A DNA stretch of 64,000 nucleotides from an uncultured Chitinophaga sp. Lineage in GTDB: Bacteria > Bacteroidota > Bacteroidia > Chitinophagales > Chitinophagaceae. The DNA lies in the NCBI GenBank assembly GCA_964412375.1, contig CAYPOD010000007.1, forward strand, positions 24,123 to 88,122. The letters are read 5' to 3'. Shown piece by piece: positions 1-64,000 of the stretch. The position numbers were made by a program, and so were the translations under genes. The notes under the pieces were generated by a model. It was not told the DNA's origin, did no database searches, and was given only the letters and a program-made list of their open reading frames with translations. Position 1 is the first letter of the stretch. Each line of letters opens with the position of its first letter.

Positions 1-1803
1 AGGTATAATGGACAGCCCGTGCTTGATGAATCCCGGCTTGGAGTGACCAGGGAAGATGAAGATTTTTCGCAACACCTGCAGGTCATCAAAGTCTCTGCAC
101 CGGTGATCGTGAAAGACAATTACACCCTGCTGACCGGCAAGAAAAAAAATATCAGTTATACCGCCACTCAAAGAGTGATAGAAACAAAAACAGCCTCCGG
201 CAAAAGAATGAACATCATTTTCCGGGTGTCCGATGATGGCGTTGCGTTTCGCTATGCTTTTCCCGAACAATCAACCGATATAAAAAAGATAAATGCTGAA
301 ACGACCAGTTTTCGCTTCTATGACGGAACAAGGGCCTGGCTGCAACCTAAAGCGGAAGCACAAACGGGATGGGAACACAGTAATCCAGCTTATGAAGCGC
401 ATTACAAAATGGATATTCCCACCGGCACTTCTTCTCCCGGGCCAAACGGCTGGGTCTATCCGGCTTTATTTAAATATAATGAAGTGTGGATGCTGATCAC
501 AGAGGCTGCTTTAGGAAGAACATACTGCGGCACTGCCCTTCAGCAACATTCACCCAACAACGAGTATAAAATAAACTTCCCGCAGGCACCTGAAGTTTTT
601 AAAGATGGGATTCCGACATTAAATCCCGAATCAACATTGCCCTGGCAAACACCCTGGCGCATTATTGTCATTGGCAGTATGAAGACTATTGTCGAGTCAA
701 CATTGGGTACCGACCTCGCATTGCCGGCAAAGAAAATGAATATGTCGTTCATCAAACCGGGTAAATCATCCTGGAGCTGGATCATCAAAAAAGATGATTC
801 CACAGTTTTCAGCGTACAGAAAAACTATATTGACTTTGCAGCAGATATGAACTGGCAGTATTGCCTGCTCGATGCCAACTGGGATACGCTGATCGGGTAT
901 GATTCAGTAAAAATTCTTGCAGATTATGCCATGAAAAAAAATGTCGGGCTGCTGCTTTGGTACAATTCAGCCGGAAGCTGGAACACAGTGAAATACCATC
1001 CGAAAGATAAACTGCTGACACATGAAAGCCGCATTCGTGAGTTTGCAAGACTGAAAGAGATGGGTATCAAAGGTCTTAAAGTAGATTTCTTTTCCGGTGA
1101 CGGTCAATCCATGATCAACTACTACCAGGATATTCTCGATGATGCGGCCCAATTTGACCTGCTGCTAAATTTTCATGGCGCTACCCTGCCAAGAGGTTTG
1201 CATCGCACCTATCCCAATTTCATGACAGCAGAAGCTGTATTCGGTTTTGAAATGATCACATTCGGACAGCAATCTGCCAACAGGGAACCGGAACATGGAG
1301 TGATGAGTGCCCTGGTGAGAAATGCGTTTGACCCGATGGATTTCACACCGATGAATTTATATAAGATCCCAAGAATAAAACGGGTAACCACTGCGGCATT
1401 TGAACTGGCCACTGCAGTGCTTTATTTATCAGGCATACAGCATTATGCGGAAACACCGGAAGGGATGGCTCATGTGCCGGAGAAAGTAAAAGATTTTTTG
1501 AGAAAGCTTCCCAATCACTGGGACGATGTGAAATACCTGGATGCATACCCCGGCAAATTGTATGTGGTGGCAAGAAAAGCAGGCAACAAATGGTATGTGG
1601 CAGGCATTAATGGTGAAAACACAACAAAGGAACTGACACTTGACCTCAGTTTTCTGAAAAACAAAAAAGGGCAATTGATCTTATCTGGTGATGGCGGCAC
1701 TGATGATCCATCGTTTGACATCAGTAACATCAGCATCCCTGCATCAGGAAAGATCACCATCAGTTTAAAAGGAAATGACGGTTTTGCAGCCGTAATTGAA
1801 TAA
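1..1803 (+). CDS. Glycoside hydrolase family 97 (alpha-glucosidase/alpha-galactosidase type), N-terminus cut by window edge
   Basis: Frame 1 is open from base 1, and the listed ORF start at 19 is an internal GTG, so the gene starts upstream of the window. Motifs EMGIKGLKVDFF and NFHGATLPRGLHRTYPNFMTAEAVFGFE match my recollection of the GH97 (SusB-like) catalytic domain. Confidence 0.8.
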   Translation, partial: RYNGQPVLDESRLGVTREDEDFSQHLQVIKVSAPVIVKDNYTLLTGKKKNISYTATQRVIETKTASGKRMNIIFRVSDDGVAFRYAFPEQSTDIKKINAETTSFRFYDGTRAWLQPKAEAQTGWEHSNPAYEAHYKMDIPTGTSSPGPNGWVYPALFKYNEVWMLITEAALGRTYCGTALQQHSPNNEYKINFPQAPEVFKDGIPTLNPESTLPWQTPWRIIVIGSMKTIVESTLGTDLALPAKKMNMSFIKPGKSSWSWIIKKDDSTVFSVQKNYIDFAADMNWQYCLLDANWDTLIGYDSVKILADYAMKKNVGLLLWYNSAGSWNTVKYHPKDKLLTHESRIREFARLKEMGIKGLKVDFFSGDGQSMINYYQDILDDAAQFDLLLNFHGATLPRGLHRTYPNFMTAEAVFGFEMITFGQQSANREPEHGVMSALVRNAFDPMDFTPMNLYKIPRIKRVTTAAFELATAVLYLSGIQHYAETPEGMAHVPEKVKDFLRKLPNHWDDVKYLDAYPGKLYVVARKAGNKWYVAGINGENTTKELTLDLSFLKNKKGQLILSGDGGTDDPSFDISNISIPASGKITISLKGNDGFAAVIE

Positions 1804-1818
1804 ACAGGCAAAAAAATT

Positions 1819-3177
1819 ATGCAAATGAAAAAACTTAAACATCACCTCTTTTTTTCCGGGATAGTATTGTTCTTTTTCGGCAATGCATTGTTTGGACAGA
1901 ACCCAATTGTAAGAGACCAGTACTCTGCCGATCCTACAGCCCGGGTGTTTGGCGACAAGGTTTATGTATTTCCTTCGCATGATATACTGGCCTCAGAAGG
2001 TAAAGGCCGTATTGGCTGGTTTTGCATGGAAGATTACCATGTGTTCTCCTCAACCAATCTTACGGAATGGACGGATCATGGAGTAATTGTCACCCAAAAT
2101 AAAGTGCCCTGGGTGCGGCCAGATAGTTACAGTATGTGGGCGCCTGATTGTATTGAACGGAATGGGAAATATTATTTTTATTTTCCCACTGCTGCAAAAG
2201 ATACGGTAGCACATGGTCGTGGCTTTACCATTGGTGTGGCCATAGCCGATAAACCGGAAGGACCTTATGTACCCGAACCAACGCCCATTAAAGGAGTCCG
2301 CGGTATTGATCCCAATGTTTTTATTGATAAAGACGGGCAGGCTTATCTCTATTGGTCGCAGGGGAATATTTATGGCGCCAAGTTGAAACCAAACATGCTT
2401 GAACTTGACGGACCGGTCATGACATTACAGGAACTGCCAACAAAAGGATTAAAGGAAGGCCCTTTTGTATTTGAACGAAACGGTATTTATTACATGACCT
2501 ACCCGCATGTAGAAAATAAAATCGAACGATTGGAATATGCCATTGGTAATAATCCGCTCGGCCCTTTTAAGATTACAGGGGTTATTATGGATGAATCTCC
2601 CACCGGTTGCTGGACCAATCATCATTCTCTCCTGCAATGGAAAAATCAATGGTACTTGTTTTATCACGACAGGGATTATTCTCCCCATTTTGATAAAGCA
2701 AGGTCTATCCGTATTGACAGTTTGTTTTTTAATGAGGACGGCACTATAAAAAAAGTGATACCGACCCTGAGGGGTGTTGGGCTATCGGATGCCGGTAAAA
2801 AGATACAAATAGATCGTTACAGCCATAAAAGTGATAACGGTGTGGTGGTTGACTTTATCGATACCCTCAACCGCTTTGAAGGATGGAAAACAATATTTGA
2901 AAAACCCGGCGGGTGGATCCAATACAACAGCGTTGATTTCAAAAACAAAAAATGGACTGCTGTTAATGTCAGGGCTAAGTCGATAAATGGCGGCACACTC
3001 GAAATCCGCACGGGCAGCAGCAATGGCCAGCTCCTGTCAATGGTGAATATTCCAAAAGGAAATGACTGGCAAACTATAAAAACATCGCTGGTTTCATCAC
3101 CCAAAGAAATGCAGCATTTATTCATATCACTCAAAGAAAATTCCGGCGCCGAAGTGGACTGGATAAGTTTTGAATAA
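1819..3177 (+). CDS. Glycoside hydrolase family 43 (arabinofuranosidase/xylosidase type) with C-terminal CBM6-like module
   Basis: Signal peptide, then QNPIVRDQYSADPTARVFGDKVYVFPSHD and WAPDCIERNGKYYFYF, typical of the GH43 five-bladed propeller. The last ~130 aa (IQIDRYS...VDWISFE) resemble a CBM6 beta-sandwich. An alternative ATG lies at 1825. Confidence 0.85.
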   Translation: MQMKKLKHHLFFSGIVLFFFGNALFGQNPIVRDQYSADPTARVFGDKVYVFPSHDILASEGKGRIGWFCMEDYHVFSSTNLTEWTDHGVIVTQNKVPWVRPDSYSMWAPDCIERNGKYYFYFPTAAKDTVAHGRGFTIGVAIADKPEGPYVPEPTPIKGVRGIDPNVFIDKDGQAYLYWSQGNIYGAKLKPNMLELDGPVMTLQELPTKGLKEGPFVFERNGIYYMTYPHVENKIERLEYAIGNNPLGPFKITGVIMDESPTGCWTNHHSLLQWKNQWYLFYHDRDYSPHFDKARSIRIDSLFFNEDGTIKKVIPTLRGVGLSDAGKKIQIDRYSHKSDNGVVVDFIDTLNRFEGWKTIFEKPGGWIQYNSVDFKNKKWTAVNVRAKSINGGTLEIRTGSSNGQLLSMVNIPKGNDWQTIKTSLVSSPKEMQHLFISLKENSGAEVDWISFE

Positions 3178-3188
3178 AATAATAGGAC

Positions 3189-5648
3189 ATGTATTCAGGT
3201 AAGTGGTTGTTTTTTTTAGTGATTTTATTTTTTGGTGCTGATGCAGCAGCACAGCCATCATCATCGCTAAAGCTATGGTATGACCGACCAGCCAAAGAAT
3301 GGGTGGAAGCATTGCCGGTGGGCAACGGTCGTTTAGGAGCAATGGTATTTGGTGATCCGCAAAAAGAAAAGATACAATTGAATGAAAGCACCATCTGGGC
3401 GGGCTCTCCGCATCGCAACGATAACCCGGCTGCAAAAGAAGCATTGGCAGAAATCAGAAAACTGATCTTTGACGGGAAATATAAAGAAGCACAAGACCTC
3501 GCCAACCGCAATTTCATCACTAAGATTGCTCATGGTATGCCTTACCAAACGGCTGGCAACCTGAACCTGCAGTTTGAAGGCCATGAAAACTATTCAGGCT
3601 ATTACCGTGAACTGGATATTGAAAATGCCGTAACCACTACACGATACAAAGCCGGTGGAGCTAATGTAGAGATGAAAGTATTCAGCTCTTTTACCGATAA
3701 TGTGATCATCAGCCACATCACTGCAGATAAACCGGGCTCCATCAGTTTTACAGCGGGCATGGACAGACCATCGAAAGTGACCGTTACGGCCAATGGTAAT
3801 GATGAACTCGTCATGTCGGGTGTTACCGGTGACTGGGAATCGGTGAAAGGAAAACTTCCTTTTGAATCACGGGTGAAGATCGTAGCCAACGGCGGCAGTG
3901 TTTCTGCAAAAGATAGTACACTGTATGTTGCCCGTGCCGACAGGGTCACGATCTATATTTCCATTGCATCAGGGTTTAATAATTATAAAGACATAAGCGG
4001 CGATCCTGCACAACGGACCCAAGACTTGTTACAGGCAGCTTTGAAAAAAAATTATGAAAAGGCTTTGGCTGATCACATTGCTTTTTACCAGCGATATTTT
4101 AAAAGAGTGAACATTGACCTGGGAACAACAGCCGCAGCCCAATTGCCAACCGACAAGCGTATAGAACAATTTGCAACGGGCAACGACCCGCAACTGGTGG
4201 CTTTATATTTCCAGTTTGGACGTTACCTGCTGATCTCTTCATCTCAGCCCGGCGGACAACCCGCCAACCTGCAGGGCATCTGGAACCATTTGCTCTCACC
4301 GCCCTGGGATAGTAAATACACCGTGAACATTAACACCGAAATGAATTACTGGCCTTCTGAAGTAACCAATCTCCCGGAGATGCATGAGCCCTTAATACAA
4401 ATGGTGCGTGAAGTGGCGGAAACAGGCAGGCAAACAGCAAAAGATATGTATGGTGCGGATGGCTGGGTGCTTCATCACAATACCGACATCTGGCGCATAA
4501 CCGGCCCGATAGATGGCGCCTTTTGGGGAATGTGGCCGATGGGCGGCGCATGGCTATGCCAGCATTTATGGGAAAAATATGAATTCAACGGCAACAAAGA
4601 ATACCTGCAATCGGTGTACCCCGTTATGAAAAGTGCTGTTCAGTTTTATCTAAGCTTTCTTACAGAAGAGCCGCAAAACAAATGGCTGGTGGTGGCGCCT
4701 TCCATTTCTCCGGAAAATGCTCCTGCCATTCATCCCCAATACTCTGTAGTTGCAGGTGCAACCATGGATAACCAGTTGTTGTTTGATCTTTTTTCCAAAA
4801 CCATAAAAGCAGCTGCCATTTTAAAAACCGATAAAGAATTTGCTAAACAGGTACAAGCAACCCTTGAGCGGCTGCCACCCATGCAGATAGGCAAATGGGG
4901 ACAATTGCAGGAATGGATGCATGACTGGGACAGCCCTGAAGACCAGCACCGGCATGTATCACATTTGTATGGTTTGTTTCCTTCAGCTCAGGTATCTCCC
5001 TACCGCACACCTGAATTATTTTCTGCTGCAAAAACCTCCCTGGTTGCAAGAGGTGATGAGTCCACAGGCTGGTCCATGGGATGGAAAGTGAATTTATGGG
5101 CAAGATTACTCGACGGAGATCATGCACTTAAGCTGATAAGAGATCAGTTATCACCTTCGAGGCAGCCGGATGGAAAACAAAGAGGCGGCACTTATCCCAA
5201 TCTTTTTGATGCACATCCTCCTTTCCAGATTGATGGCAACTTTGGCTGCACATCAGGAATAGCAGAAATGCTGCTGCAAAGTCATGATGGTGCTATTCAT
5301 TTATTACCGGCTTTACCTGCTGAATGGAAAAAAGGAAGCATAACTGGATTGAAAACAAGAGGCGGATTTGAAGTGGATATTTTTTGGGAAAATGGTTCGC
5401 TGGCAAAAGCCGTGATCAGGTCAACCCTGGGTGGTAACTGCCGCATCCGTTCTCATGTTCCGCTTAAATCTGCAGGGTTGAAAAATGCAACGGGCAATAA
5501 TCCTAACCCGTTTTTCAGCGTAGTGAACACAGCAAAACCGTTGATTCATGCCAAAGAAGCAATACCGGTTTTGCCATTACAGAAAATTTTTGAATACGAT
5601 TTGCAAACGAAGAAAGGCGGTGTGATTGAAATAATTCCCGCCAAATAA
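3189..5648 (+). CDS. Glycoside hydrolase family 95 (alpha-L-fucosidase/alpha-L-galactosidase type)
   Basis: Signal peptide followed by [27 protein letters not shown], the characteristic GH95 N-terminus. The 819-aa length is typical. Confidence 0.85.
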
Positions 5649-5682
5649 AATTGAACTAACTTGTCATAACCGAAAACACTAC

Positions 5683-7755
5683 ATGAAAAATCTATTCCTG
5701 CCCCTGCTGATTGGCTCATCTGTAGTTTGTCATGCACAGTTCAACCCTGCCTGGCAGGGAAAAAAATGTGCCGTGGTGATCACTTATGATGATGCGATCA
5801 ATGAGCATCTTGATAAAGCTGCCCCTTTACTGGACTCGTTAGGACTGAAAGCAACTTTTTATGTCACTGCATTTTCCCAATCGGTGCAAACAAGAATAAA
5901 TGAATGGAAAAGCCTGGCACTGAATGGGCATGAACTTGGCAACCACACGTTGTTTCATCCCTGTCTTGGTGGCAAGGGAAGAGAATGGGTCAAACCTGAA
6001 TATGACTTGAGTCATTACACCGTTCAACGGATGGTGGATGAAACAAGAATGACCAACCTGTTTTTGCAGTCACTGGATGGCAAAAGCAAAAGAACATTTG
6101 CTTTCACCTGTGGGGACATGAAGATCGGCGACTCTTCATTTATCAGTGCTATGAAGAATGACTTTGTAGCGGCAAGGGCAGTGAGAAATGAAATGCATAA
6201 AATAAATGAGGTGGACCTGTATAACGTAGATTGTTATATGGTAAACAATCACACGGCAGCGCAAATGATCGAATGGGTAAAAAAAGCCATGGAAACAAAT
6301 TCACTGCTCGTTATTCTTTTTCATGGTGTGGGAGGCGGCAACCCGCTGAATGTGGATGTGGCAGCCCACCGCGAATTTTTACAATTCGTAAAGCAAAATG
6401 AGAAAGACATAATGATCGCACCCATGGTGACCGTTGCCGATCATATCAAAACGTGGCAGGAAAGAGACCGGGCGGCCAAACTGCAGCAGCAGAAAACACA
6501 GGCTGATTATGCCGATATGCTTGCGAAACTGAACATTCCTGCGAGTGCAAAACGGGCAGGTCCTTCCGGCAATCCATCGGCGCCCAATGCGGCGAATGCC
6601 GATGAATCGAAAGCAACACAATACACTTCCTTGCCCGATCCTTTAATAATGAAGAATGGAAAGAAAGTTACCGATGCAAAAACCTGGTGGAATAAACGAA
6701 GACCGGAGATTGTTGAAGCATTTGACAAAGAGATCTATGGTCGTTTGCCAAAGAACATACCCAAAGTCACCTGGGAGGTGGTCAGCGCCGTGGATACCGT
6801 ATTCGGAAATCAGAAAGCTATTGCAAAGAACCTGCTTGGTCATGTTGACAATTTATCATATCCGCAGCTAAAAGTAGATATACAATTATCGGTGATCACA
6901 CCAAAGGGAATCGGGAAACCGGTGCCGCTGGTGATGGAATTTGGTTTCATTTTTCCCGGCGGGTTTCGTCCGCCAGCACCGCCACCGGGAACGGTTATTC
7001 CAAAAAGCTGGCAGGAACAGGTGCTGGAACAGGGCTGGGGTTTTGCCATCATTGTGCCCACCAGTTTCCAGGCTGATAACGGCGCCGGTTTGACGGAAGG
7101 AATAATTGGTCTTTGCAATAAAGGACAATACCGAAAGCCTGATGATTGGGGAACCCTGCGTGCATGGGCATGGGGCGCCAGCCGTGCCATTGATTATTTT
7201 GAAACAGATAAAGATATAGATGCCAAACGCATCGGCATCGAGGGATTATCCCGTTATGGAAAAGCAGCGGTGGTGGCAATGGCTTATGAGCCACGGATTG
7301 CCCTTGGTTTTATTGGTTCGTCCGGTGCTGGCGGTGTAAAAATTTTGCGTCGCATATATGGTGAGCAGGTTGAAAATCTGGCTTCATCCGGCGAATATCA
7401 TTGGTTTGCCGGTAACTTTATTAAATATGGAGCAGACCCGTTAACACAAAATGATCTGCCGGTGGATGCACACCAGTTGGTAGCGTTATGTGCCCCGCGG
7501 CCGGTGTTCATCAGTTCGGGTTCTCCCAATGTGGAAGGAAAATGGGTGGACGCAAAGGGAATGTTTTTAGGAGGCGCACATGCAACACCCGTTTATGAAT
7601 TGCTCGGCAAAAAAGGGTATGGCACCATGGAATACCCGCCGGAACAAACAGCGTTGATTGACGGCGAAATTGCTTTTCGCCAGCATGAAGGCGGGCATAC
7701 CACCGGACCCAATTGGCCAACTTTCATTAAATGGGCCAGCCGGTATTGGAAATAA
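5683..7755 (+). CDS. Bimodular carbohydrate esterase: N-terminal CE4-like polysaccharide deacetylase fused to C-terminal CE15 glucuronoyl esterase
   Basis: Signal peptide. The N-module has VVITYDDA (TFDD-like motif 1) and GNHTLFHP (H-[ST]-x-x-H motif 2) of the CE4/polysaccharide deacetylase fold. A low-complexity linker (PSGNPSAPNAANADES) follows. The C-module has LPDPLIMKNGKKVTDAKTWWNKRRPEIVEAF and GLSRYGKAA, which fits the G-x-S-R-x-G nucleophile motif of CE15. Confidence 0.75.
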   Translation: MKNLFLPLLIGSSVVCHAQFNPAWQGKKCAVVITYDDAINEHLDKAAPLLDSLGLKATFYVTAFSQSVQTRINEWKSLALNGHELGNHTLFHPCLGGKGREWVKPEYDLSHYTVQRMVDETRMTNLFLQSLDGKSKRTFAFTCGDMKIGDSSFISAMKNDFVAARAVRNEMHKINEVDLYNVDCYMVNNHTAAQMIEWVKKAMETNSLLVILFHGVGGGNPLNVDVAAHREFLQFVKQNEKDIMIAPMVTVADHIKTWQERDRAAKLQQQKTQADYADMLAKLNIPASAKRAGPSGNPSAPNAANADESKATQYTSLPDPLIMKNGKKVTDAKTWWNKRRPEIVEAFDKEIYGRLPKNIPKVTWEVVSAVDTVFGNQKAIAKNLLGHVDNLSYPQLKVDIQLSVITPKGIGKPVPLVMEFGFIFPGGFRPPAPPPGTVIPKSWQEQVLEQGWGFAIIVPTSFQADNGAGLTEGIIGLCNKGQYRKPDDWGTLRAWAWGASRAIDYFETDKDIDAKRIGIEGLSRYGKAAVVAMAYEPRIALGFIGSSGAGGVKILRRIYGEQVENLASSGEYHWFAGNFIKYGADPLTQNDLPVDAHQLVALCAPRPVFISSGSPNVEGKWVDAKGMFLGGAHATPVYELLGKKGYGTMEYPPEQTALIDGEIAFRQHEGGHTTGPNWPTFIKWASRYWK

Positions 7756-7778
7756 AAATATTGTGAAATATAAATAAG

Positions 7779-9398
7779 ATGAGATACTGGTTTTTAATAG
7801 CAGGAATAATATTCACGGTGCTGCAATCAACTGCGCAAAGGCCAGTCAAAATTCCAGCATTAGTAAAAACCGGGAAGTATGTTCAGCTATTAGTAGATAA
7901 TAACCCTTTTTTAATACTCGGAGGAGAACTTGGAAATTCCAGTGCCTCAAGCAATGATTATATGCGACCCATCTGGTCAAAACTGAAAAAGATGAACCTG
8001 AACACCGTGATTGCCCCGGTGTATTGGGAGCTGATGGAACCGGCAGAAGGAAAATTTGATTTTTCCTTATTAGATAGCCTGATCAGGAATGCACGGTTGT
8101 ATAATATGAAATTAATTATACTTTGGTTTGGCGCCTGGAAGAACAGCATGTCCTGTTATGCTCCTGCATGGGTGAAAACGAATACATCACGTTTTCCCAG
8201 AGCATTGGATAAGAATGGTTTCCCGCAGGAAATACTGACCCCTTTCAATAAGAACAACCTTGAAGCCGATAAAAAAGCATTTGTCCGCCTGATGCAATAT
8301 ATCAAACAGGTGGATGGTCTCCGGCATACGGTCATTGCCATACAGGTGGAAAATGAGATCGGGATGCTTCCCGATGCCCGCAGTTATGATGAAGCAGCTA
8401 ACAGGGCATTTAATGACCCCGTTCCAAAAGAATTGATCAGCTATCTTGAAAAAAACAAAGCACATCTTCTCCCCGAAGTCAAATCTATCTGGGAAAAGAA
8501 TGGTTACAAAACATCCGGAACCTGGGAAGATGTTTTTGGTAAAGATCTTTCGACAGATGAGATATTCATGGCCTGGTATTACGCCGCATTTGCAAATCAA
8601 TTGACGGAGGCAGGAAAAGCTGTATACAAGCTCCCCATGTTTGTAAACGCTGCTTTGAACCATCCGGGAAGAAAACCCGGTGAATATCCCAGCGCCGGCC
8701 CGTTGCCGCATATCATGGATATCTGGAAAGCCGGAGCTCCGGCTATAGATATATTAACTCCTGATTTTTACAACCCGGATTTCAAACATTGGTGCGACCT
8801 GTACACTAGAGCTGGTGATCCGTTGCTTATACCGGAACATCGTTTTGAAAAAGGAATTGATGCTAAAGCGTATTTTGCTTTTGGCAATTACAATTGTCTT
8901 GGTTTTTCACCCTTCTCCATTGAATCAACAAATGAACCGGAAAAAGAACCTATCGGAAAAACATACAGTATTTTACAGCAACTGACTCCGCTTATCACCA
9001 GGCACCAGCCTTCCGGAAACGTCAAGGGCTTTCTGATTGAAAAAGATTCAGTACAGAATAACATTCCTGTCGGAGATTACCTGGTAACTGTTCATCACGA
9101 ATATAAAATGGGCTGGTCACCCGGTTCGAAAGAAAATAACTGGCCGCTTGCAGGCGGATTGATCATTGCAGTGGCACCGGATGAATTTTATGTAGCCGGC
9201 ACCGGTTTCGTTATGATTTTTGATTCACAGGCAATAAATAAAAAAGCCGGCTTTATCAGTATTGATGAAGGAACATTCCAAAATGGCAAATGGATTCCCG
9301 GTCGCAGGATGAACGGTGATCAAAACCACCAGGGAAGGCATGTTCGGATAGCAGCTAATGATCACAGCATCCAGCATGTTAAACTATATACTTACTAA
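7779..9398 (+). CDS. Glycoside hydrolase, GH35/GH42-like TIM-barrel beta-galactosidase-type domain with C-terminal DUF5597-like domain
   Basis: Signal peptide. NPFLILGGELGNSSAS...VYWELMEPAEGKFDF...ILWFGAWKN...IAIQVENEIG is a clan GH-A pattern with the acid/base NE. The family assignment is from memory only. Confidence 0.6.
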   Translation: MRYWFLIAGIIFTVLQSTAQRPVKIPALVKTGKYVQLLVDNNPFLILGGELGNSSASSNDYMRPIWSKLKKMNLNTVIAPVYWELMEPAEGKFDFSLLDSLIRNARLYNMKLIILWFGAWKNSMSCYAPAWVKTNTSRFPRALDKNGFPQEILTPFNKNNLEADKKAFVRLMQYIKQVDGLRHTVIAIQVENEIGMLPDARSYDEAANRAFNDPVPKELISYLEKNKAHLLPEVKSIWEKNGYKTSGTWEDVFGKDLSTDEIFMAWYYAAFANQLTEAGKAVYKLPMFVNAALNHPGRKPGEYPSAGPLPHIMDIWKAGAPAIDILTPDFYNPDFKHWCDLYTRAGDPLLIPEHRFEKGIDAKAYFAFGNYNCLGFSPFSIESTNEPEKEPIGKTYSILQQLTPLITRHQPSGNVKGFLIEKDSVQNNIPVGDYLVTVHHEYKMGWSPGSKENNWPLAGGLIIAVAPDEFYVAGTGFVMIFDSQAINKKAGFISIDEGTFQNGKWIPGRRMNGDQNHQGRHVRIAANDHSIQHVKLYTY

Positions 9399-9438
9399 AC
9401 ACAATAACAAATGATTCATTCACCATAAAACAACTAAC

Positions 9439-10572
9439 ATGAATAATCTCGGTAAATCCAGGAGAAAATTCCTGTACGATCTGGGTATGGCCGGAATGAG
9501 CATACCATTTCTTTCAGCCTATATGGATTGCAATAGTGAAACCTCAAATAAAACTGGTATGAGTAACCGAAAAGATGGTAAGCTTGGAATTGCATTAGTG
9601 GGACTGGGTGGCTATGCAGGCGGGCAACTGGCCCCTGCCCTGCTGAAAACGGAACATTGTTACCTGGCAGGTATTGTCACCGGCACTCCTTCCAAGATCC
9701 CGGTGTGGAAGGAAAAATACAATATTCCTGATAAGAATATTTATAGCTACGATAACTATGATGATATAAAGAACAACCCGGATATTGATATCATCTATGT
9801 GGTGCTGCCTAATAACATGCATGCCGAATATACTATCCGTGCATTTGAAGCCGGCAAACATGTGATCTGTGAAAAGCCGATGGCCATCCAGGTGGAAGAA
9901 TGTGACCGGATGATCGCTGCGGGAAAAAAAGCGGGCAAGCTGTTATCCATTGGGTATCGTTTGCATTTTGAACCCTATAACCTGGAGATGGTGAGATGCG
10001 GCACCAAAAAAGTGTATGGTGAAATAAAAAAATTGTCCGGTGGCTTTGGATTCCGGGCAGGACCGAACCAATGGCGGCTCACTCAAAAATATGCAGGTGG
10101 CGGCCCGTTGATGGATGTGGGCATTTATGTGATACAGGCCATGTGCTATACCACCGGTATGGAGCCCATCGCTGTGACTGCAAAGGAAGGTGAAAAAACA
10201 GACTTCGAAAGATTTAAAGAAGTGGAACAATCCCTCACCTGGCAAATGGAATTTCCCAACGGGCTGGTAGCAGACTGCAAGACCAGCTACAATGACAATA
10301 TGAATTTTGTACGGGCCGAAGCTGAGAAAGGAGTTTTTGAATTGACCTCTGCGTATAACTATGGCGGGCAACGCGGCTCCACTCCTGAAGGGCCTATGAA
10401 TTTTCCGCATATCAACCAGCAGGCAAAACAAATGGATGCCTTTGCATTGGCTGTAAAAAACAAACAACCTTCAATTGTTCCCGGCGAAATGGGAAGAAGG
10501 GATGTAAAATACTTACAGGCAATTTATGAGTCCATGCGGACAGGAAAAAAGGTACAAATCAAGGCAGGTTAA
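9439..10572 (+). CDS. Gfo/Idh/MocA family oxidoreductase with twin-arginine (Tat) signal
   Basis: N-terminus has SRRKFL followed by a hydrophobic stretch. The Rossmann motif is LGIALVGLGGYAGG. AGKHVICEKPMA is the EKP motif of Gfo/Idh/MocA, as in glucose-fructose oxidoreductase. Confidence 0.85.
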   Translation: MNNLGKSRRKFLYDLGMAGMSIPFLSAYMDCNSETSNKTGMSNRKDGKLGIALVGLGGYAGGQLAPALLKTEHCYLAGIVTGTPSKIPVWKEKYNIPDKNIYSYDNYDDIKNNPDIDIIYVVLPNNMHAEYTIRAFEAGKHVICEKPMAIQVEECDRMIAAGKKAGKLLSIGYRLHFEPYNLEMVRCGTKKVYGEIKKLSGGFGFRAGPNQWRLTQKYAGGGPLMDVGIYVIQAMCYTTGMEPIAVTAKEGEKTDFERFKEVEQSLTWQMEFPNGLVADCKTSYNDNMNFVRAEAEKGVFELTSAYNYGGQRGSTPEGPMNFPHINQQAKQMDAFALAVKNKQPSIVPGEMGRRDVKYLQAIYESMRTGKKVQIKAG

Positions 10573-10606
10573 AAGCAAATCTTCCTATAGCAATTTGTAA
10601 TGGCAA

Positions 10607-10640
10607 AAAGGCGGTAAGGACAACAACCCTTACCGCCTTT
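10607..10640. terminator. Bidirectional intrinsic terminator hairpin between convergent genes
   Basis: AAAGGCGGTAAGG-acaacaac-CCTTACCGCCTTT gives a perfect 13-bp stem flanked by an A-run and a T-run. It sits between the 10572 (+) and 10661 (-) stop codons. Confidence 0.75.
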
Positions 10641-10660
10641 CATTTATCACTCAGTTTTGT

Positions 10661-11938
10661 TTATTCAAAGAAAGGAACATTCGGAGCAGCATATTTTTTC
10701 ATCGCTTCCATATTGAGATCAACACCGATACCCGGTTTCTCAGATACTTTAATAAAGCTGTCTTTCACCCAATTTTCTTCATCAAATGTTACAATCTCTC
10801 TGTACATAGCATTGGTATGGAAATAGGATTGCCATTCCATCAGGTGGAAATTAGGTACCGATACACAAACGTGTGCACAGGCCATAGCGCCGAGAAACGA
10901 TGCCACCATATGTGGTGAAAAAGGTTTGTAGTATAAATTGGCAAGATTAGCTATTCGCTGTCCTTCACCTAATCCTCCGCATTTTTGCAGATCTGGCATT
11001 ACAATATCCACACCATTATCCATCAATTGCTTGAATCCATAACCGAGATATACGTTTTCGCCGGCTGCTATGGGTGTATTTGTTTCTGCGCCAATTTCTT
11101 TAAACGCAGCATAGTTCTCTGCCGGAACCGGCTCTTCCAGCCATGTCAGGTTCAAAGGTTCCACTTTTTTGGCGATAGCTTGTGCTGTTACAAAATCATA
11201 CCGCCCATGCATATCCACACAAAGATCAACTTTAGGACCTACTGCTTCCCGTACTGCAGCAAGCTGGTTGTACATCCTGGATATTTCACCAGGGCTGGCA
11301 GTCCAGTTATAACGATCATATTTATCCGGGTCGGAAACATAATCAAGGTCAAATTTCAAGGCATTAAAATTCCAGTTTTTAATAGCTTCTTTTGCAGCAT
11401 CTGCAAAATCTTTTGGCGACGGGAACCGTACACGATAAAGAGCCGTATCACAATATACCCTTACTTTATCACGGAATTTGCCGCCCAACAATTGGTAAAC
11501 AGGAAGACCCAATGTTTTGCCGGCAAGGTCCCACAAGGCGGTTTCGATAGCAGATAAAACAGCAACGTACATGCCTGATTGTCCGCCGCCGAAGTGTGCA
11601 CTTCTGCGGTAATCTTCGAAAATCTTATGCATGTTCAACGGGCTCTGTCCTCTTAATCTTCTTCCGAGGTTTTGCACCAGGTAATAGGTTCCGTTAATTG
11701 CATCCACTCCTTCACCTAAGCCATAAATATCCTGGTCGGATAAAATTTTTACAAACAATTTACCTCCAACATATCCGCACTTTACATCCGTGATCTTTAT
11801 AGCAGATGGTGCTGAATATTTCGGCGTTCTATCAACAGCATCCTCTAATCCTCTTCCAAAGGTTGCCATCGGGGCAAGTGGTACCAAAGCAGCAGCAGCA
11901 GCGGCCTTGGTTAAAAACGATCTTCTTGAATTTGTCAT
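10661..11938 (-). CDS. Enolase-superfamily (mandelate racemase/muconate lactonizing, acid-sugar dehydratase type) protein with Tat signal
   Basis: N-terminus is MTNSRRSFLTKAAAAAALVPLAPMATFG. Also seen are ALWDLAGKTLGLPVYQLLGG, KFDLD, DMHGRY, WLEEP and AAGE, typical of the MR/galactonate dehydratase-like subgroup. Confidence 0.85.
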   Translation of the reverse strand: MTNSRRSFLTKAAAAAALVPLAPMATFGRGLEDAVDRTPKYSAPSAIKITDVKCGYVGGKLFVKILSDQDIYGLGEGVDAINGTYYLVQNLGRRLRGQSPLNMHKIFEDYRRSAHFGGGQSGMYVAVLSAIETALWDLAGKTLGLPVYQLLGGKFRDKVRVYCDTALYRVRFPSPKDFADAAKEAIKNWNFNALKFDLDYVSDPDKYDRYNWTASPGEISRMYNQLAAVREAVGPKVDLCVDMHGRYDFVTAQAIAKKVEPLNLTWLEEPVPAENYAAFKEIGAETNTPIAAGENVYLGYGFKQLMDNGVDIVMPDLQKCGGLGEGQRIANLANLYYKPFSPHMVASFLGAMACAHVCVSVPNFHLMEWQSYFHTNAMYREIVTFDEENWVKDSFIKVSEKPGIGVDLNMEAMKKYAAPNVPFFE

Positions 11939-12009
11939 TATGCTAGTTTTTAAAAATGTGAGATAATTATATTTCTAAACCGGTTTTTCAATCTTCAAAT
12001 TTTTCAGCA

Positions 12010-12996
12010 CTAGTGGGTATTTGTTGGATTGCTGGTGCTTTCTCTTTGTTTTATAAGTTCCAGCACCTGTTCCCTGCCGACAGGTAATTTGTCTACATTA
12101 TCTTTCAGCCACTGTGTAAAGTCTTTTTGAATGGGGTCGGCCCATCTTGCATCAATTTGGCCGGCAGTATATTTTCCTTCCCGTATGCGGAGCTTTCCGA
12201 ACAAATCTTCCAGGCGGACACGTTCTGAATTTTTTACAACTCTTTCTGCCAAATGCGGAGGTATGAAATAAACAACCCCCATTTTACCCAACACCACGTC
12301 GCCGGGCATTACTGTAACACCTTTGATATTAGTTGGCTTATTGATGCCTATAATCATTGTTGTCAGATCCCTGTTATTACCACCGCCTGGGTTATGAAAA
12401 GAGGGATCGTAACTGCTGAAATAAGAGGTAAAGCCACCAAATCCTTTCATTCCTTCCACATCCCGCAATGCACCATCATACACCACGCCGTTACCTGTTT
12501 TTGTATAAATGGAAGTGCCTACCCTGTCTCCAACAGTAGGGCCATTCTTTTTCGCTCCAAACTGATCTACAACGTATACATCACCTTTTTGTAATTGCTC
12601 AACACCCCATACATTCTGAGATACCTTTATTCCCTCCTTTTTTCCCATGGAGTCAATAGCTCTCCAAACATCGGGGCGTCCAGGCATAAATGAAGTAGTG
12701 AAAGCACGGCCTACCAATACACTGTCAGGGTTAATTATTTGTCCCCAGCCATCAGCCATCTGATACCTGTAGCCTGCTCCATTTACAACCTCCCATGCTT
12801 CTTCTATTGTAACAGGTTTCATTCTGTTAAGAATGTCGTCAGAAACTTTAGGACGACCATCGGGAAAACGTTCTCCTTTCCATTCAGGTGTTAACGCAAT
12901 GATTTCTTCTTTGCTGGCCTGTACATACTGGCCTTGTGAATGATTGTAAAAAACGGCAATGGCAATCATCAACAACACAACTCTTGGTTTTAGCAT
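12010..12996 (-). CDS. RraA-family (aldolase/decarboxylase-like, PF03737-type) protein with Sec-type signal peptide
   Basis: The N-terminus MLKPRVVLLMIAIAVFYNHSQGQ is hydrophobic. GDVYVVDQFG...TVGDRVGT...GNGVVYDGALRDVEGM...VTVMPGDVVLGKMGVVYFIP follows the RraA/HMG-aldolase-like pattern. Confidence 0.7.
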   Translation of the reverse strand: MLKPRVVLLMIAIAVFYNHSQGQYVQASKEEIIALTPEWKGERFPDGRPKVSDDILNRMKPVTIEEAWEVVNGAGYRYQMADGWGQIINPDSVLVGRAFTTSFMPGRPDVWRAIDSMGKKEGIKVSQNVWGVEQLQKGDVYVVDQFGAKKNGPTVGDRVGTSIYTKTGNGVVYDGALRDVEGMKGFGGFTSYFSSYDPSFHNPGGGNNRDLTTMIIGINKPTNIKGVTVMPGDVVLGKMGVVYFIPPHLAERVVKNSERVRLEDLFGKLRIREGKYTAGQIDARWADPIQKDFTQWLKDNVDKLPVGREQVLELIKQRESTSNPTNTH

Positions 12997-13038
12997 AAAT
13001 AAAATTTTATATGATGAGCTAATAATTAAAAAACTATA

Positions 13039-14163
13039 TTAAGACGCTGATTTTGAAATTTCCTTTTCCCCTATCACATCCTTGGGAGTGCGACCATGCC
13101 ACCAGCTTGCCAGCACAGACCCGGTAATATTCATTAGCGGACCGAATACAGCTGCAGCCAGGCCTACTGTAGCCACCTTTCCCATTTCCTTAGCTATGCC
13201 GGATGCAAGTCCGGCGTTTTGCATACCTACTTCGAGTGCAACAGTGCGGCAATCTCTTTCCGGCATCCTGAACAACCTGGCGCCCCAGTATCCCAAAAAA
13301 TAACCTGCTGTGTTATGAATTAATCCTATTAAGATCAGCAGTGGCCCGATCGTTAAAAGGTTATCCCTGCCCGCAGCCACGATAATTGTAATGATGATGG
13401 CAATGCTGAGCATAGACACATAAGGCATGGCATTATCCAGCCATTTTATTTTCCCGCTAAGCAGTTTATTAAAAATCAATCCGCCACCAATCGGGATGAT
13501 GATCATTTTAAAAATATCCCACATCATTTTGGTTACTTCAATTTCAACCAATTCCCCGGCCAGCAACTTCATGAGCAGTGGAGTAACAAATGGCGCAATA
13601 AGGGTTGTAATGGAAGTGATAGTGACGGACAATGCTAAGTTAGCTTTTGCGAGGTACGCCATCACATTTGAGGCAAGCCCGCTGGGTGAACAGCCGATAA
13701 GAATGATGCCTGCTGCGACTTCAGGAGAAAATCCCGAAAAACTTGCCAGCGCAAACCCTAAAAATGGCATAATGGCAAACTGGCTCAGCACACCCACGAT
13801 GACACCTTTAGGTGATTTGACCACAGCAGCAAAATCATTCAGGCTCATGGAGGCGCCCATACCAAACATCAGCACTTGTATCAGGGGGATTATAAGACTG
13901 CTTACTTTGAAGTCACCCCATTGCTGAAAATAGCCGGGATGATACATGGCTAATGCCACTGCTGCAAAAATGATGACGGTAAATGACATACCCCGCAAAT
14001 GCCTGTTGCCCCTGAAGGCAATGGCGAGGTTTACAAAAACCAATGCCAGCATCCAGCCGGCAGCATTTTGGTTTTGCTTATAGGTAAATAGAATAAATAA
14101 AAATAAGAACAACCCTGCTATGCCATAAAACAAGCCGTATTTTTTTCCTGTTGATTCGCTCAT
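13039..14163 (-). CDS. Bile acid:sodium symporter (BASS) family transporter
   Basis: Polytopic membrane protein. LMFGMGASMSLNDF and GCSPSGLASNVM are typical of the SBF/BASS fold. Confidence 0.8.
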   Translation of the reverse strand: MSESTGKKYGLFYGIAGLFLFLFILFTYKQNQNAAGWMLALVFVNLAIAFRGNRHLRGMSFTVIIFAAVALAMYHPGYFQQWGDFKVSSLIIPLIQVLMFGMGASMSLNDFAAVVKSPKGVIVGVLSQFAIMPFLGFALASFSGFSPEVAAGIILIGCSPSGLASNVMAYLAKANLALSVTITSITTLIAPFVTPLLMKLLAGELVEIEVTKMMWDIFKMIIIPIGGGLIFNKLLSGKIKWLDNAMPYVSMLSIAIIITIIVAAGRDNLLTIGPLLILIGLIHNTAGYFLGYWGARLFRMPERDCRTVALEVGMQNAGLASGIAKEMGKVATVGLAAAVFGPLMNITGSVLASWWHGRTPKDVIGEKEISKSAS

Positions 14164-14209
14164 TAGTTTTATTTTAAGTCTTTACCGAACTATAAACTTT
14201 GCTATTTCT

Positions 14210-15745
14210 TTAGCCCTGGTTGCCATTTGAATGATGCTGCAAAGCAGCTATATCTGCAAATTCGCCGGCCAGTTTTGTACTTAGACGTTCAAAAATTTTA
14301 AAATACTTCATGTAACTCTTATGATTTTTTTTATCGGGTGTGGCAAAATCCGGCAACACTACTGTTTTCACCGCTTCATCCAGTGATTCATAGATACCCA
14401 TTTCAGTTGCACTCAACAGGTAAGAGCCGTAGCTCACACTATGATAGTTCTGTCTTAACCTTACCGGTTTATTATATATATCCGCCACCATCTGCGTAAA
14501 GAACGGCAGTGAGCCAAAGCTGCCGTTGATGGAAAGACTGTTGATGACACGATGTTCTTCAAGGATTTTTCCAATGCTGTAAATGCCATATAAAACACCC
14601 TCAATAGTAGCTCTTACAAAATGTGCTTTCTCATGTTTGATGTTCAAACCAAAATATACACCACGGGCATTGGCATTCCAGATCGGGGCCCTTTCACCCA
14701 GCAGGTAGGGCAGGAAGATCAACCCGTCCGATCCCGGCGCCACATTCGCAGCATCGTTGATCAGTTCGTGCATGCTGTGCTCTATGTCAAATGGATTTTT
14801 AAAATCGCCAAACTGTCTGGTAAACCATTCGAAAATGACACCGCCGTTGTTGGTGGGGCCGCCGGAAACATAGCGGTTCTCCGTCAGCAGGTAATTAAAG
14901 AAACGTTGCTTGTCATCCTGCAGCACTTTGTCACTCATCACCCTGACAGCGCCGCTGTCCTCCACAGTGATAGTGGCTGTACCTTCGCCGTTTATCCCGT
15001 CACCCAATATTGCCATGCAACCATCACTTGAGCCAACCAGTATCCTCGTATCAGCTGAGAGACCCAATGAGGTTTGATAAGCTTTGCTGAGTTTGCCCGA
15101 GCGGGTGAATACGGGTACCGGTTCGGGCAACATAGCAGCAGTGATGCCGGCAAATTTCAGTGAATCTGGTTCCCATTTTATTTTATGGATGTTCAGCAAA
15201 CCTGTAGCAGATGCAATGCTGTAATCCATCATGTATTCACCGGTCAGTTGTTGCAGGATATAACTTTTCAGCGATAGAAATTTGCTGACCTGTTTGAATT
15301 TCTCTGTTTCGTTGTTTTTGATCCATGCTATTTTTGCCAGCGGTGACATGGGGTGCAAAGGAGTGCCGGTGGCATTATATATTTTTTTGCCCTGTGCAGA
15401 GCTTTTCAATTGCAATGCTTCCTTGTTGGCCCTGTTGTCAGCCCAGGTGATGGCATAGCCCATCGGGTTACCCCTTTTATCCACAGCCAGTAAACTGTGC
15501 ATGGATGAACTGAAACAGATACATGACACTTTGTATTTCTGTGGATGAACAAAATCATTCAACAGGTTTTTCAGCACATACAACATGGTAATAAATATCT
15601 GGTCGGGATCCTGTTCACTGTAATCAGGTTCGCTGTGAAAAGTGGGACAGTATCCTTTCAGCGATCCAATGATGTTGCCATTAAGGTCAAAAGCATATAC
15701 TCTCACTGCATTGGTGCCAAGTTCTATAGTGATGATACATTCCAT
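14210..15745 (-). CDS. FGGY-family carbohydrate kinase (gluconokinase/xylulokinase-like)
   Basis: The length is 511 aa. N-terminal IIELGTNAVRVYAFD matches the actin-like ATPase phosphate-1 motif. GSSDGCMA and GGPTNNGG fit FGGY N and C domains. Confidence 0.85.
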   Translation of the reverse strand: MECIITIELGTNAVRVYAFDLNGNIIGSLKGYCPTFHSEPDYSEQDPDQIFITMLYVLKNLLNDFVHPQKYKVSCICFSSSMHSLLAVDKRGNPMGYAITWADNRANKEALQLKSSAQGKKIYNATGTPLHPMSPLAKIAWIKNNETEKFKQVSKFLSLKSYILQQLTGEYMMDYSIASATGLLNIHKIKWEPDSLKFAGITAAMLPEPVPVFTRSGKLSKAYQTSLGLSADTRILVGSSDGCMAILGDGINGEGTATITVEDSGAVRVMSDKVLQDDKQRFFNYLLTENRYVSGGPTNNGGVIFEWFTRQFGDFKNPFDIEHSMHELINDAANVAPGSDGLIFLPYLLGERAPIWNANARGVYFGLNIKHEKAHFVRATIEGVLYGIYSIGKILEEHRVINSLSINGSFGSLPFFTQMVADIYNKPVRLRQNYHSVSYGSYLLSATEMGIYESLDEAVKTVVLPDFATPDKKNHKSYMKYFKIFERLSTKLAGEFADIAALQHHSNGNQG

Positions 15746-15755
15746 AATATTCTTT

Positions 15756-16643
15756 TTATTTTGTCCTTAAATGGTTTTTCCTGAACTGGCTGGGTGTATA
15801 CCCTGTCAGTTTCTTGAAAGTGGTGGAAAAATGCTGTGATGAATAAAAACCGGTATCCAGGGCGATGTCTGTGAGGCTGATAGACGGCTGCTTCAGCAAC
15901 TTTATGGCTTCTGATATACGAATATTGATCAGGTAGCTCAGCGGTGAAAACCCGGAATAGCTTTTTACTTTTTCATTGAATAAAGTGGTGCCTAAACCCA
16001 CCAGTGCGGCCATTTCTTCCACTGTCCATTGATGGGACAGGTTGCGGCGAAGCTCCTGCTCCAGTTTCATGAAGGTTCCGGGAAAATCTCTTCCCGGATT
16101 GGAAATACGGGTAAAATACCTTGCTATTTGGATAAATATTTCATCCAGTAAATGATTTACTCTTGCCTGGTATCCTATCTCCTGTGTAAATATTTCTGAC
16201 TGGATAGTTTTAAAGATGTTGCCGATTTCGTGAAATTTTTGAAGCACGGGTGAATGATCAGATTGCAACACTTTACTTACAGTATGACTTTCCTTATCTG
16301 TTAAATTGCTCCAGGAACCGGTTACAAACTCCCCTCTTTCGTTCTTGTCCATTTTAATATGTATCCAGAAAAAAGAACCTATCTCCAGTACATTGCCCTC
16401 ATTCCCAAAAGTTTCTTCCGGCAACACCAATGCTGCATCGCCGGGGTAAAAGACAAAGGAGCGCTGGTTGATCGTCCATTCAAATTTCCCTTCCTGGACA
16501 TAATATATTCTCAGCCCCTGTTTTGTTCCGCAAGGAAACCCACTCAGCCGGATGGCAGGATTTTTTACAGCGCCGATTTCTATGATATGCTGAAACAACC
16601 GTAGCTCTAAAGCAGTTTTATTACAAAGTACAAATTGATTCAT
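15756..16643 (-). CDS. AraC-family transcriptional regulator (cupin sensor domain plus HTH)
   Basis: The C-terminus WTVEEMAALVGLGTTLFNEKVKSYSGFSPLSYLINIRISEAIKLL...DIALDTGFYSSQHFSTTFKKLTGYTPSQFR is a classic AraC double HTH. I chose the ATG at 16643 because the listed ORF start at 16649 is a TTG. Confidence 0.85.
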   Translation of the reverse strand: MNQFVLCNKTALELRLFQHIIEIGAVKNPAIRLSGFPCGTKQGLRIYYVQEGKFEWTINQRSFVFYPGDAALVLPEETFGNEGNVLEIGSFFWIHIKMDKNERGEFVTGSWSNLTDKESHTVSKVLQSDHSPVLQKFHEIGNIFKTIQSEIFTQEIGYQARVNHLLDEIFIQIARYFTRISNPGRDFPGTFMKLEQELRRNLSHQWTVEEMAALVGLGTTLFNEKVKSYSGFSPLSYLINIRISEAIKLLKQPSISLTDIALDTGFYSSQHFSTTFKKLTGYTPSQFRKNHLRTK

Positions 16644-16872
16644 ATGCAATTCAGAACAAGCAGTTAATGAGCCTTTCTTCGCAATCGTTGCTTACTAATT
16701 CAGCAGTATATAAAGAAAGGAAATTTCCGCCAACTGAATTTACAAAATTCAACAAAGTTCTTTATTGGAAGATTCTGATTTACAACCTCGATACTTTAGT
16801 ACCGGATTGCGTAAACCCAGGGAGAGGTTTTGCTGTCTCTGGAATTATTCATTTATCAAAACGACTTGCTTT

Positions 16873-19800
16873 ATGAAGGAAAATCAACGACCCGTCAAAA
16901 CGGGTTTTGGCAGACTTGCCTGCTTGCTGCTATTCTTCACCTTACTTTCGGTTACAGTACATGCACAGCAGGTTACCGGAACGGTAACCGATGATGAAAA
17001 AAAACCTGTTGCTGATGCATCCGTATCAGTGAAAGGCACCCGGAATGCCACAATGACTAACAACGACGGTAAATTCACTATCAATGCCGGCGGCAATGCT
17101 GTGCTGGTCATTACCCACGTAAGTTTTATGACACTGGAAATCCCGCTTAACAACCGGACCACTATTACCGTGGAGCTGGTAAAGAAAGATGGAACAGGTC
17201 TGGACGAAGTGGTGGTGACGGCTTTGGGTGTGAGACGTCAGTCAAAAAAACTGGGCTATGCCGCAACTTCTGTTAATACGGAAGAACTGGTCACCCAACG
17301 AACCACTAATATGATGGAGTCGCTGGAAGGTAAAGTGGCTGGCCTGAACATTACACCTCCTGCTGCCGGTGCCGGCGCCAGCACACAGATTCGTCTTCGC
17401 GGGCAAGCTGCATTTGCAGGTGCGAACAATGCTCCTCTTCTTGTCATCAATGGTCTGCCCATGGACCAGGATGCAAGAGGCGCCAACGGAAACGGTCAGA
17501 TTGCCCAAAGGGACCGTGGTGATAACCTGCAAAACATTAACCCGGATGATATTGAAAGCATGACCGTACTGAAAGGAGCAACTGCCGCCGCTATCTATGG
17601 CGCCAGGGCGGCCAATGGTGCGATCATTATCACTACCAAATCCGGCCAAAAGAACAGGGGCATCGGTGTAGATTTCACTTCGAGCTATACTATTTCAAAG
17701 GCCATGAACTTCTTTGATGAAATAACGCAGACAGAATACGGGCAAGGCCTTGCAGGTGCCCGGTTCACTACAGCTGGTCAAGCACAGGGCAATGGACAAT
17801 TTGGATGGGGAGAAAGATTGGATGGAGTGCCCACAATTAATTATGACGGAATCATGAGACCCTATTCTGCCCACCCTTACCAGCTTTTTGACTTTCTACA
17901 AACAGGAACCAATTTCACCAATACATTAGGATTGTCTGGCGGTGGTGCTAATGGAAGTTTCAGGGCATCAATCTCCAACACAGACTCCCGTGGCATTCAG
18001 CCTACCAATGAATATAAAAGAAGAATATTCAATCTGGGGATTACCCATGATGTAACCAAGAAGCTTAAACTGATGCTTAACATCAACTATGCTGATGAAG
18101 ACAACATCAACCCCCCGCAAATTGGTACACAGGGTGAAGGTGCAGTAAACTTCTTCACCAGGATGCCGATCTCTGTTCCGCTGGAGGCTTATAAGGAAAG
18201 CGTAATTGATCCTGCTACCGGCGCCGAATGGCGGACCAATGGTTTCCAGGGTACGATCAACAACCCCTTCTTCCAGTTGGTAAAAAAACAATTTTTTAAA
18301 GAGGATAGAAATCGCCTTCTTGGAACAGCTACTTTGCGTTATGATATAACGAGCTGGTTGTATGCACAAGGCAGGTTCAATCTTGACCGTAGCAACAGTT
18401 TTATGGAATGGAATGTACTGAATGGCGCCGGAGCTACTACTCTTTTAAATGGTGACAATACATACAGAGGTGCCTATAATATCAGACAGGATGCAACAAC
18501 CGATATTAATGCAGATTTCCTTATAGGCAGCAGCCATAAGATTAAAGATTTCACAGTTGATGCCAGCTTTGGCGGCAATACGCTAAGGACCCAGTGGCAG
18601 CGCAATGAACAAGGTGCAACCAATTTCACCGTACCGGATCTATATTCCATAGCTAATGGAACCATTCGGACCCAGGGTTATGGTTTTTCCAGGAGCCGCA
18701 TCAATTCGCTATATGGCTGGGCTGAGTTAGGATACAAAGACCTTTTATTCCTGAACTTTTCAGGTAGAAATGACTGGTTCTCTGTCCTGAATCCTGCCCA
18801 AAACAGCAAGTTCTATCCATCAGTATCCGGTAGCTTTATTTTTTCTGAATTGCTGAAAAGCCAGAGCTGGCTGAACTATGGTAAACTGAGGGCTTCCTGG
18901 GCAAAAGTGGGTAGTACAAATGGTGTGAATCCATTCGATGGTATTTTGACCTATGGAATTAACCAGAACCAGTTTAATGGACAGACCTTAGCCGGTGTTG
19001 CCGGTGGTAATGCACCCAATCCTTTCCTGCAGCCCTTTACCATTACAGAAAAAGAAATCGGTGTTGAATTGAAAATGTTTAAGAACAAAGTATTGCTGGA
19101 TGTCGCCGTATTTGATAAAGTGACAACCGACCAGATACTGAATGTTGTTCTTTCTAACTCATCCGGCTATTCCGGTTCACAACAAAACAAAGCTTCGCTG
19201 AAAAACAGCGGACTTGAAACTCTTCTTGAAGTAAGGGCCGTTCAAAACCGTAATTTCAGCTGGACCACTTCATGGAATAATGCTTATCTCAAAACTAAAG
19301 TTCTTGATGTCGGAAATGATAACGGAACAATTCTGCTGTTATTCTTTAACGGAACAGGAAACGAGTTTCTCGGTGAGATAAGATATACCGAGGGATTGGC
19401 CATGAACCAGCTTTACACCCGTACATACAGGAGAAATAACAAAGGGGAAGTGGTTGTGAGTAATGCGGGTCGTTTGCTCGCATCAACCGGCGGACCTGTG
19501 GGTAATGGATTCTTCCCTGTTGGCAGCTCCATTCCCAAATTTACCGGTGGATGGAACAACACATTTACATTTAATAAACTGAGTGTAGGGTTACATATTG
19601 ACTATAAATTTGGCGGCACTGTATTGGGTTCCACCCTGCTGAACATGACCCGCCAGGGACACTCCAAAATGTCACTGGAAGGAAGGGAAAACGGATTAAT
19701 CATTCCTGCTGTTTATGAAAGCACCGGGCTGCCTAATACTTCCGTTATACCTGTTGCAAGTTTGCAAGGACATTATACAGACTACAGGAACCTGCAGATC

Positions 19801-20076
19801 GGGGACCCCTTCACATTCAAGTCAGATTTTGTTAAACTTAGAAACGTGTCAGTATCATATGACCTGACCTCGATGATCAACAAAACACCGGCATTGAATT
19901 TTGTTAAAGGCCTGGTGATTTCAGCAGCTTGCCGTAATGCAGCGATACTTCACAAGGATATTCCCGGTTTGGATCCGGAAGCTATCCAGTCTTCCGGTGA
20001 TTTCAGGGCAGGTTATGAAAATTCATCTATGCCAACCACCCGTAATTTCAACTTTACCTTAAACGTCAAATTCTAA
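16873..20076 (+). CDS. SusC/RagA-family TonB-dependent outer-membrane transporter
   Basis: The in-frame ATG at 16873 gives MKENQRPVK...LLSVTVHAQQ (signal). VTGTVTDDEKKPVADASVSVKG is the carboxypeptidase-regulatory-like domain. LDEVVVTALG is the TonB box/plug, and the protein ends in F. No STN domain is visible. The longer ORF from 16765 is rejected. Confidence 0.9.
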   Translation: MKENQRPVKTGFGRLACLLLFFTLLSVTVHAQQVTGTVTDDEKKPVADASVSVKGTRNATMTNNDGKFTINAGGNAVLVITHVSFMTLEIPLNNRTTITVELVKKDGTGLDEVVVTALGVRRQSKKLGYAATSVNTEELVTQRTTNMMESLEGKVAGLNITPPAAGAGASTQIRLRGQAAFAGANNAPLLVINGLPMDQDARGANGNGQIAQRDRGDNLQNINPDDIESMTVLKGATAAAIYGARAANGAIIITTKSGQKNRGIGVDFTSSYTISKAMNFFDEITQTEYGQGLAGARFTTAGQAQGNGQFGWGERLDGVPTINYDGIMRPYSAHPYQLFDFLQTGTNFTNTLGLSGGGANGSFRASISNTDSRGIQPTNEYKRRIFNLGITHDVTKKLKLMLNINYADEDNINPPQIGTQGEGAVNFFTRMPISVPLEAYKESVIDPATGAEWRTNGFQGTINNPFFQLVKKQFFKEDRNRLLGTATLRYDITSWLYAQGRFNLDRSNSFMEWNVLNGAGATTLLNGDNTYRGAYNIRQDATTDINADFLIGSSHKIKDFTVDASFGGNTLRTQWQRNEQGATNFTVPDLYSIANGTIRTQGYGFSRSRINSLYGWAELGYKDLLFLNFSGRNDWFSVLNPAQNSKFYPSVSGSFIFSELLKSQSWLNYGKLRASWAKVGSTNGVNPFDGILTYGINQNQFNGQTLAGVAGGNAPNPFLQPFTITEKEIGVELKMFKNKVLLDVAVFDKVTTDQILNVVLSNSSGYSGSQQNKASLKNSGLETLLEVRAVQNRNFSWTTSWNNAYLKTKVLDVGNDNGTILLLFFNGTGNEFLGEIRYTEGLAMNQLYTRTYRRNNKGEVVVSNAGRLLASTGGPVGNGFFPVGSSIPKFTGGWNNTFTFNKLSVGLHIDYKFGGTVLGSTLLNMTRQGHSKMSLEGRENGLIIPAVYESTGLPNTSVIPVASLQGHYTDYRNLQIGDPFTFKSDFVKLRNVSVSYDLTSMINKTPALNFVKGLVISAACRNAAILHKDIPGLDPEAIQSSGDFRAGYENSSMPTTRNFNFTLNVKF

Positions 20077-20081
20077 GCCAT

Positions 20082-21644
20082 ATGATAAAAATAATTAAAC
20101 GACTTCTCCTTATTGGCACTATCCCTTTTTTTACGGGATGTGATAAGGACTTCGTAGAAGTAAATACTAACCCATATGCGATCACATCAGTTGACCCGGG
20201 AATTTTATTTGCAGGTGCACAACGAAACCACCTGGGAACATGGGAGGCAGAACACACCATTGTGCAGCAGTTTGTAAACCCTTACAACCAGGGAGCGACA
20301 CTCGGGTTTAACTTTAATGAAGATATTGATGGTGTCAGCACACCAAAATGGGACCAGTCTTACCCGTCTATAGTCAGAAACCTGATACAGGCATTGAACC
20401 TTATAGGTAATGACCCTGCAAGGGTTAATTTAAGGAGCATGATCAGGATATGGAAAGCTCAGGTATTCATGGGAATAGTGGATGCATATGGAGACGTTCC
20501 CTATTTTGAAGCGGGTAGGGCTGTAAGTGATGCCATCTTTTATCCCAAATATGATGATGATGCTGCCATCTACGACGATTTGTATAAAGAACTCAAAGAG
20601 GCTACAGCGGCATTGAACCCGTCAGGAGATTATGTTCCCTCAGATCTTTTCTACGGAGCAAAAGCACATGCAACCACTACTACTTCCACTGCTACAGCAC
20701 AAGTTGCCAAATGGAAAAAACTTGGTTTTTCATTGATGCTGAGGCTGGGTATGCGTTATTCAAAAGTAAATGCTACAAAAGCGCAGAGTATAGTTACTGA
20801 AGCCGTTGCTGGCGGGGTGATGACATCCAACGCTGATAATGCTTTCGTAAAATACGATGGCTCACTATATACGCAGGCAACTAATAATAACCTGCGCAAC
20901 TTCTCTGCTTTCAACTATGCAGCCGAGCCTTATGTAAACCAACTGAAATCAACCAATGATCCCAGGGCAAGAAATATTCTCGCAAATTTTGCAGACCCGG
21001 GTAATCTTGTAGGTGAACCTAATCCTGACGTTGTTTTAGCCAACCAATATGGTGTTCCTATCGGAGTTACGAATGTGCAGATAGCAGCCGGAGCTCCTTA
21101 CCGTGGAACAAGAGGCACAGGCCTTAATTATTCGCAATTTAATATCTGGAGGATAGCCTCCCCCGCTGCGCCTGACTTCTATGTAACTTATGCCCAGACA
21201 GCTTTGTTGCTCGCAGAAGCGGCCAAAAGAGGGTGGATACCCGGCGGTGATGCTACAGCAAAAACACATTATGACAATGCTATTACAGCTGATATGGCAG
21301 TGCATTCGCTTTATCCTGGAACTACGCCTATTTCCGGCGCAGAAGTAGCAGCCTACTTGCTTGAACCGGGTGTAGAATATACCCCTGCCGATGCACTGAG
21401 ACTAATTAATACACAATACTGGTTAGTGAACATTAGAAACGGAACTGAAGCATTTGCCAATTTCAGGAGGAGCGGATTTCCTGCACTAAGCCCCAACCTG
21501 TTTAATAATAATCTGAGTGGTGGTTTTGCAAGAAGATTATCCTATCCTGATGCTGAGGCTTCTGCTAACGCAGCCAATTACAGTGCTGCAGCAGCCGCAA
21601 TCGGTGGTGATAAATTAACGTCAAGAGTGTTTTGGGATAACTAA
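20082..21644 (+). CDS. SusD/RagB-family nutrient-binding outer-membrane lipoprotein
   Basis: It starts 5 nt after SusC. The lipoprotein signal is LLLIGTIPFFTGC. The size, TPR-like composition and C-terminus RVFWDN are typical of SusD-like proteins. Confidence 0.85.
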   Translation: MIKIIKRLLLIGTIPFFTGCDKDFVEVNTNPYAITSVDPGILFAGAQRNHLGTWEAEHTIVQQFVNPYNQGATLGFNFNEDIDGVSTPKWDQSYPSIVRNLIQALNLIGNDPARVNLRSMIRIWKAQVFMGIVDAYGDVPYFEAGRAVSDAIFYPKYDDDAAIYDDLYKELKEATAALNPSGDYVPSDLFYGAKAHATTTTSTATAQVAKWKKLGFSLMLRLGMRYSKVNATKAQSIVTEAVAGGVMTSNADNAFVKYDGSLYTQATNNNLRNFSAFNYAAEPYVNQLKSTNDPRARNILANFADPGNLVGEPNPDVVLANQYGVPIGVTNVQIAAGAPYRGTRGTGLNYSQFNIWRIASPAAPDFYVTYAQTALLLAEAAKRGWIPGGDATAKTHYDNAITADMAVHSLYPGTTPISGAEVAAYLLEPGVEYTPADALRLINTQYWLVNIRNGTEAFANFRRSGFPALSPNLFNNNLSGGFARRLSYPDAEASANAANYSAAAAAIGGDKLTSRVFWDN

Positions 21645-21743
21645 ACTGAAGCATTGATTGATGATGACTACGGAAAAAACAGTTATCATGTGAGCACAAA
21701 AACCAAAGGCTTTCTTTTAGCAAGCAGATAGCAGTTACCAATC

Positions 21744-21771
21744 AAAAACCTTTGTTTCTACAAAGGTTTTT
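21744..21771 (+). terminator. Candidate intrinsic terminator after susC/susD pair
   Basis: AAAAACCTTTG-tttcta-CAAAGGTTTTT gives an 11-bp stem whose 3' arm ends in T5. It lies 100 nt after the SusD stop. Confidence 0.6.
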
Positions 21772-21952
21772 GGCTCATATAGGAAATTTAGCGACTGGAC
21801 AAATAAACATAAGCTGCCTGTAGAAAAGTAGTCAGCGTATGTGAATATGTCAGTATCTGAATAAAAAAAATAAAGGCTTCCATTCATGAGAATACCAGGC
21901 ATGCCGGCCAGATCTAATTAATCAGCCGCTATTGTTATTGAAAACTGAACGT

Positions 21953-23680
21953 ATGAAGAAAGATCAACAGAAACTTCGCAGTCACGATTGGTTTGGCCGC
22001 AAAGACAAGGACGGGATCATTTACAGGAGCTGGATGAGGAACCAGGGAATACCCTCAGATATGTTTGACGGGAGACCCGTTATTGGTATATGTAATACAT
22101 TCAGTGAACTTACTCCCTGCAATGCCCATTTCCGTGACCATGCAGAAGCGGTGAAAAAAGGTGTGATAGAAGCTGGTGGCTTCCCGGTTGAATTTCCGAT
22201 AATGAGTTTGGGTGAAACATTGCTGAAACCGACCGCCATGCTTTTCCGTAACCTGGCAAGTATGGATGCCGAGGAAAGTATCCGGGGGAATCCTATTGAC
22301 GGAGTTGTTTTGTTGACAGGTTGTGATAAAACAACACCATCTACAGTCATGGGGGCAGCCAGTGTTGGATTACCTACCATTGTTGTTCCCGGTGGCCCGA
22401 TGCTGAATGGTAGGTACAAAGGTCAAGCTATTGGAAGCGGCACCCATGTCTGGAAGTTTGATGAAGACATGAAGACGGGTAAGATGACACAAGAAGACTG
22501 TGAATTTGCAGAAAGTTGTATGAGCCGCAGCATCGGTCATTGCATGACCATGGGCACTGCATCCACCATGGCTTGTATGGTTGAGGCACTGGGTCTGACA
22601 TTAAGCGGCGCTGCTGCTATTCCTGCAGCCGATTCAAGAAAAAAACTGATGGCAAGGTTAAGCGGCCGGCGAATTGTTGAGATGGTAAAGGAAAACCTGA
22701 CCATTGATAAGATACTTACCCGTGAAGCATTTGAAAATGCAATTAAAGTAAGCGCTGCTGTCGGCGGTTCTTCCAACTATATTATCCACCTCACTGCCAT
22801 TGCTGGCCGCATTGGTGTACCGCTTGAGTTGGAAGATTTTGATAAGATCGGCAGCAAGATTCCCCTGCTGCTCAACCTGATGCCGGCAGGCAAGTATCTC
22901 ATGGAAGATTTTTATTATGCCGGCGGCCTGCCCGTAATATTGAATGAACTCAAAGATCATTTGCATAAAAATGTTATCACCGTAACTGGAAAAAATCATC
23001 ATGAGAATATCAAAGGCAGCACCGAACGATTTAACGCAGATGTGATTGCCTGTATGGATAATCCGCTTATCCCTGAAGCCGGCTGTGTGGTGGTAAAAGG
23101 CAACCTAGCCATGAATGGCGCTGTTATTAAACCTTCGGCTGCCAGCCCCGCCCTGATGAAACACAAAGGCCGGGCCGTGGTGTTTGAAAGCATCGAGGAT
23201 TATCATGCCAGGATTGATGATCCCGATCTTGACATTGATGAAAACTGTGTTCTTGTATTGAAATATGTTGGTCCTGTTGGTTATCCGGGTATGCCGGAAG
23301 TAGGCAATATGGCTTTACCTAAGAAAATACTGGAAAAAGGAATAAAGGATATGGTCCGCATCAGCGATGGTCGTATGAGCGGTACAGCCTATGGTACCAC
23401 CGTACTGCATGTATCACCCGAATCCGCAACCGGTGGCAACCTGGCCCTGGTTTATAATGGCGATATCATTGAGCTTGATGTTGCCCAGCGAAAACTTCAC
23501 CTGCATGTGAGCGATGAAGAACTGGAAAAAAGACGTGCAGCTTGGGTGAAACCTGCCCCGGCTGCCACAAGAGGTTATGTACATTTGTATATCAACCATG
23601 TGATGCAGGCCGACAAAGGCGCTGACCTTGACTTCCTGCAGGGAAGTTCTGGTTCTGTCGTCACCAGGGATTCACATTGA
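21953..23680 (+). CDS. IlvD/Edd-family dehydratase (pentonate dehydratase type: D-xylonate/L-arabinonate)
   Basis: MKKDQQKLRSHDWFGRKDKDGIIYRSWMRNQGIP...PVIGICNTFSELTPCNAHF resembles the sugar-acid dehydratase branch of IlvD/Edd. It also has CDKTTP and a C-terminal SDGRMSG. The ATG at 21953 is preferred over the TTG at 21932. Confidence 0.85.
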   Translation: MKKDQQKLRSHDWFGRKDKDGIIYRSWMRNQGIPSDMFDGRPVIGICNTFSELTPCNAHFRDHAEAVKKGVIEAGGFPVEFPIMSLGETLLKPTAMLFRNLASMDAEESIRGNPIDGVVLLTGCDKTTPSTVMGAASVGLPTIVVPGGPMLNGRYKGQAIGSGTHVWKFDEDMKTGKMTQEDCEFAESCMSRSIGHCMTMGTASTMACMVEALGLTLSGAAAIPAADSRKKLMARLSGRRIVEMVKENLTIDKILTREAFENAIKVSAAVGGSSNYIIHLTAIAGRIGVPLELEDFDKIGSKIPLLLNLMPAGKYLMEDFYYAGGLPVILNELKDHLHKNVITVTGKNHHENIKGSTERFNADVIACMDNPLIPEAGCVVVKGNLAMNGAVIKPSAASPALMKHKGRAVVFESIEDYHARIDDPDLDIDENCVLVLKYVGPVGYPGMPEVGNMALPKKILEKGIKDMVRISDGRMSGTAYGTTVLHVSPESATGGNLALVYNGDIIELDVAQRKLHLHVSDEELEKRRAAWVKPAPAATRGYVHLYINHVMQADKGADLDFLQGSSGSVVTRDSH

Positions 23681-23724
23681 TCCGGCACCCCGATGGGAAA
23701 AAAGTTGGAATAACGCTATGAAAT

Positions 23725-24735
23725 ATGAGAGTAACTCTTTTTGCTTTGCTGCTGACAACGGTATCTTGCTATCATGCAAAACAATCTGCCAACATGACCT
23801 TCAGGAATACCGGCGTCATTGAACGTATTGACCCGGCATTGGATCTGCTTATTGACAAAGAAGCAAAACCCGAAATTATCGCCGAAGGATTTGACTGGAG
23901 TGAAGGTCCACTTTGGGTTGAAAAACATAAAATGCTTCTTTTCTCTGATGTCCCCCGGAATGCCATCTATAAATGGACGGCTGAAAAAGGCGCTGAAGTC
24001 TATTTAAAACCATCTGGCTTCACCGGCACCGAAACAACCAGCAGGGAACCCGGCAGTAATGGATTGCTGCTTGACAGCAAAGGCAATCTGGTAATGTGCC
24101 AGCATGGCGACCGCCAGATGGCAAGGATGGATGCGCCATTGACAAAGCCACAGCCGAAATTTATCAGCTTAGCCGCTAAATATGAAGGCAAGCGATTCAA
24201 CAGTCCCAATGATGCTGCGTTTAACAGCGATGGCGAATTGTTTTTCACAGATCCTCCCTATGGTTTGCCTATGAAAAATGGCAGATATACCGATAAAGAA
24301 ACTGATTTCAACGGCGTTTATAAAGTAAAAAAGAACGGTGACGTGGTATTGCTGGTTGACAGCATCACCCGGCCCAATGGTATCATCTTTCTTCCCGGCG
24401 AAAAACAACTGATCGTGGCAAACAGCGATCCGGCAAGGCCCCACTGGTATATGTTTGATGTGAACGGCGATGCCTTAACAAACGGCCGGATATTTCACAG
24501 CGCAGCCGGCGGACCAAGGGGATTGAAAGGATTGCCCGATGGCCTGAAGGCCGATAAAAAAGGAAATGTATTTGCATCAGGACCCGGCGGTGTATGGATC
24601 TTTGACAGCACAGGAAAGCTGCTGGGAAAAATAAAACTGGATGAGGCCTGCTCCAACATTGCTTTGTCTGCAGACGGGAAAACCATGTATATTACCAATG
24701 ATATGTATGTGCTGCGGTTAAAAATGAGAAAATAA
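23725..24735 (+). CDS. SMP-30/gluconolactonase/LRE-family lactonase with N-terminal signal (possible lipoprotein)
   Basis: MRVTLFALLLTTVSC, then EGPLWVEKHKMLLFSDVPRNAIYKW...FNSPNDAAFNSDGELFFTDPPYG...PNGIIFLP, the six-bladed propeller lactonase pattern. Confidence 0.8.
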   Translation: MRVTLFALLLTTVSCYHAKQSANMTFRNTGVIERIDPALDLLIDKEAKPEIIAEGFDWSEGPLWVEKHKMLLFSDVPRNAIYKWTAEKGAEVYLKPSGFTGTETTSREPGSNGLLLDSKGNLVMCQHGDRQMARMDAPLTKPQPKFISLAAKYEGKRFNSPNDAAFNSDGELFFTDPPYGLPMKNGRYTDKETDFNGVYKVKKNGDVVLLVDSITRPNGIIFLPGEKQLIVANSDPARPHWYMFDVNGDALTNGRIFHSAAGGPRGLKGLPDGLKADKKGNVFASGPGGVWIFDSTGKLLGKIKLDEACSNIALSADGKTMYITNDMYVLRLKMRK

Positions 24736-24738
24736 ATC

Positions 24739-26064
24739 ATGGCTATTCTCACTATACTCCTGAGCATCGCAGTCATCGTTTTGCTCATCACAAAATTGAA
24801 ACTTCACCCATTCCTGGCATTGTTGCTTGTAAGTATTGTGCTGGGGCTTGTCACAGGGATGAACCCTGCTCTTGTCATCACATCCATCCAGGAGGGCTTT
24901 GGCGGAACCTTAGGAAAGATCGGCCTGGTGATCATACTCGGTGTGATGATCGGTGCGTTCCTCGAGCATAGTGGTGGCGCTTTGGTACTGGCCAACAAAA
25001 TTCTTTCACTTATCGGCAAAAAAAGAGTGGCAACTGCGATGGGCATCATCGGTTATGTCATTTCCATTCCTGTTTTTTCCGACAGTGGTTTTGTATTACT
25101 TTCTTCGTTGAATAAAACGCTAACCAAAAAAGCCGGTTTATCATTGGCAGGAACAGCTATCGCTTTAGGCCTCGGACTTTCCTGCACCCATGCATTGGTG
25201 CCTCCCACACCGGGGCCTGTAGCCGCAGCAGGAATATTGAATGCAGACCTTGCACTCGTAATGGGCCTGGGATTGATTGCAGCAGGTGTTGCATTGGTCG
25301 CCGCCTTACTTTTTGCCCATAAAGTTGCTGCAAAAATTTATATTGATCCCGGGCCATTGCCAGAAGAAGACAAGTCTGCAAAAACATATGCGCCGGGTTT
25401 GCTTCGTTCAGCATTACCTATATTGGTTCCTGTCATACTGATCGTTTTGAAATCAGTCACAGCAAATGCTGCTGCTGTAAACTGGCAATCATTGAAACAG
25501 ATCATATCCTTTGCCGGCGAACCCATCATTGCCTTATTGATCGGCTTTGCATTTTGCCTGCTGCTGCCACAGCGTTTGAATAAAGACATGCTTTCCACTG
25601 ATGGATGGGTGGGCAAAGCATTGACTGATTCGGCAACAATACTGCTGGTCACAGGCGCCGGGGGAATATTCGGAAAAGTGCTGCAAAATTCAGATATCGC
25701 CGCTATGCTGGGCGATGCACTCACACAATCGAGTATGGGTATCTTCCTGCCTTTTCTTTTGGCTGCCGCCTTAAAAACTGCACAAGGTTCCTCCACCGTG
25801 GCACTGATCACCACGGCATCAGTAATAGCGCCATTGATGAGTACACTGGGTTTTGTCAGTGAAATTGATAAAGCTATGGCGGTGATCGCAATTGGCGCCG
25901 GCTCATTGGTGGTTTCACATGTGAATGACAGTTTTTTCTGGGTGGTGACACAGATGAGCAATATGGATGTAAAAACAGGATACAAACTGCATACAACAGG
26001 AACATTGATCATCGGTAGCACAGCTATGGCTACCTTATATATATTATTTACTATTCTTCACTAA
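24739..26064 (+). CDS. GntP-family gluconate/aldonate:H+ symporter
   Basis: Polytopic protein. HPFLALLLVSIVLGL...GFGGTLGKIGLVIILGVMIG...PPTPGP are typical of GntP permeases. Confidence 0.85.
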   Translation: MAILTILLSIAVIVLLITKLKLHPFLALLLVSIVLGLVTGMNPALVITSIQEGFGGTLGKIGLVIILGVMIGAFLEHSGGALVLANKILSLIGKKRVATAMGIIGYVISIPVFSDSGFVLLSSLNKTLTKKAGLSLAGTAIALGLGLSCTHALVPPTPGPVAAAGILNADLALVMGLGLIAAGVALVAALLFAHKVAAKIYIDPGPLPEEDKSAKTYAPGLLRSALPILVPVILIVLKSVTANAAAVNWQSLKQIISFAGEPIIALLIGFAFCLLLPQRLNKDMLSTDGWVGKALTDSATILLVTGAGGIFGKVLQNSDIAAMLGDALTQSSMGIFLPFLLAAALKTAQGSSTVALITTASVIAPLMSTLGFVSEIDKAMAVIAIGAGSLVVSHVNDSFFWVVTQMSNMDVKTGYKLHTTGTLIIGSTAMATLYILFTILH

Positions 26065-26073
26065 ACATCAGAT

Positions 26074-26907
26074 ATGAAACTATATCGTACAACAGAAGGC
26101 ATTATCATTGAACATGGCAATCTCTTTTTTTCAACTGGCGATCACAACTGGGACCGGTTCATTAACGATGACAATTTGCTCGCTAAATGCAGCACCATTG
26201 TCAATACCAGTACGTCATCAACAAGCCAGTTACCTCCGGGTGCAGCTATCATGCCGGTATTGCAAAGCCAGGAGTTATGGGCCTGTGGTGTCACCTATCT
26301 GCGCAGCAAGATCGGCCGCCAGGAAGAATCAAAAGAAGCAGGCGGTGGTGATTTTTATGCGAGGGTATATGAAGCGGAAAGACCGGAAGCATTTTTTAAA
26401 TCCACTCCCCACCGGGTGGTGGGCCATGGCGGTAAAGTCAGGATCAGGAAAGATTCTACCTGGGATGTGCCTGAGCCGGAATTGACACTGGTGGTTTCTT
26501 CATCAGGAAAAATTGTTGGCTACACGGTTGGCAATGACATGAGCAGCCGGAGTATTGAAGGAGAAAATCCATTGTATTTGCCACAGGCAAAAACTTATGA
26601 TGGCTGTGCTGCAGTGGGACCGTGTGTGTATGTAACGGATGAGCCCATCCCCGCTTCCACCATGATCCGCCTTGTGATCAACCGAAACAACGAAACTGTT
26701 TTTGAGGGAGATGTTGGCATCAGCCAGATGAAAAGAACCGTGACGGAACTGGTTTCCTATGTGTACCGGGAATGTTCATTTCCTCATGGCGCACTGATCA
26801 TGACGGGTACAGGCATTGTTCCTGGTCATGACTTCACCCTTCAGCAGGGAGATGAGGTACAAATTACTATAGATGGTATCGGTACACTTATCAATACAGT
26901 AGCGTAA
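26074..26907 (+). CDS. Fumarylacetoacetate hydrolase (FAH) family protein, 2-keto-3-deoxy-pentonate dehydratase-like
   Basis: PEPELTLVVSSSGKIVGYTVGNDMSSRSIEGENPLYLPQAKTY...LIMTGTGIVP is an FAH fold resembling the KdaD/XylX-type dehydratases. Subfamily assignment is inference from context. Confidence 0.65.
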   Translation: MKLYRTTEGIIIEHGNLFFSTGDHNWDRFINDDNLLAKCSTIVNTSTSSTSQLPPGAAIMPVLQSQELWACGVTYLRSKIGRQEESKEAGGGDFYARVYEAERPEAFFKSTPHRVVGHGGKVRIRKDSTWDVPEPELTLVVSSSGKIVGYTVGNDMSSRSIEGENPLYLPQAKTYDGCAAVGPCVYVTDEPIPASTMIRLVINRNNETVFEGDVGISQMKRTVTELVSYVYRECSFPHGALIMTGTGIVPGHDFTLQQGDEVQITIDGIGTLINTVA

Positions 26908-26928
26908 CTGACATTTAAATATTAAAAC

Positions 26929-28032
26929 ATGAAAAATCTGCTTATCATTCTTGCAATGGCCTCTGCTTTGTTGCACTGGCGTTGCACCAACAGTCATGCC
27001 GTGTCAAAACAAGATATAAATGACACAAAAGGGCTGAAAGATTATTACAAAGATTTTTTTGACATTGGAGTGGCTGTTTCCCCGCAGGCTTTAAAGAGAG
27101 ATGAAGCGGGACTGGTGATTGAGCATTTCAACAGCATGACTGCAGAAAATGCTATGAAAAGCGGCCCGATACATCCGCAGGAAAAAGTGTATAACTGGGC
27201 AGGTGGTGATTCCATTGCAGCATTTGCCAAACGAAATAACATGAAACTACGGGGGCATTGCCTCGTGTGGCACAGCCAGGCACCCCGCTGGTTTTTTACT
27301 GACTCCACAACAGGCAAACAAGTAACAAAGGAAGTGCTCCTCCAACGCATGAAAGATCATATCACTACCGTGGTGACAAGGTATAAAGGAACAATCTTTG
27401 CCTGGGATGTGGTGAATGAGGCGATATCTGATAAACCGGAAGAGTTTTATCGTCCTTCGCTTTTTTATACGATCATTGGTGAAGAATTTATTGCCAAGGC
27501 TTTCGAATATGCCCATGCCGCCGATCCCAATGCACTTTTGTTTTATAACGACTATAATGAGATCAATGACACGAAAAGAGCCAAGATCATTAAAATGGTC
27601 AGTGACCTGAAAGCAAAAGGAATTCCCATTCACGGTGTGGGGCTGCAGGCACACTGGGCCGTCAGTGAACCATCAGAGGAGAAACTGGAAACCACCTTAA
27701 AAGAGTTTTCATCATTGGGCCTGCCTCTTCATATTACAGAACTGGATATTTCCGTTTACCCGAAAGAACACAATGCCAGGGAAAAGAAACCGGGAGACTA
27801 CGACACTACTTTTACTGCAGATAAAGAAGCAAAGCAAATTGAAGTATATAAAATGTGTTTTGAAAAATTCAGGAAATATAAAAATCATATCAAAAGCGTT
27901 ACATTCTGGAATATTTCGGACAGAAGCAGCTGGCTGGATAATTTCCCGGTGAGAGGAAGAAAGGATTACCCCTTATTGTTTGACAGGGAATTAAAACCAA
28001 AGAAAGTATATTGGGAGATCATCAAATGGTAA
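26929..28032 (+). CDS. Glycoside hydrolase family 10 endo-1,4-beta-xylanase
   Basis: Signal peptide. HFNSMTAENAMK, LRGHCLVWHSQ, WDVVNEAI (acid/base) and ITELDIS (nucleophile) are canonical GH10 motifs. Confidence 0.9.
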   Translation: MKNLLIILAMASALLHWRCTNSHAVSKQDINDTKGLKDYYKDFFDIGVAVSPQALKRDEAGLVIEHFNSMTAENAMKSGPIHPQEKVYNWAGGDSIAAFAKRNNMKLRGHCLVWHSQAPRWFFTDSTTGKQVTKEVLLQRMKDHITTVVTRYKGTIFAWDVVNEAISDKPEEFYRPSLFYTIIGEEFIAKAFEYAHAADPNALLFYNDYNEINDTKRAKIIKMVSDLKAKGIPIHGVGLQAHWAVSEPSEEKLETTLKEFSSLGLPLHITELDISVYPKEHNAREKKPGDYDTTFTADKEAKQIEVYKMCFEKFRKYKNHIKSVTFWNISDRSSWLDNFPVRGRKDYPLLFDRELKPKKVYWEIIKW

Positions 28033-28041
28033 ACCACGGTT

Positions 28042-29085
28042 ATGATCACCGCTAAAGCTTACGCAGCGCAGGATGCTGCCAGTCCGCTCACTCCTTTTAC
28101 ATTTGAGAGAAGAGAGCTTCTACCGCATGATGTGCTGGTAGATATCTTGTATTGCGGCGTTTGTCACAGCGACCTGCACCAGGTGAGAAACGAATGGGGA
28201 GATGCTATATATCCTATGGTACCGGGTCATGAGATCATCGGGAAAGTGGTGGCAACGGGTAGTGCGGTCACGAAATTCAAGATTGGTGAAACAGCCGCTG
28301 TGGGTGTGATGATTGACAGTTGCCGCAGTTGCAACAACTGCCGCCAGTATATGGAACAATATTGTGATGAAGGCATGACCGGCACCTACAACACTTATGA
28401 ACGGGACAAAAAGACAATAGCACAAGGTGGTTATTCATCTGTAATTGTTACTGATGAAAGATGGGTGTATCATGTTGCTGACAGCCTGGACCCTGCTGCT
28501 GCGGCTCCATTATTGTGCGCCGGTATCACCACCTATTCACCCTTGCGCTTTGCCCATGTAGGTAAAGGCACGAAAGTGGGAGTGATAGGACTCGGCGGCC
28601 TGGGTCATTTGGGTGTAAAGTTCGCCGCTTCTTTCGGCGCTGAAGTGACACTGGTGAGCACCTCTGCATCCAAACAAAAAGATGCACATCGTCTCGGAGC
28701 CCACCAGTTCCTGCTGAGTACCGATGCTGCACAAATGAAAAAATTCTCTTCTTATTTTGATGTATTGCTCAATTGTGTTTCCGCCAACCATGATTACAGC
28801 AACTACCTGAAGCTCCTGGCGCTGGATGGGAAAATGCTTGTAGTTGGTTTGCCGGCAGAAGACCCACGTATCAGTCCTTTTGCCATCATCAAAAACCGCC
28901 GCTCCATCACAGGCTCCATGATCGGCGGAACGGTGGAAACACAGGAGATGCTTGATTATTGCGCAGAAAAAAATATTGTGTCCGATGTGGAAGTCATCCC
29001 TGTGCAGCAGGTGAATGAAGCCTATGAAAGAATGCTGCGCAATGATGTTCGTTATCGTTTTGTTCTTGACATGAAAACTCTCTGA
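28042..29085 (+). CDS. Zinc-dependent NAD(P) alcohol/aldehyde dehydrogenase (MDR, YahK/cinnamyl-ADH-like)
   Basis: GVCHSDLH, GHEIIGKV, the structural-zinc Cys cluster CRSCNNCRQYMEQYC and GLGGLGH (Rossmann). Confidence 0.85.
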   Translation: MITAKAYAAQDAASPLTPFTFERRELLPHDVLVDILYCGVCHSDLHQVRNEWGDAIYPMVPGHEIIGKVVATGSAVTKFKIGETAAVGVMIDSCRSCNNCRQYMEQYCDEGMTGTYNTYERDKKTIAQGGYSSVIVTDERWVYHVADSLDPAAAAPLLCAGITTYSPLRFAHVGKGTKVGVIGLGGLGHLGVKFAASFGAEVTLVSTSASKQKDAHRLGAHQFLLSTDAAQMKKFSSYFDVLLNCVSANHDYSNYLKLLALDGKMLVVGLPAEDPRISPFAIIKNRRSITGSMIGGTVETQEMLDYCAEKNIVSDVEVIPVQQVNEAYERMLRNDVRYRFVLDMKTL

Positions 29086-29090
29086 TAAAA

Positions 29091-30773
29091 ATGAAAAAAA
29101 TATTTTTAATTGCTTCGCTGCTATATGCAGTCTGCTTATCCGGGCAACAACTTAGTTACCGCAACCCGATACTGGCCGGTTTTTATCCTGACCCCACTAT
29201 TTGCCGTGCGGGTGATGATTATTATATAACCAATTCCACATTTGTTTATTTCCCGGGGCTTCCCATATTTCATAGTAAAGACCTGGTAAACTGGAAACAG
29301 ATCGGAAATGCGATTGACAGGGCCGAACAGATGGATTTTGCCGGCGCCGGTGTGTCAAGAGGTTTGTTTGCACCATCCATTTCTTACCACAAGGGAACTT
29401 TCTACATTGTGTGTACATGGATTGACCGGATTGGCAATTTTGTGATCACGGCCAAAGATCCGAAAGGCCCCTGGAGCAATCCTGTTGCACTGCCACAGGT
29501 GAATGGTATTGATCCTGCCCTCTTCTTTGATGAAGATGACAAAGCTTATATCATTTACAACAGCATTCCTCCCGACAATAAGCCGATGCATGACGGTCAC
29601 CGCACCATCCGCATGTATCCTTTTGACTGGCAAAACCTGAAAGTCACCGGCAGTGAAATTTTGTTGGTGAATGGCGGAACAGATATGGCTAAAAAACCAG
29701 TGTGGATCGAAGCGCCGCATATCATCAAAAAGGATAGCTGGTATTACTTGATTTGTGCAGAAGGCGGCACGGGTTATAATCATTCGGAGGTGGTTTTCAG
29801 AAGTAAAGAGGTTGCAGGACCTTATGTGCCATATGAAAAGAACCCGATCCTTACTCAGCGGCACCTGGATCGTACACGATCCAACCCTGTCACTACAACC
29901 GGTCATGCTGATTTTGTAGAAACAAAAGATGGCAAATGGTATGCAGTGTTTTTAGGTTGCCGGCCATATGAAGAAGATCATTATAATATCGGGAGAGAAA
30001 CATTCATGTTACCGGTGACATGGAAAGATGGCTGGCCGCATATTTTAGAAGGAGATGAAACAGTGCAGTTCAAATACCCTGTGCCAATGCCTGACCTTAC
30101 AAAAAAGGTAAACAATCCCTACACAGGCAATTTTGTTTATAAAGATGACTTTAAAAGCAGCCAGTTAGACTATCGCTGGATTTTCTTAAGGGCACCTAAA
30201 GAAAACTGGTATAGCCTGGATGAAAAAAAAGGATGGTTGTCTGTAAAACTGCGGCCTGAGACAGTAAGGCAAAGACAAAACCCATCATTTGCCGGGCATC
30301 GCCAGCAGCATATGAAAGGAGAGGCTGTAACTTCCTTATCATTTAATGCAGCCGCTGAAAACGAAAAAGCAGGGCTTATCATTTTTCAGAATGAACAACA
30401 TCATTATTTTATCTGCCAGTCTGTAAAAGATAACCAGCCGGTGATTGAACTATTCAAAGGCCCCGGCAACCGTAATGCAGACAAAGAACCGGAGCTTCTT
30501 GCCTGGCAGCCATTAAAACAGAAAAAACAATCGCTGCAACTGAAAATCACATTTGATAAAGCCGATTATGCATTCTGGTTTTCCACAGGCGACAATAAAT
30601 GGGAATTGCTGAAAGACAAAGTGGATGGCAAGTTTTTAAGCACCTCCACCGCCGGCGGGTTTGTTGGCAGTGTGTTTGGGCTTTACGCCAGCTCCAACGG
30701 GAAAACAAGTGAAAGCAAAGCTTATTTTGACTGGTTTGAATACAAAGGAGACGATGAAGTATTTAAACAATAA
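29091..30773 (+). CDS. Glycoside hydrolase family 43 beta-xylosidase/alpha-L-arabinofuranosidase with C-terminal concanavalin-like domain
   Basis: Signal peptide. YRNPILAGFYPDPTICRAGDDYYITNSTFVYFPGLPIFHSKDLVNWKQIG is the XynB-type GH43 N-terminus. The C-terminal beta-sandwich ends in AYFDWFEY. Confidence 0.85.
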   Translation: MKKIFLIASLLYAVCLSGQQLSYRNPILAGFYPDPTICRAGDDYYITNSTFVYFPGLPIFHSKDLVNWKQIGNAIDRAEQMDFAGAGVSRGLFAPSISYHKGTFYIVCTWIDRIGNFVITAKDPKGPWSNPVALPQVNGIDPALFFDEDDKAYIIYNSIPPDNKPMHDGHRTIRMYPFDWQNLKVTGSEILLVNGGTDMAKKPVWIEAPHIIKKDSWYYLICAEGGTGYNHSEVVFRSKEVAGPYVPYEKNPILTQRHLDRTRSNPVTTTGHADFVETKDGKWYAVFLGCRPYEEDHYNIGRETFMLPVTWKDGWPHILEGDETVQFKYPVPMPDLTKKVNNPYTGNFVYKDDFKSSQLDYRWIFLRAPKENWYSLDEKKGWLSVKLRPETVRQRQNPSFAGHRQQHMKGEAVTSLSFNAAAENEKAGLIIFQNEQHHYFICQSVKDNQPVIELFKGPGNRNADKEPELLAWQPLKQKKQSLQLKITFDKADYAFWFSTGDNKWELLKDKVDGKFLSTSTAGGFVGSVFGLYASSNGKTSESKAYFDWFEYKGDDEVFKQ

Positions 30774-30841
30774 TTTTCATGCTGCGGTGCAAAGACACTT
30801 CGATGTTTTTTTGAAGCGCAGCATCTTGGTGAAAAAAAATT

Positions 30842-32908
30842 TTACTGACTCAGCAAGCTTTGTAAAATAACTGACACTTTCTCCGGGTTCGGCAGCATCG
30901 CCTGTTCCAGTCCCATATTCATCGGCACAGCCGGCAGGTTCAATGCACCCAGCACTTCCACCGGTGCATCGAGTGACTGAAAACAGTTTTTGGAAATTCT
31001 TCCGGCCAATGCTTCTGCAAATGAATTGTTTTGCTGCTCTTCTGTAAGCACCAGGCATTTTCCATGCAGCTTCACTCTTTCGAATATCAACTTTTCATCA
31101 AGGGGAAATAATGTCCGCAGATCAACGATCTCTACCCGGCCTTTAAAGTTCTTTGCTGCTGCTTTTGCCCAATACACACCCATGCCATAGGTGACAACAA
31201 CACAACTTTCACCAGCATCAATAATTTCTTTATCGGCCTCCAATATAATATTGGCCTTGCCCAGCGGAATGATATAATCCCGGGATGGTTCCGGCATTTT
31301 GGCGTCCTCTGTTCCGGGCACTTTGCTCCAGTAAAGACCTTTATGCTCCAGCATCACCACAGGGTTACCGTCATAAAAAGCAGCTTTCATCAACCCTTTC
31401 ATATCTGCTGCATTGGAAGGATAAACCACTTTGATACCTTTCACAGATAGAACTGTCGTTTCAACAGAACCACTATGATAAGGGCCACCGCCACCATAAG
31501 CACCGACAGGCACACGAAGGATCATAGAAACCGGGAACTTGCCGCAGCTCAGGTAACAGCTTTTTGAAATCTCCGTCACCAGTTGATTGAAGCCGGGATA
31601 GATATAATCAGCAAACTGCACTTCCACAATTGGTTTCAACCCCACTGCATGCATACCAACGGTTGAACCAACAATATAAGCTTCCTGTATAGCCGTGTTG
31701 AAAACACGAAGATCACCAAAACGTTCAGCCAATGTTGCGGCTTCACGAAATACACCTCCCAGCCTTCTGCCTACATCCTGTCCATATAAAACACATTCCG
31801 GGTGTTCTTCCATCAGTTCGCGGATGGCAAACAAAGCAGCATCCACCATCATCACTTTTTCTGAACCAGCAGGGCTTCTTTCCCCTTTTTCGACAGTGAC
31901 AGATGTTGGAACAAAAACATAGTCATCTACAGTGTTGGGATCAGGCTCCGGAGCAGCCACTGCTTTGGCAAACTCAATTTCGATAAAATGTGCAGCTTCT
32001 TTTTCGATTTGCTGCAATTCAAACTCCGACAATCCTCTTTCCAATAATTTCTTTTTCAATTTGGGGCCGGGATCATGTTCCAAATGCCGGGCCCAGTCTT
32101 CTTCTGTTCTGTAAAAATCTTTTCTTACACCACTGGTATGATGTCCCAGCAAAGGCACCTGTGCATGAACGAGGTAAGGTTTTCTTTCGCGGCGGACAAA
32201 CCCACACACTTGCTTCATCACACTGTATGACGCTTCAAAATCACTACCATCCACCTGGATGCGGTTCATTCCTTTGAAACCAGCAGCAAATTCAAAAGCA
32301 TTCATCGCCCTTGCTTCTTCCGCTGTTACACTGATGCCCCAGTTATTATCCTGTACCAGGTAAATAACCGGAAGTTGTTTTAGCACCGCAAATTGGAATG
32401 CTTCGCTTACTTCACCTTCCGTAACACTTGCATCACCCAAAGAACAGATTACAACCGGAAGTTCATCATTTGCACCTTTATTTAGCTTAGCAACATTTGT
32501 CTTTTCCCAAAACTGAATTCCCTGTGCAATTCCTGTTGTGGGTATCACCTGCATTCCTGTAGCGCTGCTTTGATGAATGATAGTTGGCTTATCGCTGCCT
32601 TTATAATTGGGGTGATTATAATATTCCCTGCCACCGGTGAAAATATCATTGCCTTTGGCCAGCAATTGCAGCATCAGTTCATAGGGTGAAAAGCCGAGGC
32701 CCAGCATCATGCTTTCGTCGCGGTAGTAAGGACTCACAAAATCCTGCGGCTGCAACTGGAAAGCGGTGGCTAATTGAATGGCTTCGTGACCGCGGGAAGT
32801 GGAATGAACGTATTTGCAAACGGAACGATTGGTCTCGTATGTTTCGGCCATCACTTTGGCCCGGCACATCAGGCGGTAAGCTTCGAGTAATAAAGATGTT
32901 TCTATCAT
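30842..32908 (-). CDS. Fused E1 alpha/beta component of a thiamine-diphosphate 2-oxoacid (branched-chain type) dehydrogenase
   Basis: The N-half has E1-alpha features (GDASVTEGEVSEAFQFA). The C-half has the transketolase-like E1-beta pattern (QDVGRLGGVFR...FNTAIQEAYIVG). The ATG at 32908 is preferred over the TTG at 32917. Confidence 0.85.
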   Translation of the reverse strand: MIETSLLLEAYRLMCRAKVMAETYETNRSVCKYVHSTSRGHEAIQLATAFQLQPQDFVSPYYRDESMMLGLGFSPYELMLQLLAKGNDIFTGGREYYNHPNYKGSDKPTIIHQSSATGMQVIPTTGIAQGIQFWEKTNVAKLNKGANDELPVVICSLGDASVTEGEVSEAFQFAVLKQLPVIYLVQDNNWGISVTAEEARAMNAFEFAAGFKGMNRIQVDGSDFEASYSVMKQVCGFVRRERKPYLVHAQVPLLGHHTSGVRKDFYRTEEDWARHLEHDPGPKLKKKLLERGLSEFELQQIEKEAAHFIEIEFAKAVAAPEPDPNTVDDYVFVPTSVTVEKGERSPAGSEKVMMVDAALFAIRELMEEHPECVLYGQDVGRRLGGVFREAATLAERFGDLRVFNTAIQEAYIVGSTVGMHAVGLKPIVEVQFADYIYPGFNQLVTEISKSCYLSCGKFPVSMILRVPVGAYGGGGPYHSGSVETTVLSVKGIKVVYPSNAADMKGLMKAAFYDGNPVVMLEHKGLYWSKVPGTEDAKMPEPSRDYIIPLGKANIILEADKEIIDAGESCVVVTYGMGVYWAKAAAKNFKGRVEIVDLRTLFPLDEKLIFERVKLHGKCLVLTEEQQNNSFAEALAGRISKNCFQSLDAPVEVLGALNLPAVPMNMGLEQAMLPNPEKVSVILQSLLSQ

Positions 32909-32963
32909 GAACAGCAAGCAATGAAAGCAGCAAAATTAGGGCAATCAGGTTGAGCTGCTAATG

Positions 32964-32990
32964 AAAAACCGGCCCGAAGGCCGGCATTTT
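32964..32990 (-). terminator. Intrinsic terminator of the FAH-family gene at 33057-33668
   Basis: CCGGCC-cgaa-GGCCGG hairpin. On the minus strand it is followed by TTTTTCAT. A second small hairpin, CCTGTC-cgca-GACAGG, lies at 33013-33028. Confidence 0.6.
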
Positions 32991-33056
32991 CTCATGTGAG
33001 CTATTGGTTTTGCCTGTCCGCAGACAGGATATAACAACTTTGCTTGGTTTATTTAT

Positions 33057-33668
33057 TTATTTCACTTCGAGGGCAAATAGGCTGTCATCTTCGATAAAGC
33101 CCTCCAGTTCGTCACCCACCACCACTTCACCCACACCGGCAGGGGTGCCTGTAAAGATCATATCGCCGATATTGACAGAAAAATAATTAGAAATATAGGA
33201 GACGATCGTATCAAAATTGTGGATCATGTTGCCTGAATTGCCCTGCTGCACCAGTTCCTTATTTTTATACAAACAGAAATTAATGTCTTTTTTGTTTTTG
33301 ATATTGGCCAGCGGAATCCATTTTCCTACTACGGCTGAATTATCCCATGCTTTTGCTTTTTCCCAGGGAAGCCCTTTTGCTTTCAGTTCATTCTGGATGT
33401 CCCTTGCGGTGAAGTCGATACCCGTTGAAATGGCATCATAATATTTGCCGGCAAATTTTTCCTGTATGTATTTCCCGTTTTTGCTGATACGCAGCACCAG
33501 TTCACATTCGTAATGGAGTTCATTGGTGAATTCGGGATAATAAAAAGGTGTATGCGGCTGGAGCAAAGCACTTTTCGGCTTCATAAAAATGACCGGCTCA
33601 TCAGGGATCTCGTTTCCCAGCTCTTCGGCATGAGCTGCATAATTACGGCCTACACAAAAAATCTTCAT
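33057..33668 (-). CDS. Fumarylacetoacetate hydrolase family protein (YcgM/FAHD1-like)
   Basis: The length is 203 aa. MKIFCVGRNYAAHAEELG...ELHYECELVLRI...TARDIQ...PWEKAKAWDNS...GDMIFTGTPAGVG is the short FAH-family pattern. Confidence 0.8.
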   Translation of the reverse strand: MKIFCVGRNYAAHAEELGNEIPDEPVIFMKPKSALLQPHTPFYYPEFTNELHYECELVLRISKNGKYIQEKFAGKYYDAISTGIDFTARDIQNELKAKGLPWEKAKAWDNSAVVGKWIPLANIKNKKDINFCLYKNKELVQQGNSGNMIHNFDTIVSYISNYFSVNIGDMIFTGTPAGVGEVVVGDELEGFIEDDSLFALEVK

Positions 33669-33834
33669 AAACAGGCTTGTTTGTGTTTAAATACATCGGA
33701 TACATGACTCGGGGCTGTTCATCCCATATATTCACTGTTATTCATTATGTGTATTGGATTTCAGGCTGTACTGGCATTATTCTATGCCTTTATATAAGGA
33801 CAGGGCTGCTAAAGTAAGTAATCAATCTGATTTA

Positions 33835-34410
33835 TCATAAAGAAAAATCTTTATTATTTACCTGGTTCATGGCTATGGCAAGTCCTTCTAAAACAAAAGT
33901 TTCGATTGCTTCTACCGATCTTTCGATCTTGTGTTTTACCAGGGATTCTTCACCGGCTTTCCATTTGTCCAACACAAAATCAGACTGCTGGCCGCGGGGG
34001 TAATCATTGCCTATTCCAAAGCGCAACCTGGGGTATTTTGTGGTGCCGATCACCTCCTGCACACTTCGCAGGCCATTATGCCCTCCATCACTGCCGCCGG
34101 GTTTCATCTTCAGTTTGTTTAGCGGAATGGCCACCTCATCGGCAACAACCAGGATATTCTCCGGCTCCACTTTTTCCTTTTCCATCCAATATTTTACTGC
34201 CTTCCCGCTCAGGTTCATATAGGTGGTGGGGCAAATGCAAATAAGCTTCTTCCCTTTTATCTTTATTTCTGCCACATAGGCCAGCCGGCCGGTCTGGAAT
34301 TTTCCACCGTGTTTTTGCACCAGCGCATTCACCACATCAAAGCCGATATTATGCCTTGTGTGTGCATATTCATCGCCAATATTTCCCAAACCAACAATCA
34401 GGAATTTCAT
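33835..34410 (-). CDS. pth: Peptidyl-tRNA hydrolase
   Basis: MKFLIVGLGNIG.EYAHTRHNIGF...KPGGSDGGHNGLRS are canonical Pth motifs. It sits in the conserved prs-ctc-pth order. Confidence 0.92.
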   Translation of the reverse strand: MKFLIVGLGNIGDEYAHTRHNIGFDVVNALVQKHGGKFQTGRLAYVAEIKIKGKKLICICPTTYMNLSGKAVKYWMEKEKVEPENILVVADEVAIPLNKLKMKPGGSDGGHNGLRSVQEVIGTTKYPRLRFGIGNDYPRGQQSDFVLDKWKAGEESLVKHKIERSVEAIETFVLEGLAIAMNQVNNKDFSL

Positions 34411-34447
34411 ATTTAATGATCAGGGTTCAAATATCGGTTGAAGTCAA

Positions 34448-34475
34448 TAAAAAACCCCGGCATTCAGGCCGGGGT
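34448..34475 (-). terminator. Intrinsic terminator/attenuator between rplY and pth
   Basis: ACCCCGGC-attcag-GCCGGGGT gives an 8-bp GC-rich stem. On the minus strand it is followed by TTTTTTATTG, directly after the rplY stop. Confidence 0.75.
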
Positions 34476-34497
34476 GCTGTATAATCTTTTCCTGAAA

Positions 34498-35127
34498 TTA
34501 TTTTTTGGCGGCAGCGGGTGCAGCAGCGGCAGCAGCAGGGGCAGCAGCAGCCGCAGGTGTAGCAGCAGCTTCTTCCTGTTTCAGTTGCCTTGTCAGCACC
34601 ACAGATGCGATGGGAATACGGGGAGAGTTCAGGATTTCATAATGCTCCTCTTTCACATCTTCCACCCTGATATTACCATTCAGATCGAGTTCGTCAATTG
34701 GCACTTCGATCTGCTCTTTCAGGTGTTTGGGATATGTTTTCACCTTCAGGGATTTCATTTTGGTAATGAGTTTACCACCATCCTTTACCCCTTTGGAAAC
34801 TCCGGTAAATTTCAGCGGAATATCGGCGATCACTTTCTTGTCATCCACCAGTTCCAGCAGGTCCACATGAATCAGGGCATCGTTCACTTTGTCAAACTGC
34901 AGGTCTTTCATGATAGTGCGGTAAGTTTTACCATCCAATACCACTTCTGCAATCTGGAAACTTGGTGTATACACTAAATTTTTGAAAGCTGCAGCAGGAG
35001 CGGCGAAATTGATCTCCTGTGAGCCGCCATAAATTACACCAGGCACCAGTCCCTGAGAGCGGAGTTGTCGGGTGGCGCTTTTGCCGAATCCGGTCCTCAG
35101 TTGTCCTTCGATTGTAATTGTTTTCAT
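34498..35127 (-). CDS. rplY: 50S ribosomal protein L25/general stress protein Ctc, with Ala/Pro-rich C-terminal tail
   Basis: MKTITIEGQLRTGFGKSATRQLRSQGLVPGVIYGG is the L25/Ctc N-terminus. The ATG at 35127 is chosen, and the upstream extension to 35226 overlaps prs and is rejected. Confidence 0.9.
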   Translation of the reverse strand: MKTITIEGQLRTGFGKSATRQLRSQGLVPGVIYGGSQEINFAAPAAAFKNLVYTPSFQIAEVVLDGKTYRTIMKDLQFDKVNDALIHVDLLELVDDKKVIADIPLKFTGVSKGVKDGGKLITKMKSLKVKTYPKHLKEQIEVPIDELDLNGNIRVEDVKEEHYEILNSPRIPIASVVLTRQLKQEEAAATPAAAAAPAAAAAAPAAAKK

Positions 35128-35146
35128 TATTATGTTGTTTTGTTTT

Positions 35147-36094
35147 TTACTTGTTTCTGCGTTGCGAATGAATAAACAGGCTGGTGATGCTCTTATTCTC
35201 AAACGCATTCCGGATGGCCACTGCAAAAAGCTCGGCTACCGAAATCACTTTGATCTTTGAACTCTCTTTCTGCAGGGGAATTGTATCACAAACGATCAGT
35301 TCCTCCAGCACACTGTTCTCAATATTCTCATAAGCCTTACCGCTCAGCACTGGGTGGGTGATCAATGCCCTTACCGACCTGGCACCTTTTTCTTTTAAAA
35401 GAGCTGCACTTTTGGCCAGTGTGCCGCCGGTGTCGCAGATGTCATCTATGATCACAATATCCCTATCTGTCACATCTCCGATAACCACCATGCTCGCAAT
35501 CTCGTTGGCCCTTTTCCGGTGCTTGTCACAGATCACCATTTCTGCATTAAAGTAACTGGCGATCTCCCTGATGCGGTTGGTAGCTCCCACATCGGGGGCC
35601 GCAAAGGTAAGGTTTTCAAGCCTCAGATTCTCTATGTAAGGGATAAAAACTGCGTGACTGTCCAAATGATCCACTGGAATATCAAAATAGCCCTGAATTT
35701 GGGGGGCATGAAGGTCCATGGTGATGACCCGGTCTGCACCAGCTGCCACTAACATATTGGCAACCAACTTGCTGCCGATGGCAACCCGTGGCCGGTCCTT
35801 TCGGTCTTGACGGGCATAACCATAATAAGGTATAACAGCAATGACTTTGTAGGCGGAGGCACGCCTGGCAGCATCAATCATCAGGAGGAGTTCCATCAGG
35901 TTCTCAGCCGGTGAAAAAGTGCTTTGAATGAGGAATACATAGTCGCCCCTTACACTTTCCAGGAAAATGGGGGAAATCTCGCCATCACTGAAACGCTGGA
36001 TATTTACTTTCCCTAAATGTGTTCCGAATCGTTTGCAGATCTGTTCGGCTAACTTCTGAGAACCAGTGCCGGAGAAAATTTTCGCAGTTTGCAT
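35147..36094 (-). CDS. prs: Ribose-phosphate pyrophosphokinase (PRPP synthetase)
   Basis: KIFSGTGSQKLAEQI...FSDGE...YYGYARQDRK...DLHAPQIQGYF...VIIDDICDTGGTL are canonical Prs motifs. Confidence 0.95.
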   Translation of the reverse strand: MQTAKIFSGTGSQKLAEQICKRFGTHLGKVNIQRFSDGEISPIFLESVRGDYVFLIQSTFSPAENLMELLLMIDAARRASAYKVIAVIPYYGYARQDRKDRPRVAIGSKLVANMLVAAGADRVITMDLHAPQIQGYFDIPVDHLDSHAVFIPYIENLRLENLTFAAPDVGATNRIREIASYFNAEMVICDKHRKRANEIASMVVIGDVTDRDIVIIDDICDTGGTLAKSAALLKEKGARSVRALITHPVLSGKAYENIENSVLEELIVCDTIPLQKESSKIKVISVAELFAVAIRNAFENKSITSLFIHSQRRNK

Positions 36095-36176
36095 GGAGAA
36101 ATAATGTGCGGCGAAGATAGGACTGTCACCGCAATGATGCCCTTAACTGCAAAAAAATTGACCGGTACGAAGCTAT

Positions 36177-36392
36177 TTAACGCATCGCGACAGTAGCAGC
36201 AACGGGTGCTGTGGTTTTCGCCGGGGTTTCTTTGGCAGATGAATTTTCAGTGCCGGAAGAAGACCGGGGATTAAATGTGTAAAAAAGTGAGGAACAAATA
36301 AAAATCGAGAAGGCCAGAACCACCACATAAACGCCGGCAAAAAACAAGATCGGGTGAAGGGCTCCTACAGGGCTTACTTTTTTGGTTTTCAT
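36177..36392 (-). CDS. Small hypothetical membrane protein (71 aa)
   Basis: ORF in an otherwise empty gap upstream of prs on the same strand. It has one clear TM segment (ILFFAGVYVVVLAFSIFICSSLF) and a Ser/Thr/Ala-rich tail. I recognise no homology. Confidence 0.35.
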   Translation of the reverse strand: MKTKKVSPVGALHPILFFAGVYVVVLAFSIFICSSLFYTFNPRSSSGTENSSAKETPAKTTAPVAATVAMR

Positions 36393-36506
36393 ACTTAGCA
36401 GATTTTAGGGGTTTTCAATGAAATTGGATTTCAACCTAACCGGTAGCTTGTTTCAATACCGGTATTTAGTATTGATAACGCCAAAAATATTGGTTAAATT
36501 GTTTTC

Positions 36507-37199
36507 ATGCAAGAGCATAAGTACTCAATTAAAAAATGGGCAAAAGACGACAGGCCCCGGGAAAAACTACTACTGTCAGGTGCCGAAAACCTGAGCCATT
36601 CTGAATTACTAGCCATTCTTATCCACAATGGCACCCGTGAAAAAACAGCGGTTGATCTTGCCAAAGATGTGTTGCGGCTGGGCAAAGACAACCTGAATGA
36701 ACTGGGCCGGCTTTCTGTTAAGGATTTAATGAAAATAAAGGGCATTGGAGAGGCAAAAGCCATTACCATCGCTGCCGCCCTGGAATTGGGCCGCAGAAGA
36801 CAAGCGGCTTCATCTTTAGAGAAACCAGTCATTTCCACCAGCAATGATATTGCCCGGTTTCTGCAGTCGAAATTCAGAGACCTGCGCCATGAGATCTTTG
36901 CCGTTTTATACCTCAACAGGGCCAATAAAGTGAAACATTTTGAGATCATCAGCGAGGGTGGAATCACCGGCACAGTGGCCGATCCACGGGTCATTTTGCG
37001 AAAAGCACTGGAGGAAGATGCCGTGAGCATTATTTTATGTCATAATCATCCTTCCGGCAGTCTGCGCCCAAGCCGGGCCGATGAACAACTTACAGCTAAA
37101 ATAAAGGGGGCAGCCATGTTATTTGATATTCATGTGCTGGATCATATTATTGTCAGCGAAGAAGGGTATTTCAGTTTTGCCGATGAAGGACTTTTATAG
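36507..37199 (+). CDS. radC: RadC-family JAB/MPN-domain protein (UPF0758)
   Basis: DRPREKLL..G...LS..ELLAILI..G, the HhH segment LMKIKGIGEAKA, and ILCHNHPSGSLRPSRAD (JAMM H-x-H-P-S-G motif). Confidence 0.9.
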   Translation: MQEHKYSIKKWAKDDRPREKLLLSGAENLSHSELLAILIHNGTREKTAVDLAKDVLRLGKDNLNELGRLSVKDLMKIKGIGEAKAITIAAALELGRRRQAASSLEKPVISTSNDIARFLQSKFRDLRHEIFAVLYLNRANKVKHFEIISEGGITGTVADPRVILRKALEEDAVSIILCHNHPSGSLRPSRADEQLTAKIKGAAMLFDIHVLDHIIVSEEGYFSFADEGLL

Positions 37200-37210
37200 G
37201 CAATGCATCG

Positions 37211-40057
37211 TTACAATTCAGCTTTGAGAAAACGAGCCGTATGGCTTTCCATGCATTTCAGCAGTTCCTCTGGTGTTCCTTCAAACAAGACCTGTCCACC
37301 GCCATCACCACCCTCAGGTCCGAGATCAATAACATGATCAGCTACTTTGATTACATCCATATTATGTTCGATCACCAGCACCGTGTTGCCCCTGTCTGCT
37401 AATTTATTCAGTACATCCAGCAAATGCTGAATATCTTCAAAATGTAATCCTGTTGTAGGTTCATCGAGAATGTAAAAAGTTTTACCGGTATCTCTTTTGC
37501 CAAGTTCGGTTGATAATTTCACCCGCTGCGCTTCACCGCCACTTAATGTTACAGCCGACTGACCCAGGGTGATATAACCAAGCCCTACTTCTTCAAGCAC
37601 TTTTATTTTCCGGTAGATATAAGGAACCGGCTGAAAAAACTCAACCGCTTCTTCGACAGTCATATCCAGCACATCTGCAATAGACTTGCCTTTGTAGCGA
37701 ATCTCCAGGGTTTCCCGGTTGTATCGCTTGCCATTGCATTTTTCACAATGCACATACACATCGGGCAAAAAATTCATCTCTATCACTTTCATGCCGCCAC
37801 CCTCACACACATCACATCTTCCGTTTTTGACATTAAAGGAAAACCGGCCGGCATTATATCCCCTGATCTTTGCTTCCGGCACTGAAGCAAACAATGTTCG
37901 GATATCAGTAAAAAAACCGCAGTAGGTGGCCGGGTTGCTCCTCGGCGTTCTGCCAATGGGCGACTGATCTATTTCAATCACTTTATCAATATGATCCAGC
38001 CCTTTCACCGATTTATATTCCATCGGTGTCATCTTAGATCCATATGCATGTTTGGACAAGATCGGGTAAAGTGTTTCATTGATCAGCGTGGATTTGCCGC
38101 TGCCGCTCACACCGGTGACACAAATAAATTTTCCCAACGGAAATTTTACAGACACATTTTGCAGGTTGTTCCCTTTTGCACCTTTTAGTTCAATGAATTT
38201 TCCATTGCCCTTCCGTCTCTCTTTTGGCACTGCAATATGTCTTCTGCCATTGAGATAGCCGGATGTGAGTGTATCCAATTTCAATAAATGTTTGGGGTCA
38301 CCTTCCGCCACCACCCTGCCGCCATGAAAACCGGCTTTCGGACCAATATCAATCAAATGATCTGCGGCCAGCATGATGTCCTTATCATGTTCTACCACGA
38401 GCACACTGTTGCCAATGTCACGAAGATTTTTCAGTGCTTCTATCAGGCGATGGTTATCTCTTTGGTGTAAACCAATAGAAGGCTCGTCGAGGATATAAGT
38501 GATTCCCTGCAACTGTGAACCGATCTGAGTGGCCAGGCGTATCCGCTGCGATTCGCCACCGCTCAAACTTTTGGACGGACGGTTTAAAGTAAGATAAGTG
38601 AGTCCTACATCCAACAGGAACTGCAGCCGGTCTCTGATCTCTTTCAACACTTCTTTTGCAATGACCCGCTGTTTATTATCAATTCTCAGTTCAATACCAT
38701 CAAACCAGGCATACAGGTTGTCAAGATTCATATTGCCCAGGTCGGCAATATTTCTACCAGCCACTTTGAACCAGAGACTTTCTTTTTTCAACCGTGCCCC
38801 GCCACAACCATCACAGGGTTTCACGATCATATATTCTTCCGTCCATTCCCGGATATTTTCGCTGTAAGGATTGGCATACCAGCGCTGCAGCATGTTCACC
38901 ACACCTTCAAAAGGTGCATACGGATCAAATTTCATGTTTTCAAAATCGATCTCTTCCTGCTGCCCGTCTTCGTTGCCGTATAAAATAATATTGAGTTGTT
39001 TTTCCGGTAACCTGCCCACCGGTGTGGTCAATGAAATTTTATGTTTTTTTGCTGCTTCCTGCGCCTGGCGATAGACCCATGCATCTCTTTCTTCGCCCAG
39101 CGGTGCTATGCCGCCTTCACTGATGCTTAAAGAAGGATCAGCAATCACAGCTTCCCTATTGATATGATGTTTAGTGCCCAATCCTTTGCATGCAGGACAG
39201 GCGCCATAGGGAGAATTGAAGGAAAATGAATTGGGCGAAGGTTCTTCATAACTGATACCCGTTTCTTCACACATCAGTTGTTTGCTGAACTGGACAACTT
39301 TGTCACTGTCATTGACCGAAAGAAACAACAACTCTTTTCCCAACTTCAATGTTTGCTGCACACTCTGGCTTAATCTTGATTTCAGGTCATCATTTACCTG
39401 CAACCGGTCAACGACCAACTCAATGTCATGTATCTTGTAACGGTCCACCTGCATCTTTGGCACCAGGTCTTTAATCTCGCCATCCACCCTCACCTTCAAG
39501 AAACCTTTTTTCCGCATTTCCTCAAACAATTCACGGTAATGTCCTTTCCTGCCCCTCACTAATGGCGCCAGCAGGCTGATCTTTTTACCATTAAACCGGT
39601 TGAAAATATTTTCCACGATCTCTTCTTCACTCCATTTCACCATTTTCTGACCTGTGTTATAGGAATACGCTTCGCCAATTCTTGCAAATAACAAACGGAG
39701 AAAATCATATATCTCGGTAACTGTTCCTACTGTGGAACGGGGATTCTTATTCGTGGTCTTTTGTTCAATGGAAATTACAGGTGAGAGACCGGTGATCTTG
39801 TCCACATCCGGCCGCTCCATATCGCCGATAAACTGGCGGGCATAGGCGCCAAATGTTTCCATATAACGTCGCTGGCCTTCGGCGTAAATAGTATCAAACG
39901 CCAGGGATGATTTGCCGCTGCCGCTGATGCCGGTAATAACCACCAGTTTGTTCTTGGGAATAGAAATATCAATATTTTTCAGGTTGTGCACTCTTGCACC
40001 AAGCACTTCAATACTCTCCTTGTCCGCCTGCGCTGCTGTTCCGTTGTCTTTTGCCAT
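37211..40057 (-). CDS. uvrA: Excinuclease ABC subunit A
   Basis: VLGARVHNLKNIDISIPKNKLVVITGISGSGKSSLAFDTIYAEGQRRY. Two ABC modules and zinc-finger Cys pairs (CPACKGLG, CDVCEGGG...CEKCNG) are present. The ATG at 40057 (MAKDNG...) is preferred over the extension to 40117. Confidence 0.95.
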   Translation of the reverse strand: MAKDNGTAAQADKESIEVLGARVHNLKNIDISIPKNKLVVITGISGSGKSSLAFDTIYAEGQRRYMETFGAYARQFIGDMERPDVDKITGLSPVISIEQKTTNKNPRSTVGTVTEIYDFLRLLFARIGEAYSYNTGQKMVKWSEEEIVENIFNRFNGKKISLLAPLVRGRKGHYRELFEEMRKKGFLKVRVDGEIKDLVPKMQVDRYKIHDIELVVDRLQVNDDLKSRLSQSVQQTLKLGKELLFLSVNDSDKVVQFSKQLMCEETGISYEEPSPNSFSFNSPYGACPACKGLGTKHHINREAVIADPSLSISEGGIAPLGEERDAWVYRQAQEAAKKHKISLTTPVGRLPEKQLNIILYGNEDGQQEEIDFENMKFDPYAPFEGVVNMLQRWYANPYSENIREWTEEYMIVKPCDGCGGARLKKESLWFKVAGRNIADLGNMNLDNLYAWFDGIELRIDNKQRVIAKEVLKEIRDRLQFLLDVGLTYLTLNRPSKSLSGGESQRIRLATQIGSQLQGITYILDEPSIGLHQRDNHRLIEALKNLRDIGNSVLVVEHDKDIMLAADHLIDIGPKAGFHGGRVVAEGDPKHLLKLDTLTSGYLNGRRHIAVPKERRKGNGKFIELKGAKGNNLQNVSVKFPLGKFICVTGVSGSGKSTLINETLYPILSKHAYGSKMTPMEYKSVKGLDHIDKVIEIDQSPIGRTPRSNPATYCGFFTDIRTLFASVPEAKIRGYNAGRFSFNVKNGRCDVCEGGGMKVIEMNFLPDVYVHCEKCNGKRYNRETLEIRYKGKSIADVLDMTVEEAVEFFQPVPYIYRKIKVLEEVGLGYITLGQSAVTLSGGEAQRVKLSTELGKRDTGKTFYILDEPTTGLHFEDIQHLLDVLNKLADRGNTVLVIEHNMDVIKVADHVIDLGPEGGDGGGQVLFEGTPEELLKCMESHTARFLKAEL

Positions 40058-40266
40058 AAATAAAGGATGACGAAGATACTGATTCGCCGATGTTCTGCAG
40101 AACGCTTCCGTTAACAATCAACGGTCAAAAAAGTTAGAAAAAGATATTATATAAACACATGGGTGGAAAAAAAGAAGCGGGTTTTTCCTCAAAATCTTAA
40201 TTCTGGCATAATATTTTGAAACAAGAGGCCAGAGTACCAATTCAATCACATTTTAAAAATCGTTTT

Positions 40267-40857
40267 ATGAAAAGAACCATTGCAATAATGGCAGCTGGCG
40301 TTTTTTGCCTTTCAGTTGCAACAGCATCCGCCCAGGAAACCTGGGACCCCCGGAAAAACCCAACCGTTGATTCAATCATCTCTAAACATAAGGACAATGT
40401 GGTGCCCATGCCCCCGGCATTGACCATTGATAAAATCTTTCCTGTGCTGGGACAATATGAATCAGCCGTGAATACTGATGCAGCAGCTGTAACCATTACA
40501 CTTGACAATGAAAACAAGGGTATAATTTGGGTAGAAGGTTTGCCGCAGGGCAAAATAAAAGCCATCCTGCTCAAGTCACCTTCTACGTACAAAATACCGG
40601 CACAAAAAACAGCCGATGAAAAAGAAGTGGCCGAAGGAACCCTTGTATTTGATAAAGAAACAAACACCCTGAGTATCTGTATCGGCAAACCCTACAATTC
40701 AGCTGATCCTATGACCGCTTTTGCCGCAGAACCGGCTACTGAAGAAGTTGTGCCTGCTGCAACGGTTAAGTCAAAAACCAAAGTGAAACCGGTTGAAAAA
40801 CCCAAACCCTGGATGTATGCCGGAACTAAAGTGGAAACTGAAACAGCGTCGAACTAA
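40267..40857 (+). CDS. Secreted hypothetical protein
   Basis: The ATG at 40267 gives MKRTIAIMAAGVFCLSVATASAQ (Sec signal). The C-terminus is Lys/Pro/Glu-rich. No family recognised. Confidence 0.55.
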   Translation: MKRTIAIMAAGVFCLSVATASAQETWDPRKNPTVDSIISKHKDNVVPMPPALTIDKIFPVLGQYESAVNTDAAAVTITLDNENKGIIWVEGLPQGKIKAILLKSPSTYKIPAQKTADEKEVAEGTLVFDKETNTLSICIGKPYNSADPMTAFAAEPATEEVVPAATVKSKTKVKPVEKPKPWMYAGTKVETETASN

Positions 40858-40899
40858 ACTTTTTCACTTTTTACAAGTGTTTTCAGTATCCAGGGACGA

Positions 40900-40926
40900 G
40901 AAGGGGTTGCATATTGCAACCCCTTC
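40900..40926 (+). terminator. Candidate terminator hairpin after 40267-40857
   Basis: GAAGGGGTTGCA-tat-TGCAACCCCTTC gives a 12-bp perfect stem followed by ACTATTTTA. It overlaps the listed TTG ORF start at 40914, which argues for the later ATG at 40950. Confidence 0.6.
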
Positions 40927-40949
40927 ACTATTTTAGCAGAAACATCCGC

Positions 40950-41489
40950 ATGTTTCAGTTTTTTAAAAAGAAACCATCTTCAGCAAGGGTAACTGACACC
41001 ATCTGGATGAATGAGACAATTAAACTCAATGCTTTGCTGAATGAATGGGAAAAGAATAAAGACACGGTTTTTATTTTTTGGTTTGAAGAAACCATGAGAA
41101 GAGCAGAAGAGTTTCTTTCAGGGTCATCAGCCGGACCTTTTCAGTTGATGATGACAAAAGAGGTTTCCAAAAGTCATATTAGCGGTAAGCCGTTCCTCTT
41201 TGCCGAACACTATCCGCTGGCTGAAAAAGAAAATGAACTTTACCTGCGGCTGGATGTGAAGGATGTAAGAGTGTGGTCAGCATTGGATGAACCCTTATTT
41301 AACCGGTTTGGCGGAGAAAAGATCATGCAGTTGATGAAACAATTGGGCATGAAAGACGATGAACCCGTTGAAAACAAAATGATCAGTAATGCTATCCGCA
41401 ACGCCCAGCAAAAAATCGCTTCAAAAATCAAATTTGAACAATCGGCCCGGTCGCAGCGGGATTGGCTGACCAAAAACCTTTCATTCTGA
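40950..41489 (+). CDS. Hypothetical cytoplasmic protein (180 aa)
   Basis: ORF starting MFQFFKKKPSS with a coding-like composition. No motif recognised. Confidence 0.5.
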   Translation: MFQFFKKKPSSARVTDTIWMNETIKLNALLNEWEKNKDTVFIFWFEETMRRAEEFLSGSSAGPFQLMMTKEVSKSHISGKPFLFAEHYPLAEKENELYLRLDVKDVRVWSALDEPLFNRFGGEKIMQLMKQLGMKDDEPVENKMISNAIRNAQQKIASKIKFEQSARSQRDWLTKNLSF

Positions 41490-41603
41490 AACTGCCGTGT
41501 ACCTGTACTCACACTTTCATTCAAACGATTGTTCGGTCTTTCACAAAATATTATTTGGTTAGAACGTTGTTCGTGTATTTCTTTGCAACAGTTCTTTATT
41601 ATC

Positions 41604-41722
41604 ACTTATCAAGAAAGGCTGAGGGTAATGGCCCAAAGAAGCCTTGACAACCTCTCCCAACCACTGCGTCGGGAAAAGGTGCCAATTCCACCCCGACACA
41701 ATGATTGTCGGGAAAGATAAGT
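41604..41722 (+). promoter_or_regulatory. SAM-I (S-box) riboswitch aptamer
   Basis: ACTTATCAAGAAAGGCTGAGGGTAATGGCCCAAAGAAGCCTTGACAACC...AAGGTGCCAATTCCACCCCGACAcaatgatTGTCGGGAAAGATAAGT. P1 is ACTTATC/GATAAGT. The GAGGG, GGCCC, (G)ACAACC, GGTGCCAATTCC and AAGATAAG blocks follow the SAM-I consensus as I remember it. P4 is CCCGACA/TGTCGGG. Confidence 0.9.
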
Positions 41723-41760
41723 CAGATCAACGCTTCAAAATAGTTTATACAACCATATTT

Positions 41761-41797
41761 AAAAGCTCATCTGATTTGTCGGGTGAGCTTTTTTATT
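41761..41797 (+). terminator. Intrinsic terminator (expression platform of the SAM-I riboswitch)
   Basis: AAAAGCTCA-tctgatttgtcggg-TGAGCTTTTTTATTT. The loop contains TTGTCGGG, which can compete for the aptamer P4 strand CCCGACA. Confidence 0.75.
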
Positions 41798-42249
41798 TCC
41801 CATCTCCAGTGAACACTGGATGCAGCCTCCTGAAGGTATTTTTTTGACAAAGTGATGACCCTGTATCAACAAACCTGCCTGCAGCAGTCAGGATTTCATC
41901 ATCGCCGCCTGTACAATAAAACAGCCGGCTTAAAAAAAAAAAGATGAGCAAACTAAAACAAACCCGTTCACCACAAATAACTGCAACTGTGTTGGAGTTA
42001 TTAATCAAAGAAAACCCTTTTTGCCTCAACAAAACAAGCAGGCTGATCAAAAACTGTTGGAACCGGCCTTAATTTATTATTGCTTGCAGCATTATCCGGT
42101 TATTTTTTATGCAACAAAAAATTAACAAATGAAAAAAACGGAATTATGGCAAAAGTCCACTACTTTCATGGAGTATTTAAGCCCATGCTTATCTCTCTCC
42201 GCAATATCATTTGTTTTTCCCCGGCAACTATTTGTTGTTGCATTTGTAG

Positions 42250-43677
<1,428 letters not shown>

Positions 43678-43681
43678 CATC

Positions 43682-44737
43682 ATGACGAATATATTCAACT
43701 ATAATCATCCGTTCACATTAGCTTCAGGTGAAACCCTTCCCGGGTTTCACCTGGCTTATACCACCCATGGCAAACTGAATGCGGCAAAAGACAACGTGGT
43801 GTGGATCTTTCATGCCCTTACGGCCAACAGCAATCCTGTGGAATGGTGGCCCGGGCTGGTGGGTGAAGGAAAATTCTTTGATCCGGCAAAGTATTTCATT
43901 GTTTGTGCGAACAAACCGGGCAGCCCTTATGGCAGCATTTCGCCCCTGAGTGTGAACCCGCAAACCAATGAGCCTTTTTACTTTGATTTTCCGGTCTTTT
44001 CCATCAATGACATGATCAAAGCATACCAGCACCTGAAAGATTTTTTGGGAATAGAAAAAGTGCTGGTGGGCTTGGGTGGCAGCACCGGCGGTATGCAACT
44101 GCTGGAATGGGCCATTGAAGAACCGGAATTGTTTGAACATATCGTTCCCATTGCTACCAATGCTGTGCTATCACCATGGGGCATTGCCTTTAATGCATCA
44201 CAGCGCATGGCGATTGAAACAGACAATAGCTGGCTGGAAAGGAAACCGGACGCCGGGCAAAAAGGACTCGCAACAGCCCGTTCGATTGCCTTGTTATCCT
44301 ATCGTCATTATAATGGCTTTGATATTACACAGGCAAGAGATAAAGCTTTTGTTCCCCTGACTGATAATGTCGAATATGCGGCTGACAATTACCAGCGATA
44401 CCAGGGCCTGAAACTGGTAAACCGTTTTAATGCCGCCTGTTATTACCGGCTTACTCAGAGTATGGACAGTCATGATGTGGGCCGCAACCGGAATGGAGTG
44501 GTCAACGCATTGAAAAGAATCACTGCAAGGGCTTTGGTCATCGGTATTGAGTCAGATGTGCTCTACCCCATTACCGAACAGGAATTTTTGCAAAAAAATA
44601 TTCCGGGTGCTGAAATGCTGAGCATTGCCAGTGATTTTGGTCATGACGGTTTTTTGCTGGAATATGAAAAAATAGAAGCCGCTTTAAAAAAATTTATTGA
44701 AGAAAAAACATCGCATCGTTTAAAAATTGCGAATTAA
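43682..44737 (+). CDS. metX: Homoserine O-acetyltransferase
   Basis: FTLASGETLPGFHLAYTTHGKLN...NVVWIFHALTANS...VGLGGSTGGMQLLEW (nucleophile elbow)...GHDGFLLE is the MetX alpha/beta-hydrolase pattern. The ATG at 43682 lies 4 nt after the metY stop. Confidence 0.9.
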   Translation: MTNIFNYNHPFTLASGETLPGFHLAYTTHGKLNAAKDNVVWIFHALTANSNPVEWWPGLVGEGKFFDPAKYFIVCANKPGSPYGSISPLSVNPQTNEPFYFDFPVFSINDMIKAYQHLKDFLGIEKVLVGLGGSTGGMQLLEWAIEEPELFEHIVPIATNAVLSPWGIAFNASQRMAIETDNSWLERKPDAGQKGLATARSIALLSYRHYNGFDITQARDKAFVPLTDNVEYAADNYQRYQGLKLVNRFNAACYYRLTQSMDSHDVGRNRNGVVNALKRITARALVIGIESDVLYPITEQEFLQKNIPGAEMLSIASDFGHDGFLLEYEKIEAALKKFIEEKTSHRLKIAN

Positions 44738-44741
44738 GAGT

Positions 44742-46001
44742 ATGGAAACACATAAACAGTTAACAATCGGATTATTCGGATTTGGTGTGGTGGGTGAAGG
44801 CCTGTACAAAGTGTTACAGCAAACTCCTTCCCTGTCTGCCACAATAAAAAAAGTATGCATCAAAAACCCGGAGAAAAAAAGAGAAGCCCCGGCCTCCTTA
44901 TTCACCACTGATAAAGTAGAACTGTTATTTGACCCGGAAATAAATGTGATCGTGGAAGTGATTGATGATGCCGATGCGGCATTCCAGATTGTTAGCACTG
45001 CTTTGAAAAATGGTAAAGATGTGGTCAGCGCCAGCAAAAAAATGATCGCCGAACATTTGCCGGCATTATTGCAACTGCAACAGGAAACAGGCCGTTCACT
45101 TCTCTATGAATCTGCCGCCTGTGCTTCCATTCCCGTTATCCGGAATCTTGAAGAATATTACGATAACGATCTCCTGCATGCAATCAAAGCCATCGTTAAC
45201 GGCTCTACCAATTATATTCTTACCAAGATGTTTGAAGAAGGGCTTGATTTCAAACAGGCGTTGTTGCAGGCGCAGCAACTGGGGTTTGCCGAAAGCGATC
45301 CCAGGCTGGATGTAGAGGGCTATGATGCCGTCAATAAATGGACCTTCCTGCTCACCCATGCCTATGGCATCATTGAATCTCCCAATGATATTCTGTTCAA
45401 CGGCATTCAGAATATCCACTCGGCCGATGCAGTAGTGGCCAAAGCAAGAAACCAGCAGATCAAAATGGTGGCACAGGCTAAAAAACTAAAGAACGGGCAG
45501 GTGGCCGCTTTTGTGTTACCGCAATTTGTGAAACAGGAAGATCATTTATCATTTGTAAAAAATGAATACAACGGTGTGGTGATCGAATCGGGTTTTGCCG
45601 ACAAACAATTCTTTTATGGTAAAGGGGCCGGCAGTTTCCCGACTGCTTCGGCAGTACTAAGTGATATTGCTGCGCTGCGCTATCAATATAAATACGAGTA
45701 TAAGAAACTCTATCATCACAAACCACATGAGATCAGTGACGAGATTTTCCTGAAAGTATATATCAGTTTTGATGACCTCGCGGCTGTGCCAAAAGACCGC
45801 TTTGAATGGATCGAAGAATGGTATGCACAGGAAGAAAGAAAATACCTGGTGGGTGTCATCTCTTTTGAAGAACTGAAGAAAAATAACTGGTGGAAAGAAA
45901 ATAATACATCCCTCATCCTCACTCCCGACCCGGTGATCGAAGATGTCGAGATCAGAAAGCTGAAAAAAAAGAGCCTGGAATTGGCCGGGCTGGTATTATA
46001 A
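44742..46001 (+). CDS. hom: Homoserine dehydrogenase
   Basis: LTIGLFGFGVVGEGLYKVL (Rossmann), ASKKMIAEH and GFAESDPRLDVEGYDAVNKW are typical of Hom. The ATG at 44742 lies 4 nt after the metX stop. Confidence 0.85.
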   Translation: METHKQLTIGLFGFGVVGEGLYKVLQQTPSLSATIKKVCIKNPEKKREAPASLFTTDKVELLFDPEINVIVEVIDDADAAFQIVSTALKNGKDVVSASKKMIAEHLPALLQLQQETGRSLLYESAACASIPVIRNLEEYYDNDLLHAIKAIVNGSTNYILTKMFEEGLDFKQALLQAQQLGFAESDPRLDVEGYDAVNKWTFLLTHAYGIIESPNDILFNGIQNIHSADAVVAKARNQQIKMVAQAKKLKNGQVAAFVLPQFVKQEDHLSFVKNEYNGVVIESGFADKQFFYGKGAGSFPTASAVLSDIAALRYQYKYEYKKLYHHKPHEISDEIFLKVYISFDDLAAVPKDRFEWIEEWYAQEERKYLVGVISFEELKKNNWWKENNTSLILTPDPVIEDVEIRKLKKKSLELAGLVL

Positions 46002-46010
46002 ATGAAAGGA

Positions 46011-46100
46011 GATAGTGAATAGATAATAGTGTTGCAGTGGGGTGCCGGATTTTCCAAACATAGGCCTCATTGCCAATTACCTATTGTCTATTCACTATTC
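46011..46100 (+). repeat. Long imperfect inverted repeat (about 30-bp potential RNA stem) between hom and the polysaccharide locus
   Basis: GATAGTGAATAGATAATAG (46011-46029) pairs with CTATTGTCTATTCACTATTC (46081-46100), matching 17 of 18 positions. Inner arms GTTGCAGTGGGG and CCTCATTGCCAA extend the pairing. Every non-Watson-Crick position is G-U on the + strand. Confidence 0.6.
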
Positions 46101-46111
46101 AACTAACTCCC

Positions 46112-46119
46112 TACCTTTG
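46112..46119 (+). promoter_or_regulatory. Candidate Bacteroidota -7 promoter box (TAnnTTTG) for the GT2 gene
   Basis: TACCTTTG is an exact match to TAnnTTTG and lies 19 nt upstream of the ATG at 46138. No clear -33 TTTG is present at the expected spacing. Confidence 0.3.
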
Positions 46120-46137
46120 CCGCATATTTCTACTACC

Positions 46138-47106
46138 ATGCGGGAATTATCTGTCGTTATTACGGTGATGAACGAGGAGGAAAACATCAAACCTCTTCTC
46201 GAAGCTGTTCGTTCGGCGCTTAACGGAATTGACTATGAAGTCATATTGGTGGATGATGGTTCAACTGATAAAACCAGGCAGCAAATATTGGAACATGCAG
46301 ATGACCGGACTGTGATGGTGGAGCTACGCAAAAACTATGGCCAAAGCACCGCCATGACGGCCGGCATTGATCACTCCCGAGGCCGCTTTGTAGCTCTGCT
46401 TGACGGTGATTTGCAAAATGACCCCACTGATATTCCGGGTATGCTGGAATTATTGAAAAAAGACGACTGGGATGTGGTAGCCGGCAACCGCAAAAACCGG
46501 AAAGATGGCTTTATCCTCCGCAAAATTCCCAGCCGCATAGCCAATGCACTCATTCGCCGGATGACGGGGGTTTATATCAAAGATTACGGCTGCACACTGA
46601 AAGTATTTAAAAGAGAAATTGCAGAAGAGCTCGGATTATATGGCGAACTGCACCGTTTCATTCCTGTGCTGGCCAAACTACAGGGAGCAAGGATCACACA
46701 GGTGGACGTAAAGCATCATGCCCGCATCCATGGAAAAAGTAAATACGGTATCAACCGCACTTTTAAAGTGATGAGCGACCTGGTGCTGATGGTGTTCATG
46801 CGGAAGTATATGCAAAAACCGATGCACCTGTTTGGCACACTAGGCTTCATCAGCTTTGGCATTGGTTTACTCATTAATATTTATTTGCTTGTACTCAAGA
46901 TCATGGGTAATGAGATCGGGGGTAAACCTTTGCTTATACTCGGTTTGATCCTTTTATTGGGAGGCATCCAACTTATCACTATCGGCATTGTGGCCGATAT
47001 TGGGGTCCGCACTTATTTTGAATCGCAGAATAAGAAAACATATAATGTCAGGAAAGTCTTTCACGCAAAAAGAGAAGTGACGCCTAAACAGGATGTGCTG
47101 CTTTGA
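46138..47106 (+). CDS. GT2 polyprenyl-phosphate glycosyltransferase (GtrB/ArnC/DPM1-like) with two C-terminal TM helices
   Basis: LSVVITVMNEEENI...EVILVDDGSTDKT...LDGDLQNDP (DxD)...ELHRFIP, plus a C-terminal hydrophobic pair. The ATG is at 46138. Confidence 0.85.
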   Translation: MRELSVVITVMNEEENIKPLLEAVRSALNGIDYEVILVDDGSTDKTRQQILEHADDRTVMVELRKNYGQSTAMTAGIDHSRGRFVALLDGDLQNDPTDIPGMLELLKKDDWDVVAGNRKNRKDGFILRKIPSRIANALIRRMTGVYIKDYGCTLKVFKREIAEELGLYGELHRFIPVLAKLQGARITQVDVKHHARIHGKSKYGINRTFKVMSDLVLMVFMRKYMQKPMHLFGTLGFISFGIGLLINIYLLVLKIMGNEIGGKPLLILGLILLLGGIQLITIGIVADIGVRTYFESQNKKTYNVRKVFHAKREVTPKQDVLL

Positions 47107-47109
47107 TAG

Positions 47110-48081
47110 CTACAACAGCATTTCTTCATTTTCCCTGAACCATTGATAAAACTTTTTTAACCCGTCTTTTAATTGTGTTTGGGGGTTATAACCCAGCAAT
47201 TGTTTGGCCTTTGTAATAGCGGCAAAAGTTTTGGGCACATCTCCTGGCTGGTCAGGCTCATGGTTAATGATGGCTTTTTTACCCGTCACTTCTTCAATAG
47301 CAGCAATCAGCTCTTTAAGCGTTATGGTGTAATTATTGCCCAGGTTGATGATCTCAAAATTGCTTTTATCATAATGAATGGCTCCGACAATGCCCTGCAC
47401 GGTATCTTCGACAAACGTATAATCACGGCTGGTGCTGCCATCGCCATACATCGTAATAGGCCTTTCTTTGATGATCGCTTTTGTGAATTTATGGATGGCA
47501 AGATCTGGTCTTTGCCCCGGGCCGTATACAGTGAAAAAACGTAATGCTAAAAAGCGAATATCAAATAATTTACTGTAAACATGACCCATCATTTCACCGG
47601 CCAGCTTGGTAGCGGCATACGGACTGATAGGCATAAGCTGTTCATCTTCCTTCCAGGGAAAGTGGTCATTCACTCCATACACACTGCTGCTGGAAGCAAA
47701 TACAAATTGCCGTATATTTTTTTCTTTGGCAAAATCAAGCATATTCTGCAACCCGACAACATTGGCTTGTTGATAAGCCAACGGATTTTGAATACTGGGC
47801 CTCACCCCTGCCTTTGCGGCAAGATGAATGATTGCATCAACCTGATCAGTAATCATTGCAGCCAGTTCCTTACCAGAAGTAAAAGCCAGGTCGGCCTCAA
47901 TCAGGCGAAACCTTTCACCACTACGAAACTTCTGTAAATTAAATTCTTTGATGTCCCTTGAATAAAAAGGATCAAAATTGTCTATACAGGTAACTTTTGT
48001 TGCCGGCTCTTCTGTCAAAACCCGCCGGATCAGGTTACTGCCTATAAAACCGGCCCCGCCGGTGATGAGATAGTGTTTCAT
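47110..48081 (-). CDS. NAD-dependent nucleotide-sugar epimerase/dehydratase (SDR, UDP-glucuronate 4-epimerase-like)
   Basis: MKHYLITGGAGFIGSNL, YAATKLAGE (YxxxK) and FTVYGPGQRPD. The ATG at 48081 is chosen. Its stop lies only 3 nt from the convergent GT2 stop. Confidence 0.85.
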   Translation of the reverse strand: MKHYLITGGAGFIGSNLIRRVLTEEPATKVTCIDNFDPFYSRDIKEFNLQKFRSGERFRLIEADLAFTSGKELAAMITDQVDAIIHLAAKAGVRPSIQNPLAYQQANVVGLQNMLDFAKEKNIRQFVFASSSSVYGVNDHFPWKEDEQLMPISPYAATKLAGEMMGHVYSKLFDIRFLALRFFTVYGPGQRPDLAIHKFTKAIIKERPITMYGDGSTSRDYTFVEDTVQGIVGAIHYDKSNFEIINLGNNYTITLKELIAAIEEVTGKKAIINHEPDQPGDVPKTFAAITKAKQLLGYNPQTQLKDGLKKFYQWFRENEEMLL

Positions 48082-48230
48082 GAAAAAAGATACTTCTGCA
48101 ATATAGTTAATAATGTCTTTTTCTGTTGCTGTCAATGAAGGGCAACTTCTTAATTCAGAGGCTTCCAAATTGATTTTTTTGCCGATTTGGATATTATCTG
48201 CATTTAAAAAAAACAACAAGGAATATTGCT

Positions 48231-49319
48231 ATGCGAATAGCTTTTATTGCAAGGTCAACTTTGTTCGATGTGCCGGGAGGTGATACAATCCAGGTAATGC
48301 AAACCGCCAGTCATCTTGAAAAACTCGGAGTAGTTGTTGATATACTGAAATCAACTAATCCTATAACCTATGAATCATATGACCTCCTGCATTTCTTTAA
48401 TATCACCCGGCCAGCAGATATTCTCTATCATACAAGGAGAACTAATAAACCCTTTGCCCTTTCTCCTATTCTTGTTGACTACAACGAATATGACCGGAAT
48501 CATCGTCGAGGATTGTCGGGGTTTTTCCTCAGACTGGCTCCCCCCGGAATGAACGAATATATTAAAACGGTTGCCCGCTGGCTAAAAGGGTCAGATATGT
48601 TGCAAAGCAAAGACTACCTGTGGAAAGGCCAACGAAAAAGTATGCAAGAAGTCCTGGAAAAAACCGCTGTTTTGCTTCCCAATTCAGAAGGAGAATACAA
48701 TACGTTAAACCGTATACACGGAAATCAATTACCCGGCAACGTTATTCCAAACGGAATTGATACAGCAATCTTTCAACCTGCTGGACACGAAAAAAAAGAT
48801 GAACATCTTGTGTTATGTGTTGCAAGAATAGAGGGCCTCAAGAACCAGTTGAACCTGATCAGGGCTATGAATGATACGACTTATACGCTTCTGCTTATCG
48901 GTTTACCGGCGCCAAACCAACAGGAATATTATAAAACATGCAAAAAAATGGCCGCGGATAATATCTTCTTTAGCGGTCACATGACACAGCAGGAACTGGT
49001 TTCTTACTACAGCCGGGCCAAAGTGCATGTATTACCCGCCTGGTTTGAAACCTGCGGCCTTTCATCTCTTGAAGCTGCTGCGATGGGTTGTAATATCGTT
49101 ATTACGGATAAAGGTTATACCCGTGAATATTTTGGTGATGATGCTTTTTATTGCGATCCCGGCAGCCCTGAATCAATTTTTAATGCGGTTGATAAAGCTG
49201 CAAAAGCTCCCGTACGGAAATCATTACAGCAAAAAATTCTTAGCCAATATACCTGGAAAAAAGCAGCGGCTATCACTTATGAAGCTTATCAAAAAATCTT
49301 ATCGCATGAGAAATCTTAA
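48231..49319 (+). CDS. GT4-family (GT-B) glycosyltransferase
   Basis: The length is 362 aa. The C-domain has PAWFETCGLSSLEAAAMG, an E-x7-E motif. Confidence 0.8.
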   Translation: MRIAFIARSTLFDVPGGDTIQVMQTASHLEKLGVVVDILKSTNPITYESYDLLHFFNITRPADILYHTRRTNKPFALSPILVDYNEYDRNHRRGLSGFFLRLAPPGMNEYIKTVARWLKGSDMLQSKDYLWKGQRKSMQEVLEKTAVLLPNSEGEYNTLNRIHGNQLPGNVIPNGIDTAIFQPAGHEKKDEHLVLCVARIEGLKNQLNLIRAMNDTTYTLLLIGLPAPNQQEYYKTCKKMAADNIFFSGHMTQQELVSYYSRAKVHVLPAWFETCGLSSLEAAAMGCNIVITDKGYTREYFGDDAFYCDPGSPESIFNAVDKAAKAPVRKSLQQKILSQYTWKKAAAITYEAYQKILSHEKS

Positions 49320-50445
49320 AATCGGTATTCTCGGTACAAGAGGGATCCCCAACCACTACGGAGGATTTGAACAGTTTGCAGAACAATTATCTGTAGAACT
49401 CGTCCGGCGCCAGCATGAAGTATATGTTTATAACTCCAGTCTCCACCCCTTTAAAGAAAAAGAGTGGCAAGGCGTACATATCATCCATTGCCCTGATCCT
49501 GAAAACAGGATTGGCACTGCCGGTCAGTTTATTTATGATCTCCATTGCATCAACGATGCCCGGAAGAGGAATTTTGATGTGTTGCTTCATTTAGGCTACA
49601 CCAGTGACTCAGTATGGTACCGGCGCTGGCCCAGGAAAAGAACTGTGAATATCGTAAACATGGATGGTATGGAATGGCAGCGGAGTAAATACCGTAAACC
49701 CACCCGCTTGTTTTTAAAATGGGCGGAATCCATGGCAGTAAACAATGCCAGTTACCTCGTTGCTGACTCCGTGGTGATACGAAAATACCTTTATGAAAAG
49801 TATGGAAGAATGCCTGTTTTTATTCCGTATTGTGCCGAAGTTTTTACCAATGCTGATCCTGCTGTTCCTGTCAGTCATCATCTTGTTCCACACTGCTATT
49901 ATTTGCTGCTTTCCCGCATGGAACCTGAAAACAATATCGAAATGGTGATACAGGGCTACCTGCAGGCCGTTCATGATTTTCCTTTATTCATTATCGGCAA
50001 TATCACCAACAGCTACGGCCGGTACATCACTTCAAAATATAAGCATCCTTCTATTCGCTTTTCGGATGCGATCTACGACCAGGCTGAAGTTGATAATCTT
50101 CGTTACCATTCAGCTCTCTATTTTCATGGACATTCCGCCGGTGGCACCAATCCATCCTTGCTGGAGGCAATGGCCTGCGGATGCCGCATTGCTGCCCATG
50201 ACAATCCATTTAATAAAGCTGTGCTGGGCAATGAAGCACATTACTTCAACAGCGCTGACCAGGTCAGCAACATCATTCTGTCTGCGCCAAACGATTTATT
50301 GGTTCATCAATGGAAAAAACAGAACATTTACCGTATCAGGGAGATATATAACAAAGAAAAGATCATTGATGCCTATGAATTTTTAATGATGCAGGCATGC
50401 GGCATTGAACGAAAAGTCATACAACGTTCTGTAGCTTTGGCCTGA
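49306..50445 (+). CDS. GT4-family glycosyltransferase with DUF1972-type N-terminus
   Basis: MRNLKIGILGTRGIPNHYGGFEQFAEQLS and GHSAGGTNPSLLEAMACG are characteristic. It overlaps the upstream GT4 gene by 14 nt. The longer ORF from 49027 is rejected. Confidence 0.8.
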   Translation: MRNLKIGILGTRGIPNHYGGFEQFAEQLSVELVRRQHEVYVYNSSLHPFKEKEWQGVHIIHCPDPENRIGTAGQFIYDLHCINDARKRNFDVLLHLGYTSDSVWYRRWPRKRTVNIVNMDGMEWQRSKYRKPTRLFLKWAESMAVNNASYLVADSVVIRKYLYEKYGRMPVFIPYCAEVFTNADPAVPVSHHLVPHCYYLLLSRMEPENNIEMVIQGYLQAVHDFPLFIIGNITNSYGRYITSKYKHPSIRFSDAIYDQAEVDNLRYHSALYFHGHSAGGTNPSLLEAMACGCRIAAHDNPFNKAVLGNEAHYFNSADQVSNIILSAPNDLLVHQWKKQNIYRIREIYNKEKIIDAYEFLMMQACGIERKVIQRSVALA

Positions 50446-50467
50446 TTGGTTAGAAGTTGTTATACTT

Positions 50468-51694
50468 TCAGGCCCCTTTTATCTCCAATGAATGAGACTG
50501 CCTGCTGTACTGCCTGTCAAACTGGGGGAAAACATTCGTAAATGCCAGTATCCAGATCATGTACTCAGCGAGGTTGGTCAAAAAGCTCCCCGTGAACTGG
50601 TAAATAAATATGAATACAAAAAGCATAAGCCGGTAATAATTGGTCCATGGCTTGGTCACAAAGAAAAGCAACATCTCTAAAAATAATTTTGTACAAAGCC
50701 CCACCCAACCAAAAACGGCCAGCGTTTCGGCCAATGCATTGGGAATTGTAGCTACAAAATCTTTTGTATAGAGATAATAGCCATGGACAATATCGTGTCC
50801 CACCAGTTTTACATGCCCTACGCCTATTCCCCACCACTCATTCTTTTCATCCAGCATTTGTCTCGCCAGATAAAAAGAATCGGCCGTTCTTCCTTTGGCA
50901 GATGAATCATCTCCGGAGACAACATTCAGCAAACGGGTAAAAAGAGGATTGTGCCTGAAATAGATAACAAGAATGGTCAGGACAGTAAAAAAAAGTATCC
51001 CTGCATTAATAAACATATTCACAATCCTTCTTTTCACCAGCAACTGCCGGGAATGGAACAAAGTCACAACTATGCCGGCAATGATCGCAGCGCTGATCAC
51101 CCCCAGGGAAAAAGAAAGTATGAAAGGAAGAAAAAGCATGGGCAATAACCAGTGATTTTTGATCCGGTTTTTCATAAACACATATTGCAACAGGAAGAAA
51201 AAGAAAACAGGTATGAACAATGTGGCATAATAGGAGGCCTCATACGTAAAAAGTTTAAACCTCCGGAAATCCCTCACTCCTCTTGTTAGTTCCTGCTCAA
51301 TCCAGAAAATATGATCCCACGGTGTAAAATAAAAAATGATACCGGCCAGGCAGAAGAAAAAGTTGACAACAAGTATTGTCCTAAATATTTTTTCAACATC
51401 ATTACATGAAATAAAGAAAGTGTAAAAAGCCTGGCAGGCGATATAAACCATGATAATGTTGAGCATTGAAACAATATAGGTTTTCAGCTCAACGCCGGAA
51501 ACAGCAATATGCATGACCATAAAGGGCAGCATTATGATCAGGAAAGGAAGCAGCACTTCCTTTTTCCGATGAATGATTACCCACAAATAAAAAAAAGGAG
51601 CCAGCACTGCCATCCACGTAAGCCCAAATGGCAACGCTACCGTATTAAAAAAGAAATAGATCAGTGCAAAGGGAAGAAAGCGGTTTACCTGCAT
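50468..51694 (-). CDS. Polytopic membrane protein, O-antigen polymerase (Wzy)-like
   Basis: About 10-12 TM segments, a large loop with RFKLFTYEASYYA, and a late IPNALAETLAVFGWVGL segment reminiscent of Wzy_C. The functional call is inference from topology and context. Confidence 0.6.
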   Translation of the reverse strand: MQVNRFLPFALIYFFFNTVALPFGLTWMAVLAPFFYLWVIIHRKKEVLLPFLIIMLPFMVMHIAVSGVELKTYIVSMLNIIMVYIACQAFYTFFISCNDVEKIFRTILVVNFFFCLAGIIFYFTPWDHIFWIEQELTRGVRDFRRFKLFTYEASYYATLFIPVFFFFLLQYVFMKNRIKNHWLLPMLFLPFILSFSLGVISAAIIAGIVVTLFHSRQLLVKRRIVNMFINAGILFFTVLTILVIYFRHNPLFTRLLNVVSGDDSSAKGRTADSFYLARQMLDEKNEWWGIGVGHVKLVGHDIVHGYYLYTKDFVATIPNALAETLAVFGWVGLCTKLFLEMLLFFVTKPWTNYYRLMLFVFIFIYQFTGSFLTNLAEYMIWILAFTNVFPQFDRQYSRQSHSLEIKGA

Positions 51695-51756
51695 GATAGC
51701 TGTTTACTCCGCTATATTTATCGTAAACAAGCTGTCAATCGTGGCCTTATTGCTCA

Positions 51757-53010
51757 CTATTTTTTATCCTTCCGGCCATACAGGTAAAGAATATCCCTGT
51801 AAAGCAGCAGCACAATTATAACTTCAGTAAGGATCACTGAAAAAACAGTACCCATGCCGAAAAAAACCGGTGCCAGGGAAAAATTGGCAACTATATTGAT
51901 AAGCGTTCCTATGGTAAACACCCGGAGATAATTCTTTTTATGATCTCCTGCCAGTAACAACAGGTTGGCAGGAATACCCAAACAAACAATAATCAGTGCA
52001 AGACATAGCATGCGAAGCAGCAAAACACTGTTGCCGTCGGTTTGCCCCATAAAGAAATGAATGATGCGGGGTGAAAGTATAGCAACCACCGTTGCTCCTG
52101 AAGCAGTTATTCCCAGGAAAGGAAGAAATATCTGGCGAAAGAATTTTTTTACCGGGCTGATCCCTTCCTGCAACAACAGGCAAATTCTCGGATATGCCGC
52201 CTGCGAAAAAACATCCAGCATTAATTTCATGGCGAAGTAGATCCTTTCTGCAATACTGTAATAACCCACTACAAGATCATTACTGAAGAGACGAAGAATA
52301 AAAATGCCTATGTATTGAATGCTGGTTTGAGAAAGATTGGTAAGGGTTACCGGCCAGCCTTCTTTCAACTCGTAGAGAATGGCCTTCATTGAAGGCATAG
52401 AAAAAGAAAGTTTATATTTCTTTACAGCAAAAAAAATGCTGGCCAATCCTGCTATGCAATTACCCAGGCCCATAAAGAAGATATAGAGACTTATATCATT
52501 TTTGTCTTTAAGAAACAATAACACCATCGCTACGAAAACCAGGCGGGAAAAGAAAGAAGCAACCGCCATATACTGCATCTTCTCAAGCCCCTGGAAAAAC
52601 CAGTTCACCAGCAATGACTGGCCAATGACAAACGAAAACGCAAGCAGGTACACTTCGTAATGCAGCCTGAACAAAGGGATTATCGCAACAAGAACCAGGA
52701 GCAGCAAAAAAAGAAGTACAGTGATAAAAAGTTTGGAGGCAAGTACGGTAAAAAAAATACCGGATATCCGTTCAGGGTCGTTTTTGTACAGGGCAACATC
52801 ACGGATAGCCGTCCGGTTAAACCCATAATCGGCCGTAACAGACATATAAAACATGAGCACCTGTGCCACTGCAATGATACCAAACCCATCTGCCCCGATG
52901 ATACGAATAACATAGGGAATCACCACTAACGACAGCAGGAATCCGGCTACCTGGATGATGCCAAGGGAAGAAAAGTTAAACAGCAGCGTATAATGCCGGC
53001 GGTCAGACAT
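51757..53010 (-). CDS. Oligosaccharide flippase (Wzx, MOP/polysaccharide biosynthesis protein family)
   Basis: A 417-aa polytopic protein. The N-terminus FNFSSLGIIQVAGFLLSLVVIPYVIRIIGADGFG is typical of Wzx. The ATG at 53010 is chosen. Confidence 0.8.
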   Translation of the reverse strand: MSDRRHYTLLFNFSSLGIIQVAGFLLSLVVIPYVIRIIGADGFGIIAVAQVLMFYMSVTADYGFNRTAIRDVALYKNDPERISGIFFTVLASKLFITVLLFLLLLVLVAIIPLFRLHYEVYLLAFSFVIGQSLLVNWFFQGLEKMQYMAVASFFSRLVFVAMVLLFLKDKNDISLYIFFMGLGNCIAGLASIFFAVKKYKLSFSMPSMKAILYELKEGWPVTLTNLSQTSIQYIGIFILRLFSNDLVVGYYSIAERIYFAMKLMLDVFSQAAYPRICLLLQEGISPVKKFFRQIFLPFLGITASGATVVAILSPRIIHFFMGQTDGNSVLLLRMLCLALIIVCLGIPANLLLLAGDHKKNYLRVFTIGTLINIVANFSLAPVFFGMGTVFSVILTEVIIVLLLYRDILYLYGRKDKK

Positions 53011-53158
53011 GCGTAAACGAAGATAAACCTGCCCCGGCAACAAACAAGGTCTTTTGCAATAAGCAACCGGCAGCCCTTCTGCTGCGATATAACTGAAACA
53101 CTTTGTGTCAGGGATTGCTGTGCCCATCCGGAATAAATTATCTCTTCAAGAAAAACAG

Positions 53159-54022
53159 ATGAATACAACTGCTGACCGTTTAAACCAGCCTTCTGACGAT
53201 ATAGACCTGCTGTTGCTGGCCGAAAGAACCCTACTTTTCTTTCGCAGATATAAATGGCTTTATCTCTCTGCTGTTCTCATCGGTATTCTTCTTGGGTTTC
53301 TGACCTGGCGAAGTATGCCCAAAGTTTACAAATCAAGACTTATTCTTCATTCTTTCACACTCAGCAACCTCGATTATATCCATGTAATAAACAACTGGAA
53401 CAGCCTGCTCAAAAGCGGGGAACATGAATTGCTTTCCCAATCGTTGGGAATGACAACAAGCAGCCTTGGTAAAGTGAAACAAGTAAAGGGGACAGAAATT
53501 CAAAAAGTTTTCACGCCTAATAATCCCAACGGGTTCTATGTTGATGTTTTTGTGACCAACAACAATGTGCTGAAAGAATTGCAAGCCGGGATCCTTACAG
53601 GGCTTGAGAATGTAGAATATATCAAAAAACAGTTGGCAATAAAAAAAGAGAACCTGGGCTTGCTGATCAGCGAGGTTTCAAAAGAGATAAGGAAGCTTGA
53701 TTCCACAAAAACCAGGATAGAATCACTGCTTGCCGGTAATGGCAACAGGAGTACTTCACTTATTGTAGATATATCCGGGCTGAACAAACAACGTATTGAA
53801 CTCAATGAAAAATTATTATACTACCAGCAAGACCTCCGCATGGCCAGCGCTGTGCAGGTGCTGCAGGGTTTCAGTCATTTTAATAAACCAGCCGGCCCCA
53901 ATCTTGTAGTCTGGCTGGGCTTAGGCTTTATAGGAGGTATGGCTATCGCTTTCATGTTATCATTTCTGCTTCACCTGAGAAAAAGATTAAAAAACAGGTT
54001 ATCTGTGCCGGACCGCCATTAG
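53159..54022 (+). CDS. Polysaccharide co-polymerase (Wzz/PCP-like) protein
   Basis: An N-terminal TM (WLYLSAVLIGILLGFLTW) and a C-terminal TM (LVVWLGLGFIGGMAIAFMLSFLL) flank a coiled-coil-rich region. This is the PCP topology without a kinase domain. The call rests on topology only. Confidence 0.5.
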   Translation: MNTTADRLNQPSDDIDLLLLAERTLLFFRRYKWLYLSAVLIGILLGFLTWRSMPKVYKSRLILHSFTLSNLDYIHVINNWNSLLKSGEHELLSQSLGMTTSSLGKVKQVKGTEIQKVFTPNNPNGFYVDVFVTNNNVLKELQAGILTGLENVEYIKKQLAIKKENLGLLISEVSKEIRKLDSTKTRIESLLAGNGNRSTSLIVDISGLNKQRIELNEKLLYYQQDLRMASAVQVLQGFSHFNKPAGPNLVVWLGLGFIGGMAIAFMLSFLLHLRKRLKNRLSVPDRH

Positions 54023-54024
54023 AA

Positions 54025-55347
54025 ATGACCGTTGCAACACCATACCTGCGATCTTCCGTGAAAACAAAATTCATCGAAAAAATGATCCTGTTACTCTATG
54101 TCCTTTTTTTCTGTAGTCTTTTTTTTTCATGGCGGGCAATCAGCAGCATCAGCGTTGGGTTCTTGCTGATACTATCCATGTTGCATACAAACCCACTATC
54201 GTCTCTAAAAAATCTTGATACAGCAAAAAAGTTTTTCCTGTACGCTTGCCTTCTCTTTTTCCTGGTCCAGTTCATCCCTTTTTCTCCCGGCTGGGGCACT
54301 GATGAATTCTGGAAAAACATACTGCTGAAATCAGGAGTTATCGTCATTCCTCTTATGGCTTTCTTAACCGCCGGGATAAGTCAGCAGAACAAAAAGTTTC
54401 TTTTGCAAACTTATTGCCTCACTCTTTTCGGCGCCTTGCTCTCTTGTCTTTTCATCGCTCTTAAAACATTTGCTGAAACCAATGACAGCTCCACTTTTTT
54501 TTATCACAGTCTATTGAGTCCTTTCAATCATCATGCTGTTTATTTTTCCCTATTTACGTTCACAGCCATAATGCTGCTAATGGAAGAAGCCCGCAGCAAA
54601 AATTACTTTTTCAGACCTGTATTACATTATTCCCTGGCACTTTTCTTTTCACTGGCAGTGTTTCTTCTCTCGTCAAAACAGGTAATAGCTTTTCTAATCG
54701 TTTATACCGGCTATCATCTGCTGACCATTTCAACACTGAAAAAGAATCGCCGGATAATTATTTTAAGCGGTATAATTATCATGCTTGTATTTACCACAGC
54801 TCTGGTAAGCACAAGCAATCCGGTTGGAAATCGTATCCGGGATTTGACAAAAGGCAGCTTCACCTTGCACCGCCAGGAACAATTTCATCCGGGTGTTTAT
54901 TTTAATGGCATCCAGTTCCGGTTGCTGCCGGTAAAACTTGTTCCCGGGATACTAACTGAGCAAAATAGCTGGTGGGCAGGAACAGGTTCAGCCCGTGCAC
55001 AGCAGTTGCTTGATGAAAAATATCTTTCAATGAATATGTATGCCGGTGACGGCAAGAACGACAAAGGCTACCTGGGGCTCAACACCCACAACCAGTTTCT
55101 TGAATCGTTGCTGAAGCAGGGTATAATTGGCTTGTTTGCTTTCACAATGTTGTTCATAGCCTTTATAAGCACTGGCCGGAAAAATAGCAAAAATGGCTAC
55201 CTGTTTGCCTGGCTGATCCTTGGAGCATACTCATTCATTGAATCAATCCTTGAGACGCAATATGGCATTATTCTTTTCGCTTTTTTTCCTGTATTTCTCC
55301 CGGCAGAAAATAAAAAAGCCAACCTTTCAGGGATACAAAGCGATTGA
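54025..55347 (+). CDS. O-antigen ligase/polymerase family (Wzy_C domain) membrane protein
   Basis: Polytopic protein. The periplasmic loop followed by NTHNQFLESLLKQGIIGL matches the H-N-x-[FY]-L-x-x-L-x-x-x-G-x-x-G signature of WaaL/Wzy_C proteins. Confidence 0.7.
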   Translation: MTVATPYLRSSVKTKFIEKMILLLYVLFFCSLFFSWRAISSISVGFLLILSMLHTNPLSSLKNLDTAKKFFLYACLLFFLVQFIPFSPGWGTDEFWKNILLKSGVIVIPLMAFLTAGISQQNKKFLLQTYCLTLFGALLSCLFIALKTFAETNDSSTFFYHSLLSPFNHHAVYFSLFTFTAIMLLMEEARSKNYFFRPVLHYSLALFFSLAVFLLSSKQVIAFLIVYTGYHLLTISTLKKNRRIIILSGIIIMLVFTTALVSTSNPVGNRIRDLTKGSFTLHRQEQFHPGVYFNGIQFRLLPVKLVPGILTEQNSWWAGTGSARAQQLLDEKYLSMNMYAGDGKNDKGYLGLNTHNQFLESLLKQGIIGLFAFTMLFIAFISTGRKNSKNGYLFAWLILGAYSFIESILETQYGIILFAFFPVFLPAENKKANLSGIQSD

Positions 55348-55403
55348 ATTAAACACGGGGAATTCTATAATCAAAACGGGCAGAACAAGAAGCAAACAAT
55401 CTT

Positions 55404-57077
55404 TTGAAGCACTTATTTAAAAATACATGGATCATTCTTACAGCAGCAGAAAGGAAACGCTTTGCTATCCTGGTGGTAATGAGTATTGTTATCAGCGTAG
55501 CTGATATTCTTGCCCTCATTGCACTGCTCTGGATAATTAATTTCTATATTCAGCCGGCTGCGAATATTTCGTTGTTTTTACCCGGATGGCTGGGTCAGAA
55601 AGATTCTCCCGGTCTGATCAGTTTGTTCCTGGTCCTGTTTGCATTAAAAAACTGGCTGGCTTACCAGGTAGTGAAGCTGCATTATGCTTTTACAGGTGAT
55701 GTGGCTGTTCGTATTTCTCAAAATAACCTGCAACAATTTCAACACTCGTCATATCATGACTATGTAAACACCGATTCATCAGCGCTTATCAGGAAAATTG
55801 CCCTGCAGCCCTTTGAGTTTTGTCAGCATATTCTTTCCGGCTGGCAGCAAGTGATCACACAGTTATTGCTTGTTGGTTTTGCTGCATTAGCAATTATTAT
55901 CTTCAATCCAAAACTCTTCCTGCTTCTGTTGCTGATACTTGTTCCCCCTGTTACTCTTGTATTTTTCTTTATCCGGAAAAAAATGACAATTACCAAGAAA
56001 CATTTAAGGGAAAACAATGAACGATCCTATCAATATCTTCTTGATGCATTAAAAGGATACATGGAGGGAAACATCTTTCAGCGGAATGACTTTTTTCTTC
56101 GACGGTTCCTTGTGCGGCGAAAGGCTTTTAGTCAGCATCTCTTTCATTCACTTTCTCTGCAAAATTTTCCGGGCAGAAGCATGGAGGTCTTTGCGGTACT
56201 TGGATTATTCATGCTGATCACTATTTCCAAGTGGCTGGGGTATGAAGACGAGCATTCACTGCTGACCATTGGCGCCTTTATGGCTGCTTCGTATAAGATC
56301 ATTCCCGGAATGGTGAAAATAGTCAACCTGTCCGGGCAAATAAAAGCGTATGAATTCCGCAAAGACGAGCTATCAGCTGAGGTCTCAAAAATTGATGATT
56401 CATCATTATTCAATGTTGAAAACTCTTCCATTTACTCTGTTCGCTGCAGTAATGTTCATTTCTGCTATAACGGGCAGCCCGTTTTAAAAAATATTTCGTT
56501 TGAAATAAATCGTGGCGAAATGTTGGGCATCAGCGGCCAATCAGGTATTGGCAAGACAACTTTACTTCACTTGTTGATTGGCCTGCTTGAACCTGAAACA
56601 GGAACCATTTCAATCAATAATAAGCCCTGTACGACTGAAGAACGCCGGCTATACTGGCCCGCAATCGCCTATTGCCGGCAGCAGCCCTTTTTTATTTATG
56701 ACAGCATACTGAAAAATATAACACTTGAAGAATCCGGTCATGATGAGAAAAGATTGAAAACAGCAATTGAGGTGGCCGGACTAGACAAAGTGATACAGAC
56801 ATTCCCTGAGGGTATAGAAAAAATTGTCACTGAGAATGGGAAAAACATCAGCGGCGGGCAACAACAGCGTATCATGCTGGCAAGAGCATTGTATAAAACC
56901 GCTGACCTGTTACTGCTGGATGAGCCGTTTAATGAACTGGATGAAAATGCAGCATGCTGTATCCTTAAAAAATGCAAGGAGCTGCTAAAAGAAAGGATCA
57001 TTATCCTGGTGACTCACGACAAAAAAATACTTTCTACTTCTGATAAAATCTTGTCACTGGATGAAACAGCCCATTGA
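55404..57077 (+). CDS. ABC exporter, fused transmembrane and ATP-binding domains (MsbA/type I exporter-like)
   Basis: Six-TM N-half. Walker A is GQSGIGKTT, the signature is ISGGQQQR and Walker B is LLLLDEP. It appears to start at a TTG (55404), with no nearby ATG. Confidence 0.85.
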   Translation: MKHLFKNTWIILTAAERKRFAILVVMSIVISVADILALIALLWIINFYIQPAANISLFLPGWLGQKDSPGLISLFLVLFALKNWLAYQVVKLHYAFTGDVAVRISQNNLQQFQHSSYHDYVNTDSSALIRKIALQPFEFCQHILSGWQQVITQLLLVGFAALAIIIFNPKLFLLLLLILVPPVTLVFFFIRKKMTITKKHLRENNERSYQYLLDALKGYMEGNIFQRNDFFLRRFLVRRKAFSQHLFHSLSLQNFPGRSMEVFAVLGLFMLITISKWLGYEDEHSLLTIGAFMAASYKIIPGMVKIVNLSGQIKAYEFRKDELSAEVSKIDDSSLFNVENSSIYSVRCSNVHFCYNGQPVLKNISFEINRGEMLGISGQSGIGKTTLLHLLIGLLEPETGTISINNKPCTTEERRLYWPAIAYCRQQPFFIYDSILKNITLEESGHDEKRLKTAIEVAGLDKVIQTFPEGIEKIVTENGKNISGGQQQRIMLARALYKTADLLLLDEPFNELDENAACCILKKCKELLKERIIILVTHDKKILSTSDKILSLDETAH

Positions 57078-58200
57078 TACACTAATAATACTGATACCCG
57101 GTTTCCCAAAAGACCATAACGACAGCACCTGTCTGCCTTCGCAACAGGTATTTGTCCGCAGTCTGAAAAAATTGTATCCCCGTCTTCATATTATAGTACT
57201 GAGTTTACAATATCCTTATCACCGGAAGCCTTATCAATGGCATGGTGTTGAGGTGATTCCTTTCTCAGGCAATAACAGGGGCACAGTGCATCGTTTATGG
57301 TTACGGCAAAAGGTCTATACCTGTTTAAAAAAAATACATCCCAGTCATCATATTATCGGTCTTCTTAGTTTTTGGTATGGTGAATGTGCCTTGACAGGAA
57401 ACAGGTTTGGAAAAAAACATGGGATCAAGCATTATTGCTGGATCAGGGGACAGGATGCAAAAAAAACAAACAAATATCCGGGAAGATTTCAGTTGCCTCC
57501 TGAAGAACTCATTGCGTTGTCAGATTTCCTGCAGGAAGAACTGGAAAGAAATCACGGCATCAAACCCTTTAAAGTAATACCTCCGGGAATAGACACAGAC
57601 CACTTTCCGGAACCGGTACCCAAAAGGGATATTGATCTTTTTGCAGCAGGCTCGCTGATACCATTAAAGGAGTATGCTGTTTTTATTGAAGTGCTCGCAG
57701 CAGTGAAAAAGCATATTCCCTCTGTGAGGGCTGTGCTGGCTGGTGATGGACCACAGCAATCTTTGTTGCAGAAAATGATTGACAGAATGGACCTCGCTGA
57801 AAACATTATCCTGACAGGAGAGCTTCCACACCCAGAAATACTGCAGCTGATGCAAAAAAGCAAAGTATTGCTGCATCCGTCCTCGTATGAAGGCTTTTCG
57901 GGTGTATGCTTAGAAGCACTGGGTGCAGGTTGTCATGTCATCAGTTTTTGCAAAGCGATGAAACAGGATATTGAACAATGGCATATTGTGAGCAATAAAA
58001 ATGAAATGACGGCAAGAGTCATTGACCTATTAACCAATAAAAACATTTCTTACAAATCAGTCATTCCCTATACAGTCGAAAGCAGTATAGCACAGATGAT
58101 GAAATTATTTAATCCTGAGCCAGTAAAGCATTCCCTTACCCAACTTTCGCCAGGCAATGAAATTAAAGGGTCGTTGTTGCCAGGCCTTTCCAAAGTATAG
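57061..58200 (+). CDS. GT4-family (GT-B) glycosyltransferase
   Basis: The ATG overlaps the ABC gene end by 17 nt. The E-x7-E motif is PSSYEGFSGVCLEALGAG. The last ~32 codons overlap the convergent GT2 gene. Confidence 0.7.
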   Translation: MKQPIDTLIILIPGFPKDHNDSTCLPSQQVFVRSLKKLYPRLHIIVLSLQYPYHRKPYQWHGVEVIPFSGNNRGTVHRLWLRQKVYTCLKKIHPSHHIIGLLSFWYGECALTGNRFGKKHGIKHYCWIRGQDAKKTNKYPGRFQLPPEELIALSDFLQEELERNHGIKPFKVIPPGIDTDHFPEPVPKRDIDLFAAGSLIPLKEYAVFIEVLAAVKKHIPSVRAVLAGDGPQQSLLQKMIDRMDLAENIILTGELPHPEILQLMQKSKVLLHPSSYEGFSGVCLEALGAGCHVISFCKAMKQDIEQWHIVSNKNEMTARVIDLLTNKNISYKSVIPYTVESSIAQMMKLFNPEPVKHSLTQLSPGNEIKGSLLPGLSKV

Positions 58201-59022
58201 CAACGCATCCCGACGGCGATTTGTCCTCAGGTATTTTTCACCAAGCTGAACACAGGCTTTATACATAGCATTCGCAAAAAGAGACCTGGGTAATTTCCTT
58301 TTATTCGCATTAATAATGCTAATTCCGTCAATACAGCTTCTCTCCCAAGTTGTATGAATATAATTGCTGTCGTGCAGGCGGCGAAAAAATAATGGCTCGT
58401 ACAATATCACCGCATCATAATGCTCAGCAAGGCTTATAATAAATGCTGTATCGGAAAAAGTCATGTCTTCAGTAAATGGGCCAGATACCTGCAGACATTC
58501 TTTTCGCAGTAATAAAGCCTGAACATAATTTGTTATCTCTGCATTAAACAATGCTTCGAAAATGTTACCTGCCCGTAATCCTGAGCGTTGTTGGTAAAAA
58601 TAATGTAAAGGCACACCGGGTTGTCGAAATGTGTAACCACCAGTTAAACAAAATCCACAGCCGGGATATCTGAGCAAAACATCCACCTGCTTTTCCAGTT
58701 TTGTCTCATCCCAAAGATCATCCGAATCCATAAAGGCCAGAAGATCACCTTTGGCCCTTGCTATTCCTGCGTTCTTCAGCTTTCCACCGATGCCGATGCG
58801 GCCGGCTTTGATAAAGCTGATCCTGTTGTCCGCAAGGTTTTCAACCAAACCTTCCGTATTATCTTCCGAACCATCATCCAAAATGATCAGCTCCCAGTTT
58901 TTATAGGTCTGGCTCCGGATACTCTCAATGGTTTCCATAATAAGTGATGCCCTGTTATAAGTGGGCATGATGATGCTTATCAGCGGGCTGTTATGTATTT
59001 CCTCATTCATTTCTTCTGTCAA
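58105..59022 (-). CDS. GT2-family glycosyltransferase
   Basis: ISIIMPTYNRASLIMETIESIRSQTYKNWELIILDDGSEDNT and FMDSDD (DxD). Confidence 0.85.
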   Translation of the reverse strand: MTEEMNEEIHNSPLISIIMPTYNRASLIMETIESIRSQTYKNWELIILDDGSEDNTEGLVENLADNRISFIKAGRIGIGGKLKNAGIARAKGDLLAFMDSDDLWDETKLEKQVDVLLRYPGCGFCLTGGYTFRQPGVPLHYFYQQRSGLRAGNIFEALFNAEITNYVQALLLRKECLQVSGPFTEDMTFSDTAFIISLAEHYDAVILYEPLFFRRLHDSNYIHTTWERSCIDGISIINANKRKLPRSLFANAMYKACVQLGEKYLRTNRRRDALLYFGKAWQQRPFNFIAWRKLGKGMLYWLRIK

Positions 59023-60106
59023 TGGAATGAATTACTTTCTCGATCTTTCCGGCAATAGCTGAAAAAGAAAGTTCCTGGTCAAAATGTGCTATCACTCTTT
59101 GTCGCTCTTCTTCGGTATTCAAATTGATCGTTTTTAACAGACATTGATACAGTGCTTCATCATCACCCGGCCGATACAAAAACCCGAATTTACCCCTGCC
59201 GGTCATGACCCTGAATGAGGGTATGTCTGTAACCAGCGGAATGCAGCCACAGGACAAAGCCTCGTTAACTGCAATACCCCCGCCTTCGTAATGCGAACCA
59301 GAAATAAAAAAATCAGCATTGTTATACCATTTCCCCAGGTCTTTGTGTTCTGTTTTACCTACCAGCTTTATGTTTGCTGAATCACCTATGAGTTCAGCCA
59401 CCTGGCTTTGTAAATGTCCCGATTGAAAGATCATGTATAAAATTGCCTGCGGATTAATAGTTTTAAAACGGTTGAATGCTTTTACCACCGTAACCGGATC
59501 TTTATTTTCATCAAGCCTCCCAACCCATAGAAAAACGGGACTCCCTTCGACACTCATTGGCGGGCCAGGGGCAATTTTCTGGGCAGTACCAAATACAGAC
59601 GATGCCGGCATGACCTCATGTATCTTTTCACGGTGCTTTATGACACCTTGCCTGAACCAGTCTCTCCCTAATTCAAATGAACTAAATAAATATGCATCTG
59701 TACAGCGGTCGGCTAATTGCTGCAATCTTTTTTTCAAACCCCTGAATGGTTTTTCTGAGCGATGCAACACAATGATCTTTACTTTTCGGCCAACTGTTCT
59801 TCTCAGTTGTATGATCTGCATCGGGAAAATGAAACCATTTACCAGGACTACATCCGGGTTCCACGATTTGATCACTCCATGCATTTTTACAGGGAAACGT
59901 GATACCGGCTTTTTCAGATCAATAAAATGATACAGTACATTATTCCGGGCCATTTCTCCCTCATAACTGATCCGTTCAATACTCATCACTTCATGACGCT
60001 GTGCCAATGATTCAAGGATACCGGTATAAAAATCTATCCTTTCGAGCCACTGTTGCGGATCGGTGTATTCCGGGGTCTTGCTATAACTGGTGCTGACAAT
60101 TCTCAA
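59003..60106 (-). CDS. GT4-family (GT-B) glycosyltransferase
   Basis: FLWVGRLDENKD and GSHYEGGGIAVNEALSCG (E-x7-E). It starts at a TTG at 60106 with no upstream ATG, and it overlaps the GT2 start by 20 nt. Confidence 0.8.
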   Translation of the reverse strand: MRIVSTSYSKTPEYTDPQQWLERIDFYTGILESLAQRHEVMSIERISYEGEMARNNVLYHFIDLKKPVSRFPVKMHGVIKSWNPDVVLVNGFIFPMQIIQLRRTVGRKVKIIVLHRSEKPFRGLKKRLQQLADRCTDAYLFSSFELGRDWFRQGVIKHREKIHEVMPASSVFGTAQKIAPGPPMSVEGSPVFLWVGRLDENKDPVTVVKAFNRFKTINPQAILYMIFQSGHLQSQVAELIGDSANIKLVGKTEHKDLGKWYNNADFFISGSHYEGGGIAVNEALSCGCIPLVTDIPSFRVMTGRGKFGFLYRPGDDEALYQCLLKTINLNTEEERQRVIAHFDQELSFSAIAGKIEKVIHSIDRRNE

Positions 60107-60141
60107 TAGAAGTGGCTATTATTTTTTCTTAGTTTTAAGAA

Positions 60142-61101
60142 ATGAAGCATTTTCAACAACTGCTTAACCGCTATAAAGGCCTTGCATTCCCGCAGGAATA
60201 TCTTTGCCTGCCATCGGGGTCGTTTGAAAAACCTTTATCCGTGTTTCTAATCCAGCAAGCTGACAGAATCCGAGATATCACGAACCAACATTGTTTTGTT
60301 GGGTATTCTCCCCTTATCATAGCTATCCCATGCGAACCCGGTGATGCCCCGATGCAAGAAAACATTCAGCTTTTGTTTTCACCAAACGAAAATTCTTCTC
60401 CAAAGGATGCCGTTGCCCGGCTGGTCTTGAAAAAAAATAGGGGGCAAAGTGCCGGTGACACTACTATTCACTATTTTGAAGGAACAAAAGGGAGGCATCG
60501 CTTCAATTCTCCTTTTCATCAATTCATCATACAGGCCCATAACAGGCTTTATCATAAAAAACCAGGTAATGTTTACCTGCAGGGAAATTTATACAAGCAG
60601 GTACAGATCGCTTATGCCGTTCCGAGAAATATTTCACTGATCACTGTAGGACAAAACGGTTTGTTCAATCTTTTTCCCACTGACCTGCACGGTCCGGCAG
60701 GAAAAGAGCATTATATCATCTCGCTGCGACATGAAGGAAAGGCCTGTAGTCAGGTGATGGAAAGCGGAAAACTTTTGCTGAGCCGGGTTGACGCATCACT
60801 GTATAAAACCGTGTATTCCCTGGGCAAAAATCACATGCAGGAAATGAAAGAAACCGCTCATTACCCTTTTAGCAGTACCCTGTCATCGCTTTACCACCTG
60901 CCCGTACCACAAAGCGCCATTGACAGCCGGGAACTGGAACTGGCCGATTCTTTTGTGCATGGAATACATCGTTTGTTGCTTTTTAAAGTAAGAGGTCAAC
61001 AGCGCTATGCTGATGACCATTCATCTCTTTCTCATATTCATGCAGTGCCTGCCACATGGCGGCATAAGAAAGGCCTGGCAGGCAACTATTTACTGCGTTG
61101 A
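60142..61101 (+). CDS. Hypothetical protein, possibly with a flavin-reductase-like split-barrel domain
   Basis: A 319-aa ORF with coding-like composition. PRNISLITVGQNGLFNLFPTDLHGPAGKEHYIISLRHEGKACSQVMESGKLLLSRV loosely follows the PF01613-type pattern. The assignment is weak. Confidence 0.5.
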   Translation: MKHFQQLLNRYKGLAFPQEYLCLPSGSFEKPLSVFLIQQADRIRDITNQHCFVGYSPLIIAIPCEPGDAPMQENIQLLFSPNENSSPKDAVARLVLKKNRGQSAGDTTIHYFEGTKGRHRFNSPFHQFIIQAHNRLYHKKPGNVYLQGNLYKQVQIAYAVPRNISLITVGQNGLFNLFPTDLHGPAGKEHYIISLRHEGKACSQVMESGKLLLSRVDASLYKTVYSLGKNHMQEMKETAHYPFSSTLSSLYHLPVPQSAIDSRELELADSFVHGIHRLLLFKVRGQQRYADDHSSLSHIHAVPATWRHKKGLAGNYLLR

Positions 61102-61124
61102 AACGATTAAGAAAAAGGCATGCA

Positions 61125-62642
61125 ATGCAGCCTTTTCAACCCATGAACAAGGTTTTATTATTCAACCCCCGTGCAGCGGAATCCAAAGCCAGGGTTCCTA
61201 ACTCCATTCTATCAATTGCTGCTTCTGTAGAAGGAAAATATGACTATGCCATTGTAGATGGCAACCTTGAAAAAGATCCGCTTAAAGTGTTGCTCAGTTA
61301 TCTTGCCACAGGGGAATATGCGGTATTTGGCTGCACTGTAATGCCTGGCCCCCAATTAAAACAGGCCATCCCCATCACCAGGGAGATCAGGAAAATATTT
61401 CCACATGTAAAAATTGTTTGGGGCGGATATTTTCCTTCCAACCACAGCCAGGTTTGTATCAAATCAGGCTATATTGATTTTATTGTTTATGGCCCCGGCG
61501 ATTATGCTTTCCCCATGCTGATGGAGGCGCTGCAAACAGGTTCCTCTTTTCATAATATCCCCAATTTTATCTTCAAAGAAAACGGAACGGTTGTAAAAAC
61601 AAAAAAGGATGAGTTGTATGACCAGGATGCATTGCCACCACTGCCATACGAAAAATTAAGTTCTTTTTACCCGATGAGAAAATACATCGGGAAATCAGTA
61701 TTGGGAACAAAAACTTTTGCCTACCACAGCAGTGTGGGTTGCCCCTTCAAATGTGCTTTTTGCGGAGTGGTGCCTATCTATAATGCGAGATGGAGAGGCA
61801 GATCGGCCATGAAAATATATGAGGACATCAAAGAAGTGAAAGAAAAATACGGTATCAACGCCGTAGAATTTTATGACAGTAATTTTTTTGTGTCGGAGCA
61901 ACGGGTAGTGGAATTTTCAAAGCTGGTGAAGAAAGAAAATATTGTCTGGTGGGGTGAAGGCAGGATAGATACCATTGACAGGTATTCAGATGAAAGCCTG
62001 TTGCTGATGCGGGAAGCTGGCTGCAAAATGATCTTTCACGGTGCCGAAACCGGCAATGATGAAATGCTGAAAAAAATGGACAAAGGCGGCACACAAACCG
62101 GTGAACAGATCAAACGCTTTGCAGCGAGAATGGCAAAGTTCGACATCATTCCTGAATACTCATTTGTGATCGGGACACCGGCCGACACCGAAGAAGAAGT
62201 GAACAAACAAATTGATTTCGACATTCAGTTCATCCGGGAAATAAAACAGATCAATCCCCGTACTGAGATCATCATTTATGTGTACAGCCCGGTGCCAACA
62301 GAAGGTTCACAGTTATCGTATGATGTGATCAAAGCAGGTTTCCATTTTCCGAAAACACTGGATGAATGGACGCTGCCACAATGGGAAAACTTTGATTTGC
62401 ACCGAAACCCGCTGACTCCCTGGCTAAAACCATACATGATAGACAAGATCAAAAATTTTGAAACCGTATTGAACGGTTATTATCCCACAGTGACGGATAC
62501 CAAGCTCACACCTTTCCGCATCAAACTGTTGAAAACACTTTCAGGAATACGTTATAAAAAGAACTGGAACCGGTTTCCCTATGAGATCAAAGCTATGCAA
62601 CGACTCTTTAAATACCGACAACCGGAAATAGAAGGATTTTGA
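61125..62642 (+). CDS. B12-binding-domain radical SAM enzyme (class B)
   Basis: The N-terminal Rossmann-like KVLLFNPRA...VFGCTVMPGP...VWGGYFPS resembles a cobalamin-binding domain. SSVGCPFKCAFCG is the CxxxCxxC cluster motif. Alternative starts are the TTG at 61098 (a TTGA overlap with the upstream stop) and the ATG at 61143. Confidence 0.85.
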   Translation: MQPFQPMNKVLLFNPRAAESKARVPNSILSIAASVEGKYDYAIVDGNLEKDPLKVLLSYLATGEYAVFGCTVMPGPQLKQAIPITREIRKIFPHVKIVWGGYFPSNHSQVCIKSGYIDFIVYGPGDYAFPMLMEALQTGSSFHNIPNFIFKENGTVVKTKKDELYDQDALPPLPYEKLSSFYPMRKYIGKSVLGTKTFAYHSSVGCPFKCAFCGVVPIYNARWRGRSAMKIYEDIKEVKEKYGINAVEFYDSNFFVSEQRVVEFSKLVKKENIVWWGEGRIDTIDRYSDESLLLMREAGCKMIFHGAETGNDEMLKKMDKGGTQTGEQIKRFAARMAKFDIIPEYSFVIGTPADTEEEVNKQIDFDIQFIREIKQINPRTEIIIYVYSPVPTEGSQLSYDVIKAGFHFPKTLDEWTLPQWENFDLHRNPLTPWLKPYMIDKIKNFETVLNGYYPTVTDTKLTPFRIKLLKTLSGIRYKKNWNRFPYEIKAMQRLFKYRQPEIEGF

Positions 62643-63304
62643 GAACAGTCTTAAAACATATTGTTGCCAATACTTACAAACCCTTGCTGGTAAAATATCT
62701 TTCCAAAACAAGAATTTACCGGCACCAGGATATTTGTATAGAAGTTCCGCCACAGGTTTTTCATCCGGGCTTTTTCTTCAGTACACATTTTTTGCTTCAA
62801 TACATAAGCAAGCTGCAGTTGCAAGGAAAAAAAATGCTGGAGCTAGGCGCAGGTAGCGGACTCATCGCTATGCTGTCTGCCCGAAAAGGCGCTATTGCTT
62901 TTGCTTCGGATATTAACCCTGTTGCCATAGAATTCTTGCACAAGAATAGCCGCATGAACAATATCCCGCTGACCATTATTCAGTCAGATCTTTTTCTAAA
63001 CATTCCGGCACAACAATTTGACCTTATCGCTGTCAACCCGCCATATTATAAGAAAGAACCGGTATCAGTTACGGAGCAGGCCTGGTATTGCGGTGAACAA
63101 GGAGAATATTTCAATCGCCTTTTTGAACAACTACCATCTTTCATTCATAATGACAGCATTATTGTCATGGTGCTTTGCGAAGGATGCGATATGGCCATGA
63201 TAAATGGTTTTGCTGCTGACAACGGATTTCAGTTGAAGTTGCAACAAACAAAAAGAAATACACTGGAAAAAGATTTCATTTTCACTGTTGAACGAATAAC
63301 ATGA
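62639..63304 (+). CDS. Class I SAM-dependent methyltransferase, small-domain (HemK/RsmC-like) type with NPPY motif
   Basis: Motif I is MLELGAGSGLIA and motif IV is DLIAVNPPYY. The TTG start overlaps the radical SAM stop (TTGA). Confidence 0.8.
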   Translation: MRTVLKHIVANTYKPLLVKYLSKTRIYRHQDICIEVPPQVFHPGFFFSTHFLLQYISKLQLQGKKMLELGAGSGLIAMLSARKGAIAFASDINPVAIEFLHKNSRMNNIPLTIIQSDLFLNIPAQQFDLIAVNPPYYKKEPVSVTEQAWYCGEQGEYFNRLFEQLPSFIHNDSIIVMVLCEGCDMAMINGFAADNGFQLKLQQTKRNTLEKDFIFTVERIT

Positions 63305-64000
63305 TTGAAACTACTGATGAAATAAAACGAACCACATTCGAAGATCATTATTTGTCGCTGCGGCGAAAAGAAGGCCGTATTTGCAGCGACCAGGAAGTGT
63401 TGCAATTGCCCGATCTCCCTTTTGAACACCAGCACTATACCGAATGGCAGCTAAGAAAAGAATCGGCGAAAAGATTATCCCAGTACTTAAAGAAAAAACC
63501 ACCCTTACTCAAAATACTCGAAGCAGGTTGTGGCAATGGATGGCTTTGCCATTTTCTCTCCTCCTTGCCCGGTTCATCTGTAACCGGTACGGATATAAAT
63601 TTTGCAGAACTGCAACAAGCTGCCAGGGTGTTTAGTCATATCCCCAATGTGCAGTTTGTGTATGGAGGGCTGACGGCTGCTGATATAAAAGGGAATCAAT
63701 ACGACCAGTTGATATTTGCCTCGTCCATCCAATATTTTTCTTCGTTGACAGACATTCTTCAATACGGTCTATCCTTGTTAAAATCCGGTGGTGAGATTCA
63801 AATACTAGATACAAGATTTTATACTCCAGAAACAATTGCCGGAGCCAGGAACAGAACCGATAGTTATTACAGGCAAATCGGCCATGCTGAAATGAGCGAT
63901 CACTATTTTCATCATGATTGGGAAGAACTGGCTTCCTTTCATCCTGTTATTCGCTACAAGCCAAATATGCTTAACAGGTATCTGCTAAACCAAAAAAATC
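63301..64000 (+). CDS. Class I SAM-dependent methyltransferase (Methyltransf_11/25-like), C-terminus beyond window
   Basis: My own translation from the ATG at 63301 (ATGA overlap with the upstream stop) gives MIETTDEIKRTTFEDHYLSLRRKEG...KILEAGCGNGWLCHFL...DQLIFASSIQYF. The frame is open to the window end. It is absent from the supplied ORF track because no stop is reached. Confidence 0.75.
   Translation, partial: MIETTDEIKRTTFEDHYLSLRRKEGRICSDQEVLQLPDLPFEHQHYTEWQLRKESAKRLSQYLKKKPPLLKILEAGCGNGWLCHFLSSLPGSSVTGTDINFAELQQAARVFSHIPNVQFVYGGLTAADIKGNQYDQLIFASSIQYFSSLTDILQYGLSLLKSGGEIQILDTRFYTPETIAGARNRTDSYYRQIGHAEMSDHYFHHDWEELASFHPVIRYKPNMLNRYLLNQKN

Follow-up and report, generated by a model that had tools for sequence, protein, structure and literature searches.

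An enolase-superfamily dehydratase and an RraA-like protein with predicted export signals suggest partly periplasmic sugar-acid breakdown in Bacteroidota

Where in the cell are sugar acids broken down? The question is raised by a locus in a 64-kb (64,000-nucleotide) stretch of DNA from an uncultured Chitinophaga sp., hereafter the window. Enolase-superfamily dehydratases and RraA/aldolase-like proteins are, to our knowledge, known from the cytoplasm only, all of their characterised relatives being cytoplasmic. Judging from their N-termini, an enolase-superfamily sugar-acid dehydratase and an RraA/aldolase-like protein appear to be tagged for export in this soil Chitinophaga-like bacterium and in hundreds of other Bacteroidota species, suggesting that the periplasm is the site of part of sugar-acid breakdown, beside a dedicated 2-oxo-acid importer. 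No description of such an exported system was found in the literature.

The enolase-superfamily (MR_MLE) protein (10661..11938, minus strand, 425 aa; PF13378, 182 bits, and PF02746) is a putative GalD-like acid-sugar dehydratase with predicted Tat export. Among enzyme families it matches aldonate dehydratases (GalD, gluconate/galactonate, ManD) best, rather than glucarate or galactarate enzymes. Its 229 bits against the galactonate-dehydratase model fall below the cut-off of 311. The nearest structure is 2qq6 (303 bits, alignment starting at residue 42), which is itself uncharacterised. D242-x-H244, E268, E294, D316 and H343 are all invariant, and this spacing (D-x-H, E at +26, E at a further +26, then D and H) is that of the metal ligands and acid/base residues of DgoD; the enzyme retains its catalytic residues. 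The clade is tight and separate, with the next 50% cluster at 46% identity. The protein begins MTNSRRSFLTKAAAAAALVPLAPMATFG, in agreement with an earlier sequence-only reading, and its Tat signal peptide (about residues 1-28; 11855..11938, minus strand) carries an SRRSFLTK motif and passes the curated Tat model TIGR01409 with 22.3 bits against a cut-off of 16.7. The pattern [ST]RR.F[LI] occurs only twice in the 25,382 ORF residues of the window, at the N-termini of this protein and of a Gfo/Idh/MocA oxidoreductase, which makes a mere chance match unlikely for the two signals.

The RraA/HMG-CHA-aldolase-like protein (12010..12996, minus strand, 328 aa; PF03737, 53 bits) begins MLKPRVVLLMIAIAVFYNHSQGQ, identical to the sequence quoted earlier, and is predicted to be exported by Sec. 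Its Sec/SPI signal peptide covers residues 1-22 (12931..12996, minus strand), with predicted cleavage between SQG and Q23, and the same pattern of basic n-region, variable hydrophobic core and invariant junction Gln is found in 120/120 relatives. The Gln at +1 fits the Bacteroidetes Q-rule, by which Gln follows the signal peptidase I cleavage site (PMC5837995). Rapid change in the leader that stops at an invariant Gln and gives way to a conserved mature start is the textbook pattern of a cleavable signal. Alignment places D157, R178-D179 and E263 opposite D102, R123-D124 and E199 of 3NOJ; R178-D179 is invariant in 207/207 sequences and D157 is present in 88%; the catalytic residues are retained here as well. 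The AF2 model of the protein has a pLDDT of 43.

The sequence-only reading had assigned Tat signals to the enolase-family and Gfo proteins and a Sec signal to the RraA-like protein. All three assignments hold: the N-termini match those quoted, and the leaders recur among relatives (RR motif in 114/120 for the enolase family and 107/120 for Gfo). The hydrophobic cores are Tat-like on the Kyte-Doolittle scale for the two Tat leaders (1.7 and 1.1) and Sec-like for the RraA-like protein (3.4), and each extension lies upstream of the region that can be aligned with solved or curated homologues. It could be argued that the leaders are non-functional, the start being mis-called or the motif vestigial, and that both enzymes work in the cytoplasm in an ordinary non-phosphorylative sugar-acid pathway, as the location of their characterised relatives, the missing score with the Pfam TAT_signal model (7.8 bits) and the presence of a normal cytoplasmic dehydratase route in the window would suggest. 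However, no start codon lies between the preceding stop and ATG 11938, and the RR motif of the enolase leader is invariant over 70-100% identity and in paralogues (104/106 copies at 81 genomic loci, a divergent paralogue included), whereas the h-region is variable. Substitutions in this leader are distributed 71/56/173 over the three codon positions, and this third-position bias indicates that it evolves as coding sequence. Met24, earlier named as a downstream start that would leave no signal, is not conserved: only 29/113 orthologues have a Met at this position, and in 44/113 the stretch from the RR motif to the domain contains none. The extensions, too, are retained in orthologues. Together with the cleavable-signal pattern of the RraA-like protein and the clean division of neighbouring genes into signal-bearing and signal-less along the expected line, these observations make non-functional leaders very improbable.

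Profile searches uphold the family calls at the locus (Gfo/Idh/MocA, MR_MLE enolase superfamily, RraA-like, SBF/BASS, FGGY and AraC). Contrary to the earlier claim, these genes do not all form a single minus-strand string: the exception is Gfo, which lies on the plus strand beyond a hairpin (10610..10637; GGCGGTAAGG / CCTTACCGCC, read directly, with flanking A- and T-runs), a bidirectional terminator that separates the Gfo gene from the enolase gene. The string consists only of AraC-FGGY-BASS-RraA-enolase, with gaps of 10, 46, 42 and 71 bp, and is indeed headed by the AraC-family regulator (15756..16649, minus strand; HTH_18/HTH_AraC), the FGGY gene lying 10 bp away. The FGGY kinase (14210..15745, minus strand) has no signal, is predicted to be cytoplasmic and resembles gluconate kinases (TIGR01314, 436 bits, cut-off 648; 293 bits to gluconate kinase 3gbt versus 121 bits to the best xylulokinase). 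The BASS/SBF protein (13039..14163, minus strand; PF01758, 135 bits), a sodium-coupled carboxylate symporter and candidate importer of the pathway product, scores 218 bits against ASBT_NM 3zuy, and 239 bits with TIGR00841 and 231 bits with the PanS model, both below cut-off. Divergent from this operon is a SusC/SusD pair (16765..21644, plus strand), whose orthologues (score fraction 0.5-0.7) adjoin the module in about 22-24 loci; the SusC cluster is represented at 49 loci, SusD at 39. No Tat genes are found within the 64-kb window.

The Gfo oxidoreductase (9439..10572, plus strand) begins MNNLGKSRRKFLYDLGMAGMSIPFLSA, again as quoted, and carries a Tat signal at residues 1 to about 27, which scores 14.2 bits with TIGR01409, just under the cut-off. 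Its closest solved relatives are Caulobacter AAOR (5a02, 272 bits) and Zymomonas GFOR (240 bits). In about 80% of Bacteroidota Gfo relatives a Cys directly follows the h-region and may make these proteins lipoproteins. The gene is the last member of a plus-strand glycan-degrading string (GH97, GH43-CBM6, GH95, CE4-CE15 and GH35, 19..9398) that would supply sugars, and it forms a separate transcription unit converging on the enolase gene. It belongs to the periplasmic GFOR/AAOR group as an ordinary member and lies outside the conserved module. A conventional partner route for Gfo lies at 21932..26907 (plus strand): an IlvD/EDD pentonate dehydratase lacking a signal and predicted to be cytoplasmic, an SGL lactonase with a lipoprotein-type signal (23725-24735), a GntP permease (24739-26064) and a FAH-family enzyme (26074-26907). 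Since this route is complete, periplasmic dehydration is not obviously needed.

What, then, is conserved? Around the enolase clade (82 loci), the neighbourhood proposed earlier is kept for the RraA-like protein (59/82) and BASS (56/82), across Chitinophagaceae, Cytophagales and Flavobacteriaceae, but FGGY is present in only 25/82 and Gfo in just 7/82. The unusual and conserved unit is the BASS transporter with the Sec-type RraA-like and Tat-type enolase-family proteins. The last two genes are adjacent and duplicated as pairs, and several loci have one BASS alongside two different pairs. In Bacteroidales, orthologues of the enolase-family gene are solitary, with RraA and BASS not found nearby. 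AraC accompanies FGGY in 24-25 loci and PfkB occurs in 7, so inferences about the lower pathway rest on few lineages. A PQQ and cytochrome-c dehydrogenase is found in 11 related loci. The neighbours that bear signals are SGL and cupin-SGL lactonases, a secreted cupin (12 loci) and DUF4440 proteins, and those without are FGGY, PfkB, an Eda-like protein (c27), FAH, c22 and IlvD. The proposed periplasmic sugar-acid route thus gains comparative support from the dehydrogenases, the signal-bearing lactonases and the signal-less kinases and lower-pathway neighbours, although Gfo, its supposed first enzyme, does not belong to the module.

The AraC-FGGY-BASS-RraA-like-enolase operon is probably one copy of a module that aerobic Bacteroidota have conserved, in which both exported enzymes work in the periplasm. 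Sugars from SusC/D-imported glycans would be oxidised there; the GFOR/AAOR-type enzyme would do this here, and in most relatives a PQQ/cytochrome-c dehydrogenase. The lactone would be opened by a signal-bearing SGL lactonase. The GalD-type dehydratase, exported folded via Tat, would dehydrate the sugar acid, giving a 2-keto-3-deoxy acid, on which the RraA/HMG-aldolase-like metalloenzyme, exported via Sec and trimmed by signal peptidase I just ahead of Gln23, may perform either an aldol cleavage to pyruvate and an aldehyde or some different enolate reaction that depends on a metal. BASS would take up the 2-oxo or hydroxy acid so formed for cytoplasmic enzymes, namely FGGY kinase here and, in other lineages, PfkB with a possible Eda or FAH with a possible aldehyde dehydrogenase. 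Periplasmic cleavage and uptake of pyruvate by BASS may occur, but these partners speak at least as strongly for a sugar acid or 2-keto-3-deoxy acid entering the cytoplasm intact.

A strictly linear periplasmic route, from Gfo oxidation through dehydration to RraA-like aldol cleavage, with BASS importing pyruvate or a small 2-keto acid and FGGY phosphorylating something, is somewhat unlikely. The RraA-like protein does share with the pyruvate-forming HMG/CHA aldolase its Arg-Asp pair and the carboxylates of its metal site, a single BASS serving two different pairs fits a common product such as pyruvate, and plant BASS2 carries pyruvate. However, Gfo is rarely linked and is separately transcribed here, the FGGY, PfkB/Eda and FAH/aldehyde dehydrogenase partners would use intact C5/C6 acids, and the aldehyde co-product has no encoded fate unless it is oxidised by the PQQ dehydrogenase. 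Alternatively, the exported pair may act on acidic sugars or lactones rather than aldonates from neutral sugars, e.g., (4-O-methyl)glucuronate from glucuronoxylan or aldaro-lactones from C1 oxidation of uronates. In that case, the enolase-family enzyme would serve as a Gci-like lactone cycloisomerase/eliminase, yielding a 2-keto-3-deoxy-aldarate (a 4-hydroxy-2-oxo diacid) for the RraA-like enzyme to cleave. Xylan/uronate-related functions are abundant at the locus and in relatives (CE15 glucuronoyl esterase fusion, GH10, GH43, PF00756 and SASA esterases), the natural substrates of HMG/CHA aldolase are 4-hydroxy-2-oxo dicarboxylates, and the recurring secreted cupin would fit. This purely inferential proposal is nevertheless doubtful, and unlikely in our estimate, as GH67/GH115 or a uronate dehydrogenase was not identified adjoining the module and the top family matches are aldonate dehydratases.

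How does the preferred periplasmic module compare with known systems? The Tat-exported Gfo enzyme, earlier cited as the precedent, is of a kind already known, Bacteroidota included: Zymomonas mobilis GFOR and Caulobacter crescentus AAOR, which converts D-xylose to D-xylonate and xylitol, both bear Tat signals (PMC4628093), and GFOR is described as being exported along with its tightly bound NADP as a folded protein (PMC8121099). The window Gfo is a related protein with the same kind of leader, but this precedent is silent on exported dehydratases and RraA-like proteins. In Bacteroides thetaiotaomicron, BT2156-BT2159 form a periplasmic 3-keto-glycoside route with a Tat-signal Gfo-family oxidoreductase and a signal-peptide partner enzyme (PMC8121099), a Bacteroidota precedent for periplasmic sugar oxidation; however, it oxidises glycosides at C3 and uses other partner families, without enolase-superfamily or RraA-like proteins.

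The two enzymes themselves depart from their relatives. E. coli D-galactonate dehydratase DgoD (GalD subgroup) has the same two-domain architecture, but the enolase-family protein misses its equivalog cut-off and has about 46 more N-terminal residues with the Tat signal. HMG/CHA aldolase (LigK/ProA; P. putida 3NOJ) and RraA share the PF03737 fold family and the active-site equivalents, but the RraA-like protein is very distant (15 bits to 3NOJ by profile, below every NCBIfam cut-off), is about 90 C-terminal and 50 N-terminal residues longer, with a Sec signal, and is encoded in a glycan locus, not among the genes of an aromatic pathway. The non-phosphorylative pathways (De Ley-Doudoroff, Weimberg/Dahms and non-phosphorylative Entner-Doudoroff) use the same chemistry and enzyme superfamilies, in the series aldose dehydrogenase, lactonase, enolase-superfamily or IlvD dehydratase, then aldolase or FAH dehydratase, and their conventional IlvD and FAH version is also in the window. 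However, their aldolases are DHDPS/NAL or HpcH-type, not RraA-like, and we know of no characterised version that is not cytoplasmic. Periplasmic glucose oxidation in Pseudomonas and Gluconobacter (PQQ glucose dehydrogenase, lactonase, gluconate uptake) likewise combines extracytoplasmic oxidation, lactone hydrolysis and acid uptake, and loci related to the module carry PQQ/cytochrome-c dehydrogenases and signal-bearing lactonases. In those systems, dehydration and C-C cleavage are cytoplasmic, after uptake and phosphorylation, and the importer is GntP or KguT instead of BASS. The module described here would thus be a variant of periplasmic sugar oxidation in which the dehydratase and the aldolase-like enzyme are themselves signal-tagged.

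The enolase-superfamily MR_MLE protein, an ORF with a family match at 10661-11938 on the minus strand, carries SRRSFLTK at residues 4-11, which matches the S/T-R-R-x-F-L-K motif near the N-terminus. Among the 25,382 residues of all window ORFs of at least 100 aa, the pattern [ST]RR.F[LI] occurs only twice, namely at the N-termini of this enolase-family protein and of the Gfo/Idh/MocA oxidoreductase (Gfo), whose leader reads SRRKFL. On TIGR01409, the curated Tat model of NCBIfam, the enolase-family leader passed the cut-off of 16.7 bits with 22.3 bits, and the Gfo leader fell just under it with 14.2 bits. The Pfam TAT_signal model gave no usable score for these two N-termini or for that of the RraA-like protein (7.8 vs. 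a cut-off of 22.7 for the enolase-family protein). The mean Kyte-Doolittle values of the hydrophobic cores are 1.69 for the enolase-family protein and 1.1 for Gfo vs. 3.41 for the RraA-like protein, the pattern expected of Tat vs. Sec leaders. The enolase-family c-region has a basic residue, Arg29, directly after FG, and the alignment to curated models and solved structures begins at residue 42-48, past the leader. Tat components were also sought across the rest of the 64-kb window, where none were found.

Of the 120 nearest database relatives of the enolase-family protein (73-100% identity), 114 keep the S/T-R-R-x-F motif; the other six start at a Met inside the hydrophobic stretch and seem to be truncated gene calls. 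A second sample, 106 enolase-family genes in 81 loci of GTDB species representatives with the divergent second paralogue included, has the RR motif in 104 copies, the two exceptions being fragments. Within the leader, the RR motif is fixed and the alanine-rich core is variable. Substitutions at codon positions 1/2/3 number 71/56/173 in leader codons 1-40 and 351/212/1464 in the remaining gene, and this same third-position bias shows that the leader is translated and under purifying selection. The ATG at 11938 is the first start downstream of a stop. The sequence-only reading, which had quoted the three ORFs and their N-termini exactly, raised the objection that translation from a downstream Met such as Met24 would leave no signal. 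This start is ruled out, since at position 24 Leu stands in 65 of 113 orthologues and Met in just 29, and 44 of the 113 have no Met at all from the RR motif to the catalytic domain.

The leader of the RraA-like protein (12010-12996, minus strand, ORF and family match) is of a different kind, with a basic n-region (MLKPR), a hydrophobic core (VVLLMIAIAVF), and small residues at -3/-1 followed by Gln at +1 (SQG|Q). All 120 relatives share the basic n-region, a fast-evolving hydrophobic core, the small -3/-1 residues and an invariant Gln, after which the mature start, Q-x-V-Q-x-S-K-E-E, is strongly conserved. By its sequence, this leader matches the Q-rule described for signal peptidase I substrates of Bacteroidetes (PMC5837995, PMC10653852), and would thus be of the Sec/SPI type. 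Paralogous RraA-like copies in the loci all carry similar leaders (40 were inspected directly, all Sec), and the RraA-like domain alignment begins at about residue 51-75, past the leader. The survey of orthologues upheld the enolase-family and RraA-like signals that had been noticed earlier, and with the RR motif kept in 107 of 120 relatives the Gfo leader is a putative Tat signal. It is very probable that both the enolase-family and the RraA-like proteins are exported.

The enolase-family protein contains the MR_MLE_N capping domain (PF02746, 34 bits) and the MR_MLE_C barrel (PF13378, 182 bits). Residues D242 and H244 (D242-x-H244), E268, E294, D316 and H343 are invariant in 21 diverse orthologues, and the catalytic motifs also align in the closest structure, 2qq6, itself uncharacterised. 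By the roles known from E. coli DgoD, we take these six residues to be three carboxylate metal ligands and acid/base residues, and their spacing to be that of the GalD subgroup to which DgoD gives the reference. The galactonate-dehydratase equivalog was not reached (229 bits, below 311), and the other models were far below cut-off. The orthologues form a tight clade of their own: when the mature domain was searched exhaustively, the top 50% cluster scored 571 bits and the next no more than 354 bits (46% identity). About ten further, distant enolase-superfamily clusters were found by direct inspection to carry RR leaders (database relatives P0362, which has 749 members, P0381, P0400, P0417, P0423, P0424, P0444, P0466 and P0495 among them), with 31-46% identity to the query, and most of the named ones are annotated only 'galactonate dehydratase'. 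Tat-tagged enolase-superfamily proteins are thus recurrent, yet a minority, in this branch.

For the RraA-like protein, PF03737 scored 53.3 bits against a cut-off of 24.5, and D157, R178-D179 and E263 lie opposite D102, R123-D124 and E199 of the P. putida HMG/CHA aldolase 3NOJ. R178-D179, E258 and D264 are each present in 207/207 sequences, and D157 in 182/207 (88%). From these kept residues, the protein is probably an enzyme that depends on a metal and has a 2-oxo acid as its substrate. It stayed far below all equivalog cut-offs, those of the LigK/PcmE aldolases included (TIGR02798, 32.9 vs. 304.5; NF006731, 35.5 vs. 179), and by these scores it is LigK/PcmE-like in its working at most and not an orthologue. 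An AF2 model, built from sequences that shared 78% identity or more, had a mean pLDDT of 43, too low for use.

Upstream of these two genes, the minus-strand string holds, by family match, a BASS/SBF transporter (13039-14163), an FGGY kinase (14210-15745) and an AraC regulator (15756-16649), so the family assignments of the sequence-only reading were right for these as for the other three proteins. The BASS protein is placed in the SBF family by PF01758 (135 bits), with TIGR00841 (239, below 326) and the PanS model (231, below 400) not reached. Gfo had been counted in the same string; its gene (9439-10572, ORF and family match) is in fact on the plus strand and runs towards the enolase gene, from which it is separated by a strong hairpin at 10610-10637, GGCGGTAAGG/CCTTACCGCC, with an A-run upstream and a T-run downstream. 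This hairpin, found by eye and not picked up by a consensus terminator scan, looks like a bidirectional intrinsic terminator. A sigma-70 promoter scan of the window found 16 sites vs. 17 expected, not above chance; the promoters of Bacteroidota are unlike the sigma-70 consensus. Further along, 42274-63304 holds genes unrelated to the glycan locus, i.e., genes for methionine/homoserine metabolism and a cluster for the biosynthesis of a surface polysaccharide (GT2, several GT4, Wzx-/Wzy-like proteins, an NDP-sugar dehydratase/epimerase and an ABC transporter). The ORFs at 48231-49319 and 49027-50445 share about 290 bp, which makes a wrongly called start likely for one of them.

Relatives of the enolase-family protein occur in at least 534 species-level genomes, and the best 80 of them (70-97% identity) were examined. 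One of these is from an Ignavibacteriaceae MAG and the others are from Chitinophagaceae, Cytophagales, Flavobacteriaceae and Bacteroidales; the nearest belongs to an uncultured Chitinophaga MAG (97%). Across 82 loci, the genes up to 10 kb from the enolase orthologue include an RraA-like gene in 59, BASS in 56, FGGY in 25, AraC in 25, orthologous SusC/SusD in about 22-24, Gfo in 7, SGL (SMP-30/gluconolactonase-like lactonase) in 6 and IlvD in 3. With 7 of 82 loci, Gfo is no part of the conserved module, and its role as the obligatory first step there is ruled out. When all neighbours were clustered without bias, the enolase-family (ENOL) and RraA-like genes proved to lie next to each other and to have been duplicated together, pair by pair, e.g., in Flagellimonas as SusC-SusD-ENOL2-RraA2-DUF4440-BASS-ENOL-RraA. 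This paired adjacency and duplication argues for a functional couple whose specificity co-evolves.

A second, divergent ENOL-RraA pair adjoins the first in loci of Flavobacteriaceae and of some Chitinophagaceae (L024, at 5712-12250, L035, L045, L030 and L062). The ORF of the second ENOL has about 490-499 aa, and its RR motif comes only after about 70 residues, so either its true start lies downstream or its n-region is unusually long. Bacteroidales orthologues of the enolase-family protein keep the Tat leader and their partners are absent: in the loci from anaerobic Bacteroidales/Rikenellaceae MAGs (L042-L055, L063 and L077), RraA-like, BASS, kinase and dehydrogenase genes are all missing from the 10 kb on either side. 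Such solitary orthologues may have another role or distant partners.

In a typical Chitinophagaceae locus, SusD and SusC lie on one strand, AraC, FGGY, BASS, RraA, ENOL and SGL follow on the other, and a cupin, a PQQ-cytochrome-c dehydrogenase and an esterase return to the first. Besides SGL, the recurrent neighbours are a PQQ and cytochrome-c dehydrogenase (11 loci), a cupin-SGL fusion with a leader of the lipoprotein type (9), esterases (14) and two secreted proteins, a cupin (12) and a DUF4440/SnoaL-like protein (21). Among these, the 153-aa DUF4440/SnoaL-like protein, the cupin, which may come with DUF4286, and the cupin-SGL fusion are further cytoplasmic-looking folds with signals (L018-L041 from Flavobacteriaceae, L010, L012 and L019). 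Neighbours suited to a lower pathway are PfkB (7 loci), found with cluster c27 (4 loci), possibly Eda, and FAH (3 loci), found with the 525-aa cluster c22 (5 loci), which could be an aldehyde dehydrogenase. Signals are borne by the N-termini of ENOL, the RraA-like protein, SGL, the cupins, PQQ-cytochrome c, DUF4440 and most sampled esterases, and are lacking in FGGY, PfkB, c27, FAH, c22 and IlvD. PQQ/cytochrome-c dehydrogenases are periplasmic and kinases require cytoplasmic ATP, so this split is the one that a pathway with a periplasmic upper and a cytoplasmic lower part would predict.

The Gfo gene closes a plus-strand GH97-GH43/CBM6-GH95-CE4/CE15-GH35 run. Within this run, one 690-aa protein (5683-7755) fuses a CE4 polysaccharide deacetylase with a glucuronoyl esterase domain of CE15-like type (110 bits on the GCE_fung model), and it has orthologues in 7 related loci. 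The closest solved relatives of Gfo, aligned from residue 45-47, are the Caulobacter aldose-aldose oxidoreductase AAOR (5a02, 272 bits) and the Zymomonas glucose-fructose oxidoreductase GFOR (1ofg, 240 bits), and on these matches the window Gfo is placed with the periplasmic oxidoreductases of this group. AAOR and GFOR are both Tat-signalled, and AAOR converts D-xylose to D-xylonate and xylitol (PMC4628093). GFOR is described as periplasmic, with its tightly bound NADP travelling out with the folded protein, and BT2158, a Tat-signal Gfo-family enzyme in the periplasm, was already proposed for Bacteroidota (PMC8121099). Given these precedents, the Gfo part of the finding is already known in type.

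A possible set of conventional partners for Gfo lies downstream of SusC/D, namely an IlvD/EDD pentonate dehydratase without signal (21932-23680), an SGL lactonase (23725-24735) whose N-terminus, MRVTLFALLLTTVSC, is a lipoprotein-type leader, a GntP permease (24739-26064) and an FAH-family enzyme (26074-26907). Together with Gfo, this set would amount to oxidation in the periplasm, uptake of the aldonate and its dehydration in the cytoplasm, with the SGL protein as the likely periplasmic lactonase partner. Just past the glycan locus, 30842-33668 on the minus strand holds a 691-aa 2-oxo-acid dehydrogenase component, in which E1 alpha and beta are fused, and another FAH-family protein, which at 203 aa is shorter than the first. 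In about 80% of the 120 Gfo relatives, a Cys stands 8-10 residues past the Tat h-region, in the pattern LLSAYSNC[NS][DE]E, often with acidic residues after it, and the window Gfo (residues 1-34, 9439-9540) has FLSAYMDC with Cys31. By this lipobox-like pattern, Gfo could be a Tat-dependent lipoprotein instead of a soluble periplasmic enzyme. In two relatives, P0273 and P0274, the twin arginine is broken (SRSRF).

We favour, with moderate confidence, a periplasmic sugar-acid module in which glycans imported by SusC/D would free sugars in the periplasm, where these would be oxidised by the GFOR/AAOR-type enzyme here and by the PQQ-cytochrome c enzyme elsewhere. The lactone would then be hydrolysed, the Tat-exported dehydratase would convert the sugar acid to a 2-keto-3-deoxy acid, the RraA-like enzyme would transform this acid, and BASS would take up the product. 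As a less probable alternative, to which the CE15, GH10, GH43 and esterase context points, the substrates may be uronate- or aldarate-type acids of glucuronoxylan-like glycans. The linear pathway of the sequence-only reading, which ran from Gfo to a pyruvate-like product imported by BASS and processed by the FGGY kinase, is unlikely.

For the last steps of the favoured module, aldol cleavage to pyruvate and an aldehyde fits the retention of the 3NOJ-type catalytic residues in the RraA-like protein and the single BASS that serves two ENOL-RraA pairs. Import of an intact C5/C6 acid fits the cytoplasmic partners at least as well: the FGGY kinase scores 293 bits to the gluconate kinase 3gbt vs. 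121 bits to xylulokinase, and the relatives' loci contain PfkB with the possible Eda and FAH with the possible aldehyde dehydrogenase, these lower-pathway indications coming from a minority of loci. More tentatively, and with rather less confidence than the module itself, the whole upper half of a non-phosphorylative sugar-acid pathway may be periplasmic and free of nucleotide cofactors in aerobic Bacteroidota. A PQQ/cytochrome-c or tight-NADP dehydrogenase, a lactonase, the Tat dehydratase and then the Sec RraA-like enzyme as a C-C lyase would act in turn, the respiratory chain would receive the electrons, and a small 2-oxo acid alone would be left for BASS.

No description of exported enolase-superfamily or RraA-like enzymes was found in the literature searched, and a Maribacter arabinogalactan proteome paper made no mention of the module genes. 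In current models of glycan use by Bacteroidota, the periplasm does no more than complete hydrolysis, and monosaccharides are imported and then catabolised in the cytoplasm. If true, the module, with its at least 534 species-level genomes, would shift part of central sugar-acid catabolism out of the cytoplasm and set a dehydratase and an aldolase-like enzyme beside respiratory-chain-linked dehydrogenases in the periplasm. For the enolase and RraA superfamilies, exported members would be a first and would open a new compartment for such chemistry, and a bacterial BASS transporter would gain a physiological role; thousands of 'galactonate dehydratase' and 'RraA' annotations would then be misleading. 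In Pseudomonas, Gluconobacter, the GFOR/AAOR systems and the BT2156-9 route, the sugar is oxidised in the periplasm and the acid is then imported, and to our knowledge the non-phosphorylative dehydratase and aldolase chemistry of the known cases is confined to the cytoplasm. Compared with these systems, what would be new here is the compartment of the dehydratase and its RraA-like partner, the tight pairing of the two, and the BASS importer.

Follow-up and report, generated by a model that had tools for sequence, protein, structure and literature searches.

A putative Weimberg-type pentose oxidation route, split across the inner membrane, in a xylan utilization locus of an uncultured Chitinophaga

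Accounts of how Bacteroidota use xylan normally finish with xylose isomerase and xylulokinase. A 64,000-nucleotide stretch of DNA from an uncultured Chitinophaga sp. (hereafter the window) raises the question of whether pentoses released within a xylan locus may instead be oxidized, as proposed in an earlier note that read a pentonate route divided between periplasm and cytoplasm into the genes following a SusC/SusD pair. Based on family and subfamily assignments, catalytic residues, export signals, and gene order and its conservation, we assign a probability of about 0.6 to the reading that the window encodes a Weimberg-type oxidative pentose route, embedded in an (arabino/glucurono)xylan locus and divided between the two sides of the inner membrane. 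Each checkable element of the earlier proposal held.

Organization and conservation of the locus

The host is a soil member of the Bacteroidota (Chitinophagaceae), and the window carries a xylan-degradation cluster. A SusC-like TonB-dependent transporter (16765..20076, + strand; TIGR04056, 582 bits) and a SusD-like lipoprotein (20082..21644, +) are preceded by a divergent AraC-family regulator (15756..16649, -) and, together with downstream GH10 and GH43 genes, identify a xylan polysaccharide utilization locus (PUL). Genes for GH97, GH43-CBM6, GH95, CE4-CE15 and GH35 lie upstream of SusC/D. Downstream, the plus strand encodes an IlvD/EDD sugar-acid dehydratase of the pentonate dehydratase type, devoid of signal peptide (21953..23680; the mechanically called ORF starts with TTG at 21932), an SMP-30/SGL gluconolactonase-family lactonase with a lipoprotein signal (23725..24735), a GntP-family permease (24739..26064), a predicted KdaD-type FAH-family 2-keto-3-deoxy-pentonate dehydratase (26074..26907), a GH10 endo-xylanase with a signal peptide (26929..28032), an accessory cytoplasmic Zn-ADH of the CAD/YahK/Ahr class (28042..29085), and a GH43 beta-xylosidase/arabinofuranosidase with a signal peptide and a C-terminal concanavalin A-like beta-xylosidase domain (Pfam GH43_C2; 29091..30773).

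The intergenic gaps from IlvD to GH43 (44, 3, 9, 21, 9 and 5 nt) reproduce the 3-44 nt range that the earlier note gave for a single packed string, and the families of the three genes that follow the FAH gene agree with it as well. Its placement of IlvD directly downstream of SusC/SusD was correct as to order but not as to contiguity, for a 308-nt gap follows SusD. The string may be co-transcribed with susCD; a 13-bp hairpin inside the gap (21742..21773, +), the sequence of which is not kept in the closest syntenic relative (L082), may act as a partial terminator or attenuator and may uncouple the string from susCD.

Querying a species-representative genome collection with the KdaD-type protein matched at least 582 stretches, and 80 loci from several Bacteroidota families were fetched for comparison. 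The module IlvD-(SMP30)-KdaD-GntP recurs among these 80 loci, in many related genomes and for the most part beside SusC/D and xylan enzymes, with IlvD beside KdaD in 49, a GntP-family gene in 44, SMP30 in 37, SusC in 26 and GH10 in 20, and with the AraC regulator adjoining the SusC/D-IlvD-KdaD string in 19. This association is more than chance.

Predicted enzymes and their location

Compared with PDB structures, the dehydratase scored highest against PuDHT (8EJ0, 863 bits) and the Rhizobium leguminosarum L-arabinonate dehydratase (RlArDHT, 777 bits), and lower against Caulobacter XylD (452 bits), DHADs (about 310) and Edd (171). It passed the PRK06131 cut-off (910 bits), reached 856 bits on the L-arabinonate dehydratase model, for which the cut-off is 882, and fell far under the cut-offs of the ilvD, edd and yjhG models. 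Alignment to 8EJ0 and 5J83 recovered the TPCNAH, GCDKT, GHCMT and MSGTAYG motifs and a terminal RDSH. Judged by criteria drawn from two studies (PMC9314677, PMC9795676), all hallmarks of sugar-acid dehydratases (SADHT) are present: three [2Fe-2S] Cys ligands, the catalytic Ser in SGTA and the C-terminal His, the last two being reported markers of these enzymes (PMC9314677). Both closest structures, PuDHT and RlArDHT, dehydrate D-xylonate (PMC9314677). Membership in the SADHT clade with every hallmark retained argues that the pentonate dehydratase step of a Weimberg route is present, and supports the earlier assignment to the pentonate-dehydratase type, apart from bona fide IlvD and Edd. True IlvD or Edd identity was rejected on the scores of DHADs and Edd relative to PuDHT.

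The FAH protein is a clear orthologue-type match to Sulfolobus solfataricus KdaD (2Q18; 203 bits, E 3e-59, about 50% identity over the matched region), whereas the second-best FAH structure yields E 1e-18 and an FAH-type diketo-acid hydrolase 25 bits. It comprises 277 aa, against 293 aa in KdaD, an enzyme built of an N-terminal and an FAH domain, and the N-terminal 60 residues are unaligned in phmmer. Residues E105, E134, E136, D155 and K173 are invariant across 198 homologues; E134, E136 and D155 correspond to the KdaD metal ligands Glu143, Glu145 and Asp164, and E105 and K173 to its Glu114/Lys182 dyad (PMC9795676). With all five catalytic residues kept, the KdaD-like character proposed earlier is upheld, and the JGI automatic annotation already names the gene correctly. 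There is a stereochemical tension in this pairing, since the IlvD/EDD protein resembles L-arabinonate dehydratase more closely, yet the intermediate on which FAH-type KdaD is described to act is the D-form (PMC9795676); the substrate may be D-xylose and/or L-arabinose.

The lactonase belongs at family level to SMP-30/SGL, which holds all known pentonolactonases, and matches the exported gluconolactonase 3DR2 (E 3e-34). Its N-terminus, MRVTLFALLLTTVSC, is as previously described and reads as a lipoprotein signal with Cys15, followed by no acidic surface-export signal; a signal and Cys occur in 29 of 36 neighbourhood homologues, consistent with the exported lactonase postulated before. The GntP family call likewise agrees, and the permease is a candidate pentonate importer.

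A plausible source of lactone is encoded at 9439..10572 (+), where the earlier note had located a possible periplasmic dehydrogenase. This Gfo/Idh/MocA oxidoreductase carries a Tat signal (SRRKFL, then Cys), and its best PDB matches are aldose-aldose oxidoreductase (AAOR; 5A02, 273 bits) and Zymomonas GFOR (240 bits); its best NCBIfam match, D-xylose 1-dehydrogenase Gfo6, is under cut-off. Its gene is the last of the upstream GH97-GH43/CBM6-GH95-CE4/CE15-GH35 string. Homologues lie just upstream of IlvD on the same strand in 10 of the related loci and beside the cluster in 2 more, with a Tat motif in 9 of the 12, and in two loci (L007, L055) CE4/CE15-GFO genes lead straight into IlvD-SMP30, an order that joins two parts 12 kb apart in the window. 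We retain the protein as a candidate pentose 1-dehydrogenase producing the lactone. AAOR itself leaves the cytoplasm by the Tat pathway and turns xylose into xylonate and xylitol, its physiological role being stated as unclear (PMC4628093). Enzymes of the AAOR/GFOR type that carry bound NADP depend on a sugar to accept the electrons, which would make the entry step a dismutation. A divergent operon (10661..15745, -), possibly tied to the route, encodes a gluconokinase-like FGGY kinase (14210-15745), an SBF transporter (13039-14163), an RraA-like protein (12010-12996) and an enolase-superfamily acid-sugar dehydratase (10661-11938).

The proposed route and its alternatives

In the route we favor, SusC/D would import xylo-oligosaccharides, from which the exported GH10 and GH43 enzymes and the upstream debranching enzymes would release periplasmic pentoses. 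The Tat-exported AAOR/GFOR-type oxidoreductase would oxidize the anomeric carbon to an aldonolactone, a second sugar probably being reduced to an alditol, a by-product made probable by the NADP that such enzymes keep bound. The SMP-30 lipoprotein would open the lactone ring and GntP would import the pentonate, which the [2Fe-2S] IlvD/EDD dehydratase would convert to 2-keto-3-deoxy-pentonate and the KdaD-type enzyme to 2,5-dioxopentanoate (2-oxoglutarate semialdehyde). An aldehyde dehydrogenase encoded beyond the window would then yield 2-oxoglutarate. A more specific version makes the AAOR-type enzyme the physiological entry through periplasmic dismutation of xylan-derived pentoses or xylo-oligosaccharide reducing ends without a soluble cofactor, the lactone half proceeding through lactonase, GntP, sugar-acid dehydratase and KdaD to 2-oxoglutarate and the alditol half being recovered by accessory genes, such as those for the FGGY kinase and the Zn-ADH of CAD type; we regard it as doubtful, with a modest chance of being correct.

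The final step differs between the window and some of its relatives. Consistent with the earlier remark that the window lacks an alpha-ketoglutarate-semialdehyde dehydrogenase (KGSADH), tblastn with a neighbour's aldehyde dehydrogenase (ALDH; best E 3.6) and Pfam scans detected no aldehyde dehydrogenase in the 64 kb. A KGSADH-like ALDH lies inside 18 of the 80 related loci, usually adjacent and in the order ALDH-IlvD-KdaD or KdaD-ALDH-IlvD, so the Weimberg route would be complete in those loci. ALDH and SMP30 occur together in only 2 of the 18; given this rarity, the lactonase-bearing variant might end differently. One such ending, which would account for the missing KGSADH, is Dahms-like cleavage of the keto-deoxy-pentonate by the RraA-like protein to pyruvate and glycolaldehyde, after which the YahK-like Zn-ADH would dispose of the aldehyde; another is oxidation and hydrolysis to pyruvate and glycolate (route III), either in place of dehydration or beside it. 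Pyruvate aldolases that act on 4-hydroxy-2-keto acids are found among RraA-fold enzymes, RraA and enolase genes each lie beside KdaD in 7 loci, and the Zn-ADH falls in the class of aldehyde reductases. However, the RraA-like protein has no informative characterized relative, and the Zn-ADH, found in 5 of the 80 loci, appears dispensable, being missing from L082. These endings are further opposed by the far better match of the FAH protein to KdaD than to the diketo-acid hydrolase and by the lack of an SDR 4-dehydrogenase in the cluster. We consider them very unlikely; of the two pathways named in the earlier note, Weimberg is favored and Dahms less so.

The Weimberg reading must also be weighed against different origins of the acid. 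The locus might scavenge aldonates, aldonolactones or C1-oxidized xylo-oligosaccharides made by other organisms (for instance by fungal or bacterial oxidases, or by lytic monooxygenases acting on hemicellulose), its own oxidoreductase not being the main source; lactonase and GntP would serve uptake, and the cytoplasmic steps would be unchanged. The conserved core, made up of lactonase, permease and two dehydratases, fits this, only 12 of the 80 loci have the oxidoreductase close by (against 37 for the lactonase and 44 for the GntP family), which counts against it as entry enzyme, and no cluster among the related loci holds a cytoplasmic pentose dehydrogenase. Yet where the AAOR-like gene occurs it directly precedes the module as part of one same-strand string, and it is present in the window too; oxidized oligosaccharides are only putative substrates of this SusC/D pair. 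On balance, scavenging seems unlikely. Lower still is the probability that the acid has six carbons, being gluconate or galactonate from periplasmic oxidation, or glucarate from the glucuronate of glucuronoxylan, with the FAH enzyme acting on a six-carbon keto-deoxy acid. PuDHT, the closest characterized dehydratase, is most active on D-gluconate (PMC9314677), a pseudomonad SMP-30 lactonase acts on glucurono/glucaro-lactone (PMC9007349), the nearby FGGY kinase is gluconokinase-like, and related loci contain CE15 glucuronoyl esterase, GH115 and GH88. Set against this are the identity and shared catalytic residues linking the FAH protein to KdaD, the absence of KDG kinase and KDPG aldolase, an operon with neither a glucarate dehydratase nor a KdgD-type enzyme, and surroundings consisting mostly of xylanase, xylosidase and arabinofuranosidase genes.

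Implications and comparison with known systems

If correct, the Weimberg-type reading would place a conserved oxidative branch inside such loci and change carbon-flow models of degraders that abound in soil and rhizosphere (Chitinophagaceae and their relatives), with pentose carbon reaching 2-oxoglutarate at no carbon loss and no ATP investment. AAORs gain a genomic context and a testable role; should dismutation be the entry, this would be their first physiological role, within a widespread second pentose route of soil and marine Bacteroidota that is ATP-free up to 2-oxoglutarate semialdehyde. The loci also offer a large bacterial pool of KdaD-type and sugar-acid dehydratases, the steps limiting engineered Weimberg pathways. 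We did not find this arrangement described in the literature: searches for xylonate jointly with polysaccharide utilization returned nothing, and those for the Weimberg pathway in Bacteroid- taxa gave tangential matches only.

The individual parts are recognizable from several systems. The xylXABCD route of Caulobacter crescentus also leads from lactone to 2,5-dioxopentanoate through SMP-30, IlvD/EDD and FAH families, but it is all cytoplasmic and uses an SDR xylose dehydrogenase, whereas here dehydrogenase and lactonase are predicted from their signals to be exported. XylD scores only 452 bits, and the only other well-scoring FAH structure, an unnamed 383-aa protein (9KKT), reaches just 71 bits where KdaD reaches 203. 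The locus has its KdaD orthologue type in common with the D-arabinose pathway of S. solfataricus (AraDH, AraD, KdaD, DopDH) and with that of Haloferax for xylose. The families of the first two Sulfolobus steps, enolase-superfamily dehydratase and MDR Zn-ADH, are both represented in the window, and enolase-KdaD-ALDH strings resembling Sulfolobus occur in relatives (L064); unlike Sulfolobus, the first dehydratase of the operon is IlvD/EDD, the Zn-ADH is of the CAD/YahK rather than the AraDH class, and the setting is bacterial, exported and PUL-linked. Caulobacter AAOR (CC1225, 5A02) and Zymomonas GFOR are Tat-exported Gfo/Idh/MocA enzymes turning aldoses into lactones in the periplasm, the latter paired, as here, with an exported SMP-30-family lactonase, but Zymomonas uses the products for osmoprotection and gluconate catabolism rather than in a route from pentonate to 2-oxoglutarate.

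Pseudomonas taiwanensis VLB120 shares the periplasm/cytoplasm split, with periplasmic aldose oxidation, a lactonase and xylonate import by GntP or another permease (PMC11252243), as well as a cytoplasmic IlvD/EDD xylonate dehydratase and an FAH-family keto-deoxy-xylonate dehydratase; its KGSADH has no nearby counterpart here. Distinctive of the present locus are the lipoprotein lactonase, the archaeal KdaD-type FAH enzyme and the SusC/D xylan setting. The parts are recognizable and their assembly undescribed, and it is the entry enzyme that sets this route apart: in P. taiwanensis a respiratory-chain-linked PQQ glucose dehydrogenase, and here, as the candidate, a Tat-exported Gfo/Idh/MocA protein of the AAOR/GFOR type with putatively bound NADP.

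Organization of the gene string and its two dehydratases

The window has a G+C content of about 44%, and the nearest relatives of its genes lie in Chitinophagaceae genomes. In agreement with the earlier note, a single plus-strand string encodes SusC (16765-20076), SusD (20082-21644), an IlvD/EDD protein (21953-23680, the mechanically called ORF starting at the TTG of 21932), an SMP-30/SGL protein (23725-24735), a GntP permease (24739-26064), an FAH-family protein (26074-26907), a GH10 enzyme (26929-28032), a Zn-ADH (28042-29085) and a GH43 enzyme (29091-30773) whose C-terminus carries a concanavalin A-like beta-xylosidase domain, Pfam GH43_C2. Every family call is well over the Pfam and NCBIfam thresholds. 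The reported tight packing also holds, with intergenic gaps of 44, 3, 9, 21, 9 and 5 nt from dehydratase to GH43. The dehydratase does not, as had been stated, lie directly downstream of SusC/SusD: the susD-ilvD spacer spans 308 nt (21645-21952) and contains a strong 13-bp hairpin (21742-21773). With this gap and hairpin in between, co-transcription of the dehydratase string with susCD is no more than plausible, and the hairpin may terminate transcription in part and so set the ratio of susCD to the enzymes. In the closest syntenic relative (L082, GCA_964437415.1) the spacer is similar in length and different in sequence. A search for regulatory RNAs in the gap found none, the Bacteroidota-type TAnnTTTG promoter motif is absent from it, and sigma-70 and terminator scans performed no better than on shuffled sequence.

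Elsewhere in the window, a SAM riboswitch (RF00162, 77.6 bits; 41603-41723, plus strand) lies 5′ of a Cys/Met PLP enzyme (42274-43677), an alpha/beta hydrolase (43565-44737) and a homoserine dehydrogenase (44727-46001), probably a methionine biosynthesis operon. It is followed by a surface-polysaccharide biosynthesis region (46042-63304) encoding GT2 and GT4 transferases, a Wzx-like flippase, a Wzy-like polymerase, an ABC exporter, an epimerase/dehydratase and a B12-binding radical SAM protein (61098-62642).

We assign the IlvD/EDD protein to the sugar-acid dehydratases, and to neither the branched-chain nor the Entner-Doudoroff enzymes. It scores 910 bits against NCBIfam model PRK06131 (cut-off 539) and 856 against the L-arabinonate dehydratase model (cut-off 882), with 459 for ilvD (618), 215 for edd (708) and 188 for YjhG/YagF (808). 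Among PDB entries, the characterised sugar-acid dehydratase PuDHT (8EJ0) scores 863 bits and the R. leguminosarum L-arabinonate dehydratase 777, followed by galactonate dehydratase (475), Caulobacter XylD (452), DHADs (about 310 or less) and Edd (171). The alignment preserves three cluster cysteines and the catalytic serine in an SGTA motif, and the chain terminates in His; these Cys and Ser residues are named in PMC9795676, and SGTA with a C-terminal His marks the sugar-acid class (PMC9314677). With these markers present and the ilvD and edd scores far under the family cut-offs, a true IlvD or Edd identity was rejected, and the pentonate-dehydratase type proposed in the earlier note stands.

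The FAH protein, likened there to KdaD/XylX, is likewise assigned as KdaD (the FAH-family 2-keto-3-deoxy-pentonate dehydratase), as automatic annotation had already correctly named it. It matches the S. solfataricus KdaD structure 2Q18 with 203 bits (E-value 3e-59), the next FAH structure having an E-value of 1e-18 and FAH hydrolases, isomerases and decarboxylases 1e-10 or worse. Its residues E134, E136, D155, E105 and K173 correspond to the Mg ligands and Glu/Lys dyad of the Sulfolobus enzyme, and none of the five varies among 198 homologues. The alternatives of a diketo-acid hydrolase and of an HpaG-type isomerase/decarboxylase were rejected, since they score 25-42 bits against the 203 of KdaD. 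Neither dehydratase carries a signal peptide. On the minus strand beyond GH43, a 691-aa polypeptide that unites both parts, alpha and beta, of a 2-oxoacid dehydrogenase E1 component in one chain (30842-32917) and a 203-aa YcgM/FAHD1-like FAH protein (33057-33668) are both kept in the syntenic relative; they are probably unrelated housekeeping genes.

Enzymes with export signals and neighbouring operons

The lactonase N-terminus, MRVTLFALLLTTVSC, comprises a signal followed by a lipobox Cys, in agreement with the signal or lipoprotein N-terminus noted earlier. Acidic residues are absent from positions +2 to +8 after the Cys, so the protein is without the Bacteroidota surface-export signal, C-X-K-(D/E)2 (PMC5080379), and would probably be a lipoprotein facing the periplasm. 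The structure that matches it best is the exported gluconolactonase of Xanthomonas. The signal-plus-Cys pattern recurs in 29 of 36 lactonase homologues adjoining kdaD, the remainder having mostly ordinary signals or being incomplete. Signals are present on GH10 and GH43 too, and pentose release is therefore expected in the periplasm.

The candidate oxidase put forward in the earlier note, a Gfo/Idh/MocA protein (9439-10572), carries SRRKFL, after which come a hydrophobic stretch and a Cys. Its best matches are the Caulobacter aldose-aldose oxidoreductase (AAOR, 273 bits) and the Zymomonas glucose-fructose oxidoreductase (GFOR, 240 bits), both Tat-exported, in line with the suggested Tat export. 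Glycoside 3-dehydrogenases and inositol dehydrogenases score 100 bits or less; a glycoside 3-dehydrogenase (DgpA 92-96 bits, glucuronide 3-dehydrogenase 40) is thus unlikely. AAOR binds NADP tightly and converts D-xylose to equimolar xylonate and xylitol (PMC4628093; PMC9795676), and its physiological function is called unclear in PMC4628093. The window protein and its homologues in seven related loci (L007, L015, L021, L034, L041, L046, L055) have both a twin-arginine motif and, about 25 residues further on, a conserved Cys (e.g. SNCN, TDCN), and may be Tat-exported lipoproteins.

Upstream, a 690-aa fused CE4 deacetylase and CE15 glucuronoyl-esterase (5683-7755) and a GH35-family protein bearing DUF5597 (7779-9398) share a debranching operon with GH97, GH43-CBM6 and GH95, a set that suggests a complex glucuronoarabinoxylan substrate. 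A divergent minus-strand operon (10661-15745), under the AraC gene of the main string, has four products: a gluconokinase-like FGGY kinase, an SBF/BASS transporter, an RraA-like protein of 328 aa and an acid-sugar dehydratase of the enolase superfamily, whose best structural match is the uncharacterised 2QQ6. In L058, L064 and L068 the enolase and RraA genes directly adjoin kdaD. Because GH95 lies upstream, this operon may provide a second acid-sugar route for 2S,3R acids such as L-fuconate, L-galactonate or D-arabinonate, or it may form a Dahms-type branch. A xylulokinase is not supported for the FGGY kinase (280 bits against the XylB cut-off of 380), which is 25% identical to the FGGY kinase, presumably a xylulokinase, beside xylose isomerase in L004, and whose best structural match is gluconate kinase.

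Recurrence of the module across related loci

Scanning one genome per species with KdaD gave at least 582 matches, and 80 loci were retrieved. Their sources include Chitinophagaceae (Flavisolibacter, Ferruginibacter, Segetibacter, Filimonas, Paracnuella, Terrimonas), Cyclobacteriaceae, Pontibacter, Saonia, Autumnicola and MAGs labelled Flavobacteriaceae, as well as Fodinibius, Rhodohalobacter and Cellvibrio. Flavisolibacter nicotianae X7X, Paracnuella aquatica N24, Segetibacter koreensis DSM 18137, Filimonas zeae and Ferruginibacter sp. SUN106 are carriers in culture. Homologues of window genes within 10 kb, counted as lower bounds because many contigs are short, comprise IlvD in at least 49 of the 80 loci, the GntP family (two subfamilies) in at least 44, SMP30 in at least 37, SusC in at least 26, SusD in at least 24, GH10 in at least 20, AraC in at least 19 and FGGY in at least 15. 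In 10/80 loci the AAOR-like gene directly precedes the dehydratase gene in the same orientation, and in two further loci it adjoins the cluster. The order CE4/CE15-GFO-...-IlvD-SMP30 of L007 and L055, where GFO is the AAOR-like gene, unites the two operons that lie 12 kb apart in the window. GH51 arabinofuranosidase, acetyl- and feruloyl-esterases, GH88 and GH115 are recurrent neighbours. Xylose isomerase sometimes appears as well, so that in some genomes the oxidative route accompanies the isomerase route and does not replace it.

L082 retains the AraC-GH43 order and the flanks and lacks the Zn-ADH. This CAD/YahK-type gene occurs in 5/80 loci, invariably last in the acid-sugar string, and looks like an accessory gene. 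Two MAGs labelled Citrobacter (L033, L065) carry a SusC/SusD locus with genes 64-88% identical to those of the window; these are almost certainly contigs of Bacteroidota origin that were mis-binned or mislabelled.

As the earlier note had said, the 64-kb window contains no KGSADH-like (2-oxoglutarate semialdehyde dehydrogenase-like) ALDH. A 525-aa aldehyde dehydrogenase of structural class 3V4C/1EYY is present in 18/80 loci, usually in the order ALDH-IlvD-KdaD or KdaD-ALDH-IlvD. Among NCBIfam models, those for the 2-oxoglutarate-semialdehyde and 2,5-dioxovalerate dehydrogenases fit it best, though far under their cut-offs, and it would be the gene expected to complete the Weimberg pathway. SMP30 accompanies it in 2 of these 18 loci, as against 35 of the 62 without ALDH, a near-exclusion that could have a phylogenetic or a functional cause.

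Proposed route, alternatives and precedent

Family, subfamily, catalytic residues, signals and synteny are read from the sequence; the substrate, the dismutation, what the permease transports, how the genes are regulated and the final step are inferred. We find most economical a refined form of the periplasm/cytoplasm pentonate route of the earlier note. Pentoses freed by exported glycosidases would be oxidised at C1 by the AAOR-like enzyme; since an AAOR-type cofactor is unable to leave, a second sugar must be reduced, and the entry step would be a dismutation, as AAOR performs in vitro. The lipoprotein lactonase would open the lactone, GntP would bring in the acid, the two dehydratases would yield 2,5-dioxopentanoate, and an ALDH encoded elsewhere would produce 2-oxoglutarate.

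The 2R,3S configuration is common to L-arabinonate, D-gluconate and D-galactonate. The sugar-acid dehydratase class takes 2R,3S acids only, with D-xylonate among the pentonates tested, and D-xylonate is a substrate of both nearest characterised dehydratases, PuDHT and the R. leguminosarum enzyme (PMC9314677). As to which pentose is used, the dehydratase resembles the L-arabinonate enzyme more closely, and D-xylonate would yield the D-form intermediate on which FAH-type KdaD is described as acting (PMC9795676). Six-carbon acids (gluconate, or glucuronate via glucarate) would suit the preference of PuDHT, the gluconokinase-like FGGY gene and the glucuronoxylan enzymes in the vicinity, but the close KdaD match of the FAH protein makes them an improbable substrate.

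The acids might also be aldonates or C1-oxidised oligosaccharides produced by other organisms and then taken up, since lactonase, permease and dehydratases form the core and the oxidoreductase occurs in a minority of loci only; we consider this source a serious though unlikely alternative, if less unlikely than six-carbon acids. A Dahms-like or route-III end through the RraA-like protein and the YahK-like Zn-ADH would account for the missing ALDH and has co-location as its one piece of positive support; a structural search with the RraA-like protein gave no informative relative, and we give such an ending little credence.

Each enzyme of the proposed pentonate route belongs to a known family with a known job, and the module holds no mechanistic surprise. 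In the literature we found no description of a Weimberg-type route built into SusC/D xylan loci, of a front end combining an exported AAOR/GFOR-type oxidoreductase with a lipoprotein lactonase in such loci, or of an archaeal-type KdaD in such an assembly. We found no paper that joins 'xylonate' with 'polysaccharide utilization', 'Weimberg' and 'Bacteroid' occur together only in tangential mentions, and pentonates go unmentioned in the GapMind paper. The module occurs widely, has ecological relevance and can be tested directly, and it offers AAOR a role. The same periplasm/cytoplasm split is known from Pseudomonas taiwanensis, in which GntP imports xylonate; there, however, the entry enzyme is a PQQ dehydrogenase, in place of the AAOR-like candidate proposed here (PMC11252243).
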